From Candidatus Bathyarchaeota archaeon (GTDB lineage: Archaea; Thermoproteota; Bathyarchaeia; Bathyarchaeales; Bathycorpusculaceae): a stretch of 55,619 bases of DNA. The notes under the pieces were generated by a model that searched no databases, was not told the DNA's origin, and was given only the letters and a program-made list of their open reading frames with translations. Location of the stretch: contig CAVYRJ010000010.1 in NCBI GenBank assembly GCA_963770935.1, positions 1 to 55,619 on the forward strand, written 5' to 3'. Of this stretch, positions 1 through 55,619 are shown one piece after another. The translations under genes and the position numbers were made by a program. Each line of letters opens with the position of its first letter. The first letter of the stretch is position 1.

Positions 1-2
1 TA

Positions 3-1248
3 TTAGAAAACCTATCTAAAGGCAAAGTTGAAGAATGCGCTAAACATGTTGCTTGGATGCTGGATATAACCAAGGGGTATGCAATAAAAATCGTTAACCC
101 GGGAGGCTTGGAATCTTGGGGTTTCGGGCACAACGTCCACGGCATCGACAATGAGTTGAGCCAACTTCTGTATCACCCCACGCGAAATAATTTGTGGCTT
201 AGCCAAAGTCAATGCACTACTCAACCTGCCTCACTCCATACATCTTCACACTAACAACCTTGGGTTGCCTGGTAACTATACTACCACACTTGATACAATG
301 AAGGCGCTAGAAAGCGTACCTTACAACGGTAAACCCGTTGGCCACATTACTCACTTGCAGTTCGCGAGCTTCGCAGGCGACAGCTGGACACACTTTAATT
401 CAGCATCAGAAGAAATTTCAAATTACATTAACGCACACAACCACATGACCTTTGACATGGGCCAAGTCATATTTACAGACACCACTACCATGACTGCTGA
501 CGGACCCTTCGAGTTTTCACTATACGAATTAGGGGGCCACAACAAATGGGTCAACAGTGACATTGAAACGGAAACCAGCGGCGGAATAATACCCTTCCAC
601 TACAAGAAAAACAGCCCAGTAAACGCACTGCAATGGTCCATTGGACTGGAATTGGCTTTGCTCATTAAGGACCCCTGGAAAATGTTTATGACAACCGACC
701 ACCCCAACGGCGGACCCTTCTTTGCTTACCCACGTATTCTCGCTTGGCTATTCAGCAAGAAAGCACGCGAAGCAACACTCAAACATTGTAACAAGAGAGC
801 TCAGAAGAAGAGCTTGCTCCCAACAATTGACCGTGAAATGACCCTCTACGAAATAGCTATTATGACCCGCGCAGGACAAGCAAAAGCTTTAGGGCTTCCA
901 AATAAAGGCCAACTTGGCGTTGGCGCAGATGCAGACATCGCAATATACAACATTAACCCTGAAAAACTCGATATAGCCCAAAAATTCAAGATCGCACGCA
1001 AAGCCTTCAAACATGCATCCTACACCATCAAAGACGGCAAAATCGTCGTGAAAGACGGCGAAGTAGTAAACAACACCACACCTGGCAGAACCATGTGGCT
1101 TGATGTCCAAACCAAAGACCCCTGCGTAATTGACGAGGAAATGAGACGCAAATTCAAACAATACTGGACAGTTGAATACGACAATTACCCAGTGTTTGAC
1201 CATTATCTGAGGGTTCCAGAAAAATTAACCGTAAAGGCGAGTGTCTAA
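3..1248 (+). CDS. fwdA: Formylmethanofuran dehydrogenase subunit A (5'-truncated by window edge; apparent frameshift near 160)
   Basis: Joined reading KGYAIKIVNPGG...ITPREII...HSIHLHTNNLGLPGNY; later motifs TTDHPNGGPF, EIAIMTRAGQAKALGL, GADADIAIY. Confidence 0.93.
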
Positions 1249-2062
1249 TATGATCATCTTAATTCCCAAAAGAAAATTTGAGGTACCTGTCCAAGCAGCA
1301 TGCATCAGCCCAGACATATTCAAAGGAAAAGACACCGCCGAAATAGCAAACCTACCCATCACCGAAGGAAACCGCAACCTAAAACTCGGCGACCTCTTCG
1401 AAATCCAAGAAGACAACCTCGAAACACCCTATATCACCATAAACGGCGACGCAGGAAAAGTCAAACGAATCGGGTCAGCGATGAAAACTGGCGAAATCCT
1501 CATCAACGGCGACGCAGGCATGCATACAGGCGAAAAAATGGCCGGTGGCAAAATCACAGTAAACGGCAACATAGGCGGATGGTCAGGCAACGACATGAAA
1601 GGCGGCATAATCGAAGTCCATGGAGACGCAGGCGACTATTTAGCTTCCCCATACCGCGGCACAAGCACAGGCATGAAAGGAGGCGTAATAACTATCGACG
1701 GCAAAGTCGGAAGCGACTCCGGATGCTACCTGCACGGTGGCGTTCTCAAAATCAAAGGTGGCGCAGGAAGATTCCTCGGCTACCATATGAGCGATGGAGT
1801 AATCCTTGTTGATAAGGAAGTTGATGTCCGCCCAGGTGCACGTATGACCGGCGGCAAAATCGTTATCACAGGCAAAGTGGAAGAGGTAATGCCAACCTTC
1901 ACAATCGACAGTGTTAAACCCAAAGTCAAAATCGACGATACAACCTCAGCGGCGGGACCATTCTATGTGTTCCTTGGCGACCTAGCAGAACACGGCACAG
2001 GCAAAATCTTCGTTTCTAAAGCTAACAACCCGCAAATGAAGTTCTACGAAAAATACCTCTAA
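1241..2062 (+). CDS. fwdC: Formylmethanofuran dehydrogenase subunit C
   Basis: GxxMxGGxIxVxG beta-helix repeats; YRG...GMKGG; C-terminal FLGDLAEHGTG; overlaps fwdA stop. Confidence 0.93.
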   Translation: MSNMIILIPKRKFEVPVQAACISPDIFKGKDTAEIANLPITEGNRNLKLGDLFEIQEDNLETPYITINGDAGKVKRIGSAMKTGEILINGDAGMHTGEKMAGGKITVNGNIGGWSGNDMKGGIIEVHGDAGDYLASPYRGTSTGMKGGVITIDGKVGSDSGCYLHGGVLKIKGGAGRFLGYHMSDGVILVDKEVDVRPGARMTGGKIVITGKVEEVMPTFTIDSVKPKVKIDDTTSAAGPFYVFLGDLAEHGTGKIFVSKANNPQMKFYEKYL

Positions 2063-2179
2063 GTTCATTATTTAGGCTTTCAACACTTTGTTTCATTTTT
2101 AGCTCAACTGTAGATTGATCGGTGCTAACGAAGCCGAATACCTTATGAACATGGCTGATTCAAAATCAACGATACAAGA

Positions 2180-2977
2180 GTGAAGTTTATGCGTCAAGTT
2201 GACATGACTAGGCTTGACTTATCAACGGGAAAAGCAGAAAAAACTAAGGATTGCGTCGCAGAAGAGGTTCCTCTCCAAATCACCTTAAACACAGCTTACT
2301 CGTTTGTTATTTGGTGTTCACCTTCGCAATTCAAGGAACTGGCGGTTGGTTACTTACTCTCTGAGGACATTTTGCAGATCGGTGGATGAAATTCAAGAGT
2401 TGACCTCTAACGAAGCACAGATCAGCTGCCAAATCAAGCTAAAGCCAAGCGTGGACCTGGATGAACGCATGAAAAACTCGCGTCGAAGCACCCGCATTAT
2501 CCCACTCATTAAAGCCAGCACCTCAGCATACCAACATGACGAAAAAATCTCCAAAGTAAAATCCAAACTCACAATTAAAGCCCAAGTCATACTTGATGCC
2601 GTTAACCAAATGAACGAGAAAGCCAAAGGCTTCAAAGAAACCGGCGGCTTACATGACTCAGGCATCTTCAAAGCAGACGGCACCATGGTTGCCTTCTCCG
2701 AAGACGTGGGCAGACACAACACAGTTGACAAAGTCATCGGGCAAGCATCGCTTAGACAAAGTAGAATTTCGCTGAATGCTTCATGTTTATCACTGGTCGT
2801 GTGCCGGGTGACATGATTTACAAGGCAGCCAAAGTTGGTTTACCCATCGTGGCTTCGGGGGCCGCAGTTTTGAATTCTGGGGTTTCGTCGGCGGAAAAAG
2901 CCAATATTACGTTGGTTGGGTTTGTGCGGGGCAAACGCATGAACGTTTACACTTGTCCAGAGAGGATACTGCTGTAG
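2180..2977 (+). CDS. fdhD: FdhD/NarQ family cofactor-maturation protein (two apparent frameshifts, near 2375 and 2760)
   Basis: VAEEVPL, ELAVGYLLSE, FKETGGLH, EDVGRHNTVDKVIG, TGRVP, TLVGFVRGKRMNVY. Confidence 0.88.
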
Positions 2978-4260
2978 GTGCTCACTGTGAATAGACCAGA
3001 CATTAAACGCTTGCCCAAACGCACAAACCCCATGGAGGCACAAAAACAGCTACTTGATGCTGTCCACTCAAACGTAATGTCAAGCGAAAAGGTACCGTTG
3101 CAAGACGCGTTAGGCAGAGTCTTAGCGCATGAAGCTGTTTCGAATGTTAACATTCCTGATTACGATAAAACCTTCATCGACGGCTATGCGATCAACACAT
3201 CTGACACCAAAGGCGCCTCAACCGCCAAACCTGCTGCCTTCAGAGTTATCGGTAAACTATTCCCAGCCGACTACCCGACCCCAATCGAAGTCACCCATGG
3301 CAAAACCGTCTACGTCGCATGCGGAGCACCCATCCCCAAAGGCTCAACCGCTACAGTGAAAGTCGAAGAAACCCGCTTAAACGGTGACCAAATCGAAGTT
3401 ATCCGAGAAATCCAGCCAGGCGAAGGAATAATTCCGCTTGGAGACGACATGAAAAAAGGCGATTTGCTCCTCAAAAAAGGACAGGTTTTAAGACCCCAAG
3501 ACATCGGCATCCTTGCATCCATTGGACTTCTTGAGGCTGAAGTGGTTAAGAAACCAAAAATCGCCATACTTTCAGGCGGAGACGAACTCATAAAGCAATG
3601 CGATAAAAACCCCGAGAAAATCGCCAATAATTACGCTCTTGTCGTTGCAGGTTTAGCCTCTGAACTTGGCGCCGAAGCGGAAATAGCAGGAATTATGCCA
3701 GATGCCTTGGAAAAAGTCACAGCAGAAAATCACTGAAGCCCTCGCCAAAGCAGATGTTGTTGTTACGATTGGCGGGTCATCGGTTGGCGTTAAAGATTTT
3801 GTTCCAGACGCTGTCAACGCTCTGGGAAAGCCAGGCGTGGTTGTGCAGGGAGTCTCGCTGCGACCAGGCGCAATCTCAGGTTTCGGCATAGTGAACGGCA
3901 AACCCGTGGTTATGCTGCCAGGGCATATTGGCTCATGCATCGCTGGATTCTACCTTTTCGCGGCGCCCTCTAATCAGCCGCCTCCTCGGCTATGAAGGCG
4001 ATGGGTTGCTTCCGAAACTGACTGCTGTATTAGCGGAGGATTTGGAGACTGGTCCGCAATTCCGTTTCCAGCTTGTCCACATAAAACGGGTTAATGGGAA
4101 ACTTGTGGCGGAACAAGTTGAAGGCGGCTCCAGTGCCCTGACTACAATCGTTAAATCAAATGGGTACACAATAGTTCCATCCCACACAACGCTGGTAAAA
4201 GGCATCGAAATTGATATTTGCTTGTTTGGTAAACTTGAGTTCTCCAAAATGAGTGTTTAA
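2978..4260 (+). CDS. moeA: Molybdopterin molybdotransferase (apparent frameshifts near 3725 and 3965)
   Basis: ALGRVLA, DGYA, CGAPIPKG, SGGDEL, GGSSVGVKDF, MLPGH, GSSALTTIVKSNGY. Confidence 0.9.
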
Positions 4261-5345
4261 GAAACTTTACGGGAATACCTGTGTGTGTGGCTTTGTTTTC
4301 CCATAGCCCATGACTCGCACCAAGCCTTGTCTGCCAACGCTCGCTCAGCAAGGAGCAAACAGCGGTTGTTTTCGTAGACTTCGGCTTCCTGTCGGTAGTT
4401 GTTTGCTGCCCGTAGATAAGTTTCTTTGCCTTCAAAATCCAATACCGCGCCCGATTTGGATTCCAATTGTTTGTGTGCCAAAGTTAACAAAACCTCTCCA
4501 AGGTTTTCTTTAGCTAATGCAGCCCAAAAAAAAGAATCACAAACTTCAAAGTTGCTCGAACAAAACGCAAAAATTTTCTGAGCATCCAAAACCTTGCCAT
4601 CATGGAACATCTTAGTTCCCTCTCTAAGAAGCCGTAAATCACAAATCGACGAAACCCCCAAGTTTAGCGTCACGTTTTCCATAACTGGTCCATGGGAAAG
4701 GTGGATTTGCAGCCGTTTTAAGTCTTCTTTGGAGTTTATGTTTATAAAGCTTCTAAGTTGTGGGTCAAGATTTTTTATGTGGTTAACCGGGGAAACAAGC
4801 AGGGTTTTGCTGGCACCCCTTGGGATGTCGTCTGAGCGTGGACGATTAAGCGTGCACAATGTTTCTGTGATTTCTAAGGCGCTAGGGCGTTCAAGCACCA
4901 TCATGAGAGTTTCAAGCCTCCCGTTAGGCCACATTGGAACAGCCATCTCAAACCCCTCTGCCTCGTCGAACAAATATTCAGCAACTTTCGGGTTCAGAAA
5001 AGGCATGTCGCAGGGCAAAGTAAGGCAATAATCTGATTGAAGAGCCTTTAGCCCCGTCATAATTGCTAAGTTGGGACCGCTGATATGACTGATTTTCTCA
5101 TCAACAACAATCCTGAAATTAGAAACCGAGTATTTTTCTAAAATTTCAACATATCCTGCCTTTCGTTCTTCGTCATTTACGCATACAACGACTTCGTCAA
5201 CAACGTTTCGAACGTTTTGGATGGCGTGAATAAGCAGGGGTTTTCCATTGAGTTCTGCAAGGGCTTTGTCCTGCCAGTTTTGACCCTTCGATTGGAACCT
5301 GCGGGCTTTTCCACCTGCCAGTATGAGTGCAGCCCGTTTGAACAT
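4257..5345 (-). CDS. mobA: Molybdenum cofactor guanylyltransferase with a C-terminal helical extension of about 140 aa
   Basis: LILAGGKARRF, DKAL, GP..AIMTGL, LPCDMPF, FININSKEDL. Confidence 0.85.
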   Translation of the reverse strand: MFKRAALILAGGKARRFQSKGQNWQDKALAELNGKPLLIHAIQNVRNVVDEVVVCVNDEERKAGYVEILEKYSVSNFRIVVDEKISHISGPNLAIMTGLKALQSDYCLTLPCDMPFLNPKVAEYLFDEAEGFEMAVPMWPNGRLETLMMVLERPSALEITETLCTLNRPRSDDIPRGASKTLLVSPVNHIKNLDPQLRSFININSKEDLKRLQIHLSHGPVMENVTLNLGVSSICDLRLLREGTKMFHDGKVLDAQKIFAFCSSNFEVCDSFFWAALAKENLGEVLLTLAHKQLESKSGAVLDFEGKETYLRAANNYRQEAEVYENNRCLLLAERALADKAWCESWAMGKQSHTHRYSRKVS

Positions 5346-5354
5346 GCCGCTTCC

Positions 5355-5918
5355 TCAATTTGAACTTTTTTGGTCTGGCTTCATTTCAAATTGTTTTTTG
5401 ACTAATGCCACCAGTTTTTGTCCTTCTTCTGGAATTTTAATTATTGGAATCTCCTTGTACGAGGAGTCCGTAGCAGTCTTGGCGACTATTCCTGTAATCG
5501 CTATAATGGGGTCTACAGTACCTTCCAAAGTTTCCGCCAAGCCATCCTGGTTTTTTGCAGTAATTATCTTGGCTACGTCCTCTCTTTTGGCGATCAAACT
5601 ATGGAAACCCTCGATAAAGACAATATCCAGTCTCTCATTTGCAATTAATGTTGTCATCTGGTCTAATTCGTTGAGTGCTAACTCGGTTTTTTTGATTATG
5701 GCTACCTCTTCTGGCGATACGGCTACTATGACTTTGGCACCTGCTTTGGCATATCTCCAAGTGTTCGTGCCCTCTTTGTCCATGGTAAAACCTTTATGGT
5801 GTACATGTTTTATTGAACCGATTTTGTAGCCTTCTGCCGATAGTTGAGAAATTAAGTATTCTAATGTGACTGTTTTTCCTGAACCGCTGACGCCGACGGC
5901 GGCGATAACTAAAACCGT
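5355..5918 (-). CDS. mobB: Molybdopterin-guanine dinucleotide biosynthesis protein B, copy 1 (apparent start is ACG)
   Basis: Open frame upstream of the tracked ORF gives VLVIAAVGVSGSGKT...GYKIGSIKHVHH...MDKEGTNTWR; IEGF motif. Confidence 0.85.
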   Translation of the reverse strand, partial: TVLVIAAVGVSGSGKTVTLEYLISQLSAEGYKIGSIKHVHHKGFTMDKEGTNTWRYAKAGAKVIVAVSPEEVAIIKKTELALNELDQMTTLIANERLDIVFIEGFHSLIAKREDVAKIITAKNQDGLAETLEGTVDPIIAITGIVAKTATDSSYKEIPIIKIPEEGQKLVALVKKQFEMKPDQKSSN

Positions 5919-6203
5919 TACCTTTCACACTCCGCTTCTGAATCAACGGGGTTTGGCTTTTATAAATTATACCTAAACTCCACTTAATCTTGACATGTTT
6001 AGACTCAAATATCCAAACTATGCAGAAAATTATAGGTGAAGGGTAGGGGCAAAACAAGCAAAGCGCTTAGGATAGGTGGGGAGGGGATGTATTGTAAAAT
6101 TGTCTTCCGTCATTACCTAATAAACATAACTCTCCCGAAAAGCCAGCCAAAGCAAGCATTAAGCTTAATTTTCCACACACCCATACACAAGCAGTGAAAC
6201 AAT

Positions 6204-6533
6204 ATGTGTCCCCTGCGCTACGCAATTAAACTCTGGATGGTCAACGACAAAAACGAAGCCGTCTTCGGCGACGGCTTAGCCGAACTCCTACAAGAAATCT
6301 CTGAGTACCACTCTATTCTGAAGGCAGCCCAGCATGTAGGCATGTCTTACCGCTATGCGCTACACAGAATCACGCTAGCTGAGGAGAGGCTTGGGCAACT
6401 TCTGGTTACGCGAACTCGCGGCGGCGCCAAAGGCGGCGGGTCCTCTGAAGTTACCGAGTTCGGCAGGGATTTGGTGGTTCGTTTTAAAAAGGCTCAGGTG
6501 AACCTTGATGGGGTCGTAAGCGAGCTTCCATAG
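6204..6533 (+). CDS. modE: ModE-family wHTH regulator (DNA-binding domain only, no molbindin domain)
   Basis: VFGDGLAELL..I....SI..AA...GMSYRYA...I...E..LG..LV...RGG..GG.S.VT. Confidence 0.85.
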   Translation: MCPLRYAIKLWMVNDKNEAVFGDGLAELLQEISEYHSILKAAQHVGMSYRYALHRITLAEERLGQLLVTRTRGGAKGGGSSEVTEFGRDLVVRFKKAQVNLDGVVSELP

Positions 6534-6569
6534 ACAGTTTTGTTGTGGTGGGATAAGGTTTATTTTTAG

Positions 6570-6593
6570 CGATGTTACAAGTTGATAACATCG
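6570..6593 (+). promoter_or_regulatory. ModE-like operator just downstream of a TATA-like box
   Basis: Perfect palindrome CGATGTTA-N8-TAACATCG right after AAGGTTTATTTT and 10 nt before the ATG at 6604. Confidence 0.65.
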
Positions 6594-6603
6594 ATGTTTT
6601 GCT

Positions 6604-7177
6604 ATGGACCCCCAAAACCAATACCTGCAAAAAAGCTACCTCAAAATAGCCACGAGCCGATTTAGTGTTGATGGCGCTTTTTGCAAGTTTAGGTTTAGCC
6701 ACAAAAAACGTCATCCATCCCCTTGTCGCAACTATTACGGGGCCTCTTTATGTACCCACGGGAGCAGTTGCAGGCGGCATTTACATGATGTGGCCTGTGC
6801 TCGCGCATGGGTTAACGCGCAAAATCGGCGCAGCGTCCATGGTTTCACTTATACAGGCCTTCATAAGCCTGCTTTTGCCATTCGGCAACTTTGGACTGCT
6901 ATCATTCGTGATCTATCTGGCACCCGGGTTAGCTATAGATGCTTTCCTGTTGCTTTCAAGACACAAAGCCTGCTGCATAGCTTGCTGTACCGGAGCATCA
7001 GCAATTGCTAACGTCGTCGGAACCATTCTGGTTGGCACATTGGTGCTGTTTTTGCCTTTGGGTGCGTTGACGTTTTTAGCGGTGGTTGCAGCAATTAGCG
7101 GTTGTATCGGCGGTTTCATCGCAAACATGCTTTTGACTCGTATAGGAAAACTTGGCTTAAGGAGACAGAAAACATGA
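6604..7177 (+). CDS. ECF-transporter S-component-like membrane protein with a CCxxCC motif (apparent frameshift near 6655)
   Basis: About 6 TM helices; N-terminal T.DLVLMALFASLG signature typical of S components; HKACCIACCTG. Confidence 0.7.
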
Positions 7178-7682
7178 AACGAAGCATAATCATAGTGGTA
7201 GTGATTTTTGTCTTTTATTGGTTGCGGTCATGCCGCTTTACAACTACACTCACCCACAATCAGGCACAACAGACGAAGCGTCACTGCAAATTCGAGGCGA
7301 AGTCGTCAACCTAACAAACATAACGTTGACACAGCTAAAAAGCTACACGTCGACCACAGTGCAGGTTACGCTTTCCTCCAGCAGCCGACCCCAAGACAAC
7401 GGCGTGTTCGACTACACAGGCGTCACATTAAAAACGTTGCTGGATAAAGCCCAAGCATCAGCCAATGCCACATCCGTTTATGTGCAAGCCTCAGACGGTT
7501 ACGGGTCAACAATCCCAATCCAAGATGCTCTAAACGAAAACACCATAATCGCATACCAACGCAACGGCACAGCCCTTACAATGCTAAAAGACAATGGGGA
7601 AGGACCACTCCGACTAATCATTGCCAACGACCAGTTTGCGCAGAGATGGATTCGAGGCGTGGCAGCTATAGAGGTTCGCTGA
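7174..7682 (+). CDS. Membrane-anchored single-domain sulfite-oxidase/MsrP-fold (Oxidored_molyb) protein (frameshift near 7210)
   Basis: ATGA overlap with the S-component stop; hydrophobic N-terminus; YTGVTL..LL, ASDGY, AYQRNG, GEGPLRL, RWIRGV..IEV. Confidence 0.78.
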
Positions 7683-8184
7683 GGGCTTTTTGCTCCACCA
7701 AATCAGCCAACTCCTTAACGGCTGAGAAACTGTTAATTGTTGGTACCTTTAGGTTGGAGGCTTTTTGAGTTTGATTTTCGGATTGGGTTATTATGCCTGA
7801 GATGGCGATGACGGAGTTGTCAAGGTAGCTTTTGGCTTCCTCCACGGTTTTAGCCGCTATGATTTTGGGCAAGATTTTTTCTGTTTCAAACCCTTCTAAA
7901 ACCACGTAATCCATCATATTGCAGTATGGCAAAATCTCGTGCAAGTTGAGGCGTTTTTTTATGAAAACCACCGTTTCCTGTCTTGGAACTGCCACAACGA
8001 TTTCTGCTCCCGCTTGCGTGTACCTGTCGGTTTCAGTTTGAGGAGTGTCAAGCGTGGGAATACGAACCATCTCCTTGATTGTGCCAACACGGTAGCCGCG
8101 GCAATTTAACTCAGCGATTAAGTGCTCTATAATTGTGGTTTTTCCTGAATGTTTTCCTCCGATGACTGCAACTATTTTAGGCAT
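7666..8184 (-). CDS. mobB: Molybdopterin-guanine dinucleotide biosynthesis protein B, copy 2
   Basis: VIGGKHSGKTT, GYRVGTIK, LEGF. Confidence 0.85.
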   Translation of the reverse strand: MPKIVAVIGGKHSGKTTIIEHLIAELNCRGYRVGTIKEMVRIPTLDTPQTETDRYTQAGAEIVVAVPRQETVVFIKKRLNLHEILPYCNMMDYVVLEGFETEKILPKIIAAKTVEEAKSYLDNSVIAISGIITQSENQTQKASNLKVPTINSFSAVKELADLVEQKALSEPL

Positions 8185-8239
8185 TTTTGCATCGATACAG
8201 TGTTAGCGCTAATGTTTGATATATGCCTTAATGCAACAG

Positions 8240-9260
8240 CTATGCTTCTACGACTTTTGCATCTTTGAGCACGTTAACTTTTCCGTCGCCTTGAGTTACG
8301 TAGCCGACTTCGCAGAACGTAATTTTGCGTTTAGAGAGCTCACTTTGAAGGTCATCAGCGTCTTGTTTCCCGACGGCGATAAGCATACCGCCGGCTGTTT
8401 CTTTGGATTCGCCAGTCAACAACGGATACCCAAAAATGTCGGTCAACGTGGGAGTACCGCGGATAACCCATAATTTATCTATAACTATGTCAACTTTGCC
8501 CAGCATCGCCATGTTAGCCGCATGACCTTTGAGCCCAAACCCCGTAACATCGGTTGCTGCATGAACGGGCACTTGCTGCATGGCTTCCGCCACAGGCTTA
8601 TTAGAAGTAATCATGCTCGTCGATTGCTTGGCTAACCGCTGCCTCAACCAAATCCTCAGGTACACCTTCCAAGAGTTCTTTGCCTTCCTCTTCTTTGCGA
8701 AGACGGTAAGCGGCCATGGCAGGCGCAATCCCCAATGGCTTAGTTAGGAAGAGTTTGTCGCCGACTTGAGCGCCACGGGTGTACACTATTTTTTCGGGGT
8801 CGCCGATGCCGGTTGCTGCACCGCCGATGATAGGCCAGGGGTTGCGGATAGTGTGTCCGCCGACGACTGGGGCGCCCATTTCGCGGCAGAAATCTCCAAG
8901 CCCTTTAAGCATGCCAACGGCTAATTCGTCAGGCATATTTTCAGGATAAGCCATAATCGTCAGAACACTTGGAATCTTTGTGACGGCTAGGGCGTAGATA
9001 TCGCTGGTTACGTTGCTGCCAGCTATTCGACCTTGAATTTCAGGCTCGTCAACCATCGGAGTGAAAAAGTCCAGAGTATTTAGCACCGCCATGCCTTCGG
9101 CGATTTTGACGACGCTGCTGTTTTCCCAAGCGCCAGCTAAAACGTCCTCTTCGTATCCGCAGCTTAACCCAGCTTTTTCCAGTAAACCGCCGAGTTGGTA
9201 CTGGGGGAGTTTACAGCTACAGCCGTGGACGGGGACAACTTTAGTTAACCTATAACTCAT
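8240..9260 (-). CDS. selD: Selenophosphate synthetase, Cys-type (apparent frameshift near 8615)
   Basis: HGCSCKL N-terminus, LDFFTPMVD, NVTSDIYA, VGGHT, LTKPLG, ATDVTGFGL.GH, ETAGGMLI. Confidence 0.9.
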
Positions 9261-9286
9261 TTTGTTTTTCTCCTCTGTAATTTACT

Positions 9287-9301
9287 ATTAAATAAGTTGA
9301 T
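9287..9301 (-). promoter_or_regulatory. Putative LysR box upstream of selD
   Basis: ATTA-N7-TGAT (T-N11-A) between a TATA-like element and the start codon; similar boxes at 10676 and 11337. Confidence 0.45.
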
Positions 9302-9340
9302 GTGACGATATAAAAATTTAATAAAGAAAAAGACAGGAGT

Positions 9341-10633
9341 CTACTGCTCCTTTTTGCTCTGGATAATTTCTAGGAAAGCTTCAACACGGGTTTTGATTTG
9401 CGTAGCATCACCCATCGCGTAGTCGGTTTCGATTTTCAGCATCGGTATGTTTTCCGACTTCAATGCTCGGTCCACTTTGACGCCCTCCACGTTGTAGTCA
9501 TGACAGTTCTGCAATGTATAGTAGATTACGCCGTCAGCTCGAAATTGCTTAGCAAGGTCCCTGACGCTTTGGATTCTGCGGTCGTTGGGCGTAAAGCATG
9601 CACAGGAAATCTTGCTGTATTTCTCCACTATAGCCCACAACAAGTCGTCGAGGCTGTCACTTTTAGGCTCCACCAAATTCGTGAAGTAGCGGGTGCCCAC
9701 GCAGCTTTCTTCGGTAACCACGGTGGCGCCGGCTTCTTGAGCGATACTATGTAGTTTCCAGTTGGGAATAGCCATAGGGCAACCTGAAATCATCAATCGT
9801 GGCGCATCTTTGGGGGCAACGTCGACGCCGTTTTTGACGCGTTCGTCGAGTTCATCGCAGAGTTCGTTAACTTTGGCGGTGAAGCGAACGGGGTCATCGT
9901 TGAAGCTGATTTGGTAGATGAGCAACGCATCTAAACCACTAATGGGGGATGGATTATTCTGGCGTAGATCAGAGAGGCGTTTGAGAGCTTTACGTTTGTT
10001 GTTAATTAACTCGATTGATGCTTTGAGTTTCTCCGCGGTTATCTTATTGCCGGTGAGTTCTTCCATTTTGGCTTTGAAGGCTTCAACTTCTTTTAACCAG
10101 AATTCTTTGCCTTGTTGAGTGTCTGGTTTATGGGGGATTTCAATAACATAGGTTGGGATAAGTTCGTTTAAGAGTTCGTAGACTTTCTTTTTGCCGTCGC
10201 AGGTGGTTTCACCTACGACGAGGTCGCTGGTTTGGAAATAAGGGCAGGTTTTGTTGAGTTTGAAGCCATAAAAAGATTTGATTAAAGGGCAGAGGTTGCG
10301 GGGTATTATTGCTTCAGCGTCGGGGATAGAGAAATCTGCGCCACCGCACAACCCAACCATTGTTGCGTCCGCCGCGTATGCGAGTTCTTCTGGTGCATAG
10401 ATGCAGAATGCGCCAACTACTTTTTTCCCTGCTTTTCTAGAATCGTTGAGTTCTTTTATTCTTAAGCCGTGGATTTCTGAGACGACGAAGTCAAAGTAAC
10501 CCATTGCTTTTGGTCTGTTCTTCTGGGTTAGGTATATGGCTCCGTAGTACTGTCCTAGGATGTCAAGGAGTTGGTTGTGTCTTTCAATATCCATTCCGAG
10601 AGATTTCCACATTTCTAAATATTTTTCTGCCAT
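9341..10633 (-). CDS. Double-cubane-cluster protein / 2-hydroxyacyl-CoA dehydratase family reductase
   Basis: GAFCIY, GLCGG, NLCPLIK, CPYF, ETTCDGKKK, SGCP, EESCVG, CACFTPN, QNCH, IETDY, TRVEAFLE. Confidence 0.85.
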   Translation of the reverse strand: MAEKYLEMWKSLGMDIERHNQLLDILGQYYGAIYLTQKNRPKAMGYFDFVVSEIHGLRIKELNDSRKAGKKVVGAFCIYAPEELAYAADATMVGLCGGADFSIPDAEAIIPRNLCPLIKSFYGFKLNKTCPYFQTSDLVVGETTCDGKKKVYELLNELIPTYVIEIPHKPDTQQGKEFWLKEVEAFKAKMEELTGNKITAEKLKASIELINNKRKALKRLSDLRQNNPSPISGLDALLIYQISFNDDPVRFTAKVNELCDELDERVKNGVDVAPKDAPRLMISGCPMAIPNWKLHSIAQEAGATVVTEESCVGTRYFTNLVEPKSDSLDDLLWAIVEKYSKISCACFTPNDRRIQSVRDLAKQFRADGVIYYTLQNCHDYNVEGVKVDRALKSENIPMLKIETDYAMGDATQIKTRVEAFLEIIQSKKEQ

Positions 10634-10675
10634 AAACAATCACAAACCGTTGGAACGGGTATTAAAAATCACACT

Positions 10676-10690
10676 ATTAAAATTTTTGAT
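10676..10690 (-). promoter_or_regulatory. Putative LysR box upstream of the double-cubane protein gene
   Basis: ATTA-AAATTTT-TGAT, preceded by ACT as at the selD site. Confidence 0.45.
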
Positions 10691-10718
10691 AAACATTATT
10701 AGAAATATTGATGAAGAC

Positions 10719-10952
10719 TTAGTGTTTCCTAATCAACAATTTGAACTCCTCACCAGACTTGACAGCTTCAACCACTTCATGACCATTATTTTTAACCCAA
10801 CGCTGAATATTGTCAAGCTCCAACTCCCCCCCACCAATAACCTCTAGTAACTGCCCCGCTGCCATGCTCATCAGCTTGCGCTTGGTAAATGCAACTGGCA
10901 AGGGGCACATTTGACCCTTAACGTCCAACTTCTCAATTTCCAAAATCTTCAC
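10719..10952 (-). CDS. tusA: TusA/SirA family sulfur (or selenium) carrier
   Basis: LDVKGQMCPLP motif; 77 aa. Confidence 0.88.
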   Translation of the reverse strand: MKILEIEKLDVKGQMCPLPVAFTKRKLMSMAAGQLLEVIGGGELELDNIQRWVKNNGHEVVEAVKSGEEFKLLIRKH

Positions 10953-11302
10953 TAGAACACTATTACTTTATCACTATTTACTGTCCACTCGACTAGTTCA
11001 TGCACCGTAGCGATTTTCACCCCATCAAACAGATCAGCTTGGGTTATGCCACGTGCTTCAATGCAGACTACACAGGCTTTCACTTCGACGCCGCCTTGAA
11101 TTAAATTTTCTAGATTTTGGCCGTAGTTGATTAATCCTTGAGCAGGTTTTTGTCCTTTCTTTGCAAGGTAGACGCCGTTTTCGAATAACCAGATTTTTAC
11201 TTTGTGTCCTTCTATGTCGCAAGTTGCGGCGAATCTTAGAGCTGACATTGCGCGTTCTTGTGCATATGGGGCTTCGTTTATTATCAATGTGAATGTTACC
11301 AG
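10952..11302 (-). CDS. DsrE/TusD family sulfur-relay protein (probable CTG start)
   Basis: EAPY..ERA..ALRFA, LFENGV, VKACVVCIEARG, ELVEW..SDKVIVF; GAGGTTGG ribosome-binding site 7 nt upstream. Confidence 0.8.
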   Translation of the reverse strand: MVTFTLIINEAPYAQERAMSALRFAATCDIEGHKVKIWLFENGVYLAKKGQKPAQGLINYGQNLENLIQGGVEVKACVVCIEARGITQADLFDGVKIATVHELVEWTVNSDKVIVF

Positions 11303-11336
11303 ACTGTTACCAACCTCAATTTTTCTGATAGTTATT

Positions 11337-11351
11337 ATTAAAAAAACTAAT
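11337..11351. promoter_or_regulatory. Putative LysR box in the divergent dsrE/lysR promoter
   Basis: ATTA-N7-TAAT; AT-rich context weakens significance. Confidence 0.35.
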
Positions 11352-11426
11352 ATAAGTATTTTCCAAACAAAAAGCAAATATTACATAAACAAACATTCTA
11401 GAACACATAAACAAAGGCAAAACGGC

Positions 11427-12360
11427 ATGGAAACAATAAGGTTCGATTATCTCAATACCTTCCTCACAGTTGCCAAAACACGCAGCTTCTCAGCGGCAGC
11501 CAAAGAACTCAAAACAAGCCAAGGCACGGTCAGCCATCACATCGCTGCACTCGAAGCATATTTTGACGCTGAACTCTTCAAACGCGCTCCCAACGGCGTA
11601 GAAGTCACCGACGCAGGAGCAACCCTGAAAGAAACTGCAGAAAAAATATCTCCAACAAGCTCAAAACGCAAAAGCAAAAATTTCCACAGCCAAACTAAAT
11701 TTAGCAGGTACAATAAGAATCGCTGCAAGCACCATTCCGGGAGAACACATAATTCCCAGCTTAATCGACGAATTTCAAAAAAAGTATCCCGAAGTAAATT
11801 TCAAGATAAAAGCCGAGGACAGTTTAAATAGCTTAAACAGCCTGCAAACTAACGCCGCAGATTTTGCAGCGGTAGGAACCATTCAAGGTTTTGAAGAGAA
11901 ATTCGATTTCATCCAAATCGGAGAGGAACAATTGGTTCTAGTTGTTCCTTGTAATCACGAGTTAGCCCAAAATAAAATTGCCAAGCTAAGTGAAATCCTC
12001 CCACATGCATTCGTTATTCGTGAAGAGACTTCAGGAACAAGACTGGAAATCGAGCGTTTACTGGCAAAAAACAATGTTCAGCCCCAGAAGTTGAAGGTAG
12101 TTATGGAGCTTGGGAGCACCGAATCGATAATTACCGCGGTTTCAGAAGGCAGAGGAATAAGCATAATCTCATCAATTGCCGCCAAAAAAGCCCAAGCAGC
12201 AGGCTTAACAAAAATTATCAAAATTGAAGAATCAAAAAGCCCTCGAAAACTCTACATGGTAAGACCTAAAAGGCAGCTTCTAAAAACTTCTGAGACTTTC
12301 TGGGAATTCTGTAAGGAGTATAGATTCAAGAACGAAGTTATCTCCTGCCCCTCAAGTTGA
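11427..12360 (+). CDS. LysR-family regulator (CysL-like type, often found beside selenium-metabolism genes); frameshift near 11645
   Basis: SFSAAAKEL..SQGTVSHHI..LE, IAASTIPGEHI, REETSGTR, ELGSTESI. Confidence 0.88.
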
Positions 12361-12375
12361 CTTATTTATCCAAAG

Positions 12376-13311
12376 CTAAGTTACGATGATTTCGCTTACG
12401 AATTTAACCCAGAACTGTGCCCACTTGTACTTCTCCACCGGACAAAACAGCCTGTACGGTCCGCCTTGACTTTGCCCCAGATGACTGCCATTTTCCTCAA
12501 ATCCAATTAGCATATTTGAATCTTCCACCTCTTGCAGAGTATAGTTTTTCACGTAACCGTCAATGGCAACAATCGTTATTTTTTCAGCTCTATAAGACAT
12601 GTTTGCGGCGTCCAGGACGTCCAACATAGATATGCCTGTCCAGTTTGAAGTTCTTTCTCCATCTCCAGGTACAAATGCTGCATGAACGGTTTCTTGCTGG
12701 AAGTTAGTTAAGTTTCTGCTGCTAATCGTCAGTGGCTTAGCGACTGCTCCTGAGATGGACACTGTCCAACTCTCGACGTTCACTTCAGCGACGTTATCGA
12801 TTTGGTATTCCGAACCAAAAGAGGGGGTGATTAGTTTTACTGGTCCCCCTGCCTCCTGGGTCATCCATTCGCCGTTTTTGACAAAGGCTAACACTATGCG
12901 GTTGCTTTCTTTATAATAGGGATACGCTGTGCTGTTCCATGCTTGAAAAATGTTCAAAGCAGCACTTTGCCCATCCGTTGATATTACTTTGATTGTTTGA
13001 GTGTCCCACATGGCACCTGTTTTATTGCAGAAATCGACGAGTGCGACGCCTTCAAAAGTTGCGTTTTCACCGTTAACTTCAGCAGTAGCGCGTGTTAGTG
13101 GCATTTGAGTTATTTCTTCTAATGTCCAAGTTTTCTGCTGCTCAACGTTACCGCTAACCTTGATTTGCCACTCTGGGGCTACACCGTCTGGCACCTTCAC
13201 TTGAGGTGCAGTTTGCGCCCCGTTTGGGTAGTAAAGGCTGGTTGATGCCATAGTTATGGTTACTATTATTGCGATTAGGATTATGCTCACTATTTTTGTT
13301 GTTTTTTTCAT
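12376..13311 (-). CDS. Membrane-anchored two-domain sulfite-oxidase/MsrP-fold protein
   Basis: N-terminal TM; two repeats of (F/W)xG, DG(Q/Y), NG, GGP(V/Y)(K/R)L; ends FWVKFVSEI. Confidence 0.75.
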   Translation of the reverse strand: MKKTTKIVSIILIAIIVTITMASTSLYYPNGAQTAPQVKVPDGVAPEWQIKVSGNVEQQKTWTLEEITQMPLTRATAEVNGENATFEGVALVDFCNKTGAMWDTQTIKVISTDGQSAALNIFQAWNSTAYPYYKESNRIVLAFVKNGEWMTQEAGGPVKLITPSFGSEYQIDNVAEVNVESWTVSISGAVAKPLTISSRNLTNFQQETVHAAFVPGDGERTSNWTGISMLDVLDAANMSYRAEKITIVAIDGYVKNYTLQEVEDSNMLIGFEENGSHLGQSQGGPYRLFCPVEKYKWAQFWVKFVSEIIVT

Positions 13312-13375
13312 ACTATTACTATCATTCTCCTAGTAAAGTGCAAAACTTGGTTGAACACTTTTTTAACCTGGTTAC

Positions 13376-13399
13376 CGATATGTTTTAGTAGGCACATCA
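13376..13399. promoter_or_regulatory. ModE-like operator, degenerate
   Basis: CGATATGT-N8-GCACATCA in a divergent promoter. Confidence 0.45.
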
Positions 13400-13446
13400 G
13401 ACCAGTTTAATAATCTTTCGAGAAAACACTTGAAGGTCCTCACAGG

Positions 13447-14509
13447 ATGCGTGCATTCAGCCAAGGAAAAACCACACTTTGCATTAGAATTGCGCTGATA
13501 TCTTTGATTTGTTTTGCTTTTATGGAAGATTTCAGTTGTGCTCAAATCGCCGCAACGTCGTCAACGACCAAGTTTTCAATAATTTGGATAACTGACACTC
13601 AATATCTCTCTGAAAGTTACCCGCGTTATTACGATAGTCTCTGCCGATGGATAGTCGAGAACAAGGAAAGCTACAACGTTAAAATGGTCATACACACAGG
13701 CGACATGGTTGAGGACGAGTTCAATCAGACTCATTGGACCAACGCAAACCACGCCCTGAGTCTACTCTTAGATAACGACGTTCCATACTGCTGGAACGCT
13801 GGCAACCATGACTATAACACGACGTATTGGATTGGAAACCAGTATACAGCCTTCAACCCGACTGTTATGGCATCCAAGTCTTATTGGGTTGGCGACAAAT
13901 TTAACGGACAAAATACAGCTGTTCACTTTGCTGTTTCGGGAAATGATTTTTTGGTGTTAAACATAGCCTACCAAGCAAACGAAACTGCACTCTCATGGTG
14001 CAACCAAATTTTAGATTCCTATCCAGATTCTCATGCAATCGTCGCCACCCATATGTATCTGAACACTACGGGTGGATACGGGGCTAAAGGAAAAGATAAC
14101 CTGACATGGGCAAGCAACTTCAAAGACACTGTGCTGGACACGCATGCTAATGTGTTCTTAACACTCAGTGGACACTACTATCCCTACCTCCGGAAGCAGA
14201 ACACAGGTTGGCGGTCGGCAGGAATTAATGTTCAATCGTCAAGTTGTGGACAGTGAAATGGGGGCTGCAAGCCTTAGAATTTTGACATTTGATCTCAAAG
14301 AGGGTTTGATTGATGTCAAAACTTTTGTTATTTACGCTAATAATTTCTTGGCGGATTCAAACAACCAGTTTACCCTTGAAACAGACTTCTATAACCCGGC
14401 AATCCCAGAGTTACCTGTTTGGATAGTCGGGGCACTATTCGTTGTAATTCTGCTAGTTGTGCTTGAGGCAAAAAAATGGGTGCGCAAGCAATCTGTAATA
14501 TTGTCATAA
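13447..14509 (+). CDS. Secreted calcineurin-like metallophosphoesterase with a PEF-CTERM-like anchor (frameshift near 14185)
   Basis: Signal peptide; DTQ, HTGD, GNHD, THMY, SGH motifs; C-terminus IPELP + TM + basic residues. Confidence 0.78.
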
Positions 14510-14556
14510 CAATGTTGCTTTTTTGGGTTTGATTGTTTGTCTGCTTTATAGCTAGA

Positions 14557-14580
14557 CGAAATGCTTTTATGTACATATCG
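14557..14580 (+). promoter_or_regulatory. ModE-like operator
   Basis: CGAAATGC-N8-ACATATCG upstream of the 14618 gene and the wtp genes. Confidence 0.55.
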
Positions 14581-14617
14581 TTGAAATTCAACTCAAGACA
14601 AGAAAGGAAGAAGAAAA

Positions 14618-16175
14618 ATGAATAAGAAAATCTTAGCAATCGCAGTCATACTAATCGTTATAGTAGCAGTTGTTGCTGCATGGCAAGTTCCCCCTCTACT
14701 GACAGGCGGAAACAAGAATCCTAATGTGCCTTCGCTTTCACTGACCCTAAAAGGCGCTACCGGAGAAGAAAAAGTACTCGACGAAACCGACTTTGCTGAT
14801 CTGACAGCTATAACATCGCAAGGCGGCTACAAAACCAGTGGCGGGGTAATCGCTACTGTAGGTAGGTTTACAGGTGTATCTGTTCTGAGCCTCTGTGATT
14901 TAGTCGGCGGAATGTCCAGCGATGCTACATTAACCGTGATAGCATCTGATGGATACTCGATGGTTTTCACTTATGACCAAGTAAACGGACAAGACTTTAC
15001 AACGTATGATCCAATAACTGGCAGCGAAAAAGTCGCCACACAACCCTTAACATTAGTAGTCAACTACCTGCACAATGACACAGCATTACCATCAGAAATT
15101 GGACCCCTGAGAATGGGTGTTGTGGGTTCTGAAGGATTACTAACGGAAGGTCACTTCTGGGTGAAAAAAGTATCGACCATAGAAGTTACTCCAAATGTTA
15201 GAGACTGGACAGTTAGTGTTGAAGCCACATCAACTCTGAGAATGGATCGCCAAGCATTAACGGCTGACCTCAACCACTTCGGCGTAAACTATACTGATTC
15301 AAACGGAAATGTCTGGACAGGCACAGCGTTGTGGCGATGGGTATCTTGGAGCAACTACAACGGCGGCGTAACAAACGCGACCTTAGACAAAGGATACAAA
15401 GTCAAAATTATCTCTGGCGACGGAACATCAGCAACCTTCGACGACAGTGAAGTCAAACTAAACGACGACATTATTGTTGCTGCAAAACTCAACGATGCAG
15501 TATTAACCGTGCCATATTGGCCATTAACAATGGTTGGACCTGATGTCACCTCAGCAAAAGCAGTTCAGAACATCATAAAAATGCAAATCATAATTGACCC
15601 CATCAGCTACATCAACGCCTTCACCAACACCCACGCCTGCGCCTACCGCAGCACCAACTGCCGTTCCTACACCCAGTCCAACCCCAGCTCCCACACCAAT
15701 ACCTGTTGTCATGCAATTGACTTTAGTTGCAGCTAACGGAACTCAATACGTTATAGATGAAACGGCAATGGCAAGATTCACTGCTATTACAGCTAACGGC
15801 GGAACAAGGTCAAGCTCAGGAACTCTTGCAAACTGGGGGGCATACACTGGAGTACCTATAATGACACTTTTGAATTATATTGGTGGCGTAACAAGCAGTA
15901 ATACTGTAAAAGTAACTGCTTCCGACAGCTACACAAATACGTACACCTACCAGCAAATAAATGGACAGGGCATAGCAACATACGATTCCTCTGGTACTTC
16001 CGTGACACCGACTCAGGGTTTGACGATGGTTGTCGCTTGGTATCTTAACGGAACAGCGTTAGACTCAGGCGTTGGACCACTACGAACTATGTATGTAGGA
16101 TCAGAAGGACTCTACTCAAGCGGTAATCTGAATGCGAAGATGACGACAAAGATCGAAATTATTACTCCACCTTAA
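14618..16175 (+). CDS. Membrane-anchored three-domain sulfite-oxidase-fold protein with a Pro/Thr linker (frameshift near 15600)
   Basis: N-terminal TM; three repeats of xTGV/xTGT, ASDGY/SGDG/ASDSY, GPLR/WPLT; TPSPTPTPAPT linker. Confidence 0.72.
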
Positions 16176-16197
16176 CTGCTTAAACGGCTACTAGACA

Positions 16198-17283
16198 ATG
16201 AATCGAAAACATATACGGCGCTTGCAGCAATCGTGGCAGCGACACTGCTGCTGTCATCCACCTATTTTTTTGTTTTAAGCAATATAATTCCAAACAAACT
16301 TAACAATATTCTGTGCAACAAGCCTTCAATATCCCCTTCCGCCAAGTGGAGGAAGACTTCGAAAAAGCATACCCAAATGTTGATGTGCATCTTGAAGCGC
16401 ACGGAACAATACAAGTTATTAGGCATGTAACTGAATTAAACTACAAAGTCGACGTGGTGCTTGTGGCAGATTACTCGTTGATTCCACGAATGATGTACAC
16501 CACAACAGATGCCTGACAGCAACCAAAGTTACGCTGATTACTACCTTAGATTTGCCACCAACAAGTTAGTCTTAGCCTACACCAACAGTAGCGATTATGC
16601 CAGCGATATTAACTCAAACAACTGGTATCAAATTTTAACTCGTCCAAACGTACGATTGGGTTATGCTAATCCGCAACTTGACGCCTTCGGGTACCGTGCT
16701 TTAATGGCAATCCAGTTAGCTGAGGATTACTACAAAGTTCCACGTTTCTTCCACGATCTAATTACCGCAAACATGAATCCGCCCATAAGTTCAGTCCCCG
16801 AAGGATCAAATTACACAATACTTGTTCCTGAGATACAAAATTCTGTTGGAGATAAACTTACAATGCGCGCAAGTGAGGTTGACTTGATTGCTTTGCTTGG
16901 AAACAGGCTACCTTGATTACTGCCTCCTTTACCTCAGTAATGCTCGGCAATATGGTTTTAACTATATTGAGCTTCCAGACGAAATCAACTTAGGCAACTC
17001 GGAAAGCGAGCCAACTTACGAGCAAATCCAAGTCAAATATGACCACCAGAGGTTTGCAACTGTAACGCTTGACCGAACTGGAGAAACCATCTATTACGGT
17101 TTAACCATTCCCAAAAATGCCCCAAATCCACAATTGGCTGAGAAGTTTATCGACTTCTTGTTGAATGGTCAAGGGAAAACCGATTTCCAAAACCAATTCC
17201 ACCCCGTTTATAACCCATCGTTCACAGATAACCTTGAAGCATTACCAGCGAGTTTACGGTCTTTGGCTGTAAGTGAGCCCTAA
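16198..17283 (+). CDS. wtpA: Tungstate/molybdate ABC transporter substrate-binding protein (several apparent frameshifts)
   Basis: EAHGTIQVIRHVTEL, ADYSLI, FATNKLVLAYT, DAFGYR, LPDEINLG, IYYGLTIP..APN. Confidence 0.85.
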
Positions 17284-17325
17284 TGCTCCAAACAAGCTTG
17301 CTCATAAGCTTCAAAGAATTTACTA

Positions 17326-18144
17326 ATGGGAGGCACAAAAGTGGCTTGGCTTAAGGAAAAGTCTTGGTTCCTCATAGTCTCGTTTGTTTTAGGTCTTCTC
17401 ATGGTTTTGTTTTTAGTAGTGCCAGTCATTGGTTCTTTGGCAAGTTCAGCCTCTGGGATTCCATCAGTTTTAACTGATTACCGAACACTAAACGCGATAG
17501 GGACAAGTTTCTACTGTGCATTCATCGCAATGGCGCTTATGTTGCTTTTAGGTGTTCCATTTGCTTACATGTTTGTCCGCAAAGAATTCTTCGGCAAAAA
17601 AGTCTTAGACTCACTAATTGACATACCAATTTTAATACCGCACAATACAGCTGGTATTGCCTTGCTAACAATCTTTAGCCCAACTTATCCAATTGGAGCA
17701 GCTTTTGCTAGCATTGGAATAGGATTCATTGACACCATCTGGGGTATAGTAATTGCCATGGCTTTCGTAAGCGCCCCCTTCATGATTAGAAGTGCCCAAG
17801 AAGCATTTTTATCCGTTGACCCCTCGATGGAGAAAATGGCGCGGGGCTTAGGTGCAACACGCTTCAAAGCTTTCAGACATGTTACTTTTCCTTTAGCCTC
17901 AAGAGGAATCCTAACTGGTTGCGTGTTAACTTGGGCAAGAGCAGTAAGCGAATTCGGCGCCGTCATATTGCTTGCTTATTTCCCAAAAACAGCACCCGTG
18001 TACCTCTACGATGTGTTTGTAAGCCAAGGATTAAACGCTGCGCTCCCAATAAACGGGCTTCTCATTTTGCTTGCCATCGTAATTCTGATTGTTTTTAGAT
18101 TTGTGATTTCCAAACCAAAAAAGAACGCCTACGCCAAACTCTGA
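17326..18144 (+). CDS. wtpB: Tungstate/molybdate ABC transporter permease
   Basis: DIPILIPH..AGIALL, E..ARGLGA, WARAVSEFGAV..LAYFPKTAP. Confidence 0.88.
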   Translation: MGGTKVAWLKEKSWFLIVSFVLGLLMVLFLVVPVIGSLASSASGIPSVLTDYRTLNAIGTSFYCAFIAMALMLLLGVPFAYMFVRKEFFGKKVLDSLIDIPILIPHNTAGIALLTIFSPTYPIGAAFASIGIGFIDTIWGIVIAMAFVSAPFMIRSAQEAFLSVDPSMEKMARGLGATRFKAFRHVTFPLASRGILTGCVLTWARAVSEFGAVILLAYFPKTAPVYLYDVFVSQGLNAALPINGLLILLAIVILIVFRFVISKPKKNAYAKL

Positions 18145-18158
18145 GGTGAAGATGAAAG

Positions 18159-19213
18159 TTGACGCTTGTCCTGAAGAATATAACTAAAAATTGGGGAAGC
18201 TTCGCACTGAAGAATATTAATCTATCCATCGCCAGAGGAGAATACCTTGTTCTGCTTGGACCAACAGGGGCTGGAAAAACGCTTCTTTTGGAAACCATAA
18301 TGGGCTTCAATATTCCAGATGAGGGCAGAATCATAATAGACAACCAAGACGTCACAAACGTTGCTCCTGAAAAAAGAGGAATCGGCTATGTCCCACAAAA
18401 TTCAGTGCTCTTTCCCAACATGACCGTGACGCCAAAACATTGTTTTTGGCTTAAAAATGCAGGGCAAAGACAAGGTGGAACAAGATAAAACGGCGGATGA
18501 ACTGCTTAATTTGGTAGGGCTCAAGCATGTTGAGCATCGTTTGCCTGATGGGCTTAGTGGTGGAGAAAAACAGAAAGTAGCCTTGGCGAGAGTTTTAGCG
18601 ATTGATTCGAGAATAGTTTTGCTTGATGAACCATTAGCTTCTATGGATGCAGAAACGACGCGGCAACTGAGGGCTGAACTGAAAAGAATACACAAGGAGC
18701 ACGGCAAAACCGTAATTCATGTTACCCATAGTTTGATTGAAGGTTTCGGTTTAGCTGACAAATTAGCGCTTATGATGGCTGGTGAGATAGTCCAAGTTGG
18801 CGAGGCAAAGGAGTTATTAGCTAAACCTAAAAACGAGTTCACTGCGCGACTTCTCGGTTACGAGAACATTTACAAAGCTAAAGTTGTGGAGAAGGGCCCT
18901 GATTTTTCGATTTTAGACGTCGAGGGCGTGAATCTTAGAGTTTCGGGTGCCGTGGATCATGTCGGGTTGGTTGCTGTGCAACCTGAGAATATAACCGTTG
19001 AATTATCATGCCCCAACGTCACTAACGCCAATGTCTTAAAAGGCCGCGTTACTGACTCTGTGGATTTAGGTCCATTTGTAATGGTAACCGTCGAGGCTGG
19101 CTTACTGTCTAAAAGTCGTGATGGCTAAAAATTTTTTCATCGAAAACGGACTTGAAGATGGCAGAGTAGTTTGGCTTAAATTTCAATTTAACACAGTAAA
19201 AATAATAGAGTAA
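18159..19213 (+). CDS. wtpC: Tungstate/molybdate ABC transporter ATPase with TOBE domain (frameshifts near 18430 and 19110)
   Basis: GPTGAGKT, IGYVPQN..LFP, LSGGEKQ, LLDEP, HVTH. Confidence 0.87.
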
Positions 19214-19219
19214 AAGCCA

Positions 19220-19546
19220 CTATTCATCTTCTTCTAACTTAACCAAAATTTTTCCCGACTTAATTTTCCACTCATATTTCGTTAATTTAAACCCAGGCTC
19301 TTCCTCATACTCTGCCGTTTCCAGGTTGAAGCGCCAATCGTGGCAAGGGCAAACAATTACAAAGCCATCAAGGGTACCGCCTGAGAAACCGCAACCCTGA
19401 TGTGGACAACGGTTATCTATAACGAAGATTTTGCCCTGCTGCTTAATGAATAAAACTGGTGTACCCTCAACCGATAAACACTTCATTTTGCCTTCATCCA
19501 GTTCTTTTTCATCTAAAACAGGCACGAAGCCATCATCATTTTCCAT
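19220..19546 (-). CDS. Rieske [2Fe-2S] ferredoxin
   Basis: CPHQG ... CPCHDWRF. Confidence 0.88.
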   Translation of the reverse strand: MENDDGFVPVLDEKELDEGKMKCLSVEGTPVLFIKQQGKIFVIDNRCPHQGCGFSGGTLDGFVIVCPCHDWRFNLETAEYEEEPGFKLTKYEWKIKSGKILVKLEEDE

Positions 19547-19736
19547 TTATGCTCACTCTAACAATCCTTCACCTAATTGTATAAAGGAACATTTAGAACT
19601 TGCTTAAGAATAGTGGCGGTTGTGAAATTACTCTTTCAAAATTTTGGTACATCCTAAGTAGGTTATTATCAACGGTTTGGATGTTACCGCTTAGATTATA
19701 AATAGGACAGAACAGTTTTTCAGAACAAGAGAGTGG

Positions 19737-19979
19737 TTGAATATGAGGATTGGTGTTTGTGGAATTGCTTGCGAGAAATGCCCCCGGATGCAAAGTGGCT
19801 TATGCCCAAATGGCAGTGTTGGCTGCGTGGCAAGGGAGAACAAGTTCTGCAAAATATGCAACTGCGCCTACATCAAAGGCGTTAAACTCTGTTTCGAATG
19901 CAAAGAGTTCCCATGTGAAACCACTAAACAAGGACCTATAAGTTTCGGATACTGCCAGTACATTTCGGGCAAACCCTAA
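19737..19979 (+). CDS. Small Cys-rich protein (DUF3795-like)
   Basis: GVCGIACEKCP...C...CKICNC...CFECKEFPC. Confidence 0.7.
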   Translation: MNMRIGVCGIACEKCPRMQSGLCPNGSVGCVARENKFCKICNCAYIKGVKLCFECKEFPCETTKQGPISFGYCQYISGKP

Positions 19980-20025
19980 ATCGTTAGTTTTAAGTTTTCG
20001 GTTGCAAATCTATCTGTGATACGAT

Positions 20026-20953
20026 ATGGGTTCTCAAGAAGTTTTCATCGAAGCAAAAGGCTTAACCAAAAAATTCGACGATTTCATTGCCGTTGACCAC
20101 ATAGACTTCAAAGTATACAAGGGCGAATGCGTTGGCTTTTTAGGACCCAACGGCGCAGGAAAAACCACCACAGTGCGCATGATTTATTGTTTTTTGCCCC
20201 CGACCGAAGGCGAATTAACAGTGGCAGGCTTAAGCGTCAACAAGCAATGCCGAGAAATAAAAAGTATGGTTGGCGTTGCCCCACAAGAAGACAACTTGGA
20301 CCCAGACTTCACAGTAATAAAAAACCTGACCGTTTACGCTCGATACTTTGACATCCCCAAGGACGAAGCAGTAAAACGAGCGGACGAGCAACTAAAATTT
20401 TTCCAGCTGGAAGAGAAAAGAGATGTTCCAATTTTGGCGTTGTCAACTGGCATGAAACGACGATTGATTTTTGCCAGAGCACTTCTCAATCAACCGCAAA
20501 TTCTGCTCTTGGATGAGCCCACTACAGGTTTGGATCCACAGGCAAGGCACCTTGTTTGGGATGAAGTAAGGCACTTAAAAAAGAAGCAAGTTACCATCAT
20601 TTTAACAACTCATTACATGGATGAAGCTGAGGTTCTCTGCGACAGAATCTTAATTGTTGACAAAGGAAAAATCATCGAAGAGGGTTCTCCTGCGGAACTT
20701 GTGAAAAAGCATATAGGCGAAGATGTCTTGGAACTGGACTATGACGAAAAACTTGTTGCCAACCCTGAAGGTTGCTTTTCCTGATGCAAGATTAGAAAAG
20801 CTCGGTGATCGCATGCAAATATTCACCGACAAACCTCACGGTGTTTTTGAGGGTTTCCTAAAAGAACATCAAATGCAGAATGTTACCATCCGCAAAGCCA
20901 ACTTAGAAGATGTTTTTCTTAAATTGACTGGACGAGGATTGAGAGCGGAATGA
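20026..20953 (+). CDS. ABC-2 exporter ATPase, NodI/DrrA-like (frameshift near 20760)
   Basis: GPNGAGKTT, LSTGMKRRL, LDEPTTGLDP, ANLEDVFLKLTGR. Confidence 0.87.
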
Positions 20954-21783
20954 GTGAAGTTAACCTGCGCAAATCGCCAGCACGTTTCTCCATACCCAGG
21001 TTGAGTTACCGTGTTTGGAGGGTTTGGCACCGCAACTTTGACGTCTTCACAAAAACCATAAAAGTCAACTTTTTACCTTCACTTCTGGAACCTATCCTTT
21101 ACCTGTTGGCTTTTGGCTTCGGTTTAGGTGGATTCATCCCAAACATTCAAGGTCAATCATACATTGCTTTTATTGCTCCAGCACTGGTGGCTATTTCCGT
21201 AATGAACGGCTCATTTTTTGAATGCACCTTTGCTTCGTTTGTACGCATGTACTTCCAAAAAACCTTCGATGCTATCGTCGCCACACCTGTAAGCGTAGAA
21301 GAGGTTGTTGCAGGAGAACTGCTTTGGGGAGCAACTAGATCAACCATTAACACGACCATAGTGTTGGTGGTGGTTGCAGCTTTCGGCTTAGTTTCAGGTC
21401 CGTTGTTTCTGCTTGTTATTCCATTGGCTTTTTTTGGGGGATTAATGTTTGCTTCTATGGCAATGTGTTTTACATCTGTTGCGCCAAACATCGACTTCTT
21501 TAATTTTCCATCATTCCTGTTTCTGACGCCAATGTTCTTCTTATGCGGAACATTCTTCCCATTAACAACCCTTCCAACTGCGGCGCAAGGAGTTGCAATC
21601 GCTATTCTACCGTTAACCCACGTTGTAAACCTCACAAGAGGACTTATTTCAGGTCATCTGGAACCTATCCTTGGATTGAACCCTGCGACTTTAATTGTTG
21701 TAAGTTTCATCTGGGTAATTGCAGTTACACTGTTCTTCTTTGTACTCAGCATTAACCTAATGAAAAAACGCTTGACACATTAG
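20950..21783 (+). CDS. ABC-2 exporter permease, NodJ-like
   Basis: LEPILYL, YIAFIAP, FFP, LPLTH; 6 TM. Confidence 0.85.
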   Translation: MSEVNLRKSPARFSIPRLSYRVWRVWHRNFDVFTKTIKVNFLPSLLEPILYLLAFGFGLGGFIPNIQGQSYIAFIAPALVAISVMNGSFFECTFASFVRMYFQKTFDAIVATPVSVEEVVAGELLWGATRSTINTTIVLVVVAAFGLVSGPLFLLVIPLAFFGGLMFASMAMCFTSVAPNIDFFNFPSFLFLTPMFFLCGTFFPLTTLPTAAQGVAIAILPLTHVVNLTRGLISGHLEPILGLNPATLIVVSFIWVIAVTLFFFVLSINLMKKRLTH

Positions 21784-22703
21784 GCCATTATGTCCCTGGC
21801 TTCCGCAATTATCAGGTAATAAGCAGCTAATCCTTTCCATTTGCCCCATCCTTTAGCGATTTCGCGTGCTTCAGCCGTCTTAATCTTTTTTCCGTTGCAA
21901 TAATATCTTGAAATAACCCGTCTAATGCCAAAATCGTCCGCTGGCAAAGCATCCAATTTCTGCATTCCCCGCAACATGGTAAGCTCAGCAGTCCAAACGC
22001 CGATTCCGCGGATTTCATCCAGTTCAGAGATAATTTGATCAGGGTTTTTTTCGTTTTTCAGTTGCTCAAGATTCAACTTTTTATCTGCAATCAGCTTTGC
22101 AGCGTTTTGGATGTACTCGGCTTTTCGCATGCTCAATCCAACATGCTGGATTTCACTTATGCTGTTAATGGCGATGTTTTGTGGTTTTGGATAGGCAAAG
22201 TAAATGTTGCCTTCTATGGTGAGGGTTTCGCCGAATTTCTTAACTAACCTTTGCTCTATTGTATGTGCAACTTTTATGGAGATTTGCTGCTCCACGATGG
22301 AGTCAACGAGGGATTCGAAGACTGTTGGAGTAGTTGGGTTTTTTAACCCATACAGCTGCTTGGATATTTTGTGCATTGCAGGGTTGTTTTCCACGTCTTG
22401 GTAGAATGCGCAAAGGTTGAAATCTAAATTGAAAATGTAGTTGATGGCATCTGCAGCGGTTTTGCAATCTTTTGATGTTAAGGGTTTGTTTGATTTTAGT
22501 TCAACAACAATTTTCGGTTGCTGAATCGTTCCAATAGAAGTTAATTTTACTAATACAAGGTTTTTGTTGATTTCCAGCACTTGATGAAATTCGCCGTTTG
22601 TGTAACTGCGAATTTGTTTGTCACCGCTGGAGAAGATTTGAGCGGTTAAATCGAAGTTGAATGGTGCCAATGGTTGAAGTGTAAAGGTTTCAGTGTAAGT
22701 CAT
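21780..22703 (-). CDS. alkA: AlkA/OGG family HhH-GPD DNA glycosylase
   Basis: IVEQQIS, GLS.RKAEYI, IRGIGVWTAE, PADD. Confidence 0.85.
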   Translation of the reverse strand: MTYTETFTLQPLAPFNFDLTAQIFSSGDKQIRSYTNGEFHQVLEINKNLVLVKLTSIGTIQQPKIVVELKSNKPLTSKDCKTAADAINYIFNLDFNLCAFYQDVENNPAMHKISKQLYGLKNPTTPTVFESLVDSIVEQQISIKVAHTIEQRLVKKFGETLTIEGNIYFAYPKPQNIAINSISEIQHVGLSMRKAEYIQNAAKLIADKKLNLEQLKNEKNPDQIISELDEIRGIGVWTAELTMLRGMQKLDALPADDFGIRRVISRYYCNGKKIKTAEAREIAKGWGKWKGLAAYYLIIAEARDIMA

Positions 22704-22802
22704 TTGGTTTCATCTTGAAGCTGGTTTGCTTAATTGAGGGTTTTGGGATATTAAAGATTTTTAACTTTAAAGTGCATTGTAGCCAATAAGGAAGATTAAC
22801 AA

Positions 22803-23478
22803 TTGCGTTTAGTCATTCGAATTGGCGGTTCAGTGGTTGCGTCACCAGTCAACACCGAATTGATGAGCAAATACGCTGACATAATAAAAACCATAAAACA
22901 GCAGGGACACGATGTTGTGGTGGTTTTAGGTGGCGGCGCCTTGGCAAGGGAATTTATCGGACTTGCCAAAAACTTGAGCTTGGACATGACTGCTCAAGAT
23001 GAAATTGCGATTTCTTGTTCGCGTCTGTTTGCGCAGCTTTTTCTCAAAAAAATAGGCGAAGCCGCCTGCAGCAAAGTTGCGACAACTGTTGATGAAGCAG
23101 CAGAATGTTTGGGGCGAGGCAAAATAGTTGTTATGGGTGGCCTAAAGCCAGGAATCACAACCGATGCTGTTGCAACGTTGGTAGCTGAGCGTATAAATGC
23201 TGAATTGTTGGTTAAAGGAACCGACCAAAACGGCGTTTACGATAAAGACCCCAGAAAACATCACTGATGCAGTCAAGCTTGATCAGTTATCGGTTGAGGA
23301 TTTAGCTAAAATATTTGAACACAATGAGCACAAGGCTGGGATTCACCAGATTATCGACCCTGAAGCAATCAAAGTGCTAAAACGCCACCGCTTGAAACTT
23401 GTTGTTGTGAATGGGTTTGTGCCTGAGAACATTTTGGCAGCGATTAAGGGCGAGAACGTTGGCACAGTAATAAGTTAG
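22803..23478 (+). CDS. pyrH: UMP kinase (frameshift near 23262)
   Basis: IGGS, GGGALAR, GGLKPG.TTD, GVYDKDPRK, GTVI. Confidence 0.9.
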
Positions 23479-23662
23479 CTTCTTTTAAAGGCTATAGAAA
23501 AAAAATCACAACTGATTCGAAGCCTAGAAAACAAGTAAAAGCCTTAAATTTCTTTCTGCAAGAGACCTATACTTTTTCTGAAAACAGCCCCAAAAGTATC
23601 AGAGCTCGGTTTCCGCTGGAAAGGTTTATTTCATTGCAGACACCTTTGATGTGAAATTGCAG

Positions 23663-23710
23663 GCGGACAAACATGTCCGTTGGGATGTGGTCCTTCGGGA
23701 CTGAACCGTA
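23663..23710 (+). ncRNA. Structured 5' leader of rpl15e (candidate ribosomal-protein leader)
   Basis: Hairpin CGGACA-AACA-TGTCCG followed by GGATGTG-GTCC-TTCG-GGAC-TGAACC (UUCG tetraloop flanked by kink-turn-like GA/CUGA elements). Confidence 0.55.
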
Positions 23711-23740
23711 AGCAAAAAATACACATAGGAGAAAAAATAT

Positions 23741-24349
23741 ATGGCATACAAATATATAGCCGAAGAATGGGCTCAGCCCGAAAAAAGCTTCGTTGAAGAA
23801 CTCATGCGCCAACGCTTAGTGCAGTGGCGTAAACAACCAACCGTACTACGCATCGAGCACCCCACAAGACTCGATCGCGCAAGAAAACTAGGCTACAAAG
23901 CCAAACAAGGCTTCGTAGTTGCCCGAACAAAAGTCCGTAGAGGCGGATTAAGAAAACTACGTCCCCGATCAGGACGACGACCCAAACGCATGGGAGTCGC
24001 AAAATTCAAACCAGGAAAAAGCATCCGATTAATCGCAGAAGAACGAACTGCCAAAAGGTTCCCTAACCTAGAAGTCTTAAACAGCTATTGGGTAGGCGAA
24101 GACGGCAAACACAAATGGTTCGAAGTAATACTCCTTGACCCCAATGCACCAACCATTAAAACCGATAAAGACGTTGGCTGGATAACAGAACCTCAACATG
24201 CGAGCAGAGTCTTCCGCAGCATGACAAGCGCAGGCAAAAACGTAAGAGGATTACACCACCGTGGTCGAGGCTCAGAAAAAGCCCGTCCAAGCCGCAGAAC
24301 TGGTAACACAGGCAGACACGGTGACCACCAGTTAAAAGGAGGCAAGTAA
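23741..24349 (+). CDS. rpl15e: 50S ribosomal protein L15e
   Basis: [39 protein letters not shown]. Confidence 0.97.
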
Positions 24350-24610
24350 ATGCACCACCTCAAAGTAATTATCACTAAACAGAACGGCAAACAAAAAACT
24401 GGTCAAGGCTTTAGTCCAAATGAACTCAAAGAAGCAGGCGTAAACAAGCAGCAAGCCAAACAAATGGGCATACGCATCGACATTAAACGCAAATCCACCC
24501 ACAAAGAAAACGTGGACTGCATAAAATTACACGCGCAAGAAGCAAAAACTAAAGCTGAAGCAGCCCCAAAAAAACCTAAACCCACATTCAAAGCCAAACA
24601 AAAAAGCTAA
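24350..24610 (+). CDS. rpl13e: 50S ribosomal protein L13e (short archaeal form)
   Basis: G.GFS..ELKEAG....A..MGI.ID.KRKS.H.ENV. Confidence 0.85.
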   Translation: MHHLKVIITKQNGKQKTGQGFSPNELKEAGVNKQQAKQMGIRIDIKRKSTHKENVDCIKLHAQEAKTKAEAAPKKPKPTFKAKQKS

Positions 24611-24643
24611 AAGCAAAACAACACAACACAAACTCGGTGCCCA

Positions 24644-25090
24644 ATGTCTGCTAAACCGCCAATAGCCTACATCGATATACGTGTCTTTGCACACGCAACC
24701 GAAGAACCATCTAAAGTCCAAAAAGCCGTACAAAACTTACTACCAACCGCGCTTTCACAAACCCTTCTTTTCGAAAAAACCAGTTGCACGGGGCATCATG
24801 GAAACCCCATTATCCTTTTTACCTCTAAATTAACCGACAAAAAACTGCTTCCAAGCATGATTGAAAAAATTGGAAAAGACCTTGGCACTTTGGATAAGGA
24901 AGAATTAAACCGCTACCTCAAAATGCACATAGAAAAAGGCAACTTATTTTTGCGGTTCGACAAACAATCTGCCTTTTTAGGCACACTCAAGTTTTCTCAA
25001 AATGACCCTATTCATATAAAAATTCACTTCAAAAACAAAACCACACAGGAAATAACGGAGATTTTAAGGCAAGCTGGGCTACTGCTATGA
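24644..25090 (+). CDS. Predicted exosome-associated RNA-binding protein (DUF54 family)
   Basis: HATEE..KV..A, GHHGNPI, LRFDKQ.A; conserved position before rnp3. Confidence 0.8.
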   Translation: MSAKPPIAYIDIRVFAHATEEPSKVQKAVQNLLPTALSQTLLFEKTSCTGHHGNPIILFTSKLTDKKLLPSMIEKIGKDLGTLDKEELNRYLKMHIEKGNLFLRFDKQSAFLGTLKFSQNDPIHIKIHFKNKTTQEITEILRQAGLLL

Positions 25091-25821
25091 CGCGAGCCTT
25101 CGCAGATTTGCATTTGCGCATTAACCCCAAAGACCAGCAAACAGCTAAACGACTAATAAGCAAGGCAGCGCAACTGGGTTACCGATACATTAGCATTCCA
25201 CATACTAACGGCGTACAAGAAGCCGAAACAGCAAAACTCAAAGCCATGTGTGCCCAAGCAGGCTTAGATTTCGTCTTACGCGCAGATTTTAAGCCCCATA
25301 GCCAAGAAGACCTGATGCGTTTTCTACGCAAGTTCAGGCGACAATTTGAAGTCATATGCATAATTTGCGACAGCAAAGAGATTGCACGCCAAGCTGCCAA
25401 AGACAGACGCGTTGACCTTCTAAATTTTCCAAGCCTCGACTATCATAAACGGTTTTTTGACCGCGCCGAAGCCGAACTTGCCAGCTGCAGTCTCGCAGGT
25501 CTGGAAGTAGATATAAAATCACTGCTTATTTTGGAAGGACCAGCACGCGTCAGGTTACTTTCGAGTCTTCGCCGGGAAGTAGCGATTGCACTTGAGTTCC
25601 ATGTGCCCGTTGTTATTTCAAGCGGTGTTAGCGAAGAGCATCTGTTACGAATGCCGCGCGATTTGGCATCTATAGCTTTTTTGTTTGGGTTAGATGAGAC
25701 ACAAGCTTTGGATGCCATTTCATCTAATCCAACTGGGATTGTCCTGCGTAACCGAGAAAAACTTAGTTCAAAATTTGTTGCACCAGGTATAAGAGTGGTT
25801 AGGGAGGGCAAACAAGTTTGA
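25087..25821 (+). CDS. rnp3: Ribonuclease P protein subunit p30
   Basis: ADLHL, ARQAAKDRRVDLL, VISSG....LR.PRD. Confidence 0.85.
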   Translation: MTRAFADLHLRINPKDQQTAKRLISKAAQLGYRYISIPHTNGVQEAETAKLKAMCAQAGLDFVLRADFKPHSQEDLMRFLRKFRRQFEVICIICDSKEIARQAAKDRRVDLLNFPSLDYHKRFFDRAEAELASCSLAGLEVDIKSLLILEGPARVRLLSSLRREVAIALEFHVPVVISSGVSEEHLLRMPRDLASIAFLFGLDETQALDAISSNPTGIVLRNREKLSSKFVAPGIRVVREGKQV

Positions 25822-26132
25822 AACGTGTAAAACGCCGTTACTTAGCCCTGCAACTTGAATGCGACGTTATGCCTAGTGAGCGGGAGTTTATGGATGCAGT
25901 TTGGGCTGCTGTAACTAAGTTGTATGGTGAGGTTGGGGCGAGTTTGACGGGACTTTCTTTAATTAATTTTGACGGGGAACGGAAAATTTTTGTTGTGCGT
26001 TCTTCGCTTGCGTCTTTGCCAATGGTGAGGGCTTCGTTGGCTACGGTGACTGGTGTGGCTGGTAAGTGTGCGTCGGTGCATGTTTTGGCGATTTCGGGTA
26101 CGCTTAAAGCGTTGTATTCCAACATTTGCTAG
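25818..26132 (+). CDS. rnp2: Ribonuclease P protein subunit Pop5/Rpp14
   Basis: KRRYLA, LYGEVGA, ISGTLK. Confidence 0.85.
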   Translation: MKRVKRRYLALQLECDVMPSEREFMDAVWAAVTKLYGEVGASLTGLSLINFDGERKIFVVRSSLASLPMVRASLATVTGVAGKCASVHVLAISGTLKALYSNIC

Positions 26133-26273
26133 TTTGAATGTAAATTTTTTGTTTACATAATGACAAGTAATTTTGTTTCAAAGTCACGTATACCGTTTGA
26201 CAAATTTACAAAAAGTATGCAGTAACGTTTATCAATTACATGTAAGCGTTAGTTAGCATTACAAAACATACGT

Positions 26274-27539
26274 TTGGAAAATAAAAAAATAGACAGAGTA
26301 GAACAAAAAATGGACATAAAAGACTTCTATTTCAAACTAAAACCCCTAAAAACAAACCCAATCATAGATGACACAACACTTCGCGACGGCATCCAAATGC
26401 CCGGCTTAGCAGCAGGACCAAAAGACTCAGCCAAAATCGCACAGCTACTAAGCGAAATAGGAGTCGAAAGAATCGAATTATTCCACTATCAAGAACCAGA
26501 CAAAAAAGCAGCCAAACTAATCGGGAATTTGAATCTTGATTTGCGAGTAGCAGGCTGGTGCAGAGCTGTCAAAGAAGACATCGACAGTGCAGTCCAATGC
26601 GGATTAAAGGAAGTTGGCATTTCACACCCAGTCTCAGACATACACTTCAAAGCTAAATGGCCAGAAAAAACCCGTGAACAAATATTAGCAAACATCATAG
26701 ACGTGGTTGAGTATGCAGCTAAGACTTGTGGTTTGAGAACTTTCGTTCACGGCGAAGACAGTACCCGTGCGGATTGGACATTTGAGAAGAACTTCATCAA
26801 TGCTGTTGCGGATGCCGGAGCAGAATGTTACCGGATCTGCGACACAGTCGGTATCGGATTATCTGATCCAGAAGCACCTTTACCACACGGTATCCCCGCT
26901 AAGGTAGTTGCCGTCAAGAAGGAAACCCGGATTGGGGCAATTGAGATCCATGCGCACGACGATTTCGGGAACGCTGTTGAAAACACAATGGCTGCAATTA
27001 AGGCTGCTTCAGGCGTTTGGGACAAAGTTTACGCAAGCACAACATACCTAGGCATTGGTGAACGCGCAGGCAACGCTGAAACTGAGAAGGTTTTGCTGAA
27101 CTTGTATTTACATTATGGCGTCAAAAAGTTTGATGGTAAGACAGAGAAAATGAAGGCAACTGCCGATTACATTGGCAGAGCCACAGGTTACGTGGTTCCG
27201 CCTAACAAGGCGATCGTTGGCGACTATGGTTTCGCACATGAATCGGGAATTCACACCCACGGCGTCCTCAATGATCCATGGACCTATGAGCCCTATCCTC
27301 CTGAATTAGTCGGCAACATAAGACGCTTAACCATCGGCAAACAATCAGGTAAAGGCATCATCAAACACAAAATCACTGAGCTATCCGGAAATGTTCCCGA
27401 TGACGAAACCGTCGCTACAGTTGTGGATAGAGTCAAGGATATGTATGCTAGTGGTCGTAGAGCTTCACTGAAAGAAGAAGAGTTCAAGAAGATACTTCGT
27501 ATACTGAAAATCCTGCCTGAAAACAACAACTGCCGTTAG
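26274..27539 (+). CDS. DRE-TIM acyltransferase (homocitrate/isopropylmalate/Re-citrate synthase family), no regulatory domain
   Basis: DTTLRDG.Q, CDTVG, HAHDDFG, GIGERAGNA, HESGIH, YEP, IGKQSG. Confidence 0.85.
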   Translation: MENKKIDRVEQKMDIKDFYFKLKPLKTNPIIDDTTLRDGIQMPGLAAGPKDSAKIAQLLSEIGVERIELFHYQEPDKKAAKLIGNLNLDLRVAGWCRAVKEDIDSAVQCGLKEVGISHPVSDIHFKAKWPEKTREQILANIIDVVEYAAKTCGLRTFVHGEDSTRADWTFEKNFINAVADAGAECYRICDTVGIGLSDPEAPLPHGIPAKVVAVKKETRIGAIEIHAHDDFGNAVENTMAAIKAASGVWDKVYASTTYLGIGERAGNAETEKVLLNLYLHYGVKKFDGKTEKMKATADYIGRATGYVVPPNKAIVGDYGFAHESGIHTHGVLNDPWTYEPYPPELVGNIRRLTIGKQSGKGIIKHKITELSGNVPDDETVATVVDRVKDMYASGRRASLKEEEFKKILRILKILPENNNCR

Positions 27540-27545
27540 TTAGCG

Positions 27546-27568
27546 AAAGGGAAAATAACCCTTTTTTT
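27546..27568 (+). terminator. Hairpin plus U-tract terminator
   Basis: AAAGGG-AAAATAA-CCCTTT followed by more T residues, just after the stop codon. Confidence 0.45.
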
Positions 27569-27597
27569 ATTATCCATTAGTTCAAGAGTGACTGTTC

Positions 27598-27846
27598 ATG
27601 GTTGACATTTCGTTAATTGTGATTGTTAGCAATACGTTGGTTGTTTTTGCTACTTTCGTAGCCACGCTTTACCGTATTAAAATAGAGCGAGATCAAATCA
27701 GAACTTTCAAAGGGAACGTTAATGCTGTTCAATGTTTGGAGTCTTTCAGAAAATACGTTAAAGCTGAGCGCCATGAACTGGTGGAAATGGATAAAGATGA
27801 GCTGCAAAAGTTTATGGACTACCTTGAGAAGCTAGGGGAAGTTTAG
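27598..27846 (+). CDS. Small membrane-anchored hypothetical protein
   Basis: ATG start, N-terminal TM, charged helical C-terminus. Confidence 0.6.
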   Translation: MVDISLIVIVSNTLVVFATFVATLYRIKIERDQIRTFKGNVNAVQCLESFRKYVKAERHELVEMDKDELQKFMDYLEKLGEV

Positions 27847-27897
27847 TTAAAACTTATATAATAATTCCTATCTCAAAAAGTAATTGAGCGGGGAAAA

Positions 27898-28629
27898 TTG
27901 AGTTTAGCCGTAGAAGCAAATTTAATAACTAAACAATTTGGCCAAGTAAGAGCGCTTGACGGAGTAAGCTTTAACATTAAACCAGGCGAAATCTACGGCT
28001 TAATTGGACCCAACGGTGCCGGAAAAACCACGACACTGCGAATTGTCTGCACATTAATCCAGCCAACAACAGGCACGATAAAGATTTTTGGTCAAGATGC
28101 AACCAAGCAACCTGAAAAGACGCGGCAAATTATCAGTTATTTGCCTGAGGAATCTGGTGCATATCCCAACCTTACGGGTTTAGAGTACCTTCAGTTCATG
28201 GCCAAACTCCAGAGCAAACCAGACACAAACCTAAAAGCCACCATAGAAGAAGCAACGAAAATCTGCGGTCTAGGAGACCGATTGAAAGATAAAGCCAAAA
28301 CCTACAGCAAAGGCATGAAACGACGATTGCTTGTCGCACGGGCTTTAATGACTAGGCCAAAGTTAGCTGTTCTTGATGAACCTGCAAGCGGATTAGACGT
28401 TTTGTACGCTTACCATATCCGAGAAATCATTAAACGCTATGTCAAGGAGCATGGGGTAACGGTTTTGCTTAGTAGCCACAACATGCTTGAAGTTGAATAC
28501 CTCTGCGACCGTGTTGCGCTTGTGCACAAAGGGAAGTTGGTGATTGAGGGGGAACCTAAAGCGCTTAAAGCACAGTATAGTAGCGAGAACTTGGAAGAGG
28601 TTTTTGCGAAGGTGGTTGGATTTGCTTAA
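27898..28629 (+). CDS. ABC exporter ATPase (NatA-like)
   Basis: GPNGAGKTT, YSKGMKRRL, LDEPASGLD. Confidence 0.88.
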   Translation: MSLAVEANLITKQFGQVRALDGVSFNIKPGEIYGLIGPNGAGKTTTLRIVCTLIQPTTGTIKIFGQDATKQPEKTRQIISYLPEESGAYPNLTGLEYLQFMAKLQSKPDTNLKATIEEATKICGLGDRLKDKAKTYSKGMKRRLLVARALMTRPKLAVLDEPASGLDVLYAYHIREIIKRYVKEHGVTVLLSSHNMLEVEYLCDRVALVHKGKLVIEGEPKALKAQYSSENLEEVFAKVVGFA

Positions 28630-29911
28630 AGGCTTCACAACAATCCTTATCAAAGAACTAAAAGAGCTTATGCGTGACCCAAAAATCCTAGTCGGCATGA
28701 TAGTGTTGCCCTTGATTATGTTTCCGGTCCTTGGTTTAGTTATGGGTTTTGCGGTTCAGTCAGCTCAGGAGGAAGCACAAAGGGCGACTTTGCTAGTTGT
28801 CGACAATGACAACAATGGAAATTGGAGTAGTGCGTTTGTAAGTTATTTGAATAGCACCATGAATGTGGAAGTTATCAGAGACCTTTCGCCACAAAACATT
28901 GTTGATCAAGGTTTGCTTGGGAAATACAACAGTTCTATGTTTCTGGAGATTCCTTCAGGATTCAGCAATAACTTGACTATGCATGCCAATGGCGCAAAGA
29001 ATGTTACGGGAATGGTCAATGTCTACGGAGTATTCACTGGCGGAGGCGGAATTTTCAGCGGCATTGGCGGAACAGCGGTCACTGCAATTGTTGGGAGTTT
29101 TAACCGTGCAGTAGCGCCGGATGTAGTTGCAGTTTCCCAATCAAGCATCATTAAGGGTCAAATCGAGCAGGGCGTTGATGCCAGCACCCTTTCGGGTTTA
29201 ATGTTGTCACAATCTATTGCTTTACCAATCACCATTATGATCATGTTGACTTATGCGATGCAGATTGCTGCCACCAGTGTGGCGATGGAGAAGGAAGAAA
29301 AAACTTTGGAGACTTTGCTTACTACCCCTGTGGACAGGTTTGCAATTTTAATGGGAAAAGTTTCAAGCACAATCATTGTTGCTGGGGCTGCTTCGATTGC
29401 AGTTTTGGTCGGCTACAACTACATGATTGGCTCTATATCAAATAATATCGCTGGAAATGTGAGTGGCAGCGTTGATTTGGTTGCTCTTGGTTTAGTGCCT
29501 TCAGTTTGGGGCTATATTCTTCTGGGTGTCAGCTTATTTTTCACGTTGATGTCGGCTTTAGCGCTGGCAGTGATTATGTCCGCGTTCAGCGAAAATGTCC
29601 GTGGGGCACAAGCGTTGGTTGGTTATATTTATCCGTTAATTTTCATACCTTCGCTAGCTTTGGTTTACTTGGATGTGAATTCGCTGCCGCTTGCAGTAAA
29701 AGCAATCTTTTATGCTATTCCGTATAGTCACCCAATTATTGCGGCAAAAGCAGTAGTTACAGGAGATTACGGAACGGTAATATTCGGAATTGCTTATGTT
29801 GCAATCTTTACAATAGCTATAATGTACATCGCCTCACGGCTATTTGCAACAGAGAAAATTTTGACAGCAAAACTAAAATTCGGCAAAGGAAAAGCAAAAC
29901 CAAGCGAATAA
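28622..29911 (+). CDS. ABC exporter permease (NatB-like)
   Basis: KELKELMRD, EKEEKTLETLL.TPV, IPYSHP; TTG start overlapping the ATPase stop. Confidence 0.85.
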   Translation: MLKGFTTILIKELKELMRDPKILVGMIVLPLIMFPVLGLVMGFAVQSAQEEAQRATLLVVDNDNNGNWSSAFVSYLNSTMNVEVIRDLSPQNIVDQGLLGKYNSSMFLEIPSGFSNNLTMHANGAKNVTGMVNVYGVFTGGGGIFSGIGGTAVTAIVGSFNRAVAPDVVAVSQSSIIKGQIEQGVDASTLSGLMLSQSIALPITIMIMLTYAMQIAATSVAMEKEEKTLETLLTTPVDRFAILMGKVSSTIIVAGAASIAVLVGYNYMIGSISNNIAGNVSGSVDLVALGLVPSVWGYILLGVSLFFTLMSALALAVIMSAFSENVRGAQALVGYIYPLIFIPSLALVYLDVNSLPLAVKAIFYAIPYSHPIIAAKAVVTGDYGTVIFGIAYVAIFTIAIMYIASRLFATEKILTAKLKFGKGKAKPSE

Positions 29912-30005
29912 GCCCTGATTTTTTCTCTAGTCCGTTATAATATGATTAGACTACTATGTGCTAAAACGGGTCTAGAGTAAAGGTTCCTAAATCTACTTAA
30001 CTAAA

Positions 30006-30043
30006 GTTGTTGGTTGGATTAAATTTTAATCCCCAAACCCAAA
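30006..30043. repeat. Island palindrome copy A
   Basis: GTTGTTGGTT-GGATTAAATTTTAATCC-CCAAACCCAAA; perfect 8-1-8 palindrome at 30016-30032. Confidence 0.85.
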
Positions 30044-30164
30044 TAGAAAATTCTTCTATCTGTGACTGCGCATAAGCTATCACATTGTTTTAAATTCAGC
30101 ACTAAACGGAGTTACAATGTGAAGTCTAGATTATACGAAATTTTCCCTATGGAGGTGAAAGCTC

Positions 30165-30428
30165 TTGATTTTTGTAAGTCTTGGCAAAATGAGGAAGAAA
30201 CCTGATAAGGCAATGGCTGGGAACGCCACCGAAAAAGTGGCGGAGTTCAAGAAGAAGGGAATAAACATCCTGAACTGGTATTGGACCCTTGGGCGCTATG
30301 ATACAGTCGTTGTATTTGAAGCTGCAAACGAAAAAGAAGCGCTAAAATTCTCCTTAGGAGTAGCAGAGTTCGTAGCCACAGAAACCCTTGTAGCGATACC
30401 GAGGCAAGAGGCAATAGAGCTTCTATAA
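30165..30428 (+). CDS. GYD-domain protein
   Basis: YWTLGRYD.VVVFEA; GGAGGTGA ribosome-binding site. Confidence 0.85.
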   Translation: MIFVSLGKMRKKPDKAMAGNATEKVAEFKKKGINILNWYWTLGRYDTVVVFEAANEKEALKFSLGVAEFVATETLVAIPRQEAIELL

Positions 30429-30488
30429 GAAAAGTTGTTGTCCAGCGCAAATGTTTTTGTGCAACAGTTTATCCTCTTTTCCCTTTTT

Positions 30489-30517
30489 GGATTAAAACTT
30501 GGTCCCCAAACCTAAAA
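30489..30517. repeat. Island palindrome copy B (degenerate)
   Basis: GGATTAAAACTTGGTCC-CCAAACCTAAAA. Confidence 0.7.
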
Positions 30518-30899
30518 CTACTACTCCATAGTCTTCTAGAAGCAAAACATAAAATCGTCTAATATGTATAGTCGGAATCCAGTATACGCCCTTATTGATT
30601 GTATTCAGGTATTGTTGCCTGTTTCATGGCGCACTCTTTTTCATAATGAATACGGTGACGCTATAAAGCTTTCAAACGTCATGGTGAGTCTAAAAAATTA
30701 GGCTTTTATTTTTCATCCTTCAAAACGAACTTGTAACATTCACATTTAGGTTTAGTACACACTCTATCTAAAAAATACGAATGCTCACTTTTAAGATGCC
30801 CACACGTGCACATTTCAATTTTAATTTTAGCTTTATCCATCAAGATTTATCCTTGTTAAATGAACAACTTTAACCTTCAAAAAGTTTTAGGTGTGGGTC

Positions 30900-30925
30900 A
30901 AATTAAATTTTAATCCCCAAATAGG
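30900..30925. repeat. Island palindrome copy C
   Basis: AAATTAAATTTTAATCC-CCAAATAGG. Confidence 0.8.
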
Positions 30926-30996
30926 AAGAAAAATAGCAAACACTAAAATAAGGTAAATAAAATATTGATAAAGTGCATAAACAACCTGAGAAAGAC

Positions 30997-31125
30997 TTGA
31001 ATAGGGTTTTATGTCCAAAGTGTCCTTATTGTGGTAGAACTCTTCTTGAAGAAGATGAAGATGTCGTTAAGTGTTTTGATTGTGGTATGGGCAAGTATAA
31101 GCAAGGTAGACATAAGAAGTATTGA
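30997..31125 (+). CDS. 42-aa Zn-ribbon microprotein (below the ORF-track cutoff)
   Basis: MNRVLCPKCPYCGRTLLEEDEDVVKCFDCGMGKYKQGRHKKY; two CxxC pairs. Confidence 0.55.
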   Translation: MNRVLCPKCPYCGRTLLEEDEDVVKCFDCGMGKYKQGRHKKY

Positions 31126-31158
31126 AAATAATTGCTAAAGTAATGATATGGAAGAACA

Positions 31159-31362
31159 TTGGAAAATTTTAACGTGTTCGAATCTAAAATAAGTTCGCGT
31201 AGTAATTGGGGAAGTAATCTACCTTACGAGTGTCTTCGGTGTGGAGCAATTACGATGGGTGAAAACATAGCGGATAGAGGCGTAGTCAAGTGTGTTGTAT
31301 GCGGATACAGAGTTTTAAAGAAGACAAAATCGCCAGTAGTAAAGAGAGTTCCCGCAAATTGA
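31159..31362 (+). CDS. RNA polymerase subunit Rpo12/RpoP-like protein (probable paralog)
   Basis: YECLRCG...KCVVCGYRVLKK.K.PVVKRVPA. Confidence 0.75.
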   Translation: MENFNVFESKISSRSNWGSNLPYECLRCGAITMGENIADRGVVKCVVCGYRVLKKTKSPVVKRVPAN

Positions 31363-31429
31363 TATAAAAACTTAATCAAAATTGATTCTTTTTTAAGTCA
31401 ATATAGCTCCTTGCCTTTTGTGATTTTTT

Positions 31430-31455
31430 TGATTAAATTTTATTCCAAGAATAGG
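31430..31455. repeat. Island palindrome copy D
   Basis: TGATTAAATTTTATTCC-AAGAATAGG. Confidence 0.65.
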
Positions 31456-31591
31456 GTATTAGATTTTCTATTTTTTATTTTCTAAATTAATAAAAATCTT
31501 GGAAAATATTATTCTTACTCTTTTTTTAATCCGTTTAGAAATTAGAAATTCAATGACTGTTTTCTGCATTTTAAGAAAAATGAAGCATGTC

Positions 31592-32191
31592 TCAATGTGC
31601 AGATTTATTCTTCTCATCGTTTATTGAATTTGGGAAATCTTGTCTCAAATACGAACAATACTTGTCAACCAAACGGTCATAGTACCCAACTTCCATTCCA
31701 GAAGTACGAAGCAACCCATACTCGGTACATCCAAGCATCCAAGACATAACATGTGCAAGTTCAACTCTTTCACTTGAAGCAAAATAATCATTCTCAATCA
31801 ACTGAACAACAATAGCACTCATATTTTTGAGAAAATCAATAAATTGATTAAACTTGGCTTGTCCTACTTCTGCAATTCTCTTTTCAGGCAACCAAGCAAC
31901 ATAATGCTCAAGAATGTTTCCTCCAGCTGGGTCAATGGCAAACTTATCTTTGGGTAATAAGGTGCCCAGTTTGTAGTCTAATTTGCTTTTAACTATCATT
32001 TTGAATTTGGGTTCAACCATTACTCTGAAACTGAAGACAACTTCATCTTCAACTCTATCTCTGGTCAGGAAATGTAGACTCCGAACTCCTTTTAGCCCAT
32101 CAGCAAACTTGTAAACTTCAACAAGTACATTTTTCAATGAAGCAGGATTGCATTTGAAAACTGCAACACACCATTCTTTGGAAACGGTCAT
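31592..32191 (-). CDS. Hypothetical protein, 199 aa
   Basis: Long intact ORF with an upstream TATA-like element; no confident family. Confidence 0.7.
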   Translation of the reverse strand: MTVSKEWCVAVFKCNPASLKNVLVEVYKFADGLKGVRSLHFLTRDRVEDEVVFSFRVMVEPKFKMIVKSKLDYKLGTLLPKDKFAIDPAGGNILEHYVAWLPEKRIAEVGQAKFNQFIDFLKNMSAIVVQLIENDYFASSERVELAHVMSWMLGCTEYGLLRTSGMEVGYYDRLVDKYCSYLRQDFPNSINDEKNKSAH

Positions 32192-32261
32192 TTTCTTATC
32201 AACAAGTTGATTTCTCAGTTTTGTATTTAAATATCGTAATCAAGCTCGTTTAGGATTTTAT

Positions 32262-32285
32262 TGATTAAAATTTAATCCACCACCA
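32262..32285. repeat. Island palindrome copy E (contains the stop codon of the adjacent gene)
   Basis: Minus strand TGGTGGT-GGATTAAATTTTAATCA, read as ...WWWIKF*. Confidence 0.8.
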
Positions 32286-32624
32286 ATGCTGTTTTGGTTC
32301 AATAAAGAGAACTTCACTATTTTGTGTTAATTCGAAAACCTTATTCAATCCATATTTTTCGACTTTAGCTTCATAGACGCCCTCTGCAAGCTCAGCAGTT
32401 ACGTTCCCATTATTATCGGTATTCACCGAGAGTATCAACCTTTTAAATGGAGTTCCATTTTTGAGATTTTCAGCCCATTGATCGAGCGTTATTGGTTCCT
32501 TTTCTAATCTGAAAACTTTAACATTAACATCCTTGATTGGTTCATTTCTTTGAAAATTAACCACTCTTACGACAAGCACATAAGTCTTTTCCAAAGCGTG
32601 AATATCAAATTCTTGTGTGACCAA
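32265..32624 (-). CDS. Carboxypeptidase-regulatory-like / prealbumin-like beta-sandwich protein
   Basis: V.VVN....PI.DV.V.V ... TDNNG.V...L.EG.Y...VEK.G. Confidence 0.65.
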   Translation of the reverse strand: MVTQEFDIHALEKTYVLVVRVVNFQRNEPIKDVNVKVFRLEKEPITLDQWAENLKNGTPFKRLILSVNTDNNGNVTAELAEGVYEAKVEKYGLNKVFELTQNSEVLFIEPKQHWWWIKF

Positions 32625-32976
32625 TGTAAAAACCTGAATATTCTTATTCTGAGACTTGCAGATTTAAGACTTATCATCCATGAAGATTTAAGGTATCCTA
32701 CGTTCTATCTTAACCAATGGGTGGAACTTCAAACACTCGATTAAAATGAAATTCAACTTATCTTGTACTTGTTTATGAAGTTAAAAGCAAAGACAAAAAT
32801 CCATCTCTGCACATATTATCTAAGGAGAAGTTTTTGTGAGTAAAAGCAGATTTTTTGATTCACCAAATTGTGGGGGCTGCATCTATAAGGGGGGCAGTTA
32901 CTGTTGGGGGCAATGCTCCCTTAACATTTGGAAAAGAGACAGGGATTACTAAGGCTTCTACTGGAATGCTTGTGAT

Positions 32977-33177
32977 ATGGAAAAATTTGAGAGGTTAAGT
33001 AATGAAGTTCTCGTTAGAACCTGCCCCTGCGGAATCGTATTCAAAACATATGATCTAAAAAAAGTGTACCATTCAAACTGTTGTATGGCAAGTTACGTTA
33101 GAAAAAGATATGGAACCTTGATAGCCCAAAGAAGGAAACATAAGCAAAAGAAGTTTGAAGAGAAAAATAAAAAATAG
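32977..33177 (+). CDS. Small basic Cys/His-containing hypothetical protein
   Basis: RTCPCG..F......YHSNCC; Lys-rich tail. Confidence 0.55.
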   Translation: MEKFERLSNEVLVRTCPCGIVFKTYDLKKVYHSNCCMASYVRKRYGTLIAQRRKHKQKKFEEKNKK

Positions 33178-33302
33178 TCTAAATGGGAAGAGTTAGAGAA
33201 AGTGCCTCAGTCTTGGGTCTTCAACAGGATTTTCAATCAGACGGCAGAAGACCAAAACTTACTGTGCCTTTGTGTTTACTTCGCGTGTTTCGCAAAGTAT
33301 TC

Positions 33303-33590
33303 CTAGGCTTTTGCAAGCATTATTTCAATTGTTGAAACCATACGTGCTCTGTTTTCGCCTTCTCTTGGCGGCATCTCCTCTGTTCCTATCAAGATTTTTT
33401 GTACTTTCAGGTCTTTCAGGAAGCGATTTCTGGTTATTTCAGCTGCGTCAACAGCTGTAGCTATTGCTTTTCCTCTGGCTTTCAAAGTTATATCTTTAGC
33501 ATCGCTCGCGGACAGGCCTGTCATAATCGCCATAACATAGTCCATGGGCATCTTGTTTCCAATGAAGACAATTTTTGATTTTTCCGACAT
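33303..33590 (-). CDS. albA: DNA/RNA-binding protein Alba
   Basis: FIGNK..MDYV, LKARGKAI..AVD.AE, VSTIEI.L. Confidence 0.92.
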   Translation of the reverse strand: MSEKSKIVFIGNKMPMDYVMAIMTGLSASDAKDITLKARGKAIATAVDAAEITRNRFLKDLKVQKILIGTEEMPPREGENRARMVSTIEIMLAKA

Positions 33591-33702
33591 TTTCCATCAC
33601 CATTTATTCATACCGTTACTGACTATACTACACAAACTTCCCTATAAGGCGATTAAACAACAGAGCAGCACTGTAGATATTGTCGTAATAAAACAGAGCC
33701 AG

Positions 33703-33730
33703 TTGGGTTTTGGGGATTAAATTTTAATGC
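33703..33730. repeat. Island palindrome copy F (flank inverted relative to A/B/C)
   Basis: TTGGGTTTTGG-GGATTAAATTTTAATGC. Confidence 0.82.
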
Positions 33731-34132
33731 TGTTCAGTTAAAGCTCTTGTTGAAGGATAGATTCTTAGCTTGACCATAGCTCACATGTTGGGCGTCGTAT
33801 CTGCGGACATCTTGGAAGAGATAAAAGCCAACAAGCAGGCATGAATGAACTTCAAAAGTTTTCACCGAGTACAAGAGGGTTCGCGTGGCCTAAATACAAG
33901 GTGCAAGAAACCTTTCTGCAGAATTCCGAAATAGGCAGGTATTTTATTGAGATGACAAAGAAGAATAAGCAGTTCGGGTTGGGCGGTATAGAGAAATATT
34001 ACTAATTAGCTTCAAATATTTTCTTTCAAAACGGTTATCCAAGGGCAAAATCCGTACATCCTATTTTCTCGATTGTTGTAGCTAGGGCACAATCACGCTC
34101 GCTTAAACGACGGTTTTCACTAACCCGTTTAG

Positions 34133-34630
34133 GTGAAAAGTATGGTTATAGACGAAAAACTCTCAGAAGGAAAAGAAACAGTACAAGTAGAGTTCAGGGA
34201 GGTAAGCAATACTGGGGTCTATATAGCCCACACAGAAGCCAATCAGATAAACTCAATAAATCTATTAGAACAGAATGGCTTTAGGGCACTAACTTTTCAA
34301 GATGCACTTATAAAGATAGATCGGAACCCAGAATTAAAGGAGCAGCTGAAAGGCAGATGGTTATATCTGGACGGGAAAGGCTCTGAATTGTCAGGATTTT
34401 ACATATTCAACGAGAAAGGAGAACTTTCAAAGATCTCTGGACCGGCCATCCTAAAAAAAGGAAAAGGAGATTTAGAGAAAATTGTTTTTGTTTTGAAAGG
34501 TTCCCAGCCGTTGTCGCTCCTCGTGCAAACCGACGACTTCGCCCGTTACGGCGGGTTCCGTTTCGGCCTCTATGCGACCTACGGCCACTCCGACGTTGCG
34601 GGGGTGGTTGTTGGTTGGAATAAAATTTAA
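34133..34630 (+). CDS. Hypothetical protein with a DGR-variable-region-like C-terminus
   Basis: Intact 165-aa ORF; about the last 40 codons switch abruptly to A-poor, NNC-rich sequence; stop codon lies in palindrome copy G. Confidence 0.7.
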   Translation: MKSMVIDEKLSEGKETVQVEFREVSNTGVYIAHTEANQINSINLLEQNGFRALTFQDALIKIDRNPELKEQLKGRWLYLDGKGSELSGFYIFNEKGELSKISGPAILKKGKGDLEKIVFVLKGSQPLSLLVQTDDFARYGGFRFGLYATYGHSDVAGVVVGWNKI

Positions 34631-34633
34631 TCT
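34607..34633. repeat. Island palindrome copy G
   Basis: GTTGTTGGTT-GGAATAAAATTTAATC; 24/26 identical to 30006-30031. Confidence 0.78.
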
Positions 34634-35508
34634 TTCTTTCTCTCTGCTAATCTAGTAATGGAAAAGCAAGGTATAGTATAGAAAACAAAATAGTTATTGT
34701 CGAAATCGAATTCACACATTAAACAACTAAAAAAAATTACATTTAAAGATGTATAGTCTAAAAAAAGAGCCGCCAGCGCCTATTTAAATTGCATTTAGCG
34801 TATGTGTTTAGCTGTTTTAAGTTGTGTTTGATTCTGAAACATGTGTGTGCTGGGTTTCTTGGAGGAATATGCAGTGTTTTTTCTACGCTTAGATGCTTTC
34901 TAGGGCGGCTTCCATTTAGAAGATGCAACTGACCTTTGCGGTGTTTTATCAAAAACCCTTGGAAAATGCTTCTTTTTAAAAAACCAGCTTAAATCAAAAA
35001 CAAACAAGAGAAGATGCTGCTGCTACTGCAACTTTTATTACTAGCACCAGTTGCATCAATCAAACACCTACAAAACTAAGCTTCAACAATAGAAAGCTCA
35101 GATATCAGCCAAAGCCAACACCGCGAAAAACGCCACACCAACCTTATATAACCAAGTCAAAAAAACCAAGCAAAATAACGTACAGGCAGTTATCTAAAAA
35201 CACACCATTTAGCTACTTGGAAATGGCTTCTAACAATTCAAGATTAAGTTGCTTTCTACATACTTTTTTAAGGTCATTTAAAAAACAAAACAAAAAGCGT
35301 AAGTTTATTCTTCTCTTCTATCGACGGAAAACTGTTTTGTTATGTTACGGTTTTTGAAATATGATTTATATGCTTTTTGTAGTGTGCCTTGTTTGGGGAA
35401 AGTAGGAGTATTTTGAGAATTGAAGTCTGTAGTACTATTTGTTAGGAGAATGAGGGAATGGAGCCAATCAAAAATGGCAGAGAGAATCAACACGGAAAAT
35501 GATTAATC

Positions 35509-35769
35509 ATGCAATTTAGACGCTTTCGCTCCTCGACCTTTTTCCCTTCTAAAAAAACGCGTTACGTTTTTCTTAGACTTACAAAAGTTTTTTTGCTATT
35601 TAGCACTGGCGTCTATTTGCTAACGTTGCCATTTTATTATTTTATTGTGGCTTCTCCGTTAGGGATAGCGGATTTCTTAATGCCTTTTGAAGTTATTTTT
35701 TGTTTATTTCTGAGTTTAACAATGTTTGGTTGGTTTACTAAAACTGTTTGGGAAATTTTGAAAACATGA
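35509..35769 (+). CDS. Small two-TM hypothetical membrane protein
   Basis: ATG start; two hydrophobic segments. Confidence 0.5.
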   Translation: MQFRRFRSSTFFPSKKTRYVFLRLTKVFLLFSTGVYLLTLPFYYFIVASPLGIADFLMPFEVIFCLFLSLTMFGWFTKTVWEILKT

Positions 35770-35818
35770 ATTCAAAAGAAAAAATCAAAATTCAGGTAAA
35801 TCTGAATATCGGTACCTC

Positions 35819-37099
35819 TCACTTTTTAAGTAATTTCATCAGTTTGGGCATTAATTCGCATCCTCGCTCGAGTGTTCCTAGGCTGCCTTTGGCGCATTCC
35901 TTCTCGCTAAACTTAACTGCTTTGCCGCCATCACTGACATGGTCCCCTGAAATCAGCACGGGAACAGGTGTGTCGCTGTGCACTTTAAGCGAGCAGGGTG
36001 TAGCATGGTCAGTGGTTATGCAAATTAGGTTGTCTTTGAGAGAAATCTGTTTTAACAGCGGTCCAAAGAAGTATTTGTCTATGGCTGATATTATTTTTGT
36101 TTTGGCTGCGCAGTTGCCGTCGTGTCCTGGTTCGTCTGGTCCTTTAAGGTGGATGTAGAAGCAGTCGTGTTTTGGCAATATATCAAGCAGGGCTTTTACT
36201 CGGACTTCGCAGTCTTTCTGCAAATTGCATGAGGGCGGCGGAAGAAGTGATGCCTCCATGCCTGCAAGTTGTGCTATTCCGCGTTCAGCATGCATGTCCG
36301 CTAAACAGGCAAAGTTTACGTTGTAACGCTGGTTTATGTTGAAGAATCTTGGAAGCAGATGACCTGCATCCCGTGTTAACACCACGTTTGCTTTAAGTTT
36401 GCCTTCCGCAGCACGTTTGACGTTTATAGGGTGGTTTTCCCAAAGAACGTGGGATTTTTCAATAAACTCGTTAACTAAGCCTGCGGAGACTTTTGCTGCT
36501 TCCGTTTTATCGGTGGGTTCGCTGGTTTTAAGCTCCATGTCTACGTCGGTTTTTGCAACTCCTATACCGTTAACCACGGTGTAGGCTGGGTCACTGTTGG
36601 TTATTTCGCTTGAGAGAGGCTTGGCTTTACTTTTAATTAGCAAAACTGCCCTGTGCCCTAAGGTATTTCGGAACTCAAAATCCGCAGGGTAAGAGGTCAA
36701 TTTGACTTCTTTATTAACAGCTTTAGTAAGCACGGTGGCTTCTTCAGTGCTCAATGTTCGGGCTACGCGGCGGTCAAGAATGTTTTTTCCTTCACCCAAT
36801 GTGGCAAAGTTGCATCGCAGTGCTAAATCGCCATCTTTCATATTCAAGCCAACGCCAGCCGCTTCTATGACGCCTCTGCCTGTGCTATATTTGAAAGGAT
36901 CATAGCCTAAAAGCGAAATTACTGCAACGTCGCTCTCTGGCGCCACACCTTTCTTCACCGAGTACATTAAACCAGTTTTCCCAGTTTTAGCAAGAGAATC
37001 CATATTTGGGGTTTCTGCTACTTCAAGAGGAGTTTTATTGCCTAAAGTTTTGATTGGCAAGTCGCCCATACCGTCTATTGCAACGAAGATTAGTTTCAA
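35819..37099 (-). CDS. apgM: 2,3-bisphosphoglycerate-independent phosphoglycerate mutase (archaeal type)
   Basis: DGMGD, TPLE.A.TPNMD, PESDVA..SLLGYDP, HLKGPDEPGHDG, TDHATP, HSDTPVP. Confidence 0.9.
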   Translation of the reverse strand: MKLIFVAIDGMGDLPIKTLGNKTPLEVAETPNMDSLAKTGKTGLMYSVKKGVAPESDVAVISLLGYDPFKYSTGRGVIEAAGVGLNMKDGDLALRCNFATLGEGKNILDRRVARTLSTEEATVLTKAVNKEVKLTSYPADFEFRNTLGHRAVLLIKSKAKPLSSEITNSDPAYTVVNGIGVAKTDVDMELKTSEPTDKTEAAKVSAGLVNEFIEKSHVLWENHPINVKRAAEGKLKANVVLTRDAGHLLPRFFNINQRYNVNFACLADMHAERGIAQLAGMEASLLPPPSCNLQKDCEVRVKALLDILPKHDCFYIHLKGPDEPGHDGNCAAKTKIISAIDKYFFGPLLKQISLKDNLICITTDHATPCSLKVHSDTPVPVLISGDHVSDGGKAVKFSEKECAKGSLGTLERGCELMPKLMKLLKK

Positions 37100-37161
37100 T
37101 GTATTTGCCTCGTCTATGTTAGAGCTAGCTCGGTTAGCTTATTATTTTTTCCGTTAAATAA

Positions 37162-38106
37162 TTATTTTTTAAGGGACAGAATCCTTCGAATCTCATCCTG
37201 CGACTCCTGTGGAGTCCCAGTTGTGTTCACAAGGTAAACGCTGGTTTTCCCAAAAAGACGGCGGAAAAAGTTTGTTCTAAGTGCAATTTTTCTTTTGTCC
37301 CGTACTAGTTGGTGTGGGTTGCAAAAATTTTGTGTCAACAGGTACTGCACTGCTTCCTCAGCACCTAACGTTTTAACAATATTCTTGTCTGAAGTGTCAC
37401 GTTTAAGCAATATTATTTTGTGTATCGTCGCCATTGGAATGACGCCGCCGTGGCCAACAATCCACCGCACATTCACGATTGCCCGACCACGCTGATCAAA
37501 GGTTGCCTTGTCAACTAAACGTTCATACTCATTCCATATTTTGCCTATGTCCGCTTGTATGTAGTTATTTTTTTCGGAGCCAAACGCTAATGGCTCCCGA
37601 CTGCTAAGACGCACAAAATACCAATCGTCACTGATTAGACGAGCAGTTGGATTACGCAGCAAACCCCAAGAATGTGTAGTTTTGCCAGTTCCAGAAGGCG
37701 CAATAATTGAAACCCCCATACAACCAATATCAATCATAGCACCGTGAACAGAGTGAATCCCATGCTCATCTTCCAAAATATCCCCCGCAACAGCCAAGGC
37801 TATGCTCTTCACCCAACCATAATAGTCAACGTTAATCAAAAAAGCCGTCTTAGTAAGTGGGTCATACTTAACGCTAAAAGGCTGCCCTTGCTCAGATAAC
37901 ACAACTAGTCGCCCGTGTGAACGATTGTTTTCGTTTGCACTAAAAAAGTTGTCTTCCCATTTGTCCTTGATAACCTCGGAGTCGGTTAAGATTTTTATGC
38001 AGCAACCATAGATTTCAGCTTTGCTCGTGTAGAGAAGTCGGGGCTCGTAGGCTTCGTACAGTTGATCTTTTTCTTGAGGACTAATTAACTGAACAGAATA
38101 ACTCAT
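37162..38106 (-). CDS. HPr-kinase/PEPCK-like P-loop protein
   Basis: SVHGA, APSGTGKTT, LISDDW. Confidence 0.7.
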   Translation of the reverse strand: MSYSVQLISPQEKDQLYEAYEPRLLYTSKAEIYGCCIKILTDSEVIKDKWEDNFFSANENNRSHGRLVVLSEQGQPFSVKYDPLTKTAFLINVDYYGWVKSIALAVAGDILEDEHGIHSVHGAMIDIGCMGVSIIAPSGTGKTTHSWGLLRNPTARLISDDWYFVRLSSREPLAFGSEKNNYIQADIGKIWNEYERLVDKATFDQRGRAIVNVRWIVGHGGVIPMATIHKIILLKRDTSDKNIVKTLGAEEAVQYLLTQNFCNPHQLVRDKRKIALRTNFFRRLFGKTSVYLVNTTGTPQESQDEIRRILSLKK

Positions 38107-38305
38107 GAAAAGGGTTCTCCAGAAACTCGTATAAGAAATTAGAACTTAAACAAGCCGATAAGGTTTTCGTGAAAAAATTGGGTTCAAGTACCTCTTGCTA
38201 ACACCAAATAGGGTCCTAATTAAAATCACTCTAAATCTGCCCAGTTTCAACAAAACAGTAAGACAAAAACTAAAAGTATATAAGGGAATATCGGAACGTT
38301 ATGCA

Positions 38306-38430
38306 GTGTCTGCCGGTCAAAGGGCACGGGTTCCACCTGATCCCATTCCGAACTCAGAAGTTAAACCGTGTTCCGTTTCCAGCTGTAGTGTGGTCTTAGG
38401 CCACGTGAACCTGGGAAAGCTGGCAACACT
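38306..38430 (+). rRNA. rrf: 5S rRNA (stand-alone)
   Basis: CCACCTGATCCCATTCCGAACTCAGAAGTTAAACCG core; terminal helix TGCCGG/CTGGCA; upstream AAAAGTATATAA promoter. Confidence 0.93.
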
Positions 38431-38520
38431 TATTCTTTATCCTATTAATACTTCTAAGCGAGATTTAGCATAGCTTTATAGGCAACCTATAATAGTTTTT
38501 GAAGATGTGGTGTTACTAAA

Positions 38521-39630
38521 GTGAGTCTTATTCCCGGAAGCGATTCAATTACACAGATAATCAGCTTGCTATCATACGTGTTCTTCATCGTGCTCATCTT
38601 CTACGGTCAACGTATCCAGATGTACGTGATGATCCGCGAAGTCGAAAACAGCCTGCATAAGCTGCGGCACATAAAAGAGGAAGGCAGAAAAACTGCCATC
38701 GAAACCATAAAAGAAATCGGCAAACCAACTAATGACCCATCCGCACGAGTAGATCGATACCTAGACTACTTCACAATAGCACCACAGAGCATGGATCCAG
38801 CAGGCATCGTAAACAAACTCGACCACATCCTAGACGTACGGGATGAAAGACTAAAAGAAGAAGTCAAACTTATGGCACCCCTAATCCAAAACGACGAAGT
38901 CCAAGTAAACAACCTCGAAAACACCCTTGAAGCTGCCATGGCACTCAACTTCATCTACAAAGTTGTGCGGCACTACTACATCCAAGGTAAAAAAACCCTG
39001 AGCCTCTATGTGATAATGCAGCTTCAAATGATCTTGCCTATGGTTATGAAGGAGGCCGAAGCTTACTCAAGCGCGCTTAAAGCGTTTGCTTATGGGCAAC
39101 CAATTGGAGATGGCGCGGGTCCATTGGTGGCGGGAAAACTCATGCACGGCTACGAAATCCGCAAGTTACCCAAAGATTGCGTTATGGCAACGGTGCCAAT
39201 TGAAGGTCGCACCGGCTTAATTATAAAGGCTGAAGGTCCAGGCGGAAACGTCGGCAAACCAGGCGACGCCATCGCGGCAGTCATCGAGGAAAACGAAGGT
39301 AAAATCGGTTGCCTTATCATGATTGACGCAGGCTTAAAGCTTGAAGGCGAAACAGTCGGCGAAGTCTCCGAAGGTATTGGAGCAGCAATCGGTGGACCAG
39401 GCGTTGACGCTTACAAGATTGAAGAGAAACTAACTAAGTACATGATTTCCAACTACGCAGTAATTATCAAACAAGACATCGGCGACGCAGTCTCACCAAT
39501 GCGTAAGGAAATCCATGATGCAACAGACAAAGTCATTGAACGCGTCAAGGCAGTTGTCGTTGAACGTACCAAAGAAGGCGACAAAGTGATAATCGTCGGA
39601 GTCGGCAATTCTATTGGAGTTGGGCAGTAA
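38521..39630 (+). CDS. DUF1512 family protein
   Basis: PQSMDPAGIV, PIGDGAGP, KAEGPGG.VG.PG, IDAGLKLEGE, GVGNSIGVGQ. Confidence 0.85.
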   Translation: MSLIPGSDSITQIISLLSYVFFIVLIFYGQRIQMYVMIREVENSLHKLRHIKEEGRKTAIETIKEIGKPTNDPSARVDRYLDYFTIAPQSMDPAGIVNKLDHILDVRDERLKEEVKLMAPLIQNDEVQVNNLENTLEAAMALNFIYKVVRHYYIQGKKTLSLYVIMQLQMILPMVMKEAEAYSSALKAFAYGQPIGDGAGPLVAGKLMHGYEIRKLPKDCVMATVPIEGRTGLIIKAEGPGGNVGKPGDAIAAVIEENEGKIGCLIMIDAGLKLEGETVGEVSEGIGAAIGGPGVDAYKIEEKLTKYMISNYAVIIKQDIGDAVSPMRKEIHDATDKVIERVKAVVVERTKEGDKVIIVGVGNSIGVGQ

Positions 39631-40070
39631 TGAAGATGAAAAACATGACGCAAAACCAGACTCAATCTGCATCGGCAAACAAAAAAATCAGCACATACCT
39701 TACCATGATAGTCTTAATCGTTATGGCGCTTGCCGTCACTGCGCTTTTCATAGCAGCAGAAACCTACATAGTAGGCGACCAGTTAGCTGCAGGTGTCTTA
39801 GCAGGCATAGGATTACTTGCACTGGTGCTCTCTGTGTTTTTACTCTACCAGTCAAAGATGCAGTCTGCGCAAGTGAAAATTGAGGTGCCTAAAGTCATGA
39901 CTACAATCGGATGCGTAAAGACCTGTGACCAAAAAAACGTTCGTGAATTCCAACGTGGAGACTATGTTTACAAAGAACTTGACTCATCCTGCCAAAAATG
40001 CGGCGGCAAACAAATGATAACAGGCATCTTCAAAGAAGTTAAAGAAAAAGAAAAAACCTACAACGTCTAA
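39630..40070 (+). CDS. Two-TM protein with a C-terminal Zn-ribbon
   Basis: C..TC...REFQRGDYV....CQKCGG...ITGIF. Confidence 0.75.
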   Translation: MKMKNMTQNQTQSASANKKISTYLTMIVLIVMALAVTALFIAAETYIVGDQLAAGVLAGIGLLALVLSVFLLYQSKMQSAQVKIEVPKVMTTIGCVKTCDQKNVREFQRGDYVYKELDSSCQKCGGKQMITGIFKEVKEKEKTYNV

Positions 40071-40082
40071 AGAAGTTTTACT

Positions 40083-40985
40083 TTAAGTTAAAACTTCACA
40101 ACCCTCATCTTTTATTAACACAGTATGCTCGGCTTGAGCAACAGGTTTTTTGCTTACCTCAACAAAAACAGGATAGCCCATAATCGCTTTTAAGGTGAAC
40201 AGTTCTTTGAAGGCGGCTTTATGCTGATCTTGGGATACAACTCCGTTTAGCCAGCGTTCAGCAAACGGCAAAGTTCTGAAGTTTGTTTCGATGTGTTTGA
40301 GCATTTTTTTTGCCGCGTCAGTTTTTGTAGATTTGGCTTTCAGTAACCGATAAATTGTTACTTGCGGGCTGTCATCTACTCTTCCAACTGCGTCAGGCAC
40401 TGTAACGAACGGTTCTATTGCGTACACTTCGCCGGTTCGAACTTTAGTAAGCGAAACCTGTGAAACGTTAGGAATGGATGTTCCCGCGTGAATAAGGTAG
40501 CGTCCAACTGAGTGCCCTGTAAGGTTACTAATGGGTCTAAAACCGCGGTTTTTAATGCTTGTCTCGATTAAACTTCCGATTTTCCCCAGCGCCATATCAC
40601 CGTGAATGTTGTCGATAGCTGTTTTGAGCGCAAGTTCAGCAGTGTTTGCCATACTTCGTCCTTCAGGATTAAAAGCAGCAGTAAAAGCGGTATCAGTGAC
40701 ATAGCCATCAACATGAACGCCAATGTCAACTTTCACAGTGGAACCTTCAGGAACTCGTAATATGTCTCTTGGTGGCGAAGTGTAGTGTGCTGCAACTTCG
40801 TTGATGCTGACGTTGCAGGGAAATGCAGGCTTGCCACCTTTTTGACGGATGAGGCCTTCGGCTTTCTCGCAGACATCGATGATAAGCATGTTTTCCTTAA
40901 CGAATCCGCGCATTTCTTCCCGGGTTTCGCGTAGAATTTTTCCTGATAGTCGAAATTTTTGGAGTTCCTCTTTGTCGTAAGGCAT
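40083..40985 (-). CDS. map: Type II methionine aminopeptidase
   Basis: AFPCNVS.NEVAAHY, DIGVHVDGY..DTA, NLTGH, AIEPF, AQAEHT. Confidence 0.95.
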   Translation of the reverse strand: MPYDKEELQKFRLSGKILRETREEMRGFVKENMLIIDVCEKAEGLIRQKGGKPAFPCNVSINEVAAHYTSPPRDILRVPEGSTVKVDIGVHVDGYVTDTAFTAAFNPEGRSMANTAELALKTAIDNIHGDMALGKIGSLIETSIKNRGFRPISNLTGHSVGRYLIHAGTSIPNVSQVSLTKVRTGEVYAIEPFVTVPDAVGRVDDSPQVTIYRLLKAKSTKTDAAKKMLKHIETNFRTLPFAERWLNGVVSQDQHKAAFKELFTLKAIMGYPVFVEVSKKPVAQAEHTVLIKDEGCEVLT

Positions 40986-41157
40986 AGAAGATCACTGCTT
41001 TTTAAAATTGGATTATGCGTTGGATGCTTAAATGCATAACCACCCAACGCTCGGAAAAAAAACTATAGTTGGCTTAACTTTTTCAACGATGAGAAATGTT
41101 ATAACAGAATACAAGACACTGTCCATAATTAAGATTGAGTTTGACTTTAAAAAAGTG

Positions 41158-41265
41158 CTATTTGGTTTTTGGTTTTTCTTCGGTGACTTCTTTGAATGTT
41201 ACGGTGGTTTCTGTCGGTATTGTTTTTTGTGTTATCGTGTATTTTTTGTTCTTTTTGTTTGTCAT
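41158..41265 (-). CDS. Possible 35-aa Lys/Thr-rich microprotein
   Basis: ATG-initiated MTNKKNKKYTITQKTIPTETTVTFKEVTEEKPKTK; no family recognised. Confidence 0.3.
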   Translation of the reverse strand: MTNKKNKKYTITQKTIPTETTVTFKEVTEEKPKTK

Positions 41266-41375
41266 GAGCAACCTTAGATTGGATTAATGCTTTATAAGTT
41301 GCGTTTACTTTGCAGCTGTTCTTCCATCTCTTTGTTGCTTGAATTATTCTATAATGGCAGTGGAAGTTTGCTTTT

Positions 41376-41930
41376 TTAGGATTTGTAGAGTTTAGGATCA
41401 AGAAGTGCGAAATTATTTCCGCCTGCATGGTAAAGCATGCGGGCACGTTTGAGGTCGTAGCCTGCTTCAGTGAAGATGCCTGTGTCTGCGTAGGCTTCGA
41501 GGATTTTGCCGACGAAAATGGTGTGATCGCCTGTGGAGAGTTGTCCGTCGACTTCGCATTCGAGGTGGGCTACGCATTCGCGAATTGCTGGAGCCTTTAC
41601 TTTTTTGCCCGGAATTTGGGTTAGGTTGGCTTTTTTGAACTTGTCGAAGCTTCTGCCTGTAAGTGAGCCGCATGAATAAACTGCTTGCAGCACCTCCATT
41701 GTGGGGATATTGACTATGAACTCGCCTGACTCTTCGATTAGGGTGTGGGAATGTCGTCCGGGTGCGAGGCTGATGGCTAAAAGCGGAGGGTTGATTGAGG
41801 TTGGCATTGCCCATGCGACTGTGGTAACGTTTGGTTTGCCTGCCCTTCCCACTGCAGAAACGAGGACTGTGTGCATGGGATGGAGTAGCCTGTACGCTGA
41901 GGTTAAGTTGATGGTTGTTTTAGAGGACAT
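41376..41930 (-). CDS. Flavin reductase-like (DIM6/NTAB, flavoredoxin) protein
   Basis: AWAMP.S.NPP, GEFIVNIP, HLECEV, GDHTIFVG. Confidence 0.88.
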   Translation of the reverse strand: MSSKTTINLTSAYRLLHPMHTVLVSAVGRAGKPNVTTVAWAMPTSINPPLLAISLAPGRHSHTLIEESGEFIVNIPTMEVLQAVYSCGSLTGRSFDKFKKANLTQIPGKKVKAPAIRECVAHLECEVDGQLSTGDHTIFVGKILEAYADTGIFTEAGYDLKRARMLYHAGGNNFALLDPKLYKS

Positions 41931-42181
41931 TTTATCACCTGTTGTAGAATTGCGAAGGTGGGGTCCCTTATTTGCTTTCGTGTTTGGGCGTAGTAAATCG
42001 TAATATTTAGAAGTTTAATTAAAATTTGCTACCCTTACTCCAACGGTTTGCTTTTTTAATTTAATGCTTTCTTCTCTAGCTTGTGGCTTTTGGGGTTGTT
42101 TTAGCATCTGGAGATATATGTGCATGTTAGCAACAGTTATGTCGTAACAGTTAATACTTTTAACAATAGAGGAAAAACAAC

Positions 42182-42415
42182 ATGTCTGGACACGTAGAAA
42201 TATTTGAAAATGAAGAAGCATCCAAATTGCTAGATTACTTTGTCGCTTACAAAAAACTGATGAGCAAAGTTGAATACATAAAATGTATCTCTGCCTTAAA
42301 CAGCGAAGTACACTTCTGCGAAAAACAACCCTCAACAGAAAACATTACGCTAACACAAATTAGCGAAAATCAACCAACTATAGGTTTGCCAGAGGATTTG
42401 ATGGCTAAACCTTAA
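42182..42415 (+). CDS. Small hypothetical protein
   Basis: GAGGA ribosome-binding site and ATG; 77 aa. Confidence 0.55.
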   Translation: MSGHVEIFENEEASKLLDYFVAYKKLMSKVEYIKCISALNSEVHFCEKQPSTENITLTQISENQPTIGLPEDLMAKP

Positions 42416-42439
42416 TTTTCTTTTTTTAGAAAATCTCTT

Positions 42440-43210
42440 TTATATGAAAAGACCGGCTATTTTTTGAAGCGGTGATTCCTTTGTTTGTGCAAGATGGGGA
42501 TTACGTAAATCTATGACGGTTGTTCCTGCGAACTTGTCAAAGTACCTCATGAAAGCGCTGTTCTTTATTCGCCAACCCATAAGCAAGTCGAAGGGCAACA
42601 GGGGTAAGACTTTACCGAAGTTCCGGATTGCGGCGTGATCATAAGACATTTTCTTTCCATCCGTCCTGACAACTTTAAGACCTAAAATGCGCTTACCTAT
42701 GCTTTGACCATTAAAACCCTCTAGCAAAGTGGAGTAGAGCCAAAGAAGACCCACGGTGATAAAAATTACGGTACTAATGCTTGTGCCAAAGAAGTCTGTT
42801 GAGGAGAGTGCGGCCAATTCGGGGAGGTAGATGATTGCCGTGGTGATGGCTAAAATTAAGGCAAAATCAATGAGGAACGCGAAAGCTCTGTTTTTGAATG
42901 ATGCAAACGAAAGTGAACTTGCCTTTCCTTGTACGTCTGCGACCTCTGCCCAGCTCTCAACGTCATGGATAACGCGGACTGCGTCTTCGCCTGCCCTGCT
43001 GAGTTTGTATTTTCCGCTTGGGGTTTGTTCAATAAAGGGTGCGAGGGAGCGAAGGTGGAAGCTAAGCTTTCCAGTATCAACCTTTAGCAAATTCAGCAAA
43101 TCTGTGAAAGATGACTCGCCTTTATTGCTGAGGTTTAACAGTATTTCCCTTCGTATTGGATGCGAAAGGACTGAGAGTATCTTTGAGACGTTTCCTTGAT
43201 CTATTGCCAT
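42440..43210 (-). CDS. ArsR-like wHTH fused to an RDD membrane domain
   Basis: LSHPIRREIL...SFTDL...GKLSFHL; R..AFLID, GQSIGK..LGLKVV, D..AGT.V. Confidence 0.85.
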   Translation of the reverse strand: MAIDQGNVSKILSVLSHPIRREILLNLSNKGESSFTDLLNLLKVDTGKLSFHLRSLAPFIEQTPSGKYKLSRAGEDAVRVIHDVESWAEVADVQGKASSLSFASFKNRAFAFLIDFALILAITTAIIYLPELAALSSTDFFGTSISTVIFITVGLLWLYSTLLEGFNGQSIGKRILGLKVVRTDGKKMSYDHAAIRNFGKVLPLLPFDLLMGWRIKNSAFMRYFDKFAGTTVIDLRNPHLAQTKESPLQKIAGLFI

Positions 43211-43360
43211 GTTGCAAAACCATGAGTGTACTGTTTAACGAGGACAGTTGTAGCATACAGTCCATACAGTCTCCTTTCTCCAATATAAGTCACTCTCAAA
43301 AAACCTGAACAAGAAATACCTAGTTTTAATAGCTCCAAAAACACCCTATTAGACAATTGT

Positions 43361-44261
43361 ATGTCAAGCGCTGAAGTAGCAGTTCAAGTATTCAAAGAAT
43401 TAGAGGTTGAAGACTTCAGAATACTCAATGTCATCGAAGCAGGAATGAGTAAACACGAATTTGTTCCCATAGAACAAATCCAAAAATACGCCAGACTCCC
43501 CATGGACCGCATAGACTTCATATTAGGCAAACTAAACAAGCTAGGCTTAACCTACCGAACAAAAGAAACCTACAATGGACACACCCTGAATTATGTGGGG
43601 TACGACTGCCTAGCCATAAACGCTCTTGTTAAAGCAGGAGTAATCGAATCGTTTGGGCAAAGCCTTGGAGTTGGAAAAGAAGCTGATGTCTACGACGCGT
43701 TAAGTTCATCGGGCAAACGCATAGCCGTAAAATTTCATAGGTTAGGCAGGATTAGTTTTAGGCAGACAAGACGCAAAAGAGGCTATACACGGGAACATTC
43801 AACATGGCTTTTTCAATCCCATTTGGCGGCTGAACGCGAGTTTCAAGCCATGAAGCTGGTTTACGAAAACGGTGTTGCTGTGCCTGAACCCATAAGTCAA
43901 AATCGCCATGTTGTAGCTATGGGAATGATTGAAGGTGCACAACTTTCTAAATACAGAGACATCGGCAAACCTGAAAAGGTTCTAAAAGAAATTCTTAGAA
44001 ACCTACGAAAGGCATACCTCAAAGCACACTTGATTCACTCCGACGTCAGCGAATACAACATCATCCTAAAACCTGACGGTCAGATTCTTCATTATCGATT
44101 GGCCCCAAGCCGTAAAAACCGACCACGCAAACGCGGCGGATCTGCTTGAGCGAGATATTAAAAATGTGCTGATTTTTTTCAGCCGCAAATTCAACGTGAA
44201 GTTAGCTGCTAAAGAAGCCGCAGATTATGTTACTGGAAAAGTAAGAAACTTTAAGGTTTAG
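43361..44261 (+). CDS. rio2: RIO2 serine kinase (frameshift near 44090)
   Basis: GYDCLA, GVGKEADVY, KFHRLGRISF, HSDVSEYNI, IDWPQ. Confidence 0.92.
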
Positions 44262-44500
44262 TGCTTGTTTGCGTCCATAACTATGTAGAGAATGTTGTTT
44301 CCGCGAAGCAGCACATTGCCGTAGTTGGTCATTAGTTGGTCGTCTTTGAATTCTGTGGCGCCTTCCAAGAGAATGTTCATGTGTCCATCGCACTTTATCA
44401 TTTTTCCCTTGTATTCGTAGCCGTTTTTCAGAACAACTTCAATGTTGCCATGCAACTGTTTGATTAGTACATTCAACGGTTTTTTACTTGGTTCCATCAT
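44258..44500 (-). CDS. Sm-like (Lsm) protein
   Basis: V.LKNG.EY.G....D.HMN..L..A.E, LLRGNNILYI. Confidence 0.9.
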   Translation of the reverse strand: MMEPSKKPLNVLIKQLHGNIEVVLKNGYEYKGKMIKCDGHMNILLEGATEFKDDQLMTNYGNVLLRGNNILYIVMDANKH

Positions 44501-44710
44501 CGTCAATTTAGAGTCACTGTCCATTCCTGTTAATATGCAAGAACCCCATACCAAATATAAAAGTCTTATGAAAGAGCCTAACCCATAATAAACAAAAAAT
44601 TGTTTTAAGAAAGCAAAAAAGGGTTTATATGAGAAAAATAACCGGGAAACTTGGCTTTATTGAACTCACCTTGCTGCTAAGAAAGAAGAGGCAAGTTAGA
44701 ACACGCGAAA

Positions 44711-44953
44711 TTACAGCTTTGACAATATTGACAGCGCCGCAACAACTAGGAAAGCTATGCCTGTCCAGAATAAATCTCCAGTTAAGAAATACACTACGAT
44801 AGCTACGAGGATTGCAGGAATCAGCACAAGAAATAGTTTGATGAGGATTATGATTATTAGACCAATTATGACCAAGATGACGAGCGCGGTTAGGTCAAGC
44901 CCCAAACTGCCCAGAATTGAAAGAACAATTGTTAAAAGAATTGTATTATCCAA
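44711..44953 (-). CDS. Small hydrophobic membrane protein
   Basis: GAGGA ribosome-binding site and TTG; about 3 TM. Confidence 0.65.
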   Translation of the reverse strand: MDNTILLTIVLSILGSLGLDLTALVILVIIGLIIIILIKLFLVLIPAILVAIVVYFLTGDLFWTGIAFLVVAALSILSKL

Positions 44954-45035
44954 AAATATTCCTCAAATAAACTCTGCAATCCCTCAGTTATATGTATTTT
45001 GCATCGGCGCCGAGGCGACTTACACAAAAGTGTCA

Positions 45036-45548
45036 CTACACTTCTGTTTTAGCTTTAATCTTTGGAATAATCTCTTTTTGTGTCTGGATAACGCCAAAGG
45101 TGGTTATTTTGAATCGGTCGTCAACAGCTTTAGTCGCTAATTCGTTTTTTACTAGTTCACCCAATCTTGTGCTGGTTATTTTGCCGCTTTTCCCAAGTTT
45201 AGTTTGCAACTCATCTTTTGAAAGAGAATCACTGCCAACTAAGCCAAGTTTAAATCCCAAATAATATGCCGTAAGCCATGCAAGCAATGCTTCATTATCC
45301 GTTAACTTATTTTTAGGCACAAGCAAACTTGCACCGTCACATGAAAAAGCCACTACACCCTTTAGGTCTTTAGCAAGCTTCTGTACGTCAATATTGAGCC
45401 AAAGTTTTTGGGCGATTTCAAAAGAAGGAATAAGCTCTTTGAAGAACTGGTTCAAAAGTAGCCATGCTTCTTGGGGATCTGCGAAAAACTGCTGCTCAAC
45501 ACCGTTGTATTTTAATTGAACACAAATTTTTTCGGGTTTAGCGCTCAC
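45036..45548 (-). CDS. Hypothetical protein with a C-terminal wHTH-like region
   Basis: LTDNEAL...RLGELVK...FKITTFG; resembles the neighbouring ORF. Confidence 0.75.
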   Translation of the reverse strand: MSAKPEKICVQLKYNGVEQQFFADPQEAWLLLNQFFKELIPSFEIAQKLWLNIDVQKLAKDLKGVVAFSCDGASLLVPKNKLTDNEALLAWLTAYYLGFKLGLVGSDSLSKDELQTKLGKSGKITSTRLGELVKNELATKAVDDRFKITTFGVIQTQKEIIPKIKAKTEV

Positions 45549-46017
45549 TCATCTTTCCTCGAAGCTTGGAGAGAACGTCATCTTCTACCCATTTTTCACC
45601 CTGAATTGTCAGTTTGAACTCAGGTTTGTTGGGGTCTGGTTTGAAGACTTGGCCACGTTTAGTCATCTCATTGAGCCGAGCCGGCACCATGCTTTTGATT
45701 CCGCTGGATTCTAAAAGCTTTTGAATCATTGCTGCAGTGTTTTTGCGCTCTTCCGAAGCATAGAGTACCAAGCCGACTGCTTCGTAGTGGGTGAGGTTTT
45801 CGCGTGTAACTATGACTGGGCCTTCAGTTGTAGGCTCGATGATGCCTTTTAGTTGAGCGCCTGAAGGGGTTAACCTGTTTGAAACAAAGTCGGAGAGTTT
45901 CTCAACAAAATTTTCCGGAATAGTTTCCAACATGTTCATTATGTCTTGCGGGCTTTCGCCTTCAATTACGACTTCTCCGAATGAAGTTTTTATACGAGCT
46001 TCAATGCGTTTCATAGG
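45538..46017 (-). CDS. Hypothetical protein with a C-terminal wHTH-like region
   Basis: LTHYEAV...RLNEMTK...FKLTIQG; GGAGG ribosome-binding site. Confidence 0.75.
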   Translation of the reverse strand, partial: PMKRIEARIKTSFGEVVIEGESPQDIMNMLETIPENFVEKLSDFVSNRLTPSGAQLKGIIEPTTEGPVIVTRENLTHYEAVGLVLYASEERKNTAAMIQKLLESSGIKSMVPARLNEMTKRGQVFKPDPNKPEFKLTIQGEKWVEDDVLSKLRGKMSER

Positions 46018-46095
46018 CATACCTCCAATTAATTGCAATACTCTGTGAAGCCATTTAGGATTTGTGATTAATAGCTTCTTTTAACATGAAAAACG

Positions 46096-47991
46096 CTATT
46101 TCAAACGTTCACGCAAAAGTTTGCTTACCAATTCAGGATTGGCTTTTCCGCGGACCTCTTTCATTGTGGCTCCCATGAGCATCCCGAAAGCGTTCTTACC
46201 CAACTTGTCAACTGATGCCTTGTTTGATGCGATTACGCGGTCAACAATTGGCGATAGTTCTGTTTCGGTGAACATTTTCAGTCCTAACGCATCAACAGCG
46301 TTCTGAACGTTTTTGTCATCGTTTTTAGAGAGCCAACTGAAAACTTCTGCGATTGCTTCTTTTGCGAGCTCACCCTGACCGACTGCTTTGAAGATGCTTT
46401 TGATTTGGTCATCTCCAACACTGTCTAATTGAATGCCTTCGCGTTTCAATGCTTTAAGCGTTTCAGTCAAAAATGCCGCCACCGTTGAAGCTGCGACTCC
46501 GCTTCCTTTGACGATCAGCTCAAAGAGGTTGTTGTATTCTGAGTCAACCAGTTGCTTTCCCAACTTCTCGTTCAAACCGTATTGCTTAGTCAAACGTGCA
46601 AGCTTCTTCTCTGCAGGCTCAGGCAAATTCGCTTGAACTTTTTGTACAAGTTCTTCAGTTATCATCTGGGGTGGAATATCGGTTTCCGGATACATTCTAG
46701 CGGCACCCGGGCGTGGGCGCATGTAACGGGTTGTCCCATCATCCTTAGCCGTTCGGGTTTCGGCTGGGACGCAACTTGTTGCTTCTTGGGCACGTTCCAC
46801 AACCGCCTTTAGGGCATCGTAAACATTTTCTGCAGTATCAGCAACAAAAACCACACCGTCAACATCTGTTGCACCAACTGTTTTGCGCAAGGCTTCAACT
46901 TCTTCAGGAGTTATACCGTAATTGGGCATTTCGTCAGTGTGGAATATTCCGCCAACTCTGCCCCAGAACTTTGCGCGGTCAGAAAGCTCAGTTCCTAAAC
47001 GGAAGTTCGGCATCAATTCGCGCCCAAGCAACTCGGCAAATCCCGCCAATTTGACAGCTAAAACTTTCTGGTTCTTGTCGACTGCTTTGCGGATGACTTT
47101 GCTTTTCGTTTCCTTAAAGGTGCCTGTGACATCAACGAAGTCTGGTTTGATTGATTGTGCAGTTACGCCGCGTTTGGTAAGTTCCTCTTTGATGCTGATT
47201 AATCCAACTTGCCGTTGAACTTCGTATTCAACCACTGTGGAGATAAGTTCAAGTTCCTGAACACCCTTAATCTCGATCAGTGCGCCGTTTGGTAGAGAAA
47301 CGTTAAGGTCTTGTCGAATTGTGCCCAATCCTCTCATGACTTTGCCTGTATCACGTAGAATTCTACCGATGGCAAACGCAACTTCCTGGGCTTCCTTGGG
47401 CGAATAAATCACTGGTGCCGTTGCAACTTCGATAAGCGGAATTCCTAAACGGTCAATGCGGTAACGAATGGTTTTGCCTTCGTCTTGCGTGCCAGTTTTA
47501 CGTGCAGCATCCTCTTCTAAACTTGAAGCCTGCATGGGAATGATTTTTTCGTTGACTTTTATCCAACCGTCCAAGCCGATTATGCATGTCCGCTGAAAAC
47601 CGGTGGTGTTTGAGCCGTCGATGACGGTTTTGCGCATCACGTGCACTTCGTCAACGGGCTGCATATTCATCATTAAAGAAGCTGTTAAGACCACTTCAAC
47701 TGCATCCAAGTTGATGGGGTGGGGTGGTTCCTCATCCATTTCAACGAGGCACGAGCTTTTTTGGCTGGCTTCATAGAGGATTTTTACACCTTTTTGGAAT
47801 TCGAAATATGCTGCGGGATCAATCTGTCCTAGTTCACTCTGGGTTGGGCGTAGTCTGCGTAGAAAAGTAATTTCTGGGTCTTCCTTGAACAGTTCCGGTG
47901 GGCAACTGCAAAAGAGTTTGCTGTTAACGTCTAATTGCTGGTGGATTTCTAAACCGACTTTTAAGCCTACTTTTGTATAATCAAGGGTCAT
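46096..47991 (-). CDS. gatE: Glu-tRNA(Gln) amidotransferase subunit E
   Basis: GLEIHQQL, DGSNTTGFQRT, LEEDAARK, RGLGTIRQD, PGAARMYPETD. Confidence 0.97.
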   Translation of the reverse strand: MTLDYTKVGLKVGLEIHQQLDVNSKLFCSCPPELFKEDPEITFLRRLRPTQSELGQIDPAAYFEFQKGVKILYEASQKSSCLVEMDEEPPHPINLDAVEVVLTASLMMNMQPVDEVHVMRKTVIDGSNTTGFQRTCIIGLDGWIKVNEKIIPMQASSLEEDAARKTGTQDEGKTIRYRIDRLGIPLIEVATAPVIYSPKEAQEVAFAIGRILRDTGKVMRGLGTIRQDLNVSLPNGALIEIKGVQELELISTVVEYEVQRQVGLISIKEELTKRGVTAQSIKPDFVDVTGTFKETKSKVIRKAVDKNQKVLAVKLAGFAELLGRELMPNFRLGTELSDRAKFWGRVGGIFHTDEMPNYGITPEEVEALRKTVGATDVDGVVFVADTAENVYDALKAVVERAQEATSCVPAETRTAKDDGTTRYMRPRPGAARMYPETDIPPQMITEELVQKVQANLPEPAEKKLARLTKQYGLNEKLGKQLVDSEYNNLFELIVKGSGVAASTVAAFLTETLKALKREGIQLDSVGDDQIKSIFKAVGQGELAKEAIAEVFSWLSKNDDKNVQNAVDALGLKMFTETELSPIVDRVIASNKASVDKLGKNAFGMLMGATMKEVRGKANPELVSKLLRERLK

Positions 47992-49340
47992 TGCGGTTGT
48001 CCTCCTTTGACGATTTTTTCTTGCGGAAGCGTTCGCGATGAAAATTCGCCTGCAATGTTAATTTGCAGAAGCTCCTTTGCCTCTTCTACATCTTCCGTTT
48101 GACCGAGAACCCACATAAGCTTAACAAGCCCAGTTTCAGGGAACATATCGCTAAGCGGCACAACACCAAACGACAGCAAATCCCGACCTGTATCATAGAC
48201 GTTCATGTTTACTCTTCCCCAGATACATTGCGAAGCCAAAGCAACTATCACACCCTTCGCTACCGCGTTTTTGATAGCACCAAAGCAGAATTTGCTAACA
48301 TGTCCAAGTCCTGAACCCTCTAGGAGAATCCCCTTGATCCCCTTCTCAACGTAGAAGTCGATTATTGCTGGGTCAAGTCCAGGATAGAATTTTACAAGCG
48401 CAACTTTTTCGCTAAAATTGGGTTTGAGAACCAGCTTTTTCTTTGTGTCTCGGCGTTGATACTGGTCGGTTTGCATGGTAACTTGGAGGTCTTTGACTTT
48501 GGCTATGGGGATGCCGTTGATTGATTTGAAGGTGTCTCGGCGGCTTGTGTGGCACTTTCGAACTTTTGTACCTCTATGCACCACGGTGGCGATATCGGAG
48601 ACGGTTTCATGCATTGCCAGGCCAACTTCGGCAAACGGTGCTTCTCCCGCAGCTTTCACAGCACCAATCAGATTTGTGGCTGCGTCGCTGCTTGGGCGGT
48701 CAGAAGAACGCTGAGCACCAACAAGTATTACCGGAACAGGCAAGTTCTGCAGGGCGAAACTCAAAGCGGCTGAAGTATAAGCCATAGTGTCTGTTCCATG
48801 AGCAATCACTACTCCATCAACCCCCTGCTCAATGCGTTTAGCTACGGTTTCTGCAAGTTCTGTCCAATGTTTCTGGGTGATGTTTTCGCTGTATAAGCTA
48901 AAGACAATTTCTGTGTCAACGCGAGCTACGTCCGCGAGTTCTGGAACAACGCCGTAGAGGTCACTGGCTGAAATTGCTGAACGCACGGCTCCTGTTCGGT
49001 AATCTACTCGACTAGCGATTGTTCCTCCTGTACTCATGATGACGACATAGGGTAGGGTTGGGTTTTGTTTAGGGATGGGGGGTGATGCAAATGTTGGTTT
49101 GCTGCCTTTGCCGATTTTCTCTATTTTGGTGTCATTTGTTACTTTGATGCCGACGTTGTAGCCACTTTTCATTTTAACGATGACAATTGTGCCTTCGCCC
49201 AGCTCGGAGCGGGGAATCAGAATACCTTCGTAAACCTTCCCCTTGCAGGTAACCTTGACGATGTCGCCGATGCCGCATTCTGCTTGTTTTAGCAGGCGCA
49301 ACGCTTCGCCCTTGTAACCTGAATCTTCAATTTGGTTCAA
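47988..49340 (-). CDS. gatD: Glu-tRNA(Gln) amidotransferase subunit D
   Basis: TGGTIASRVDYRTG, HGTDTM, QRSSDRPSSD. Confidence 0.97.
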   Translation of the reverse strand: MNQIEDSGYKGEALRLLKQAECGIGDIVKVTCKGKVYEGILIPRSELGEGTIVIVKMKSGYNVGIKVTNDTKIEKIGKGSKPTFASPPIPKQNPTLPYVVIMSTGGTIASRVDYRTGAVRSAISASDLYGVVPELADVARVDTEIVFSLYSENITQKHWTELAETVAKRIEQGVDGVVIAHGTDTMAYTSAALSFALQNLPVPVILVGAQRSSDRPSSDAATNLIGAVKAAGEAPFAEVGLAMHETVSDIATVVHRGTKVRKCHTSRRDTFKSINGIPIAKVKDLQVTMQTDQYQRRDTKKKLVLKPNFSEKVALVKFYPGLDPAIIDFYVEKGIKGILLEGSGLGHVSKFCFGAIKNAVAKGVIVALASQCIWGRVNMNVYDTGRDLLSFGVVPLSDMFPETGLVKLMWVLGQTEDVEEAKELLQINIAGEFSSRTLPQEKIVKGGQPQ

Positions 49341-49342
49341 TC

Positions 49343-50934
49343 TTAGTTCAACCTCTTTGAAACGTAAACTCCATCGCGCTCATACCCGAATCGCATGTAA
49401 TACCTTCTTGTTCCTAACGCACTGATAACTAAAAGCTTTTTCAACCCCAACTCCTCACCAGCCAACCGTTCGGCTTCTTTTAAGAGGATTTGTCCATAAC
49501 CCTTATGCTGCCATGCGCCCTCATTGTGTTTTCCAACGGGAACAAGTTGCCCGTAAACGTGAAGTTCCCGCACAATCCCAGATGGCATGGCGGTGATTTC
49601 AGGTCGGTGCGCTTTGGCTGAGGGAACACGCATACGCAAGTAACCCAACAAAACGTTGTTTTCGGGGTCTTCAGCTGAAATGAAAAATTCTTGCCCTTCT
49701 GAGGCTTCATAATGTTGGACTAAGATTTTGATTTTTTCCAAATCAGGATTCACATGGTCAACTGCCAAACGGTGCCCAACTTCGCGGCAGCGTATACATT
49801 GGCACTGGCTGCCCTGAGCTTTTAGTTTAGATTGGACAAGTTCTCGCAAGTCGCTCTTTTTTACTCCTGCCAAAATTAGTCTTGCTGGAATATCCCGCTG
49901 CACGCGCATCACCCTTATCCATGGCGGGATAATTTTTTTGATTTCGGCAATCACGTTTGCTGCTTCTTCGGTGGTATAAGGCTCGTAGGTGCCGTTTTGG
50001 TACCATTCGTAGGCTTTGGTTCCTGCAATTGCTAAGCAGGGATAGATTTTTATCATGTCAGGTTTGAAGGAGGAATCCGAAAAAACCCGCTTGAAGGCAA
50101 TAATGTCTTTTTCTGGGTTGGAACCAGGCATTCCCGGCATAAGATGGTAAACAATTTTTAATCCAGAATCCTTGGCAATTTGCGTAGCTTCCACCACATC
50201 TGCGACAGTGTGGGTTCTACCCACTAAACGGTAGATCTCGTCGTCTGGGTTCTGCACTCCAAGCTCAATGCGCGTTACACCCATACCAAGCATTGCGTCT
50301 ATGTGGGGTTGTTTTGCCCAGTCAGGGCGAGTTTCAACGGTTATGCCGACGTTGCGGGTTTTGCTGACTTCAGCGTTTGACTTTGCCTCTTCCAAACTTG
50401 CGGAGGTTTTGCCTGTTAAGGCGTCTAGGCAACGTTGAATAAACCAGGTTTGATACTCCTTGGGGTCGCGGGGAAGGTTCCGCCCATAACGATTAACTCA
50501 ACCTTATCCACCTTGTGCCCAATCGCTGTGAGCTGGCGGATACGGCTTTGCACCTGCTCATAGGGGTCAAAACTGTTTTGGGATCCACGCAATGCGGCAG
50601 GTTCATATCCTGTGTAGCTTTGTGGTGAGCCCTGTGTTGGTCCACCTGGACAGTAAGCGCATGGCTGAGGTTGAGGACACGGATAAGGCTTAGTCATTAT
50701 GGCAATTACGCTTACTCCGCTGATCGTGCGAGTAGCTTTTCTACGCAGAATCGGTAGGAGCTTTTTTGCTTCATTTGGATTTAATTCGCTAATTAAATCT
50801 GCGTTTGCTGGGACAGCTTGCAAGTGGTACTTTGCAGCAGTTTTAATTTTTAATCGGTTAGCGTCTTCATGTGTTGGAGACGGCATAGATAGTAATGTGG
50901 TGATTATTTCTCTTAGGGCAGCTTGATTAGTCAA
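49343..50934 (-). CDS. elp3: Elp3 radical-SAM tRNA uridine acetyltransferase (frameshift near 50460)
   Basis: CP...CAYCPGG, SYTG.EPA, ETRPD, KIYP, RVQRDIP, C.CIRCREVG, RELHVYG, WQHKGYG. Confidence 0.93.
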
Positions 50935-51267
50935 GTATAAGTACCGAAATAAGGTTAAGACTACAGATAAATAAACTGCTCTAACTATAAATGAAATTTT
51001 AGTGTGAAGAAAATTAACTTAGGACATCCAGTTTTGTCCGGCTTTACGCTGCAGAAGTACGCGCTTCTCGTATGTGCGACGAGTTCTAGTTTTTGGACTT
51101 GGAGATGTTCTTTCTTTGCCCTGAATTTTTGGCGTTTGAGTGCGGACTTTTCCAGCTTTTGAGAGTGAACCGTGAGTTGGCATGCTTTATACCTTTTGCA
51201 CATAAAGCCAAAACGTTGCACTTAAACCTTTACCTCGCTACATTTTAGCGTTTAATGGCTACACTTT

Positions 51268-51624
51268 TTAGTTCCGATATCTTTTCGGTCGCCTGAAAAC
51301 GTGTGTTCCGTTGAACTCGTCGAATTTTTGAAAGCCCGCTTCTGCGAGGTGTTTGATTTCGTCAACTGTTGTGGCGATTGCTGCGTCGAAGCTTTGTGGG
51401 TCTTGAAAGTCGATTCTGTGGATGTATTTCATTGTGTTTTCGACTTGTTTTGTGGCGAAGGGCTTTCTTTACAGCTAAGACATTGCCTTGGTTATGTGTG
51501 CGAGCCATAAGCCGCCGAAGTGTCTGAAATTGAATGTTATGTTCAGTATTCTTGGGTTTTCAAGTTTATTGGCAATTCTGCTTCTTAGTATAGGCATGTT
51601 ATGGGCTAAATCAGTTTTATCCAT
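51268..51624 (-). pseudogene. C-terminal remnant of a tyrosine integrase
   Basis: Across frameshifts: R.RIANKLENPRIL.I..FRHFGG..LAH...VKKALRHK..ENTMKYIH...A.TVDEIK.L.EAGF.KFDEFNG.HVFRRPK; colinear with the C-terminus of the 54088 integrase. Confidence 0.75.
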
Positions 51625-51670
51625 GGTTATGGTTAACAAATATTTTATCACTTTCAAAGGATGCGAACTT

Positions 51671-51831
51671 ATGGCAAAATGTCCCAAGTTTGGAAAGAAG
51701 TTGCACCTAAAAAATCTTGGAAAATTGCTGGCATTCTTGATAAAACTGGCAAGAGGATGGCACTTACGATAGGTTTGTGCGAGTGCTATAGCAAAACCTT
51801 CAGGACCACAATCAGCAAGCAGAGAAACTGA
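51671..51831 (+). pseudogene. Cren7-like small chromatin/Zn-ribbon gene, frameshifted or degenerate
   Basis: With one indel: MAKCPKFGK-EVAPKKSWKIAGILDKTGKRMALTIGLCECYSKTFRTTISKQRN. Confidence 0.6.
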
Positions 51832-52159
51832 GTTGATGAAAAACTAAAACGTTTTTTTTCTTAAAATTAATCGTTTATCGAATATAGTCATGAATCTATC
51901 GAGTTTAGAATTTTAAGAATAGAGAAAGCTATTTTTCGGGTTTTCATCGAGTGTATAAATTCGTTTTTTGTATTGCTGTTGTACAGTTTGCTTTAAGCAT
52001 TGTAATTTCATTTTCCAACACTGTTTTACGTATTGAAATGTTTTTGTGTTGGACAGAGAGGCGGTTTTGGGCAATCTGGTATGCTTGGGCTATGTGCGAG
52101 GGTTTATTTGGTTAAATATGTAATACTAAGACGTAAGGAATGTATCTTAAAAAGATACA

Positions 52160-52591
52160 TTGTTTAAACGTACAACATATCAACAGGAGAAAAAACCAGA
52201 AATGATCAGCAACTATCAAAAAGAAGTTCAAACAAAACTCACTAAAACCCTCTTAGACACAATTATTCTTCAGTTCCTAAGCAAAGAGCCAATGCACGGA
52301 TACCAACTCATCACCTCTATCCGCAAAGGCTTCGGCATCTACTTCGGACCCAGCACCGTCTATCCGTTGTTGGGGCATCTTGAGAAGAAAGGCTACGTAA
52401 AAAGCATCTGGAACATGAATTCAGAAAGACCCAAAAAAGTATATAGTCTTACCGAGGACGGAAAAAGTCTTCTGAACTTTGCTGAAAGTTCACTTAACCT
52501 AATCTGCAAAGACATGGCGTCTGATAATATAGGAACAAAGTCATCGCAAATTTCAGCCAGACCTACGCTCCAAATAAGAACGCACCTTTGA
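52160..52591 (+). CDS. PadR family transcriptional regulator
   Basis: PMHGYQLI, GPSTVYPLL..LE..G, RPKKVYSLTEDG. Confidence 0.9.
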   Translation: MFKRTTYQQEKKPEMISNYQKEVQTKLTKTLLDTIILQFLSKEPMHGYQLITSIRKGFGIYFGPSTVYPLLGHLEKKGYVKSIWNMNSERPKKVYSLTEDGKSLLNFAESSLNLICKDMASDNIGTKSSQISARPTLQIRTHL

Positions 52592-52694
52592 ATGTATGCT
52601 GGCGAAAGTTTGACGTTCTATTGTCGTCAACATAGTATTTTGCCAAAGCGATTATTCATGAAGTTAGATCAAAAGTAGCTACTCGAATTTTCCG

Positions 52695-52847
52695 CTAAAT
52701 TAGGGCACTCCACTTTGTTTTGTTCTGCATAGCTGAAAGTTTAATTGAGCAATAGAAAAAGAAGTAAATCTTACATTTCATGCAGCAATAGAACCCGCCT
52801 CCTATGCATTTTCCGCAGGCGTCACAGAGTCTAGACAAATCAACCAT
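52695..52847 (-). CDS. 50-aa Cys-rich microprotein, possibly decayed
   Basis: AGGAGA ribosome-binding site; MVDLSRLCDACGKCIGGGFYCCMKCKIYFFFYCS... Confidence 0.45.
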   Translation of the reverse strand: MVDLSRLCDACGKCIGGGFYCCMKCKIYFFFYCSIKLSAMQNKTKWSALI

Positions 52848-52969
52848 GTTCTCCTAAATGAAATCTTGATGTTTAATCTAACGGGTAATTCTAGTAAGCT
52901 GTGTTATTGGTTAATTATTTAGCCAGCTAACAACAACCTAACTATCTATCCTAACGGAAAATGAAAACG

Positions 52970-53026
52970 GGGTTATGGTTAGTGAGTTTTCCGGGAGGAG
53001 AAGTGGACCGGTCACAACCATAACCC
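52970..53026. other. Strong intergenic stem-loop
   Basis: GGGTTATGGTT-A-GTGA ... TCAC-AACCATAACCC. Confidence 0.55.
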
Positions 53027-53189
53027 ATTTCTTAGTAAATTAAGTTAGCTAAAAGACTTGTTAAGAAGCAAAAATAACGAATTTGCGAATCTGACTTCGC
53101 AAGCTTTAGCGAAACCTTCTCAACAGAAAAACGAATTACTCTTCGCAAAAAACGTTATCTTGCATAGCGAGTAAAAAAACCCGATTAAG

Positions 53190-53447
53190 TTGACTGCAAC
53201 AAATGAAAATCAGCAAAAAAAGCAAATTATTTTAGAATGTATTAATGAAGAAATTCATGGAAAAATGCCAGTTTATAGCTGCTCATGTGGAGTTAAAATT
53301 CTAATCATTCCAGACTTATCTGAAATGACCAAAATTATAAAAAATCACGTAATTGAACATAAGAAGTTAAGTGGGCAAACCTTAACTGAGGATGATCTCA
53401 CACTGAAAATCTTATCAGTCATCATAGAAGCCATAAATGAACCTTAA
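53190..53447 (+). CDS. Small hypothetical protein with a CxC...HxxxH Zn-finger-like pattern
   Basis: CSCGVKILIIPDL..M...I.NH..EH. Confidence 0.6.
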   Translation: MTATNENQQKKQIILECINEEIHGKMPVYSCSCGVKILIIPDLSEMTKIIKNHVIEHKKLSGQTLTEDDLTLKILSVIIEAINEP

Positions 53448-53562
53448 ATCCATAACTAAAGAGGCAAACAAAATTCCTCTAATAATGTTAGGTCACAATG
53501 AAACTACTCTGATATAATTGGTTAAGATTGGAAAAAAAGAAAGATGGGTGTTTTCTGCAGTT

Positions 53563-53770
53563 TTACGGGCGCTTTCTAAGGATTATTATTCCGACTCTGG
53601 CGATAGCTACTATTATGGCAACTGTTGCACCAAGAAGGTACATTTCTATTGGAGACTGAGATGCTGCTGGTTGCTGAGTTGGTAGCGGTTGCTCATCATC
53701 AACAACTAGGGCGGTTTCTGCATATGAAGGCCAATAGGATTCGGAACCTTGGAAATTTGCGATGACACTG
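53563..53770 (-). pseudogene. Orphan C-terminal fragment of a cell-surface protein
   Basis: SVIANFQGSESYWPSYAETALVVD-linker-TM-RKRP*; in-frame stop upstream and no start codon. Confidence 0.6.
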
Positions 53771-53932
53771 AAAAAAGGGTAAAAGAGCTAATAGCCCAGG
53801 ATGTGGTTGTTGTTTTTTAGATAAGTTTTGATTGCCATAACGCTTTAAATTGCCATAATCAAGCCTACATCTATTGGCTGGGTAATGTATTTATCAGTAA
53901 AGGCAATTTGATTAACGGGAAGTCCGTTTTGT

Positions 53933-54020
53933 GCAGGGGTCGCCGAGCATGGTCAAAGGCGTAGGCTTCAGGAGCCTATCCTTCAGAGGTTCGTGGGTTC
54001 AAATCCCACCCCCTGCACCA
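53933..54020 (+). tRNA. tRNA-Leu(CAG), CCA encoded
   Basis: Acceptor GCAGGGG/CCCCTGC, anticodon arm TAGGC-TTCAGGA-GCCTA, long variable arm, T arm GTGGG-TTCAAAT-CCCAC, ACCA end. Confidence 0.95.
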
Positions 54021-54087
54021 TTTATAAGTAAAAGTAAGGGGGTGTAGAATGGCGATGCTTTTTAGTCGGTTTAATGTTTTCATGTTC

Positions 54088-55365
54088 TTATTTCCTTTTC
54101 TTGAATATTTTTGAGTCTTGAAAGTCAGTGACGTACTCGAATCCTGCCTCTATTAGAGCGCAGATTTCTTGTGCGGTTTTTGCGACTTTTGAGATGTATT
54201 CGTTTTCGCCCTGGAAGAGTGCTTCTTCGAGTTGAACGTATAGGAGTGTGTTTTTAATGTTTTTGTGTCCTAGCCGTTGCATGACGTAGTACATGTCTTT
54301 GGTTTCGTGGTAGAGCATAGTGCCTTTCCAGTATCTGAAGGTGTGGAAGTGAATTTTCATTAGTCTTTGGTTTTGTATTTTGTTTGCGGTGCGTCTTCGT
54401 TGGCGTTGGAAATTTACTGCGTAATTGTCGATTCTCATATGTGGAAATGAGAAGACTCTGTCGCCGTAGTTTTTTGGCAGGTGATCGAGCATTTCTAGGA
54501 GTTTGATGCTTAGGCGGGCGACGCGTGGGTTGCTGTTTTTTTCAGGTGTTATGTTTACGACTTTGCTTTCGAAGTCTACGTCGGTCCAGTTTAGTTGCCA
54601 GATTTCGCCGCATCTTGCACCAGTTTCTTTTAGTAGCGTTAGGAATGTTGCCATGCGTATGCTGCTGCCTGCGATGAGTTGGTCGATTTCGGCTTCTTTT
54701 GGAATGAAAGGAATTTTTCGTACGCTTTTGTAGACTGGGGGTTCCCATTCTCCGCCGACCATTTTTAGGAAGGAGGAGTAGGCGTCGACTGCGTTGCTTT
54801 TTTGGCCGTTGCACCATTTTTGTTCAGCGATAGTTTTCTTTAAGGATTCAGGGTCGTAGAGGTTTGCTCCGCGTTTTGCGAGTCTTCGTAATAGTTTAAC
54901 TCTTCCAAAGATTGTTGCTTCGCTTCTTCCGTTGCTTTTGAGCCAGATTGCATATTCAAGGATTTTTTGTTTGAATTCGCCAGTTTCGCTTCTCGGCAGA
55001 ACTTCAATTTGTTGTTCTGCTACCAAGTTTTTCGTCTCCGTGACGCATATTTGGCGAGTAGCTACTATGCCCTCTGGGGTTTTTAATAACTTCGTATCAA
55101 CTGTTCCAACAGTTTCAATGGCTTTTTTGGCTTTTTGAAGGTCATTTGGGTCTGAGAAGCGTAGGCCACAGTTTCTGCAGATCCAACGTTGGATTCTTTG
55201 GTCAAAAAAATATCGGCTTCCATCTCGCCAGACTTTTTTAGAGCGGCATTGTGGGCATAGGGGGCTGGTGCCGGTGGAGCCTTGGGCAGACTCCAACTTA
55301 CAAGAATTAAAACCGACTTTAGTGCCAAATACGTCTGGAGAAGGTTTCGATGTAAGCTCAGCCAT
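54088..55365 (-). mobile_element. Tyrosine recombinase/integrase with an N-terminal Zn ribbon, at the tRNA-Leu 3' end
   Basis: CPQC...CRNC; catalytic set TGAR, K, HTFR, LGH, Y. Confidence 0.92.
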
Positions 55366-55417
55366 TCCCTCCCACCTCTATGCTCCTGTTTTAGTTTTCC
55401 TTTGCGGTTTTGTGTGA

Positions 55418-55619
55418 GTCAAAAAAGAGGATTGTTTTGCCTTTGACGTCTTGCAGGTAGGTTACGGGAAACATTTGCCTAAAGAGGTCAACGGCCTCTT
55501 GGTTTTCAAAGATAGGATTTGCATACTCTGGTGCCTTGTCTAAGTGCTCTTTGCAAAATGGAGCGAACAGTCTTGTTATGCCACTTTGATAGTAAACGTA
55601 ACCTGTGTGCCCTGCAGGA
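55418..55619 (-). CDS. Partial hypothetical protein (runs off the window)
   Basis: Open frame ...PAGHTGYVYYQSGITRLFAPFCKEHLDK...KGKTILFF. Confidence 0.5.

Follow-up and report, generated by a model that had tools for sequence, protein, structure and literature searches.

The window analysed in this work is a stretch of 55,619 nucleotides from Candidatus Bathyarchaeota archaeon (GCA_963770935.1 CAVYRJ010000010.1:1-55619), and the genome that holds it (G000) is 91% complete. In the region 6604-16175 and its flanks, the genes of an ECF S component (S), of three membrane-anchored proteins of the sulfite oxidase (SUOX) fold (X1, X2 and X3), of a surface metallophosphoesterase, of two MobB proteins, MobA, MoeA and a ModE-N-like regulator, and of WtpABC are clustered as follows:

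2978..3736, plus strand: MoeA, N-terminal part only (PF03453 MoeA_N, E 8.8e-37); the gene is apparently split in the assembly
4257..5345, minus strand: MobA-like nucleotidyltransferase, 362 aa (PF12804; NCBIfam MobA models below their cut-offs)
5355..5924, minus strand: second MobB-like gene (MobB profile of the related loci, E 4.7e-64, open frame 5358-5924; TIGR00176 42 bits, under the model cut-off)
6204..6533, plus strand: ModE-N-terminal-like HTH regulator, 109 aa, without Mop domains (PF00126 HTH_1)
6570..6593, no strand: operator-like perfect palindrome, 8-nt arms and 8-nt spacer, located after a TATA-like box and before the S start codon
6604..7177, plus strand: ECF S component, ~190 aa, with an RHKACCxxCC motif (PF09819); one-base frameshift near 6656
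7174..7682, plus strand: X1, membrane-anchored, a single Cys-less SUOX/PruR-fold domain (PF00174); frameshift near 7213
7666..8184, minus strand: MobB (PF03205 82.9 bits; TIGR00176 96.4 bits, above the cut-off of 76.2)
12376..13311, minus strand: X2, N-terminal anchor and two Cys-less SUOX-fold domains (PF00174 108.2 bits, two stretches)
13447..14509, plus strand: calcineurin-like metallophosphoesterase, frameshifted (PF00149), with a signal-like N-terminal and a hydrophobic C-terminal segment
14618..16175, plus strand: X3, anchor, Pro/Thr-rich linker and three Cys-less SUOX-fold domains; frame switch 15604-15705
16509..19128, plus strand: WtpA (two pieces), WtpB and WtpC (partial), tungstate ABC transporter (best NCBIfam matches TIGR03730/NF003196, NF040839 and NF040840, all below cut-offs)

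The WtpABC genes immediately follow X3, as the sequence-only reading had noted, and their matches stay below the cut-offs because the genes are fragmented; the ATG near 16199 is, judged by eye, the probable start of WtpA. The mobA, mobB and moeA genes which that reading placed around the X genes were detected (MobA, two MobB and MoeA_N), and so was the ATGA overlap of S with a SUOX-fold gene, the ATG of X1 at 7174 overlapping the TGA stop of S. The comparisons below use 79 related loci from species-representative genomes (Bathyarchaeia, Clostridia, Actinomycetota and Asgard), divided into group A (37 loci, mostly Bathyarchaeia) and group B (42 loci, bacterial and other).

As assembled, four genes of the cluster are out of frame: S is shifted near 6656; in X1 the anchor, read from ATG 7174, and the protein body, from about 7213 on, are in different frames; the frame of X3 changes between 15604 and 15705, and that of the metallophosphoesterase near 14183-14253, where tblastn with an intact homologue gave two matches, 13420-14253 and 14183-14395, in two frames. 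If these frameshifts were real, the window copy would be a decaying relic, a reading that is compatible with any function of the system but that we consider very unlikely. Unrelated genes of the window (MoeA, FdhD, SelD, a LysR-type gene, WtpA and WtpC) are split in a similar manner, which points to assembly errors. Furthermore, public contigs that are about 97% identical have one base fewer at 6656 (3 independent runs) and one more after 7213 (2 independent runs), so that the frames of S and X1, the two of the four frameshifted genes checked in these contigs, are restored. In addition, G000 has AOR genes and neither MoaA nor MoaC (see below), and it would therefore need a salvage system. Overall, what had been described from the sequence holds for the domains, the S component, the overlap and the neighbours, with the reservation that the genes are not intact in the assembly, but it does not hold for ModE-like boxes at all three X genes (see below).

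The three anchored proteins had been proposed to carry six SUOX-fold domains, and all six were recognised, by Pfam in X1 and X2 and, in X3, by structure matches of an AF2 model for domains 1 and 2 and by sequence identity for domain 3. The body of X1 (7218-7682) matched PF00174 at 65.9 bits, and with its AF2 model (pLDDT 89.6) Foldseek retrieved both SorA (E 3.8e-9, TMq 0.76) and the Cys-less pterin binder PruR (7kom, E 6.3e-9, TMt 0.79); the profile of the X1 family likewise matched SorA (E 8e-9) and PruR (E 1e-8 and 3e-7). In the model of X3 residues 1-372 (pLDDT 87.1), domain 1 matched SoxC 2xts (Z 14.8, rmsd 2.5, 137 residues aligned) and domain 2 matched PruR structures with Z 15.3 and 15.0, the former being 7kp2 (rmsd 2.2, 121 residues aligned), while domain 3 shares 43% identity with domain 1; X3 homologues with an intact frame have 516-650 aa. 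With Foldseek and VIA, the X domains matched SorA, SoxC, sulfite oxidase and YedY. Hence, the X fold matches the non-catalytic PruR as well as it matches the SUOX enzymes.

The loss of the Cys ligand of molybdenum was found to be family-wide. The six Cys-less strings quoted in the earlier reading (VTLSSSS, AEVNGEN, AAFVPGD, GGYKTSG, YTDSNGN and GGTRSSS) are all present in the translations, and, as had been stated, the domains largely preserve the DGY, NG and GPLR-type motifs. The residue at the former Cys position of the window domains is Ser, Asn, Ala, Lys or Thr, and X2 has two Cys (residues 95 and 290), neither of them at the ligand position. No Cys occurs within the 25 residues before YTGV in any of 37 X1 relatives, and both Cys104 of SorA and the Trp of PruR align to the Ser-rich TLSSSS stretch, in a segment where the alignment is weak. 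A conserved Ser might act as a non-Cys ligand for a pterin or Moco, in which case the X proteins would be extracellular redox enzymes or sensors that S and the ECF module serve or anchor. A Ser is found at window-X1 position 54 in 31 of the 37 relatives, the source databases label the homologues molybdopterin-dependent oxidoreductase or YedY, and some bacterial operons (e.g., L046) encode a Fer4_5+FMN_bind membrane electron-transfer protein. However, the domains are compact (~135 aa), PF00174 is the single Pfam family of X1, X2 and X3, which are without dimerisation or heme domains, and the annotated neighbour families included no redox partner of the heme or MsrQ type. Known ECF systems are importers, and a redox or sensor role would leave the supply of AOR unexplained in genomes without MoaA, MoaC and MoaE, so that we regard it as highly improbable.

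The S-like gene (6665-7177) matched PF09819 at 48.3 bits (cut-off 25.2), a family found in 120 of 120 S homologues among the matches listed. The HKACCIACC motif singled out earlier is present in the translation and its four Cys occur without exception in the 10 relatives aligned, the conserved form being H-K-x-CCxxCC and, across relatives, also H-[KR]-x-CCxxC. Window S is 97% identical to an intact 190-aa homologue (P0001), in which 11 K/R are distributed over the N-terminal end, loops L2 and L4 and the C-terminal end, versus 1 in L1; the hydropathy windows and the K/R distribution are compatible with six helices and cytoplasmic termini. The positive-inside rule predicts the tetracysteine to lie at the cytoplasmic start of TM5, and therefore its participation in an outward substrate pocket is unlikely. 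The motif is thus real, but it probably faces the cytoplasm, and it is missing altogether from one bacterial S subclade.

The genes for an energising module, which had been sought in the genome, are present in G000 as an ecfA-ecfA'-ecfT operon (C1:17674-20167) apart from the S locus, and genetic linkage suggests that S pairs with such an EcfA-EcfA'-EcfT module. In group B, 26 loci encode EcfT, 31 have ABC ATPase genes, 15 encode MobB and 17 encode a PF01663-like phosphodiesterase; in group A, MobB is found in 28 loci and a ModE-N-like gene upstream of S in 30, and the metallophosphoesterase family is also found between X genes in 4. Co-occurrence of the CC-motif S component with the X domains was borne out: 70 of the 79 loci encode an X domain, which in 56 loci is next to S or part of one protein with it. 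Two S-X fusion proteins are found in this set, of which Pfam confirmed one, in L038 (PF09819+PF00174), together with an S+phosphodiesterase fusion in L039. The neighbours in related loci are S, EcfAA'T, MobB and phosphodiesterase genes, and a DcpA-type GGDEF-EAL sensor was absent from the annotated neighbour families. A complex of S and X1 is weakly supported by structure prediction: it scored 0.46 (best of 3 controls, 0.00) by a measure on which 58 of 80 solved complexes, but also 2 of 110 mismatched pairs, attained the mark; with scores of 0.60 or less, only 7 of these 80 solved complexes and both mismatches did so. The runs agreed in at least 89% of the contacts, and the pLDDT of the partner was at least 78.

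Because PruR binds small non-Moco pterins, the X fold alone names no ligand, and the system could import another pterin or a vitamin (a folate or methanopterin precursor, or thiamine/HMP), its link with Moco genes being regulatory or coincidental. PruR relatives are described as binding neopterin- and monapterin-type pterins (PMC11194511), PF09819 includes YkoE and JGI names many S homologues thiamin/HMP permease subunits, and for Ca. Bathyarchaeum tardum several cofactor deficiencies and dependence on a methanogen are reported (PMC10477458). Against this, the profile of S matches YkoE (PDB 5edl) weakly (E 0.2), the neighbours are MobB, MobA, MoeA and the ModE-like gene and not folate or thiamine genes, the riboswitch of the bacterial loci is of the Moco class, with no TPP or THF riboswitch reported in the scans of related loci, and the distribution of S tracks MoaA and MoaC. 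Import of another pterin or vitamin is hence unlikely.

ModE-like boxes had been claimed upstream of all three X genes. The S operon, which includes X1, is preceded by a perfect palindrome (8+8) with arms at 6570-6577 and 6586-6593, and of 35 Bathyarchaeia loci 30 have a matching 24-mer at the same site. For X2 and X3, the search of the upstream DNA gave no such perfect palindrome, and imperfect look-alikes were seen by eye only, near 13373-13397 and 14559-14582. The adjacent regulator scored 57.9 bits with TIGR00637 (cut-off 98.5) and above the cut-off with PF00126; HTH_1 is the single Pfam family of this 109-aa protein, and it has no C-terminal Mop/TOBE molybdate-binding domains. In bacteria, a Moco riboswitch (RF01055) scoring above the gathering threshold was detected on the operon strand at the head of X/S genes in 7 of 38 loci scanned, and none was found in the window.

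We then considered the genes for synthesis of the Mo/W cofactor in a class sample of 251 genomes, with an order-level part of 68 genomes. In G000, neither MoaC nor the MoaA C-domain was found, and three AOR genes, MoaE, MoeA_N and the ecfAA'T operon are kept. S is present in 9 of the 68 genomes of the order, and 6 of these 9 are without both MoaA and MoaC, versus 2 of the 59 without S. Within genera the pattern is similar, S being found in 4/4 MoaA/MoaC-less genomes of genus g1 versus 1/9 with both genes, and in 2/2 versus 0/4 in genus g21. The six carriers include G000 and the closed genome of Ca. Bathyarchaeum tardum, in which S-X2-X1 and two MobB genes lie side by side, and all keep AOR; in the five besides G000, MoaE is present in none and the AOR frames are intact in all. 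Among the S carriers of the bacterial group (41 genomes), MoaC is missing in 10, all of them also without MoaA, and 8 of these keep PF00384 enzymes and 6 keep PF02738 enzymes. Most of the genomes are MAGs and related ones are not independent; the absences count as a few independent losses rather than 6 or 10. Conversely, G072 and G118, two genomes of high quality from this order, have neither MoaA nor MoaC but show 4 and 6 AOR hits, and no S of the type described here was found in them; their X-like hits are of a different, apparently cytoplasmic type only, with no S nearby. De novo synthesis is retained by most S carriers, MoaC being kept in 22 of 37 S-carrying genomes of group A and in 31 of 41 of group B. 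Three genomes of the class sample (G187, G217 and G229) have S together with MoaA and MoaC, and a fourth, G007, has S and MoaA with only a weak MoaC match, so that the system is not restricted to auxotrophs.

The distribution also bears on an importer of oxyanions (tungstate or molybdate, perhaps thio-forms in sulfidic sediment), in which the X domains and the Cys motif would bind metal. The Moco riboswitch, the ModE-like control and the MobB and WtpABC neighbours suit a metal supply equally well, a Cys-rich motif suggests binding of a soft metal, and metal-specific ECF transporters exist. However, oxyanion uptake cannot offset the loss of MoaA, MoaC and MoaE where AOR is kept, nor that of MoeA_N in Ca. 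Bathyarchaeum tardum, where the oxyanion option contained in the sequence-only reading fits poorly. Moreover, tungstate is already served by WtpABC in the window, the X fold is a pterin-binding fold, and no role would be left for extracellular phosphodiesterases, some of them fused to S. This alternative is therefore quite unlikely.

These comparative results support the uptake of preformed cofactor proposed earlier, through the Cys loss, the S-X linkage, the presence of ecfAA'T and the MoaA/MoaC-less carriers that keep AOR. We favour as the probable function of the cluster, judging from the genomic evidence, a salvage importer for the Mo/W pterin cofactor (molybdopterin as such, or loaded with metal or linked to a nucleotide). 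As relatives with the system have lost the synthesis genes, the archaeon probably takes the cofactor up from its surroundings. Under the salvage model, the anchored surface proteins X1, X2 and X3, with one, two and three PruR-like domains, would bind the pterin outside the cell, and the surface phosphoesterase (in bacterial relatives, a PF01663 nucleotide pyrophosphatase) would strip nucleotide or phosphate groups from the forms that other cells release. X1 may then pass the ligand to the YkoE-type S component, with uptake driven by the EcfA-EcfA'-EcfT module, which would be shared and is encoded at another site of the genome. Inside, MobB-like GTPases could take over the cofactor, and where these are retained, MoeA with WtpABC would load the metal and MobA would add the nucleotide, so that AOR-type tungstoenzymes are supplied. 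Gene retention varies, G000 keeping MoaE and MoeA and Ca. Bathyarchaeum tardum neither, so the imported species may differ between lineages. The system would be controlled in Bathyarchaeia by the adjacent ModE-N-like HTH protein, a probable repressor acting at the palindrome over the promoter, and in bacteria by the Moco riboswitch.

In the literature searched, we found no description of such a system, nor a prokaryotic cofactor importer of this kind, and its parts were compared with known systems. Like the SUOX molybdoenzymes (sulfite oxidase, SorA, SoxC and MsrP/YedY), the X domains have a Moco-binding fold with the above motifs largely kept, but they are devoid of the Mo-ligand Cys, have a short loop after its former position and have no dimerisation domain, heme or MsrQ partner. 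PruR (PDB 7kos, 7kou, 7kom, 7kp2 and 7rkb) is described from Agrobacterium tumefaciens and other Proteobacteria as an experimentally shown Cys-less periplasmic binder of small non-Moco pterins (PMC11194511). As in X, it is a compact exported SUOX-like domain without the Cys and without catalytic add-ons, and by this analogy the X domains are putative PruR-type pterin binders. PruR differs in that it has a Trp where the X family has the Ser-rich stretch, and it pairs with the c-di-GMP enzyme DcpA and acts in signalling, whereas the X domains are membrane-anchored, often in tandem, and, in a setting of Moco genes, paired or fused with an ECF S component. In Bacillus subtilis, thiamine/HMP is imported by the group I ECF system YkoEDC, whose S component YkoE shares PF09819 with window S, and the bacterial relatives of S have a dedicated EcfA-EcfA'-EcfT beside S; the likeness of window S to YkoE is weak in sequence, and in Bathyarchaeia the module is encoded elsewhere, in a group II-like layout. 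To our knowledge, YkoEDC has no H-[KR]-x-CCxxC motif, surface binding partners, phosphodiesterase, MobB or Moco-type regulation. The window regulator differs from ModE in having no Mop/TOBE domains, and the archaeal operon differs from the RF01055 regulon in having a protein-operator-like palindrome instead. Finally, nematodes take up bacterial Moco, and Haemonchus contortus is reportedly without Moco synthesis; these are eukaryotes with a transporter of another kind than the S/ECF system, but they resemble the S carriers described here in that Moco-dependent enzymes are present, the first-step synthesis genes are absent and the cofactor comes from other organisms.

The window is contig C10 of an 18-contig, 1.98-Mb archaeal genome (G000; 91% complete), and close homologues are labelled Bathyarchaeia. 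From 2.3 to 19 kb the gene order is FdhD, MoeA (both in fragments), MobA(-), a second MobB-like gene(-), a 109-aa ModE-N-terminal-like HTH gene, the ECF S component gene (S), X1, MobB(-), SelD(-, split), an HGD-D protein(-), a DsrE-like gene(-), a LysR-type gene (split), X2(-), a metallophosphoesterase (split), X3 (split), WtpA (split), WtpB and WtpC (partial). The features discussed below are:

6570-6593, palindrome upstream of S
6604-7177, S, ECF S component
7174-7682, X1, membrane-anchored SUOX/PruR-fold protein
12376-13311 (-), X2, membrane-anchored SUOX/PruR-fold protein
14618-16175, X3, membrane-anchored SUOX/PruR-fold protein

Apparent single-base frameshifts interrupt at least ten genes between 2304 and 19128 (FdhD, MoeA, S, X1, SelD, the LysR-type gene, the metallophosphoesterase, X3, WtpA and WtpC). 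Compared with the window, public contigs of about 97% identity have one base fewer at 6656 (3 runs) and one more after 7213 (2 runs). Since unrelated genes are also split, and these contigs lack both of the shifts checked, we read the frameshifts as assembly errors rather than decay; the window assembly looks error-prone, but the contigs come from other strains and hence are no proof. Elsewhere in the window, the region 30001-36000 has a GC content of 0.35-0.38 (vs about 0.44) and ORFs without Pfam match, and a tRNA at 53933-54017 adjoins a phage-type integrase at 54088-55365(-); both regions (30001-36000 and 53933-55365) may be integrated elements.

S matches PF09819 with 48.3 bits (cut-off 25.2). 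Its intact homologues have about 190 aa, and comparison with them, the best being 97% identical and starting at the ATG equivalent to 6604, indicates that the window copy carries a one-base frameshift near 6656. The HKACCxxCC motif of S, in which CCxxCC stands after the RHK loop, is unchanged in 10/10 aligned relatives; it takes the form RH[KRQ]xCCxxCC in nearly all Bathyarchaeia and H-R-x-CCxxC in most bacteria, and is missing from one subclade (L045, L046, L051, L054, L055, L067 and L076) and from L037, L060, L065 and L077. In an intact homologue 11/12 of the K/R residues lie at the N-end, in the L2 and L4 loops and at the C-end, a distribution that likely places CCxxCC at the cytoplasmic start of TM5.

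X1 matches PF00174 (65.9 bits); its ATG at 7174 overlaps the stop codon of S, and its body, from about 7213 on, lies in a different frame from the hydrophobic anchor at the N-terminus. X2 consists of an anchor and two PF00174 stretches (108.2 bits summed). Pfam gave no match in the first 372 residues of X3, where an AF2 model (42 homologues in the alignment, pLDDT 87.1) has two domains, the first similar to SoxC (2xts; Z 14.8, rmsd 2.5, 137 aligned) and the second to PruR (7kp2; Z 15.3, rmsd 2.2, 121 aligned); the third domain shares 43% identity with the first. With X1, the two stretches of X2 and the three domains of X3, the six SUOX-fold domains counted in the sequence-only reading are the right number, and the six sequence strings quoted there are all present in the translations. 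The same reading held that these domains lack the Cys at the Mo-ligand position, and this agrees with the X1 family, in which Cys occurs in 0/37 aligned sequences within the 25-residue stretch that leads up to the invariant YTGV Gly (1/54 in a wider set). In the family profile, SorA Cys104 and the Trp of PruR both fall within the Ser-rich stretch TLSSSS, a segment where the alignment is weak, and position 54 of the window X1 is Ser in 31/37 sequences. The database names of the S homologues ('thiamin/hydroxymethylpyrimidine permease') and of the X homologues ('molybdopterin-dependent oxidoreductase' or 'YedYZ catalytic subunit') are both probably wrong for these families. Four further ORFs of G000 match the X1 family profile (E 2e-19 to 4e-13):

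C8:289925-290767(+)
C8:16566-17153(-)
C1:81309-82118(-)
C5:54495-55148(+)

A complex prediction for S and X1 scored 0.46 (best of 3 controls, 0.00), with at least 89% of contacts shared between runs and a partner pLDDT of at least 78; it lends slight support to an S-X1 pairing. This mark was reached by 58/80 solved complexes and 2/110 mismatches, and at scores up to 0.60 by only 7/80 solved complexes and both mismatches. The linkage of the two genes was also followed across genomes. One genome per species was scanned, giving 164 stretches with a relative of S, and the best 80 of the 164 were kept, yielding 79 loci: group A (L001-L037), mostly Bathyarchaeia, and group B (L038-L079), from Clostridia, Actinomycetota, an Asgard archaeon and others, at about 40% identity.

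Genes near S, counted from ORF maps and profile searches among the best 80 of 164 relatives (group A; group B)
X-domain ORF in the locus: 36/37; 34/42
X adjoining or fused to S: 34/37; 22/42
MobB: 28/37; 15/42
ModE-N-like gene: 30/37; none found (42 loci)
EcfT: 2/37; 26/42
ABC ATPase genes: 6/37; 31/42
PF01663-like phosphodiesterase: none found (37 loci); 17/42
Metallophosphoesterase: 4/37; none found (42 loci)

The usual order in Bathyarchaeia is the ModE-N-like gene, S, X2, X1, then MobB, MobB, MobA, MoeA and FdhD; in bacteria it is X genes, S, often the phosphodiesterase, X, EcfA, EcfA', EcfT and MobB. S and X are fused in L038 (a single 364-aa protein, PF09819+PF00174 by Pfam) and, by profile search, in L044. 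G000 has its ECF module away from the window, with ecfA-ecfA'-ecfT at C1:17674-20167. By Pfam, S is fused to the phosphodiesterase in L039 and directly followed by a PF01663 nucleotide pyrophosphatase/phosphodiesterase gene in L045 and L046. Instead of these, a calcineurin-like metallophosphoesterase stands between the X genes in the window and in 4 group-A loci; the window copy has signal-like and C-terminal hydrophobic segments. The presence of two unrelated exported phosphoesterases at the equivalent place suggests that the ligand is phosphorylated or nucleotide-linked and is trimmed outside the cell.

Other neighbours were also observed. The MobB-like genes that adjoin the system frequently carry additional fused domains, as in Bathyarchaeum tardum (L023:8162-8938(-), MobB+FeS, PF04060) and in three Clostridia loci (e.g., L042:4804-5955(+)), where a MobB+SAM methyltransferase domain gene immediately precedes that of a 371-aa S protein, for which Pfam gave no match in the C-terminal half. 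The SelD (split), HGD-D family and DsrE/TusD-like genes of the window form a block at 8240-11377(-) that recurs beside the S-X cluster in other Bathyarchaeia (SelD in 14/79, HGD-D in 8/79 and DsrE in 10/79 loci, by clustering); a sulfur or selenium link to the cofactor is possible. Some bacterial operons contain a membrane Fer4_5+FMN_bind protein, as among the X genes at L046:4292-5470(+), which hints at extracellular electron transfer, e.g., a pterin kept reduced or some X proteins being redox active. In L001-L030 a GltD-like (Fer4_20+Pyr_redox_2) gene and a DHODB-type Fe-S gene are often divergent upstream of the ModE-N-like regulator (17 and 15 loci, respectively, by clustering).

ModE-like boxes had been proposed upstream of all three X genes. 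Upstream of the S operon there is indeed a perfect palindrome with 8-nt arms, located at 6570-6593 with a TATA-like box on one side and the S start on the other, and a matching 24-mer occupies the equivalent place in 30/35 Bathyarchaeia loci. For X2 and X3 a repeat search upstream of both genes found no such palindrome, and the proposed boxes are imperfect look-alikes seen by eye. The archaeal form of the system is probably operator-controlled and is group II-like. The Moco riboswitch controls genes for Moco synthesis and molybdate uptake; in 7/38 bacterial loci scanned (L041, L045, L055, L062, L067, L069 and L070) RF01055 scored above its gathering threshold ahead of the X/S gene string and in the same orientation as the operon, which ties the operon to cofactor supply. 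A scan of the window detected no RF01055.

The distribution of the cofactor genes bears on what the system may supply. Six-frame searches of G000 found neither MoaC nor the MoaA C-domain. The genome has no PF00384 enzyme, and it has MoaE, MoeA_N and three genes of the AOR tungstoenzyme family. In a class sample of 251 genomes, MoaC was present in 201 and MoaA in 198, and a strong S profile match (E < 1e-70) in only 10; MoaA and MoaC are both missing in 6/10 of these strong carriers (G000, G151, G157 and G193 of genus g1, and G090 and G098 of genus g21), whose genomes are 90-99% complete, G090 being a single contig. Three carriers (G187, G217 and G229) have both genes, and G007 has MoaA with only a weak MoaC match. 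Within genus g1, S is found in 4/4 genomes without both genes vs 1/9 with them, and within g21 in 2/2 vs 0/4; in the order-level part of the sample (68 genomes) both genes are missing in 6/9 S carriers vs 2/59 non-carriers. The two non-carriers without these genes (G072 and G118) have 4 and 6 AOR hits and no S of this type, and their X-like matches belong to a different family, start without an anchor and have no S nearby, so that the rule that every AOR-bearing genome without MoaA and MoaC carries S was rejected. These losses represent few independent events among kin, and most of the genomes are MAGs.

The five relatives that lack MoaA and MoaC have intact AOR frames (487-645 aa, 5/5); of the five, G157 and G193 have MoeA_N, which G151, G090 and G098 lack. 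G090 is the closed genome of Ca. Bathyarchaeum tardum M17C-01 (locus L023), in which AOR is present, MoaA, MoaC, MoaE and MoeA were undetected, and S, X2, X1 and two MobB genes (one fused to the FeS domain) lie side by side. This organism was reported to have several cofactor deficiencies and to depend on a methanogen, and words beginning in 'molybd' or 'tungst' are absent from the main text that describes it (PMC10477458). On the bacterial side MoaC is missing in 10/41 S-carrying genomes, all 10 of which also lack MoaA; PF00384 enzymes are kept in 8/10 (two of which have an in-frame TGA like that of selenocysteine formate dehydrogenases) and PF02738 enzymes in 6/10. One of the ten is the isolate genome that is the source of L045, an operon with the riboswitch. 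As MoaC is kept in most carriers (22/37 in group A and 31/41 in group B), the system is no mere replacement for synthesis.

From the observed folds, missing Cys, gene linkage and fusions, riboswitch and pattern of gene presence and absence, the following route can be proposed. X1-X3 would bind a molybdopterin-type ligand at the cell surface, where the phosphoesterase would trim nucleotide-linked forms; X1, translationally coupled to S in the window and fused to it in two bacteria, would pass the ligand to S, and the shared ECF module would take it in. MobB-like proteins, and perhaps the cytoplasmic Cys motif too, would then receive it, and, where present, MoeA with WtpABC and MobA would complete the cofactor for AOR. 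Lineages may differ in the ligand that they import. In G000, which retains MoaE and MoeA, cPMP or metal-free molybdopterin is possible, and the absence of both genes from B. tardum points to finished cofactor. MoaE had prompted cPMP as the general substrate, which was dropped because MoaE occurs in 0/5 of the other carriers without MoaA and MoaC. The MoaE gene of G000 (C1:179487-179822(+)) looks intact despite the missing MoaA and MoaC; it may mark an intermediate stage of pathway loss or a different imported intermediate.

The Mo/W pterin cofactor is generally held to be too labile for sharing and to be made by every prokaryote that uses it. On balance, and with modest confidence, we favour a dedicated prokaryotic salvage of this cofactor by an ECF-type importer, with traded molybdopterin, true auxotrophs, surface capture by SUOX-fold proteins, and reception by MobB and CCxxCC. 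Such an importer would overturn the view of the cofactor as unshared, make molybdopterin a vitamin traded within anoxic communities, and account for genomes with tungsto- or molybdoenzymes that lack MoaA and MoaC. Some Bathyarchaeia (including the cultivated B. tardum), Clostridia and Actinomycetota would be true cofactor auxotrophs, whose AOR, formate dehydrogenase and xanthine-dehydrogenase-type enzymes would run on their neighbours' cofactor, a concrete reason for the resistance of organisms like B. tardum to pure culture. No ECF vitamin importer before this one would have had extracytoplasmic capture proteins, the role proposed for the Cys-less surface domains, and MobB-like GTPases would gain a job, forming with the cytoplasmic CCxxCC motif the receiving end. 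A widespread misannotation ('molybdopterin-dependent oxidoreductase/YedY', 'thiamin/HMP permease') would also be corrected.

Among known systems, the X domains are predicted to work in a manner akin to PruR, a Cys-less SUOX-fold protein for which pterin binding was reported from experiment (PMC11194511), but they lack its Trp and its DcpA partner. S belongs to PF09819, as does YkoE, to which its likeness is weak (E 0.2). Our literature search returned no description of a prokaryotic ECF importer for Moco or molybdopterin. Judged from its genes, the system would be an ECF vitamin importer that serves a new class of substrate and has its own domains for capture at the surface.

Follow-up and report, generated by a model that had tools for sequence, protein, structure and literature searches.

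This locus raises the question of why one short palindrome is repeated between small, unrelated genes of a bathyarchaeal chromosome. The window, i.e. the whole stretch of 55,619 nucleotides analysed, is the entire contig C10 of a 1.98-Mb genome in 18 contigs. Searching it for GGATTAAAWTTTAATCC at ≤2 mismatches gave six matches (copies 1 and 3–7 in Table 1), all inside 30016–34633 (4.6 kb), against a chance expectation of 0.01; shuffled sequences reached six in 0/100 cases. With the degenerate copy 2, there are seven copies within 4.6 kb, as originally noted. Genome-wide, ten sites were found at ≤2 mismatches, including the six of this island, and the reversed pattern used as a control had no match in the 1.98 Mb.

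Table 1. Palindrome copies, gene modules, and neighbouring features in the window.
Feature	Position	Strand	Remarks
ABC transporter pair, natA-like + natB-like	27898–29911	+	conserved left border
Copy 1	30016–30032		perfect 17-mer (0 mismatches); GTTGGTTGG left, CCAAACCCAAA right
Module 1 gene, GYD-domain protein	30165–30428	+	PF08734, E 8.6e-12
Copy 2	30489–30505		degenerate, 3 mismatches; CCCCAAACC right; convergent genes either side
Module 2 gene, 45-aa Cys/His-rich small protein	30706–30843	-	conserved unit 30690–30917
Copy 3	30900–30916		2 mismatches; divergent genes either side
Module 3, two Zn-ribbon ORFs (30973–31125; 31159–31362)	30973–31362	+	sub-threshold Pfam matches only
Copy 4	31430–31446		2 mismatches; convergent genes either side
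Module 4 gene, 199-aa ORF	31592–32191	-	without Pfam family
Copy 5	32262–32278		≤2 mismatches; gives last 4 codons and stop of 119-aa ORF
Module 5, composite	32265–33590		119-aa ORF, 66-aa Cys-rich ORF, and Alba
Module 5, 119-aa ORF	32265–32624	-	
Module 5, 66-aa Cys-rich ORF	32977–33177	+	
Module 5, Alba	33303–33590	-	PF01918, E 4.1e-13
Copy 6	33714–33730		≤2 mismatches; G-rich flank GTTGGGTTTTGG left; divergent genes either side
Module 6, 54-aa ORF + 165-aa ORF	33841–34630	+	
Copy 7	34617–34633		≤2 mismatches; gives last codons and stop of 165-aa ORF; CT-rich right flank
Separate insertion beside the array	34684–35316		406-base repeat 34800–35205 inside
apgM-like gene	35819–37099	-	conserved right border

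The core of the palindrome, ATTAAA-W-TTTAAT, was near-invariant and was usually extended by GG...CC. In a profile of 310 half-sites, core positions were 98–99% conserved, one position being at 91%, and G accounted for only 6–9% as far as about position 17. Outward from the core, each side carried about 14 G-poor, low-complexity bases of classes such as (CA)n, (CT)n, (CCAA)n, (CCCAAA)n, and (CCT)n. The one-sided flank noted originally was recovered: copies 1, 2, and 3 have the CCAAACCC-type on their right side, and copy 6 has it in inverted form on its left. Since the flanks move with the adjacent module, every site combines the ends of two modules and is thus a hybrid. A 28-base direct repeat (family D1) is common to copies 1 and 7.

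Six modules lie between natAB and apgM in the window. The GYD and Alba labels given from sequence agreed with Pfam (Table 1). "Rpo12-like" did not stand, as the PF03604 score (17.8 bits) fell below the cut-off of 24, and the second Zn-ribbon ORF of module 3 showed a weak RpoP likeness; "DGR-like target" was likewise dropped, the ORF being without a Pfam family and the genome without a reverse transcriptase. The nearest Atlas cluster of the 199-aa ORF comprised Bathyarchaeota hypothetical proteins (score 0.96), and the nearest clusters of the 165-aa ORF, which turned up in just 2 of the 60 other genomes of the genus, comprised DPANN hypothetical proteins. The 45-aa gene was present in 6 of 41 genomes, with a paralog at G000:C1:192254–192385 (95% protein and about 94–95% DNA identity). 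In all eight copies of its module (six genomes), the core preceded the start codon by about 57 bases and the far flank beyond the core was different; the module had three different 3′ limits. Module 3 recurred beside other partners at G013:C60, in G003, G021, and G024, and at locus L122. Module 5 showed internal breaks at 32942 and 33300 (contigs) and at 33130 (comparison with G013), and at G013:C60 the module ending at copy 4 was joined directly to window position 33130. The copies thus bound small, independently oriented modules that reappear in further genomes, differently ordered and in different surroundings.

For two ORFs it was confirmed that the motif supplies the stop codon. The 119-aa ORF ends in WWWIKF-stop, and its homologs end in HWWQ-stop (G003) and RWWQ-stop (G020), and have only degenerate core-like sequence. 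The 165-aa ORF (34133–34630) ends in GWNKI-stop, and its G002 homolog continues as VVGVRVSYS-stop. DNA homology of both ORFs ended at the motif edge, in G002 at GGTTGG, and the last codons of the two window genes appear to be replaced by the site. At the left border, relatives remained homologous up to about 29923; divergence of X3 contigs set in after 29912. natAB and apgM are 56 kb (G002), 91 kb (G001), and 8 kb (G005) apart in relatives; because they are not neighbours there, the pair could not serve as the fixed syntenic frame that had been proposed. The separate insertion holds a repeat also found elsewhere in the same genome (C11:164933–165337 and C16:96678–97075; 95% identity), and the joint 34683>35317 was present in contigs of X1, X2, and X5.

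Comparison between genomes indicated that homology blocks break at the motif, in agreement with the original prediction. In loci picked for holding sites or matching the window, there were 383 internal end points of homology, 51 of which fell ≤10 bases from a core centre, compared with 0.7% for random positions in the same test (maximum 1.8% over 300 draws). Blocks only stopped at 43 of the 47 informative sites (143 in total), both stopped and spanned at 4, and only spanned at 0, whereas 292 of 397 random positions were only spanned; as the genomes are related, these counts are not independent events. The far side was non-syntenic in 109/109 junction comparisons (40 sites), and G003, G047, and G004 had a common left context and core followed by three different right partners. 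Four of the seven window copies were stop points without a spanning block: copy 3 (8 stops), copy 4 (3), copy 5 (2), where many relatives' matches start at 32280, and copy 7 (1). Near copy 1, contigs of run X2 diverged left of 30009. Copy 2 gave no informative case in the comparison with other genomes, and copy 6 is at most a candidate breakpoint because homology with G013 and G021 was lost already at 33671, 43 bases short of it.

Many modules had a site at just one of their ends: 48 homology blocks of ≥150 bases ran from a site to another kind of boundary vs 13 from site to site. Set against G071, the G003 array did not have site-to-site bounds. Several modules had homologs that kept the flank and lacked the core; the G021 homolog of the module right of copy 3, for example, begins directly after the core position. 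In 0 cases did a core sit as an insertion in homology that was otherwise unbroken.

One clean pair of empty and occupied sites was found. The single site at G000:C14:42490 has the same outer contexts as a G012 locus consisting of a site, a 1287-base insert, and a site, with the core on either side of the insert. The insert (~1.3 kb) carries two genes, one for an SPFH/Band 7 protein (E 3e-30) and one small membrane ORF. Furthermore, the block right of the G000:C14:42490 site was flipped in G023, and G076 has it flipped at two loci. Gene order between the sites is variable between genomes, one of the points on which the prediction had been staked.

Sites were identified in 19 of 24 genus genomes other than the source and were missing from five; the highest count was 30 (G013), and control patterns gave 0–1. 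Among the exact matches listed in GTDB genomes, 32 of 80 were Bathyarchaeia or Bathyarchaeota records. All sites were in accessory DNA, and no conserved gene carried one genome-wide. Often one gene, on either strand, lay between consecutive sites; 44 of 80 metagenome loci had at least two sites, spaced at a median of about 850 bases. Of 66 whole metagenome contigs, 17 had a site ≤100 bases from the contig end (expected 5.0 ± 2.1). Viral contigs searched with two flank-extended site patterns gave 0 and 1 matches.

Taken together, we consider it probable, if by no wide margin over even chances, that the palindrome is the crossover point at which small gene modules, mostly of a single gene, are inserted, inverted, and exchanged in chromosomes of one bathyarchaeal lineage. 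A module carrying one joined site would recombine with a resident site in a conservative, site-specific manner; such a reaction would account for the duplicated core and the hybrid flanks and, because the core is symmetric, would let modules be used in either orientation. The enzyme would act in trans and would most likely be one of the unlinked tyrosine recombinases, implying an AT-rich overlap of 7 bases flanked by short arms. On sequence grounds, the original reading as 5-base arms around a 7-base core is possible. Such short arms, with an outer part constrained only in composition, are unusual for a tyrosine recombinase site. In the five genomes checked, no PF00589 tyrosine recombinase was located within 10 kb of the arrays except one at a distance of 3 kb from a site. 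A search of five genomes for serine recombinases gave two in one genome and none in the others (none in G000 and G013). Neither driver originally suggested was supported: the NCBIfam XerA equivalog cut-off was reached in 0/5 genomes searched (two of them single-contig), and the family of the Zn-ribbon integrase at 54088 did not track the motif, being present in site-free genomes (78% identity in G005) and absent at E 1e-10 from G012, which has five sites. That no recombinase was found linked to or co-distributed with the sites counts against the crossover reading, as do the unusual arms, the one-ended modules, the G003/G071 array, the core-less homologs, and the finding of just one clean empty/occupied pair.

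A different explanation, which we judge possible but rather unlikely, is that the palindrome is primarily a cis-acting element at gene borders (an operator for a dimeric regulator, a bidirectional terminator, or an insulating or architectural site) and the mosaicism its by-product. As the only sequence common to unrelated accessory genes, it would be the place where homologous or microhomology recombination crosses, and frequent one-ended boundaries are as expected if one short homologous stretch anchors the exchange. The extreme conservation of the core across species is as for a protein-binding site; its 13-base form, abcde-WWW-edcba, presumably resembles Lrp-type sites. The fixed position upstream of the 45-aa gene and the failure to find a dedicated recombinase in the genomes searched point the same way, and promoter-carrying AT-rich intergenic repeats are described for mosaic haloarchaeal viruses (PMC7230728). 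However, the sites occupy convergent, divergent, and tandem gene junctions alike, at about 57 to >200 bases from start codons (about 65 from the centre of copy 3 to both flanking ones) and 0 to about 190 bases from stop codons. A constant distance to promoters or start codons, by which an operator was to be recognised, is not seen, and the canonical promoter here is CTTTTATATA at about -38. The patchy distribution, confined to accessory DNA, also argues against such an element, 13–17 bases of identity are very short for homologous recombination, and the core found at both ends of an insert would be expected from conservative site-specific insertion.

The duplicated core is shared by a further and less probable explanation, namely that the modules are transposon-like units, the G-poor flanks and half-cores serving as compositional terminal inverted repeats for a transposase in trans, or that the palindrome is a preferred transposase target duplicated on insertion. 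Each module end, read inward, does open with a half-core and a C-rich flank, and one end is often fixed and the other variable, as one-ended or read-through events would yield; neighbouring sites with the same asymmetric core variant were direct in four pairs and inverted in one, which is a weak point in favour. Nevertheless, modules differ in gene and flank class and form no repeated-element family, protein families recurred at no more than five loci among those holding the 651 ORFs examined, and no Y1 transposase was found in G003 and G019, which both carry sites. In the right-hand copy of G012, the left half is unlike the left half of the target, favouring a hybrid site over a plain target duplication, and the absence of core insertions into continuous homology also counts against this explanation. 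Least credible, to the point of being nearly dismissed, is that the motif is the conserved 3′ coding end of a protein family (GW-I/N-K-F/I-stop) or a diversity-generating retroelement repeat whose extra copies are decayed gene ends. Five window copies are readable in frame as W/G-I/N-K-F/I-stop, and copies 1 and 7 have 12 further bases in common, coding VVGW; it is already contradicted by other genomic copies on stubs of just 15–27 codons, by the different ends of both long ORFs in relatives, by non-coding simple-repeat flanks on both sides, and by the absent reverse transcriptase. The palindrome is a DNA-level element rather than a protein tail.

Several known systems resemble the crossover site proposed here. 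Shufflons switch parts of one gene by a linked recombinase, with short repeats at segment borders allowing inversion. Short border repeats and an inverted module are also seen here, but the moving units are entire, unrelated genes, no enzyme was found linked to the sites, and G000 and G013 are without serine recombinase. Neisseria intergenic mosaic elements are short extragenic palindromes in arrays that coincide with rearrangement points. REPs are reported to exceed 100 copies per genome and to accompany a tyrosine (Y1) transposase (PMC2817692), and to have GC-rich stems (PMC3184786). The sites share with REP/BIME elements the short, arrayed, extragenic palindromes at rearrangement points; they differ in copy number (0–30), in the AT-rich core, in the whole genes between copies, in not co-occurring with Y1 transposase, and in showing no simple insertion into continuous homology. 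Haloviruses of the HF1/HF2 group likewise have conserved AT-rich repeats between the genes of mosaic archaeal genomes; those repeats are long and viral, are placed with respect to mapped transcripts, and have promoter activity (PMC7230728). The present sites are chromosomal, their distance from genes is not fixed, and the flank-extended patterns are nearly absent from viral contigs.

attC sites are some tens of bases long and contain extrahelical bases. In integrons and attC clusters, including archaeal ones, mostly single-gene cassettes lie between recombination sites, genomes have cassettes in common, many arrays lack a nearby integrase, cassettes generally have the same orientation, and attC acts as a folded single strand (PMC9668308). 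The first three features are found here too, but the integron membership originally proposed did not hold: what is conserved is a perfect palindrome of 17 bases, the two flanks of a site were no more mutually complementary than random pairs and gave no attC-like structure, genes are on both strands, and no IntI-like gene was linked to sites in the five genomes checked, where the tyrosine recombinase 3 kb from a site was the only one within 10 kb of the arrays. Closer are the dif modules (pdif) of Acinetobacter plasmids, described as small accessory-gene modules in either orientation, bounded by short inverted-repeat recombination sites and shuffled between replicons by a recombinase not encoded beside them, features that recur here. 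Bacterial dif has 11-base arms around a 6-base spacer (PMC2958812) and pdif sites bind XerC/XerD, whereas the site described here is an odd-centred 17-base palindrome with outer arms constrained only in composition, in archaeal chromosomes rather than plasmids, and in genomes without a XerA equivalog (5/5). This comparison suggests a gene-shuffling system unlike integrons and roughly like dif modules.

Six matches to GGATTAAAWTTTAATCC with at most two mismatches were found in the window, all of them within 30016-34633 (chance expectation, 0.01), and together with the weaker copy 2 they confirmed the repetition of the palindrome described in the original prediction. The source assembly (G000) amounts to 1.98 Mb, the window being its contig C10 in full, and holds 10 sites at the same threshold, with 0 for a reversed-pattern control; hence, six of the genome's sites are packed into 4.6 kb. 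The G+C content of this island (0.31-0.41) is below that of the genome (0.43). Its genes are small and lie on both strands: the GYD and Alba assignments are secure, several ORFs encode Zn ribbons, and three ORFs have no family.

Positions of the sites, ORFs and neighbouring features (window coordinates unless another sequence is named)
Feature	Position	Strand	Remark
Site copies 1-7	30016, 30489, 30900, 31430, 32262, 33714, 34617		17-base palindrome; copy at 30489 weaker
45-aa gene (module 2)	30706-30843	-	
119-aa ORF	32265-32624	-	
16-base motif AAGTCTTAAATCTGCA	32657-32672	-	32 bases upstream of the 119-aa ORF start
165-aa ORF	34133-34630	+	
Insertion	34684-35316		contigs of three runs lack it (joint 34683>35317)
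406-base repeat	34800-35205		within the insertion; 95% identical copies at G000:C11:164933-165337 and C16:96678-97075
tRNA-Leu(CAG), directly followed by 425-aa tyrosine recombinase	53933-55365		N-terminal Zn ribbon in the recombinase; contig ends 254 bases on
PF00589 gene	G016:C5:466208		3 kb from a site
Locus L042	G003:C1:982000-989000		
Repeat of ~100-250 bases	L042 ~1350-1600		dozens of copies in G047, G004, G071, G042
Inverted paralogs of a small gene (VVEIPRIKVGQRQTIETLINEEVLL...)	L042 2829-2969 and 5984-6177		around 3 kb of variable segment
Closely spaced core pairs	L069 1562/1591, L116 6963/6994, L020 2652/2677		25-31 bases apart, only C-rich simple repeat between

The site profile was built from 155 sites (310 half-sites) of G000, 28 loci of relatives and 33 GTDB loci. 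From the site centre outward, each half-site consists of W and then TTTAAT, conserved at 98-99% except for one position at 91%, followed by CC at 76% and 67%. Over the next ~14 bases G drops to 6-9%, and its background level is regained near position 22. The flanks fall into classes of simple repeats, (CA)n, (CT)n, (CCAA)n, (CCCAAA)n, (CCT)n and (CGA)n; their G-rich complements stand on the opposite side, and left and right classes are freely combined. An inverted arm reaching more than 2 bases past the inner 13-mer (the core) was present in 16 of 146 sites, the palindrome being seldom longer than 17 bases. The two flanks of one site had 3.88 matching positions versus 4.30 +/- 0.16 for random flank pairs; therefore, no long hairpin is formed, and an extended hairpin was not supported. 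The central A/T of adjacent sites agreed in 36 pairs and differed in 31, so that it sets no orientation rule. A variant architecture, KKGGKKGG-N11-17-CCMMCCMM, gave one match in five genomes without sites. The closely spaced core pairs of three loci may be 'empty modules' left by recombination.

The borders of the island, natAB and apgM, are not adjacent in relatives, and the pair thus could not serve as the syntenic frame that had been proposed for comparing gene content. Pieces of the interior matched scattered places at 80-94% identity, above that of the flanking core genes (68-87%), and were found again in relatives in different orders and orientations; the invariant gene order that had been named as an argument against shuffling was therefore not observed. 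The unit of the 45-aa gene occurs in eight copies in six genomes, always with a core ~57 bases upstream and with a different far flank in each. When the collected loci, selected for having sites or resembling the window, were compared all against all, 51 of 383 internal homology end points fell within 10 bases of a core centre, compared with 0.7% for random positions; because the genomes are kin, these breakpoint counts are not independent events. The end points peaked just beyond the core. At the informative sites (47 of 143), homology only stopped in 43 cases, both stopped and spanned in four, and only spanned in none, versus span only at 292 of 397 random positions. Collinearity did not continue on the far side in any of the 109 comparisons (40 sites) for which the other locus extended far enough, and homology through a site was limited to two distinct cases, with the core present in both genomes. 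Copies 3, 4, 5 and 7 of the window were such stop points. These results supported the palindrome-delimited gene-module array, as homology breaks at the cores and modules recur in other contexts.

Individual loci illustrate this pattern. At one syntenic locus, the left context and the core are common to G003, G047 and G004, after which three unrelated right sides follow, each opening with a C-rich flank of its own; the site is lacking in G071 and G042. In G012, two sites enclose a 1287-base insert carrying a Band 7/SPFH gene and a small membrane ORF, with a C-rich flank at its start and GGTTGGTTGG at its end, and G000:C14 has a single site, both sides of which match the outer sides in G012. This was the one clean empty-versus-occupied pair found. 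Relative to its neighbour, the block to the right of the C14 site is inverted in G023 and at two positions in G076; in G023 a site-like sequence marks the far breakpoint. Read layout was examined at the level of contigs: those of one run (X2) part from the window at 30009, beside copy 1. A joint 30589>34621 in run X5, with 25 bases on one of its sides, is too weak for use, and the lack of X2 and X3 contig cover over parts of 30.9-32.8 kb carries no meaning.

Repeats that resemble mobile elements were also noted. Many contigs part exactly at 34796-34800 and 35205-35206, so that the 406-base repeat to the right of the island is probably a MITE-like mobile element. The short repeat of L042 is MITE-like and present in high copy number, and it shares its variable hotspot with the junction sites; the paralog pair in this locus may encode an antitoxin-type small DNA-binding protein.

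We lean towards the view that the palindrome is a site dedicated to recombination, which is most likely of the conservative site-specific type and driven in trans. The homologous blocks had a site at one end only in 48 cases and at both ends in 13, the array of G003 was not bounded site to site in comparison with its closest relative, G071, and several module homologs lacked the core yet kept the flank. These observations call for caution. We consider it unlikely, though deserving of some weight, that the palindrome is a cis-acting element serving merely as a crossover point. A transposon-like mechanism appears improbable. In the compared loci, the core was in no case inserted into otherwise continuous homology, and the Y1 transposase (PF01797) is missing from both G003, with 10 sites, and G019, with 14, G000 having a sub-cut-off fragment only.

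Roles of the palindrome in expression were also considered. In the arrays of relatives, one gene on either strand lies between successive sites, and the junctions with sites include convergent, divergent and tandem ones; genes of both strands alternate in the window and in arrays L018, L019 and L021. The nearest ORF start in the outward direction lay anywhere from 5 to >800 bases from the core, with no favoured value, and the distances to stops likewise varied widely. The fixed promoter spacing that the original prediction had associated with an operator was thus not found. TATA-like words peak at -50 to -41 in the upstream profiles of 623 long ORFs, and the conserved IleRS promoter of the genus is CTTTTATATA at about -38 (14 genomes). 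A repeat of the archaeal core promoter (BRE/TATA) was rejected, because the distance to the translation start is not fixed and sites also lie between convergent genes; a promoter or terminator as the sole role was rejected for the same lack of fixed site-to-start distances. Separately, the 16-base motif upstream of the 119-aa ORF has one exact copy in G000, occurs also at module borders of relatives (L022, L021, L122) and resembles the gene's own promoter; it is probably a TATA-type promoter that moves with modules.

Read in frame, five window copies give ..W/G-I/N-K-F/I-stop, and two long ORFs, those of 119 and 165 aa, do take the motif as their end, as had been stated. In a genome-wide listing of ORFs ending [IN]K[FI], the other copies in G000 lay on stubs of 15-27 codons. 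The motif as a protein tail was rejected because the two window ORFs are the only long ones with this ending. Homologs of the 119-aa ORF end HWWQ* in G003 and RWWQ* in G020, that of the 165-aa ORF ends VVGVRVSYS* in G002, and DNA homology ceases at the motif edge in both genes, indicating that native gene ends were replaced by the site. The 165-aa ORF is rare in the genus (two of 60 other genomes), and its nearest Atlas clusters are hypothetical proteins of DPANN (Nanobdellota) at 0.94-0.95; this likeness may be a sign of transfer between archaeal phyla. The earlier description of a target of a diversity-generating retroelement was dropped, since the reverse transcriptase family PF00078 had no match in G000 (91% complete) and the copies have in common just the 17-28 base site, with no repeat of variable-region length.

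We also searched for the enzyme. Tyrosine recombinase genes (PF00589) were absent within 10 kb of the arrays in G013, G003, G019, G016 and G002, with one exception in G016. The integron integrase model TIGR02249 scored 22-44 bits on the recombinases of G000 (cut-off 265). Neither driver suggested in the original prediction was supported: the family of the Zn-ribbon integrase at 54088 is common in site-free genomes and was missed in G012, and thus does not follow the distribution of the motif, and for XerA the model NF040815 reached at best 98 bits against a cut-off of 220, with no equivalog-level match in five genomes (G000, G003, G013, G014 and G016, two of them single-contig). As a positive control, the same model gave four matches over the cut-off in named control genomes. 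The tRNA-Leu gene directly followed by this integrase near the contig end has the arrangement typical of elements that integrate at tRNA genes. A serine-recombinase invertible system was rejected, PF00239 having no match in G000, G013, G014 and G005; among the searched genomes, only G003 has two. The 45-aa Cys/His protein was rejected as a partner, being present in too few genomes (6 of 41). No protein family recurred near the sites among 651 ORFs, the widest cluster covering five loci.

Within the genus, sites were present in 19 of 24 other genomes, with a maximum of 30 copies (G013), and absent from five (G005, G006, G007, G014 and G024); controls gave 0-1. The single-contig genome G014 had no 17-mer match at two or fewer mismatches. 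In an exact scan of GTDB species genomes, Bathyarchaeota/Bathyarchaeia records accounted for 32 of 80 among the matches listed, and the remaining ones listed look like chance in AT-rich bacteria and an unrelated gammaproteobacterial palindrome. The latter, a 41-base perfect palindrome (AAGGGGACGGAGGG-ATTAAAWTTTAAT-CCCTCCGTCCCCTT) in high-GC contigs (L057, L063, L066, L077, L085, L095, L102, L106, L109, L114, L118 and L136), has the same AT core with unrelated GC-rich arms and is a separate repeat family caught by the exact search. In metagenome contigs, the 21-base version gave at least two sites in 44 of 80 loci among the matches listed, with a median spacing of ~850 bases. Of 66 whole metagenome contigs among the matches listed, 17 ended at most 100 bases from a site, versus 5.0 +/- 2.1 expected, a hint of alternative neighbours within populations. 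A virus or plasmid origin was rejected: two flank-extended patterns gave 0 and 1 matches in viral contigs, and the one match, L206, has a single site. Exact 17-mers and 13-mers matched only unrelated papers, and the titles and abstracts covered by the literature searches held no description of the palindromic element.

Bathyarchaeia are abundant and uncultured, and to our knowledge little is known of how they gain accessory genes. We tentatively propose, as a possible reading, that Bathyarchaeia of peat and wetland soils possess an undescribed chromosomal cassette platform, in which a symmetric 17-base site and G-poor module ends would allow single genes to be captured, flipped and exchanged either way by a trans recombinase that is neither an integron integrase nor a canonical Xer. 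If true, site-delimited cassettes would come in a third kind, next to those of integrons and dif modules, and this kind would be the first native to Archaea. A short site marking gene entry, exit and flipping would be a sequence handle on the flexible gene pool in metagenomes, would account for where Bathyarchaeia assemblies break, and would point to a new recombination enzyme whose target is compact and symmetric, which could also make it useful as a tool.

Among known systems, REP/BIME-RAYT elements and MITEs are characterized by insertion of the palindrome itself and by a Y1 transposase in the genome; no such insertion was seen in the compared loci, and the distribution of Y1 transposases does not match that of the sites. 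Integrons have IntI nearby, attC sites with an imperfect inverted repeat forming a long single-stranded hairpin, and cassettes mostly oriented the same way; in contrast, tyrosine recombinase genes here are not linked to the arrays of the five genomes examined apart from the G016 exception, attC-like structure is absent, and genes lie on both strands, so that membership of the integrons, as first suggested, was not upheld. In dif modules, the Xer site consists of two 11-base arms and a 6-base spacer and resembles the chromosomal dif. The symmetry centre here is a single base, and a symmetric spacer would therefore have an odd length of 1, 5 or 7 bases instead of 6; dif modules also use the host Xer, for which the five genomes searched had no match over the XerA equivalog cut-off. 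The shared trait is that site-bounded modules change context. The system works most like dif modules and partly like integron cassette arrays, and falls short of defining tests of both.
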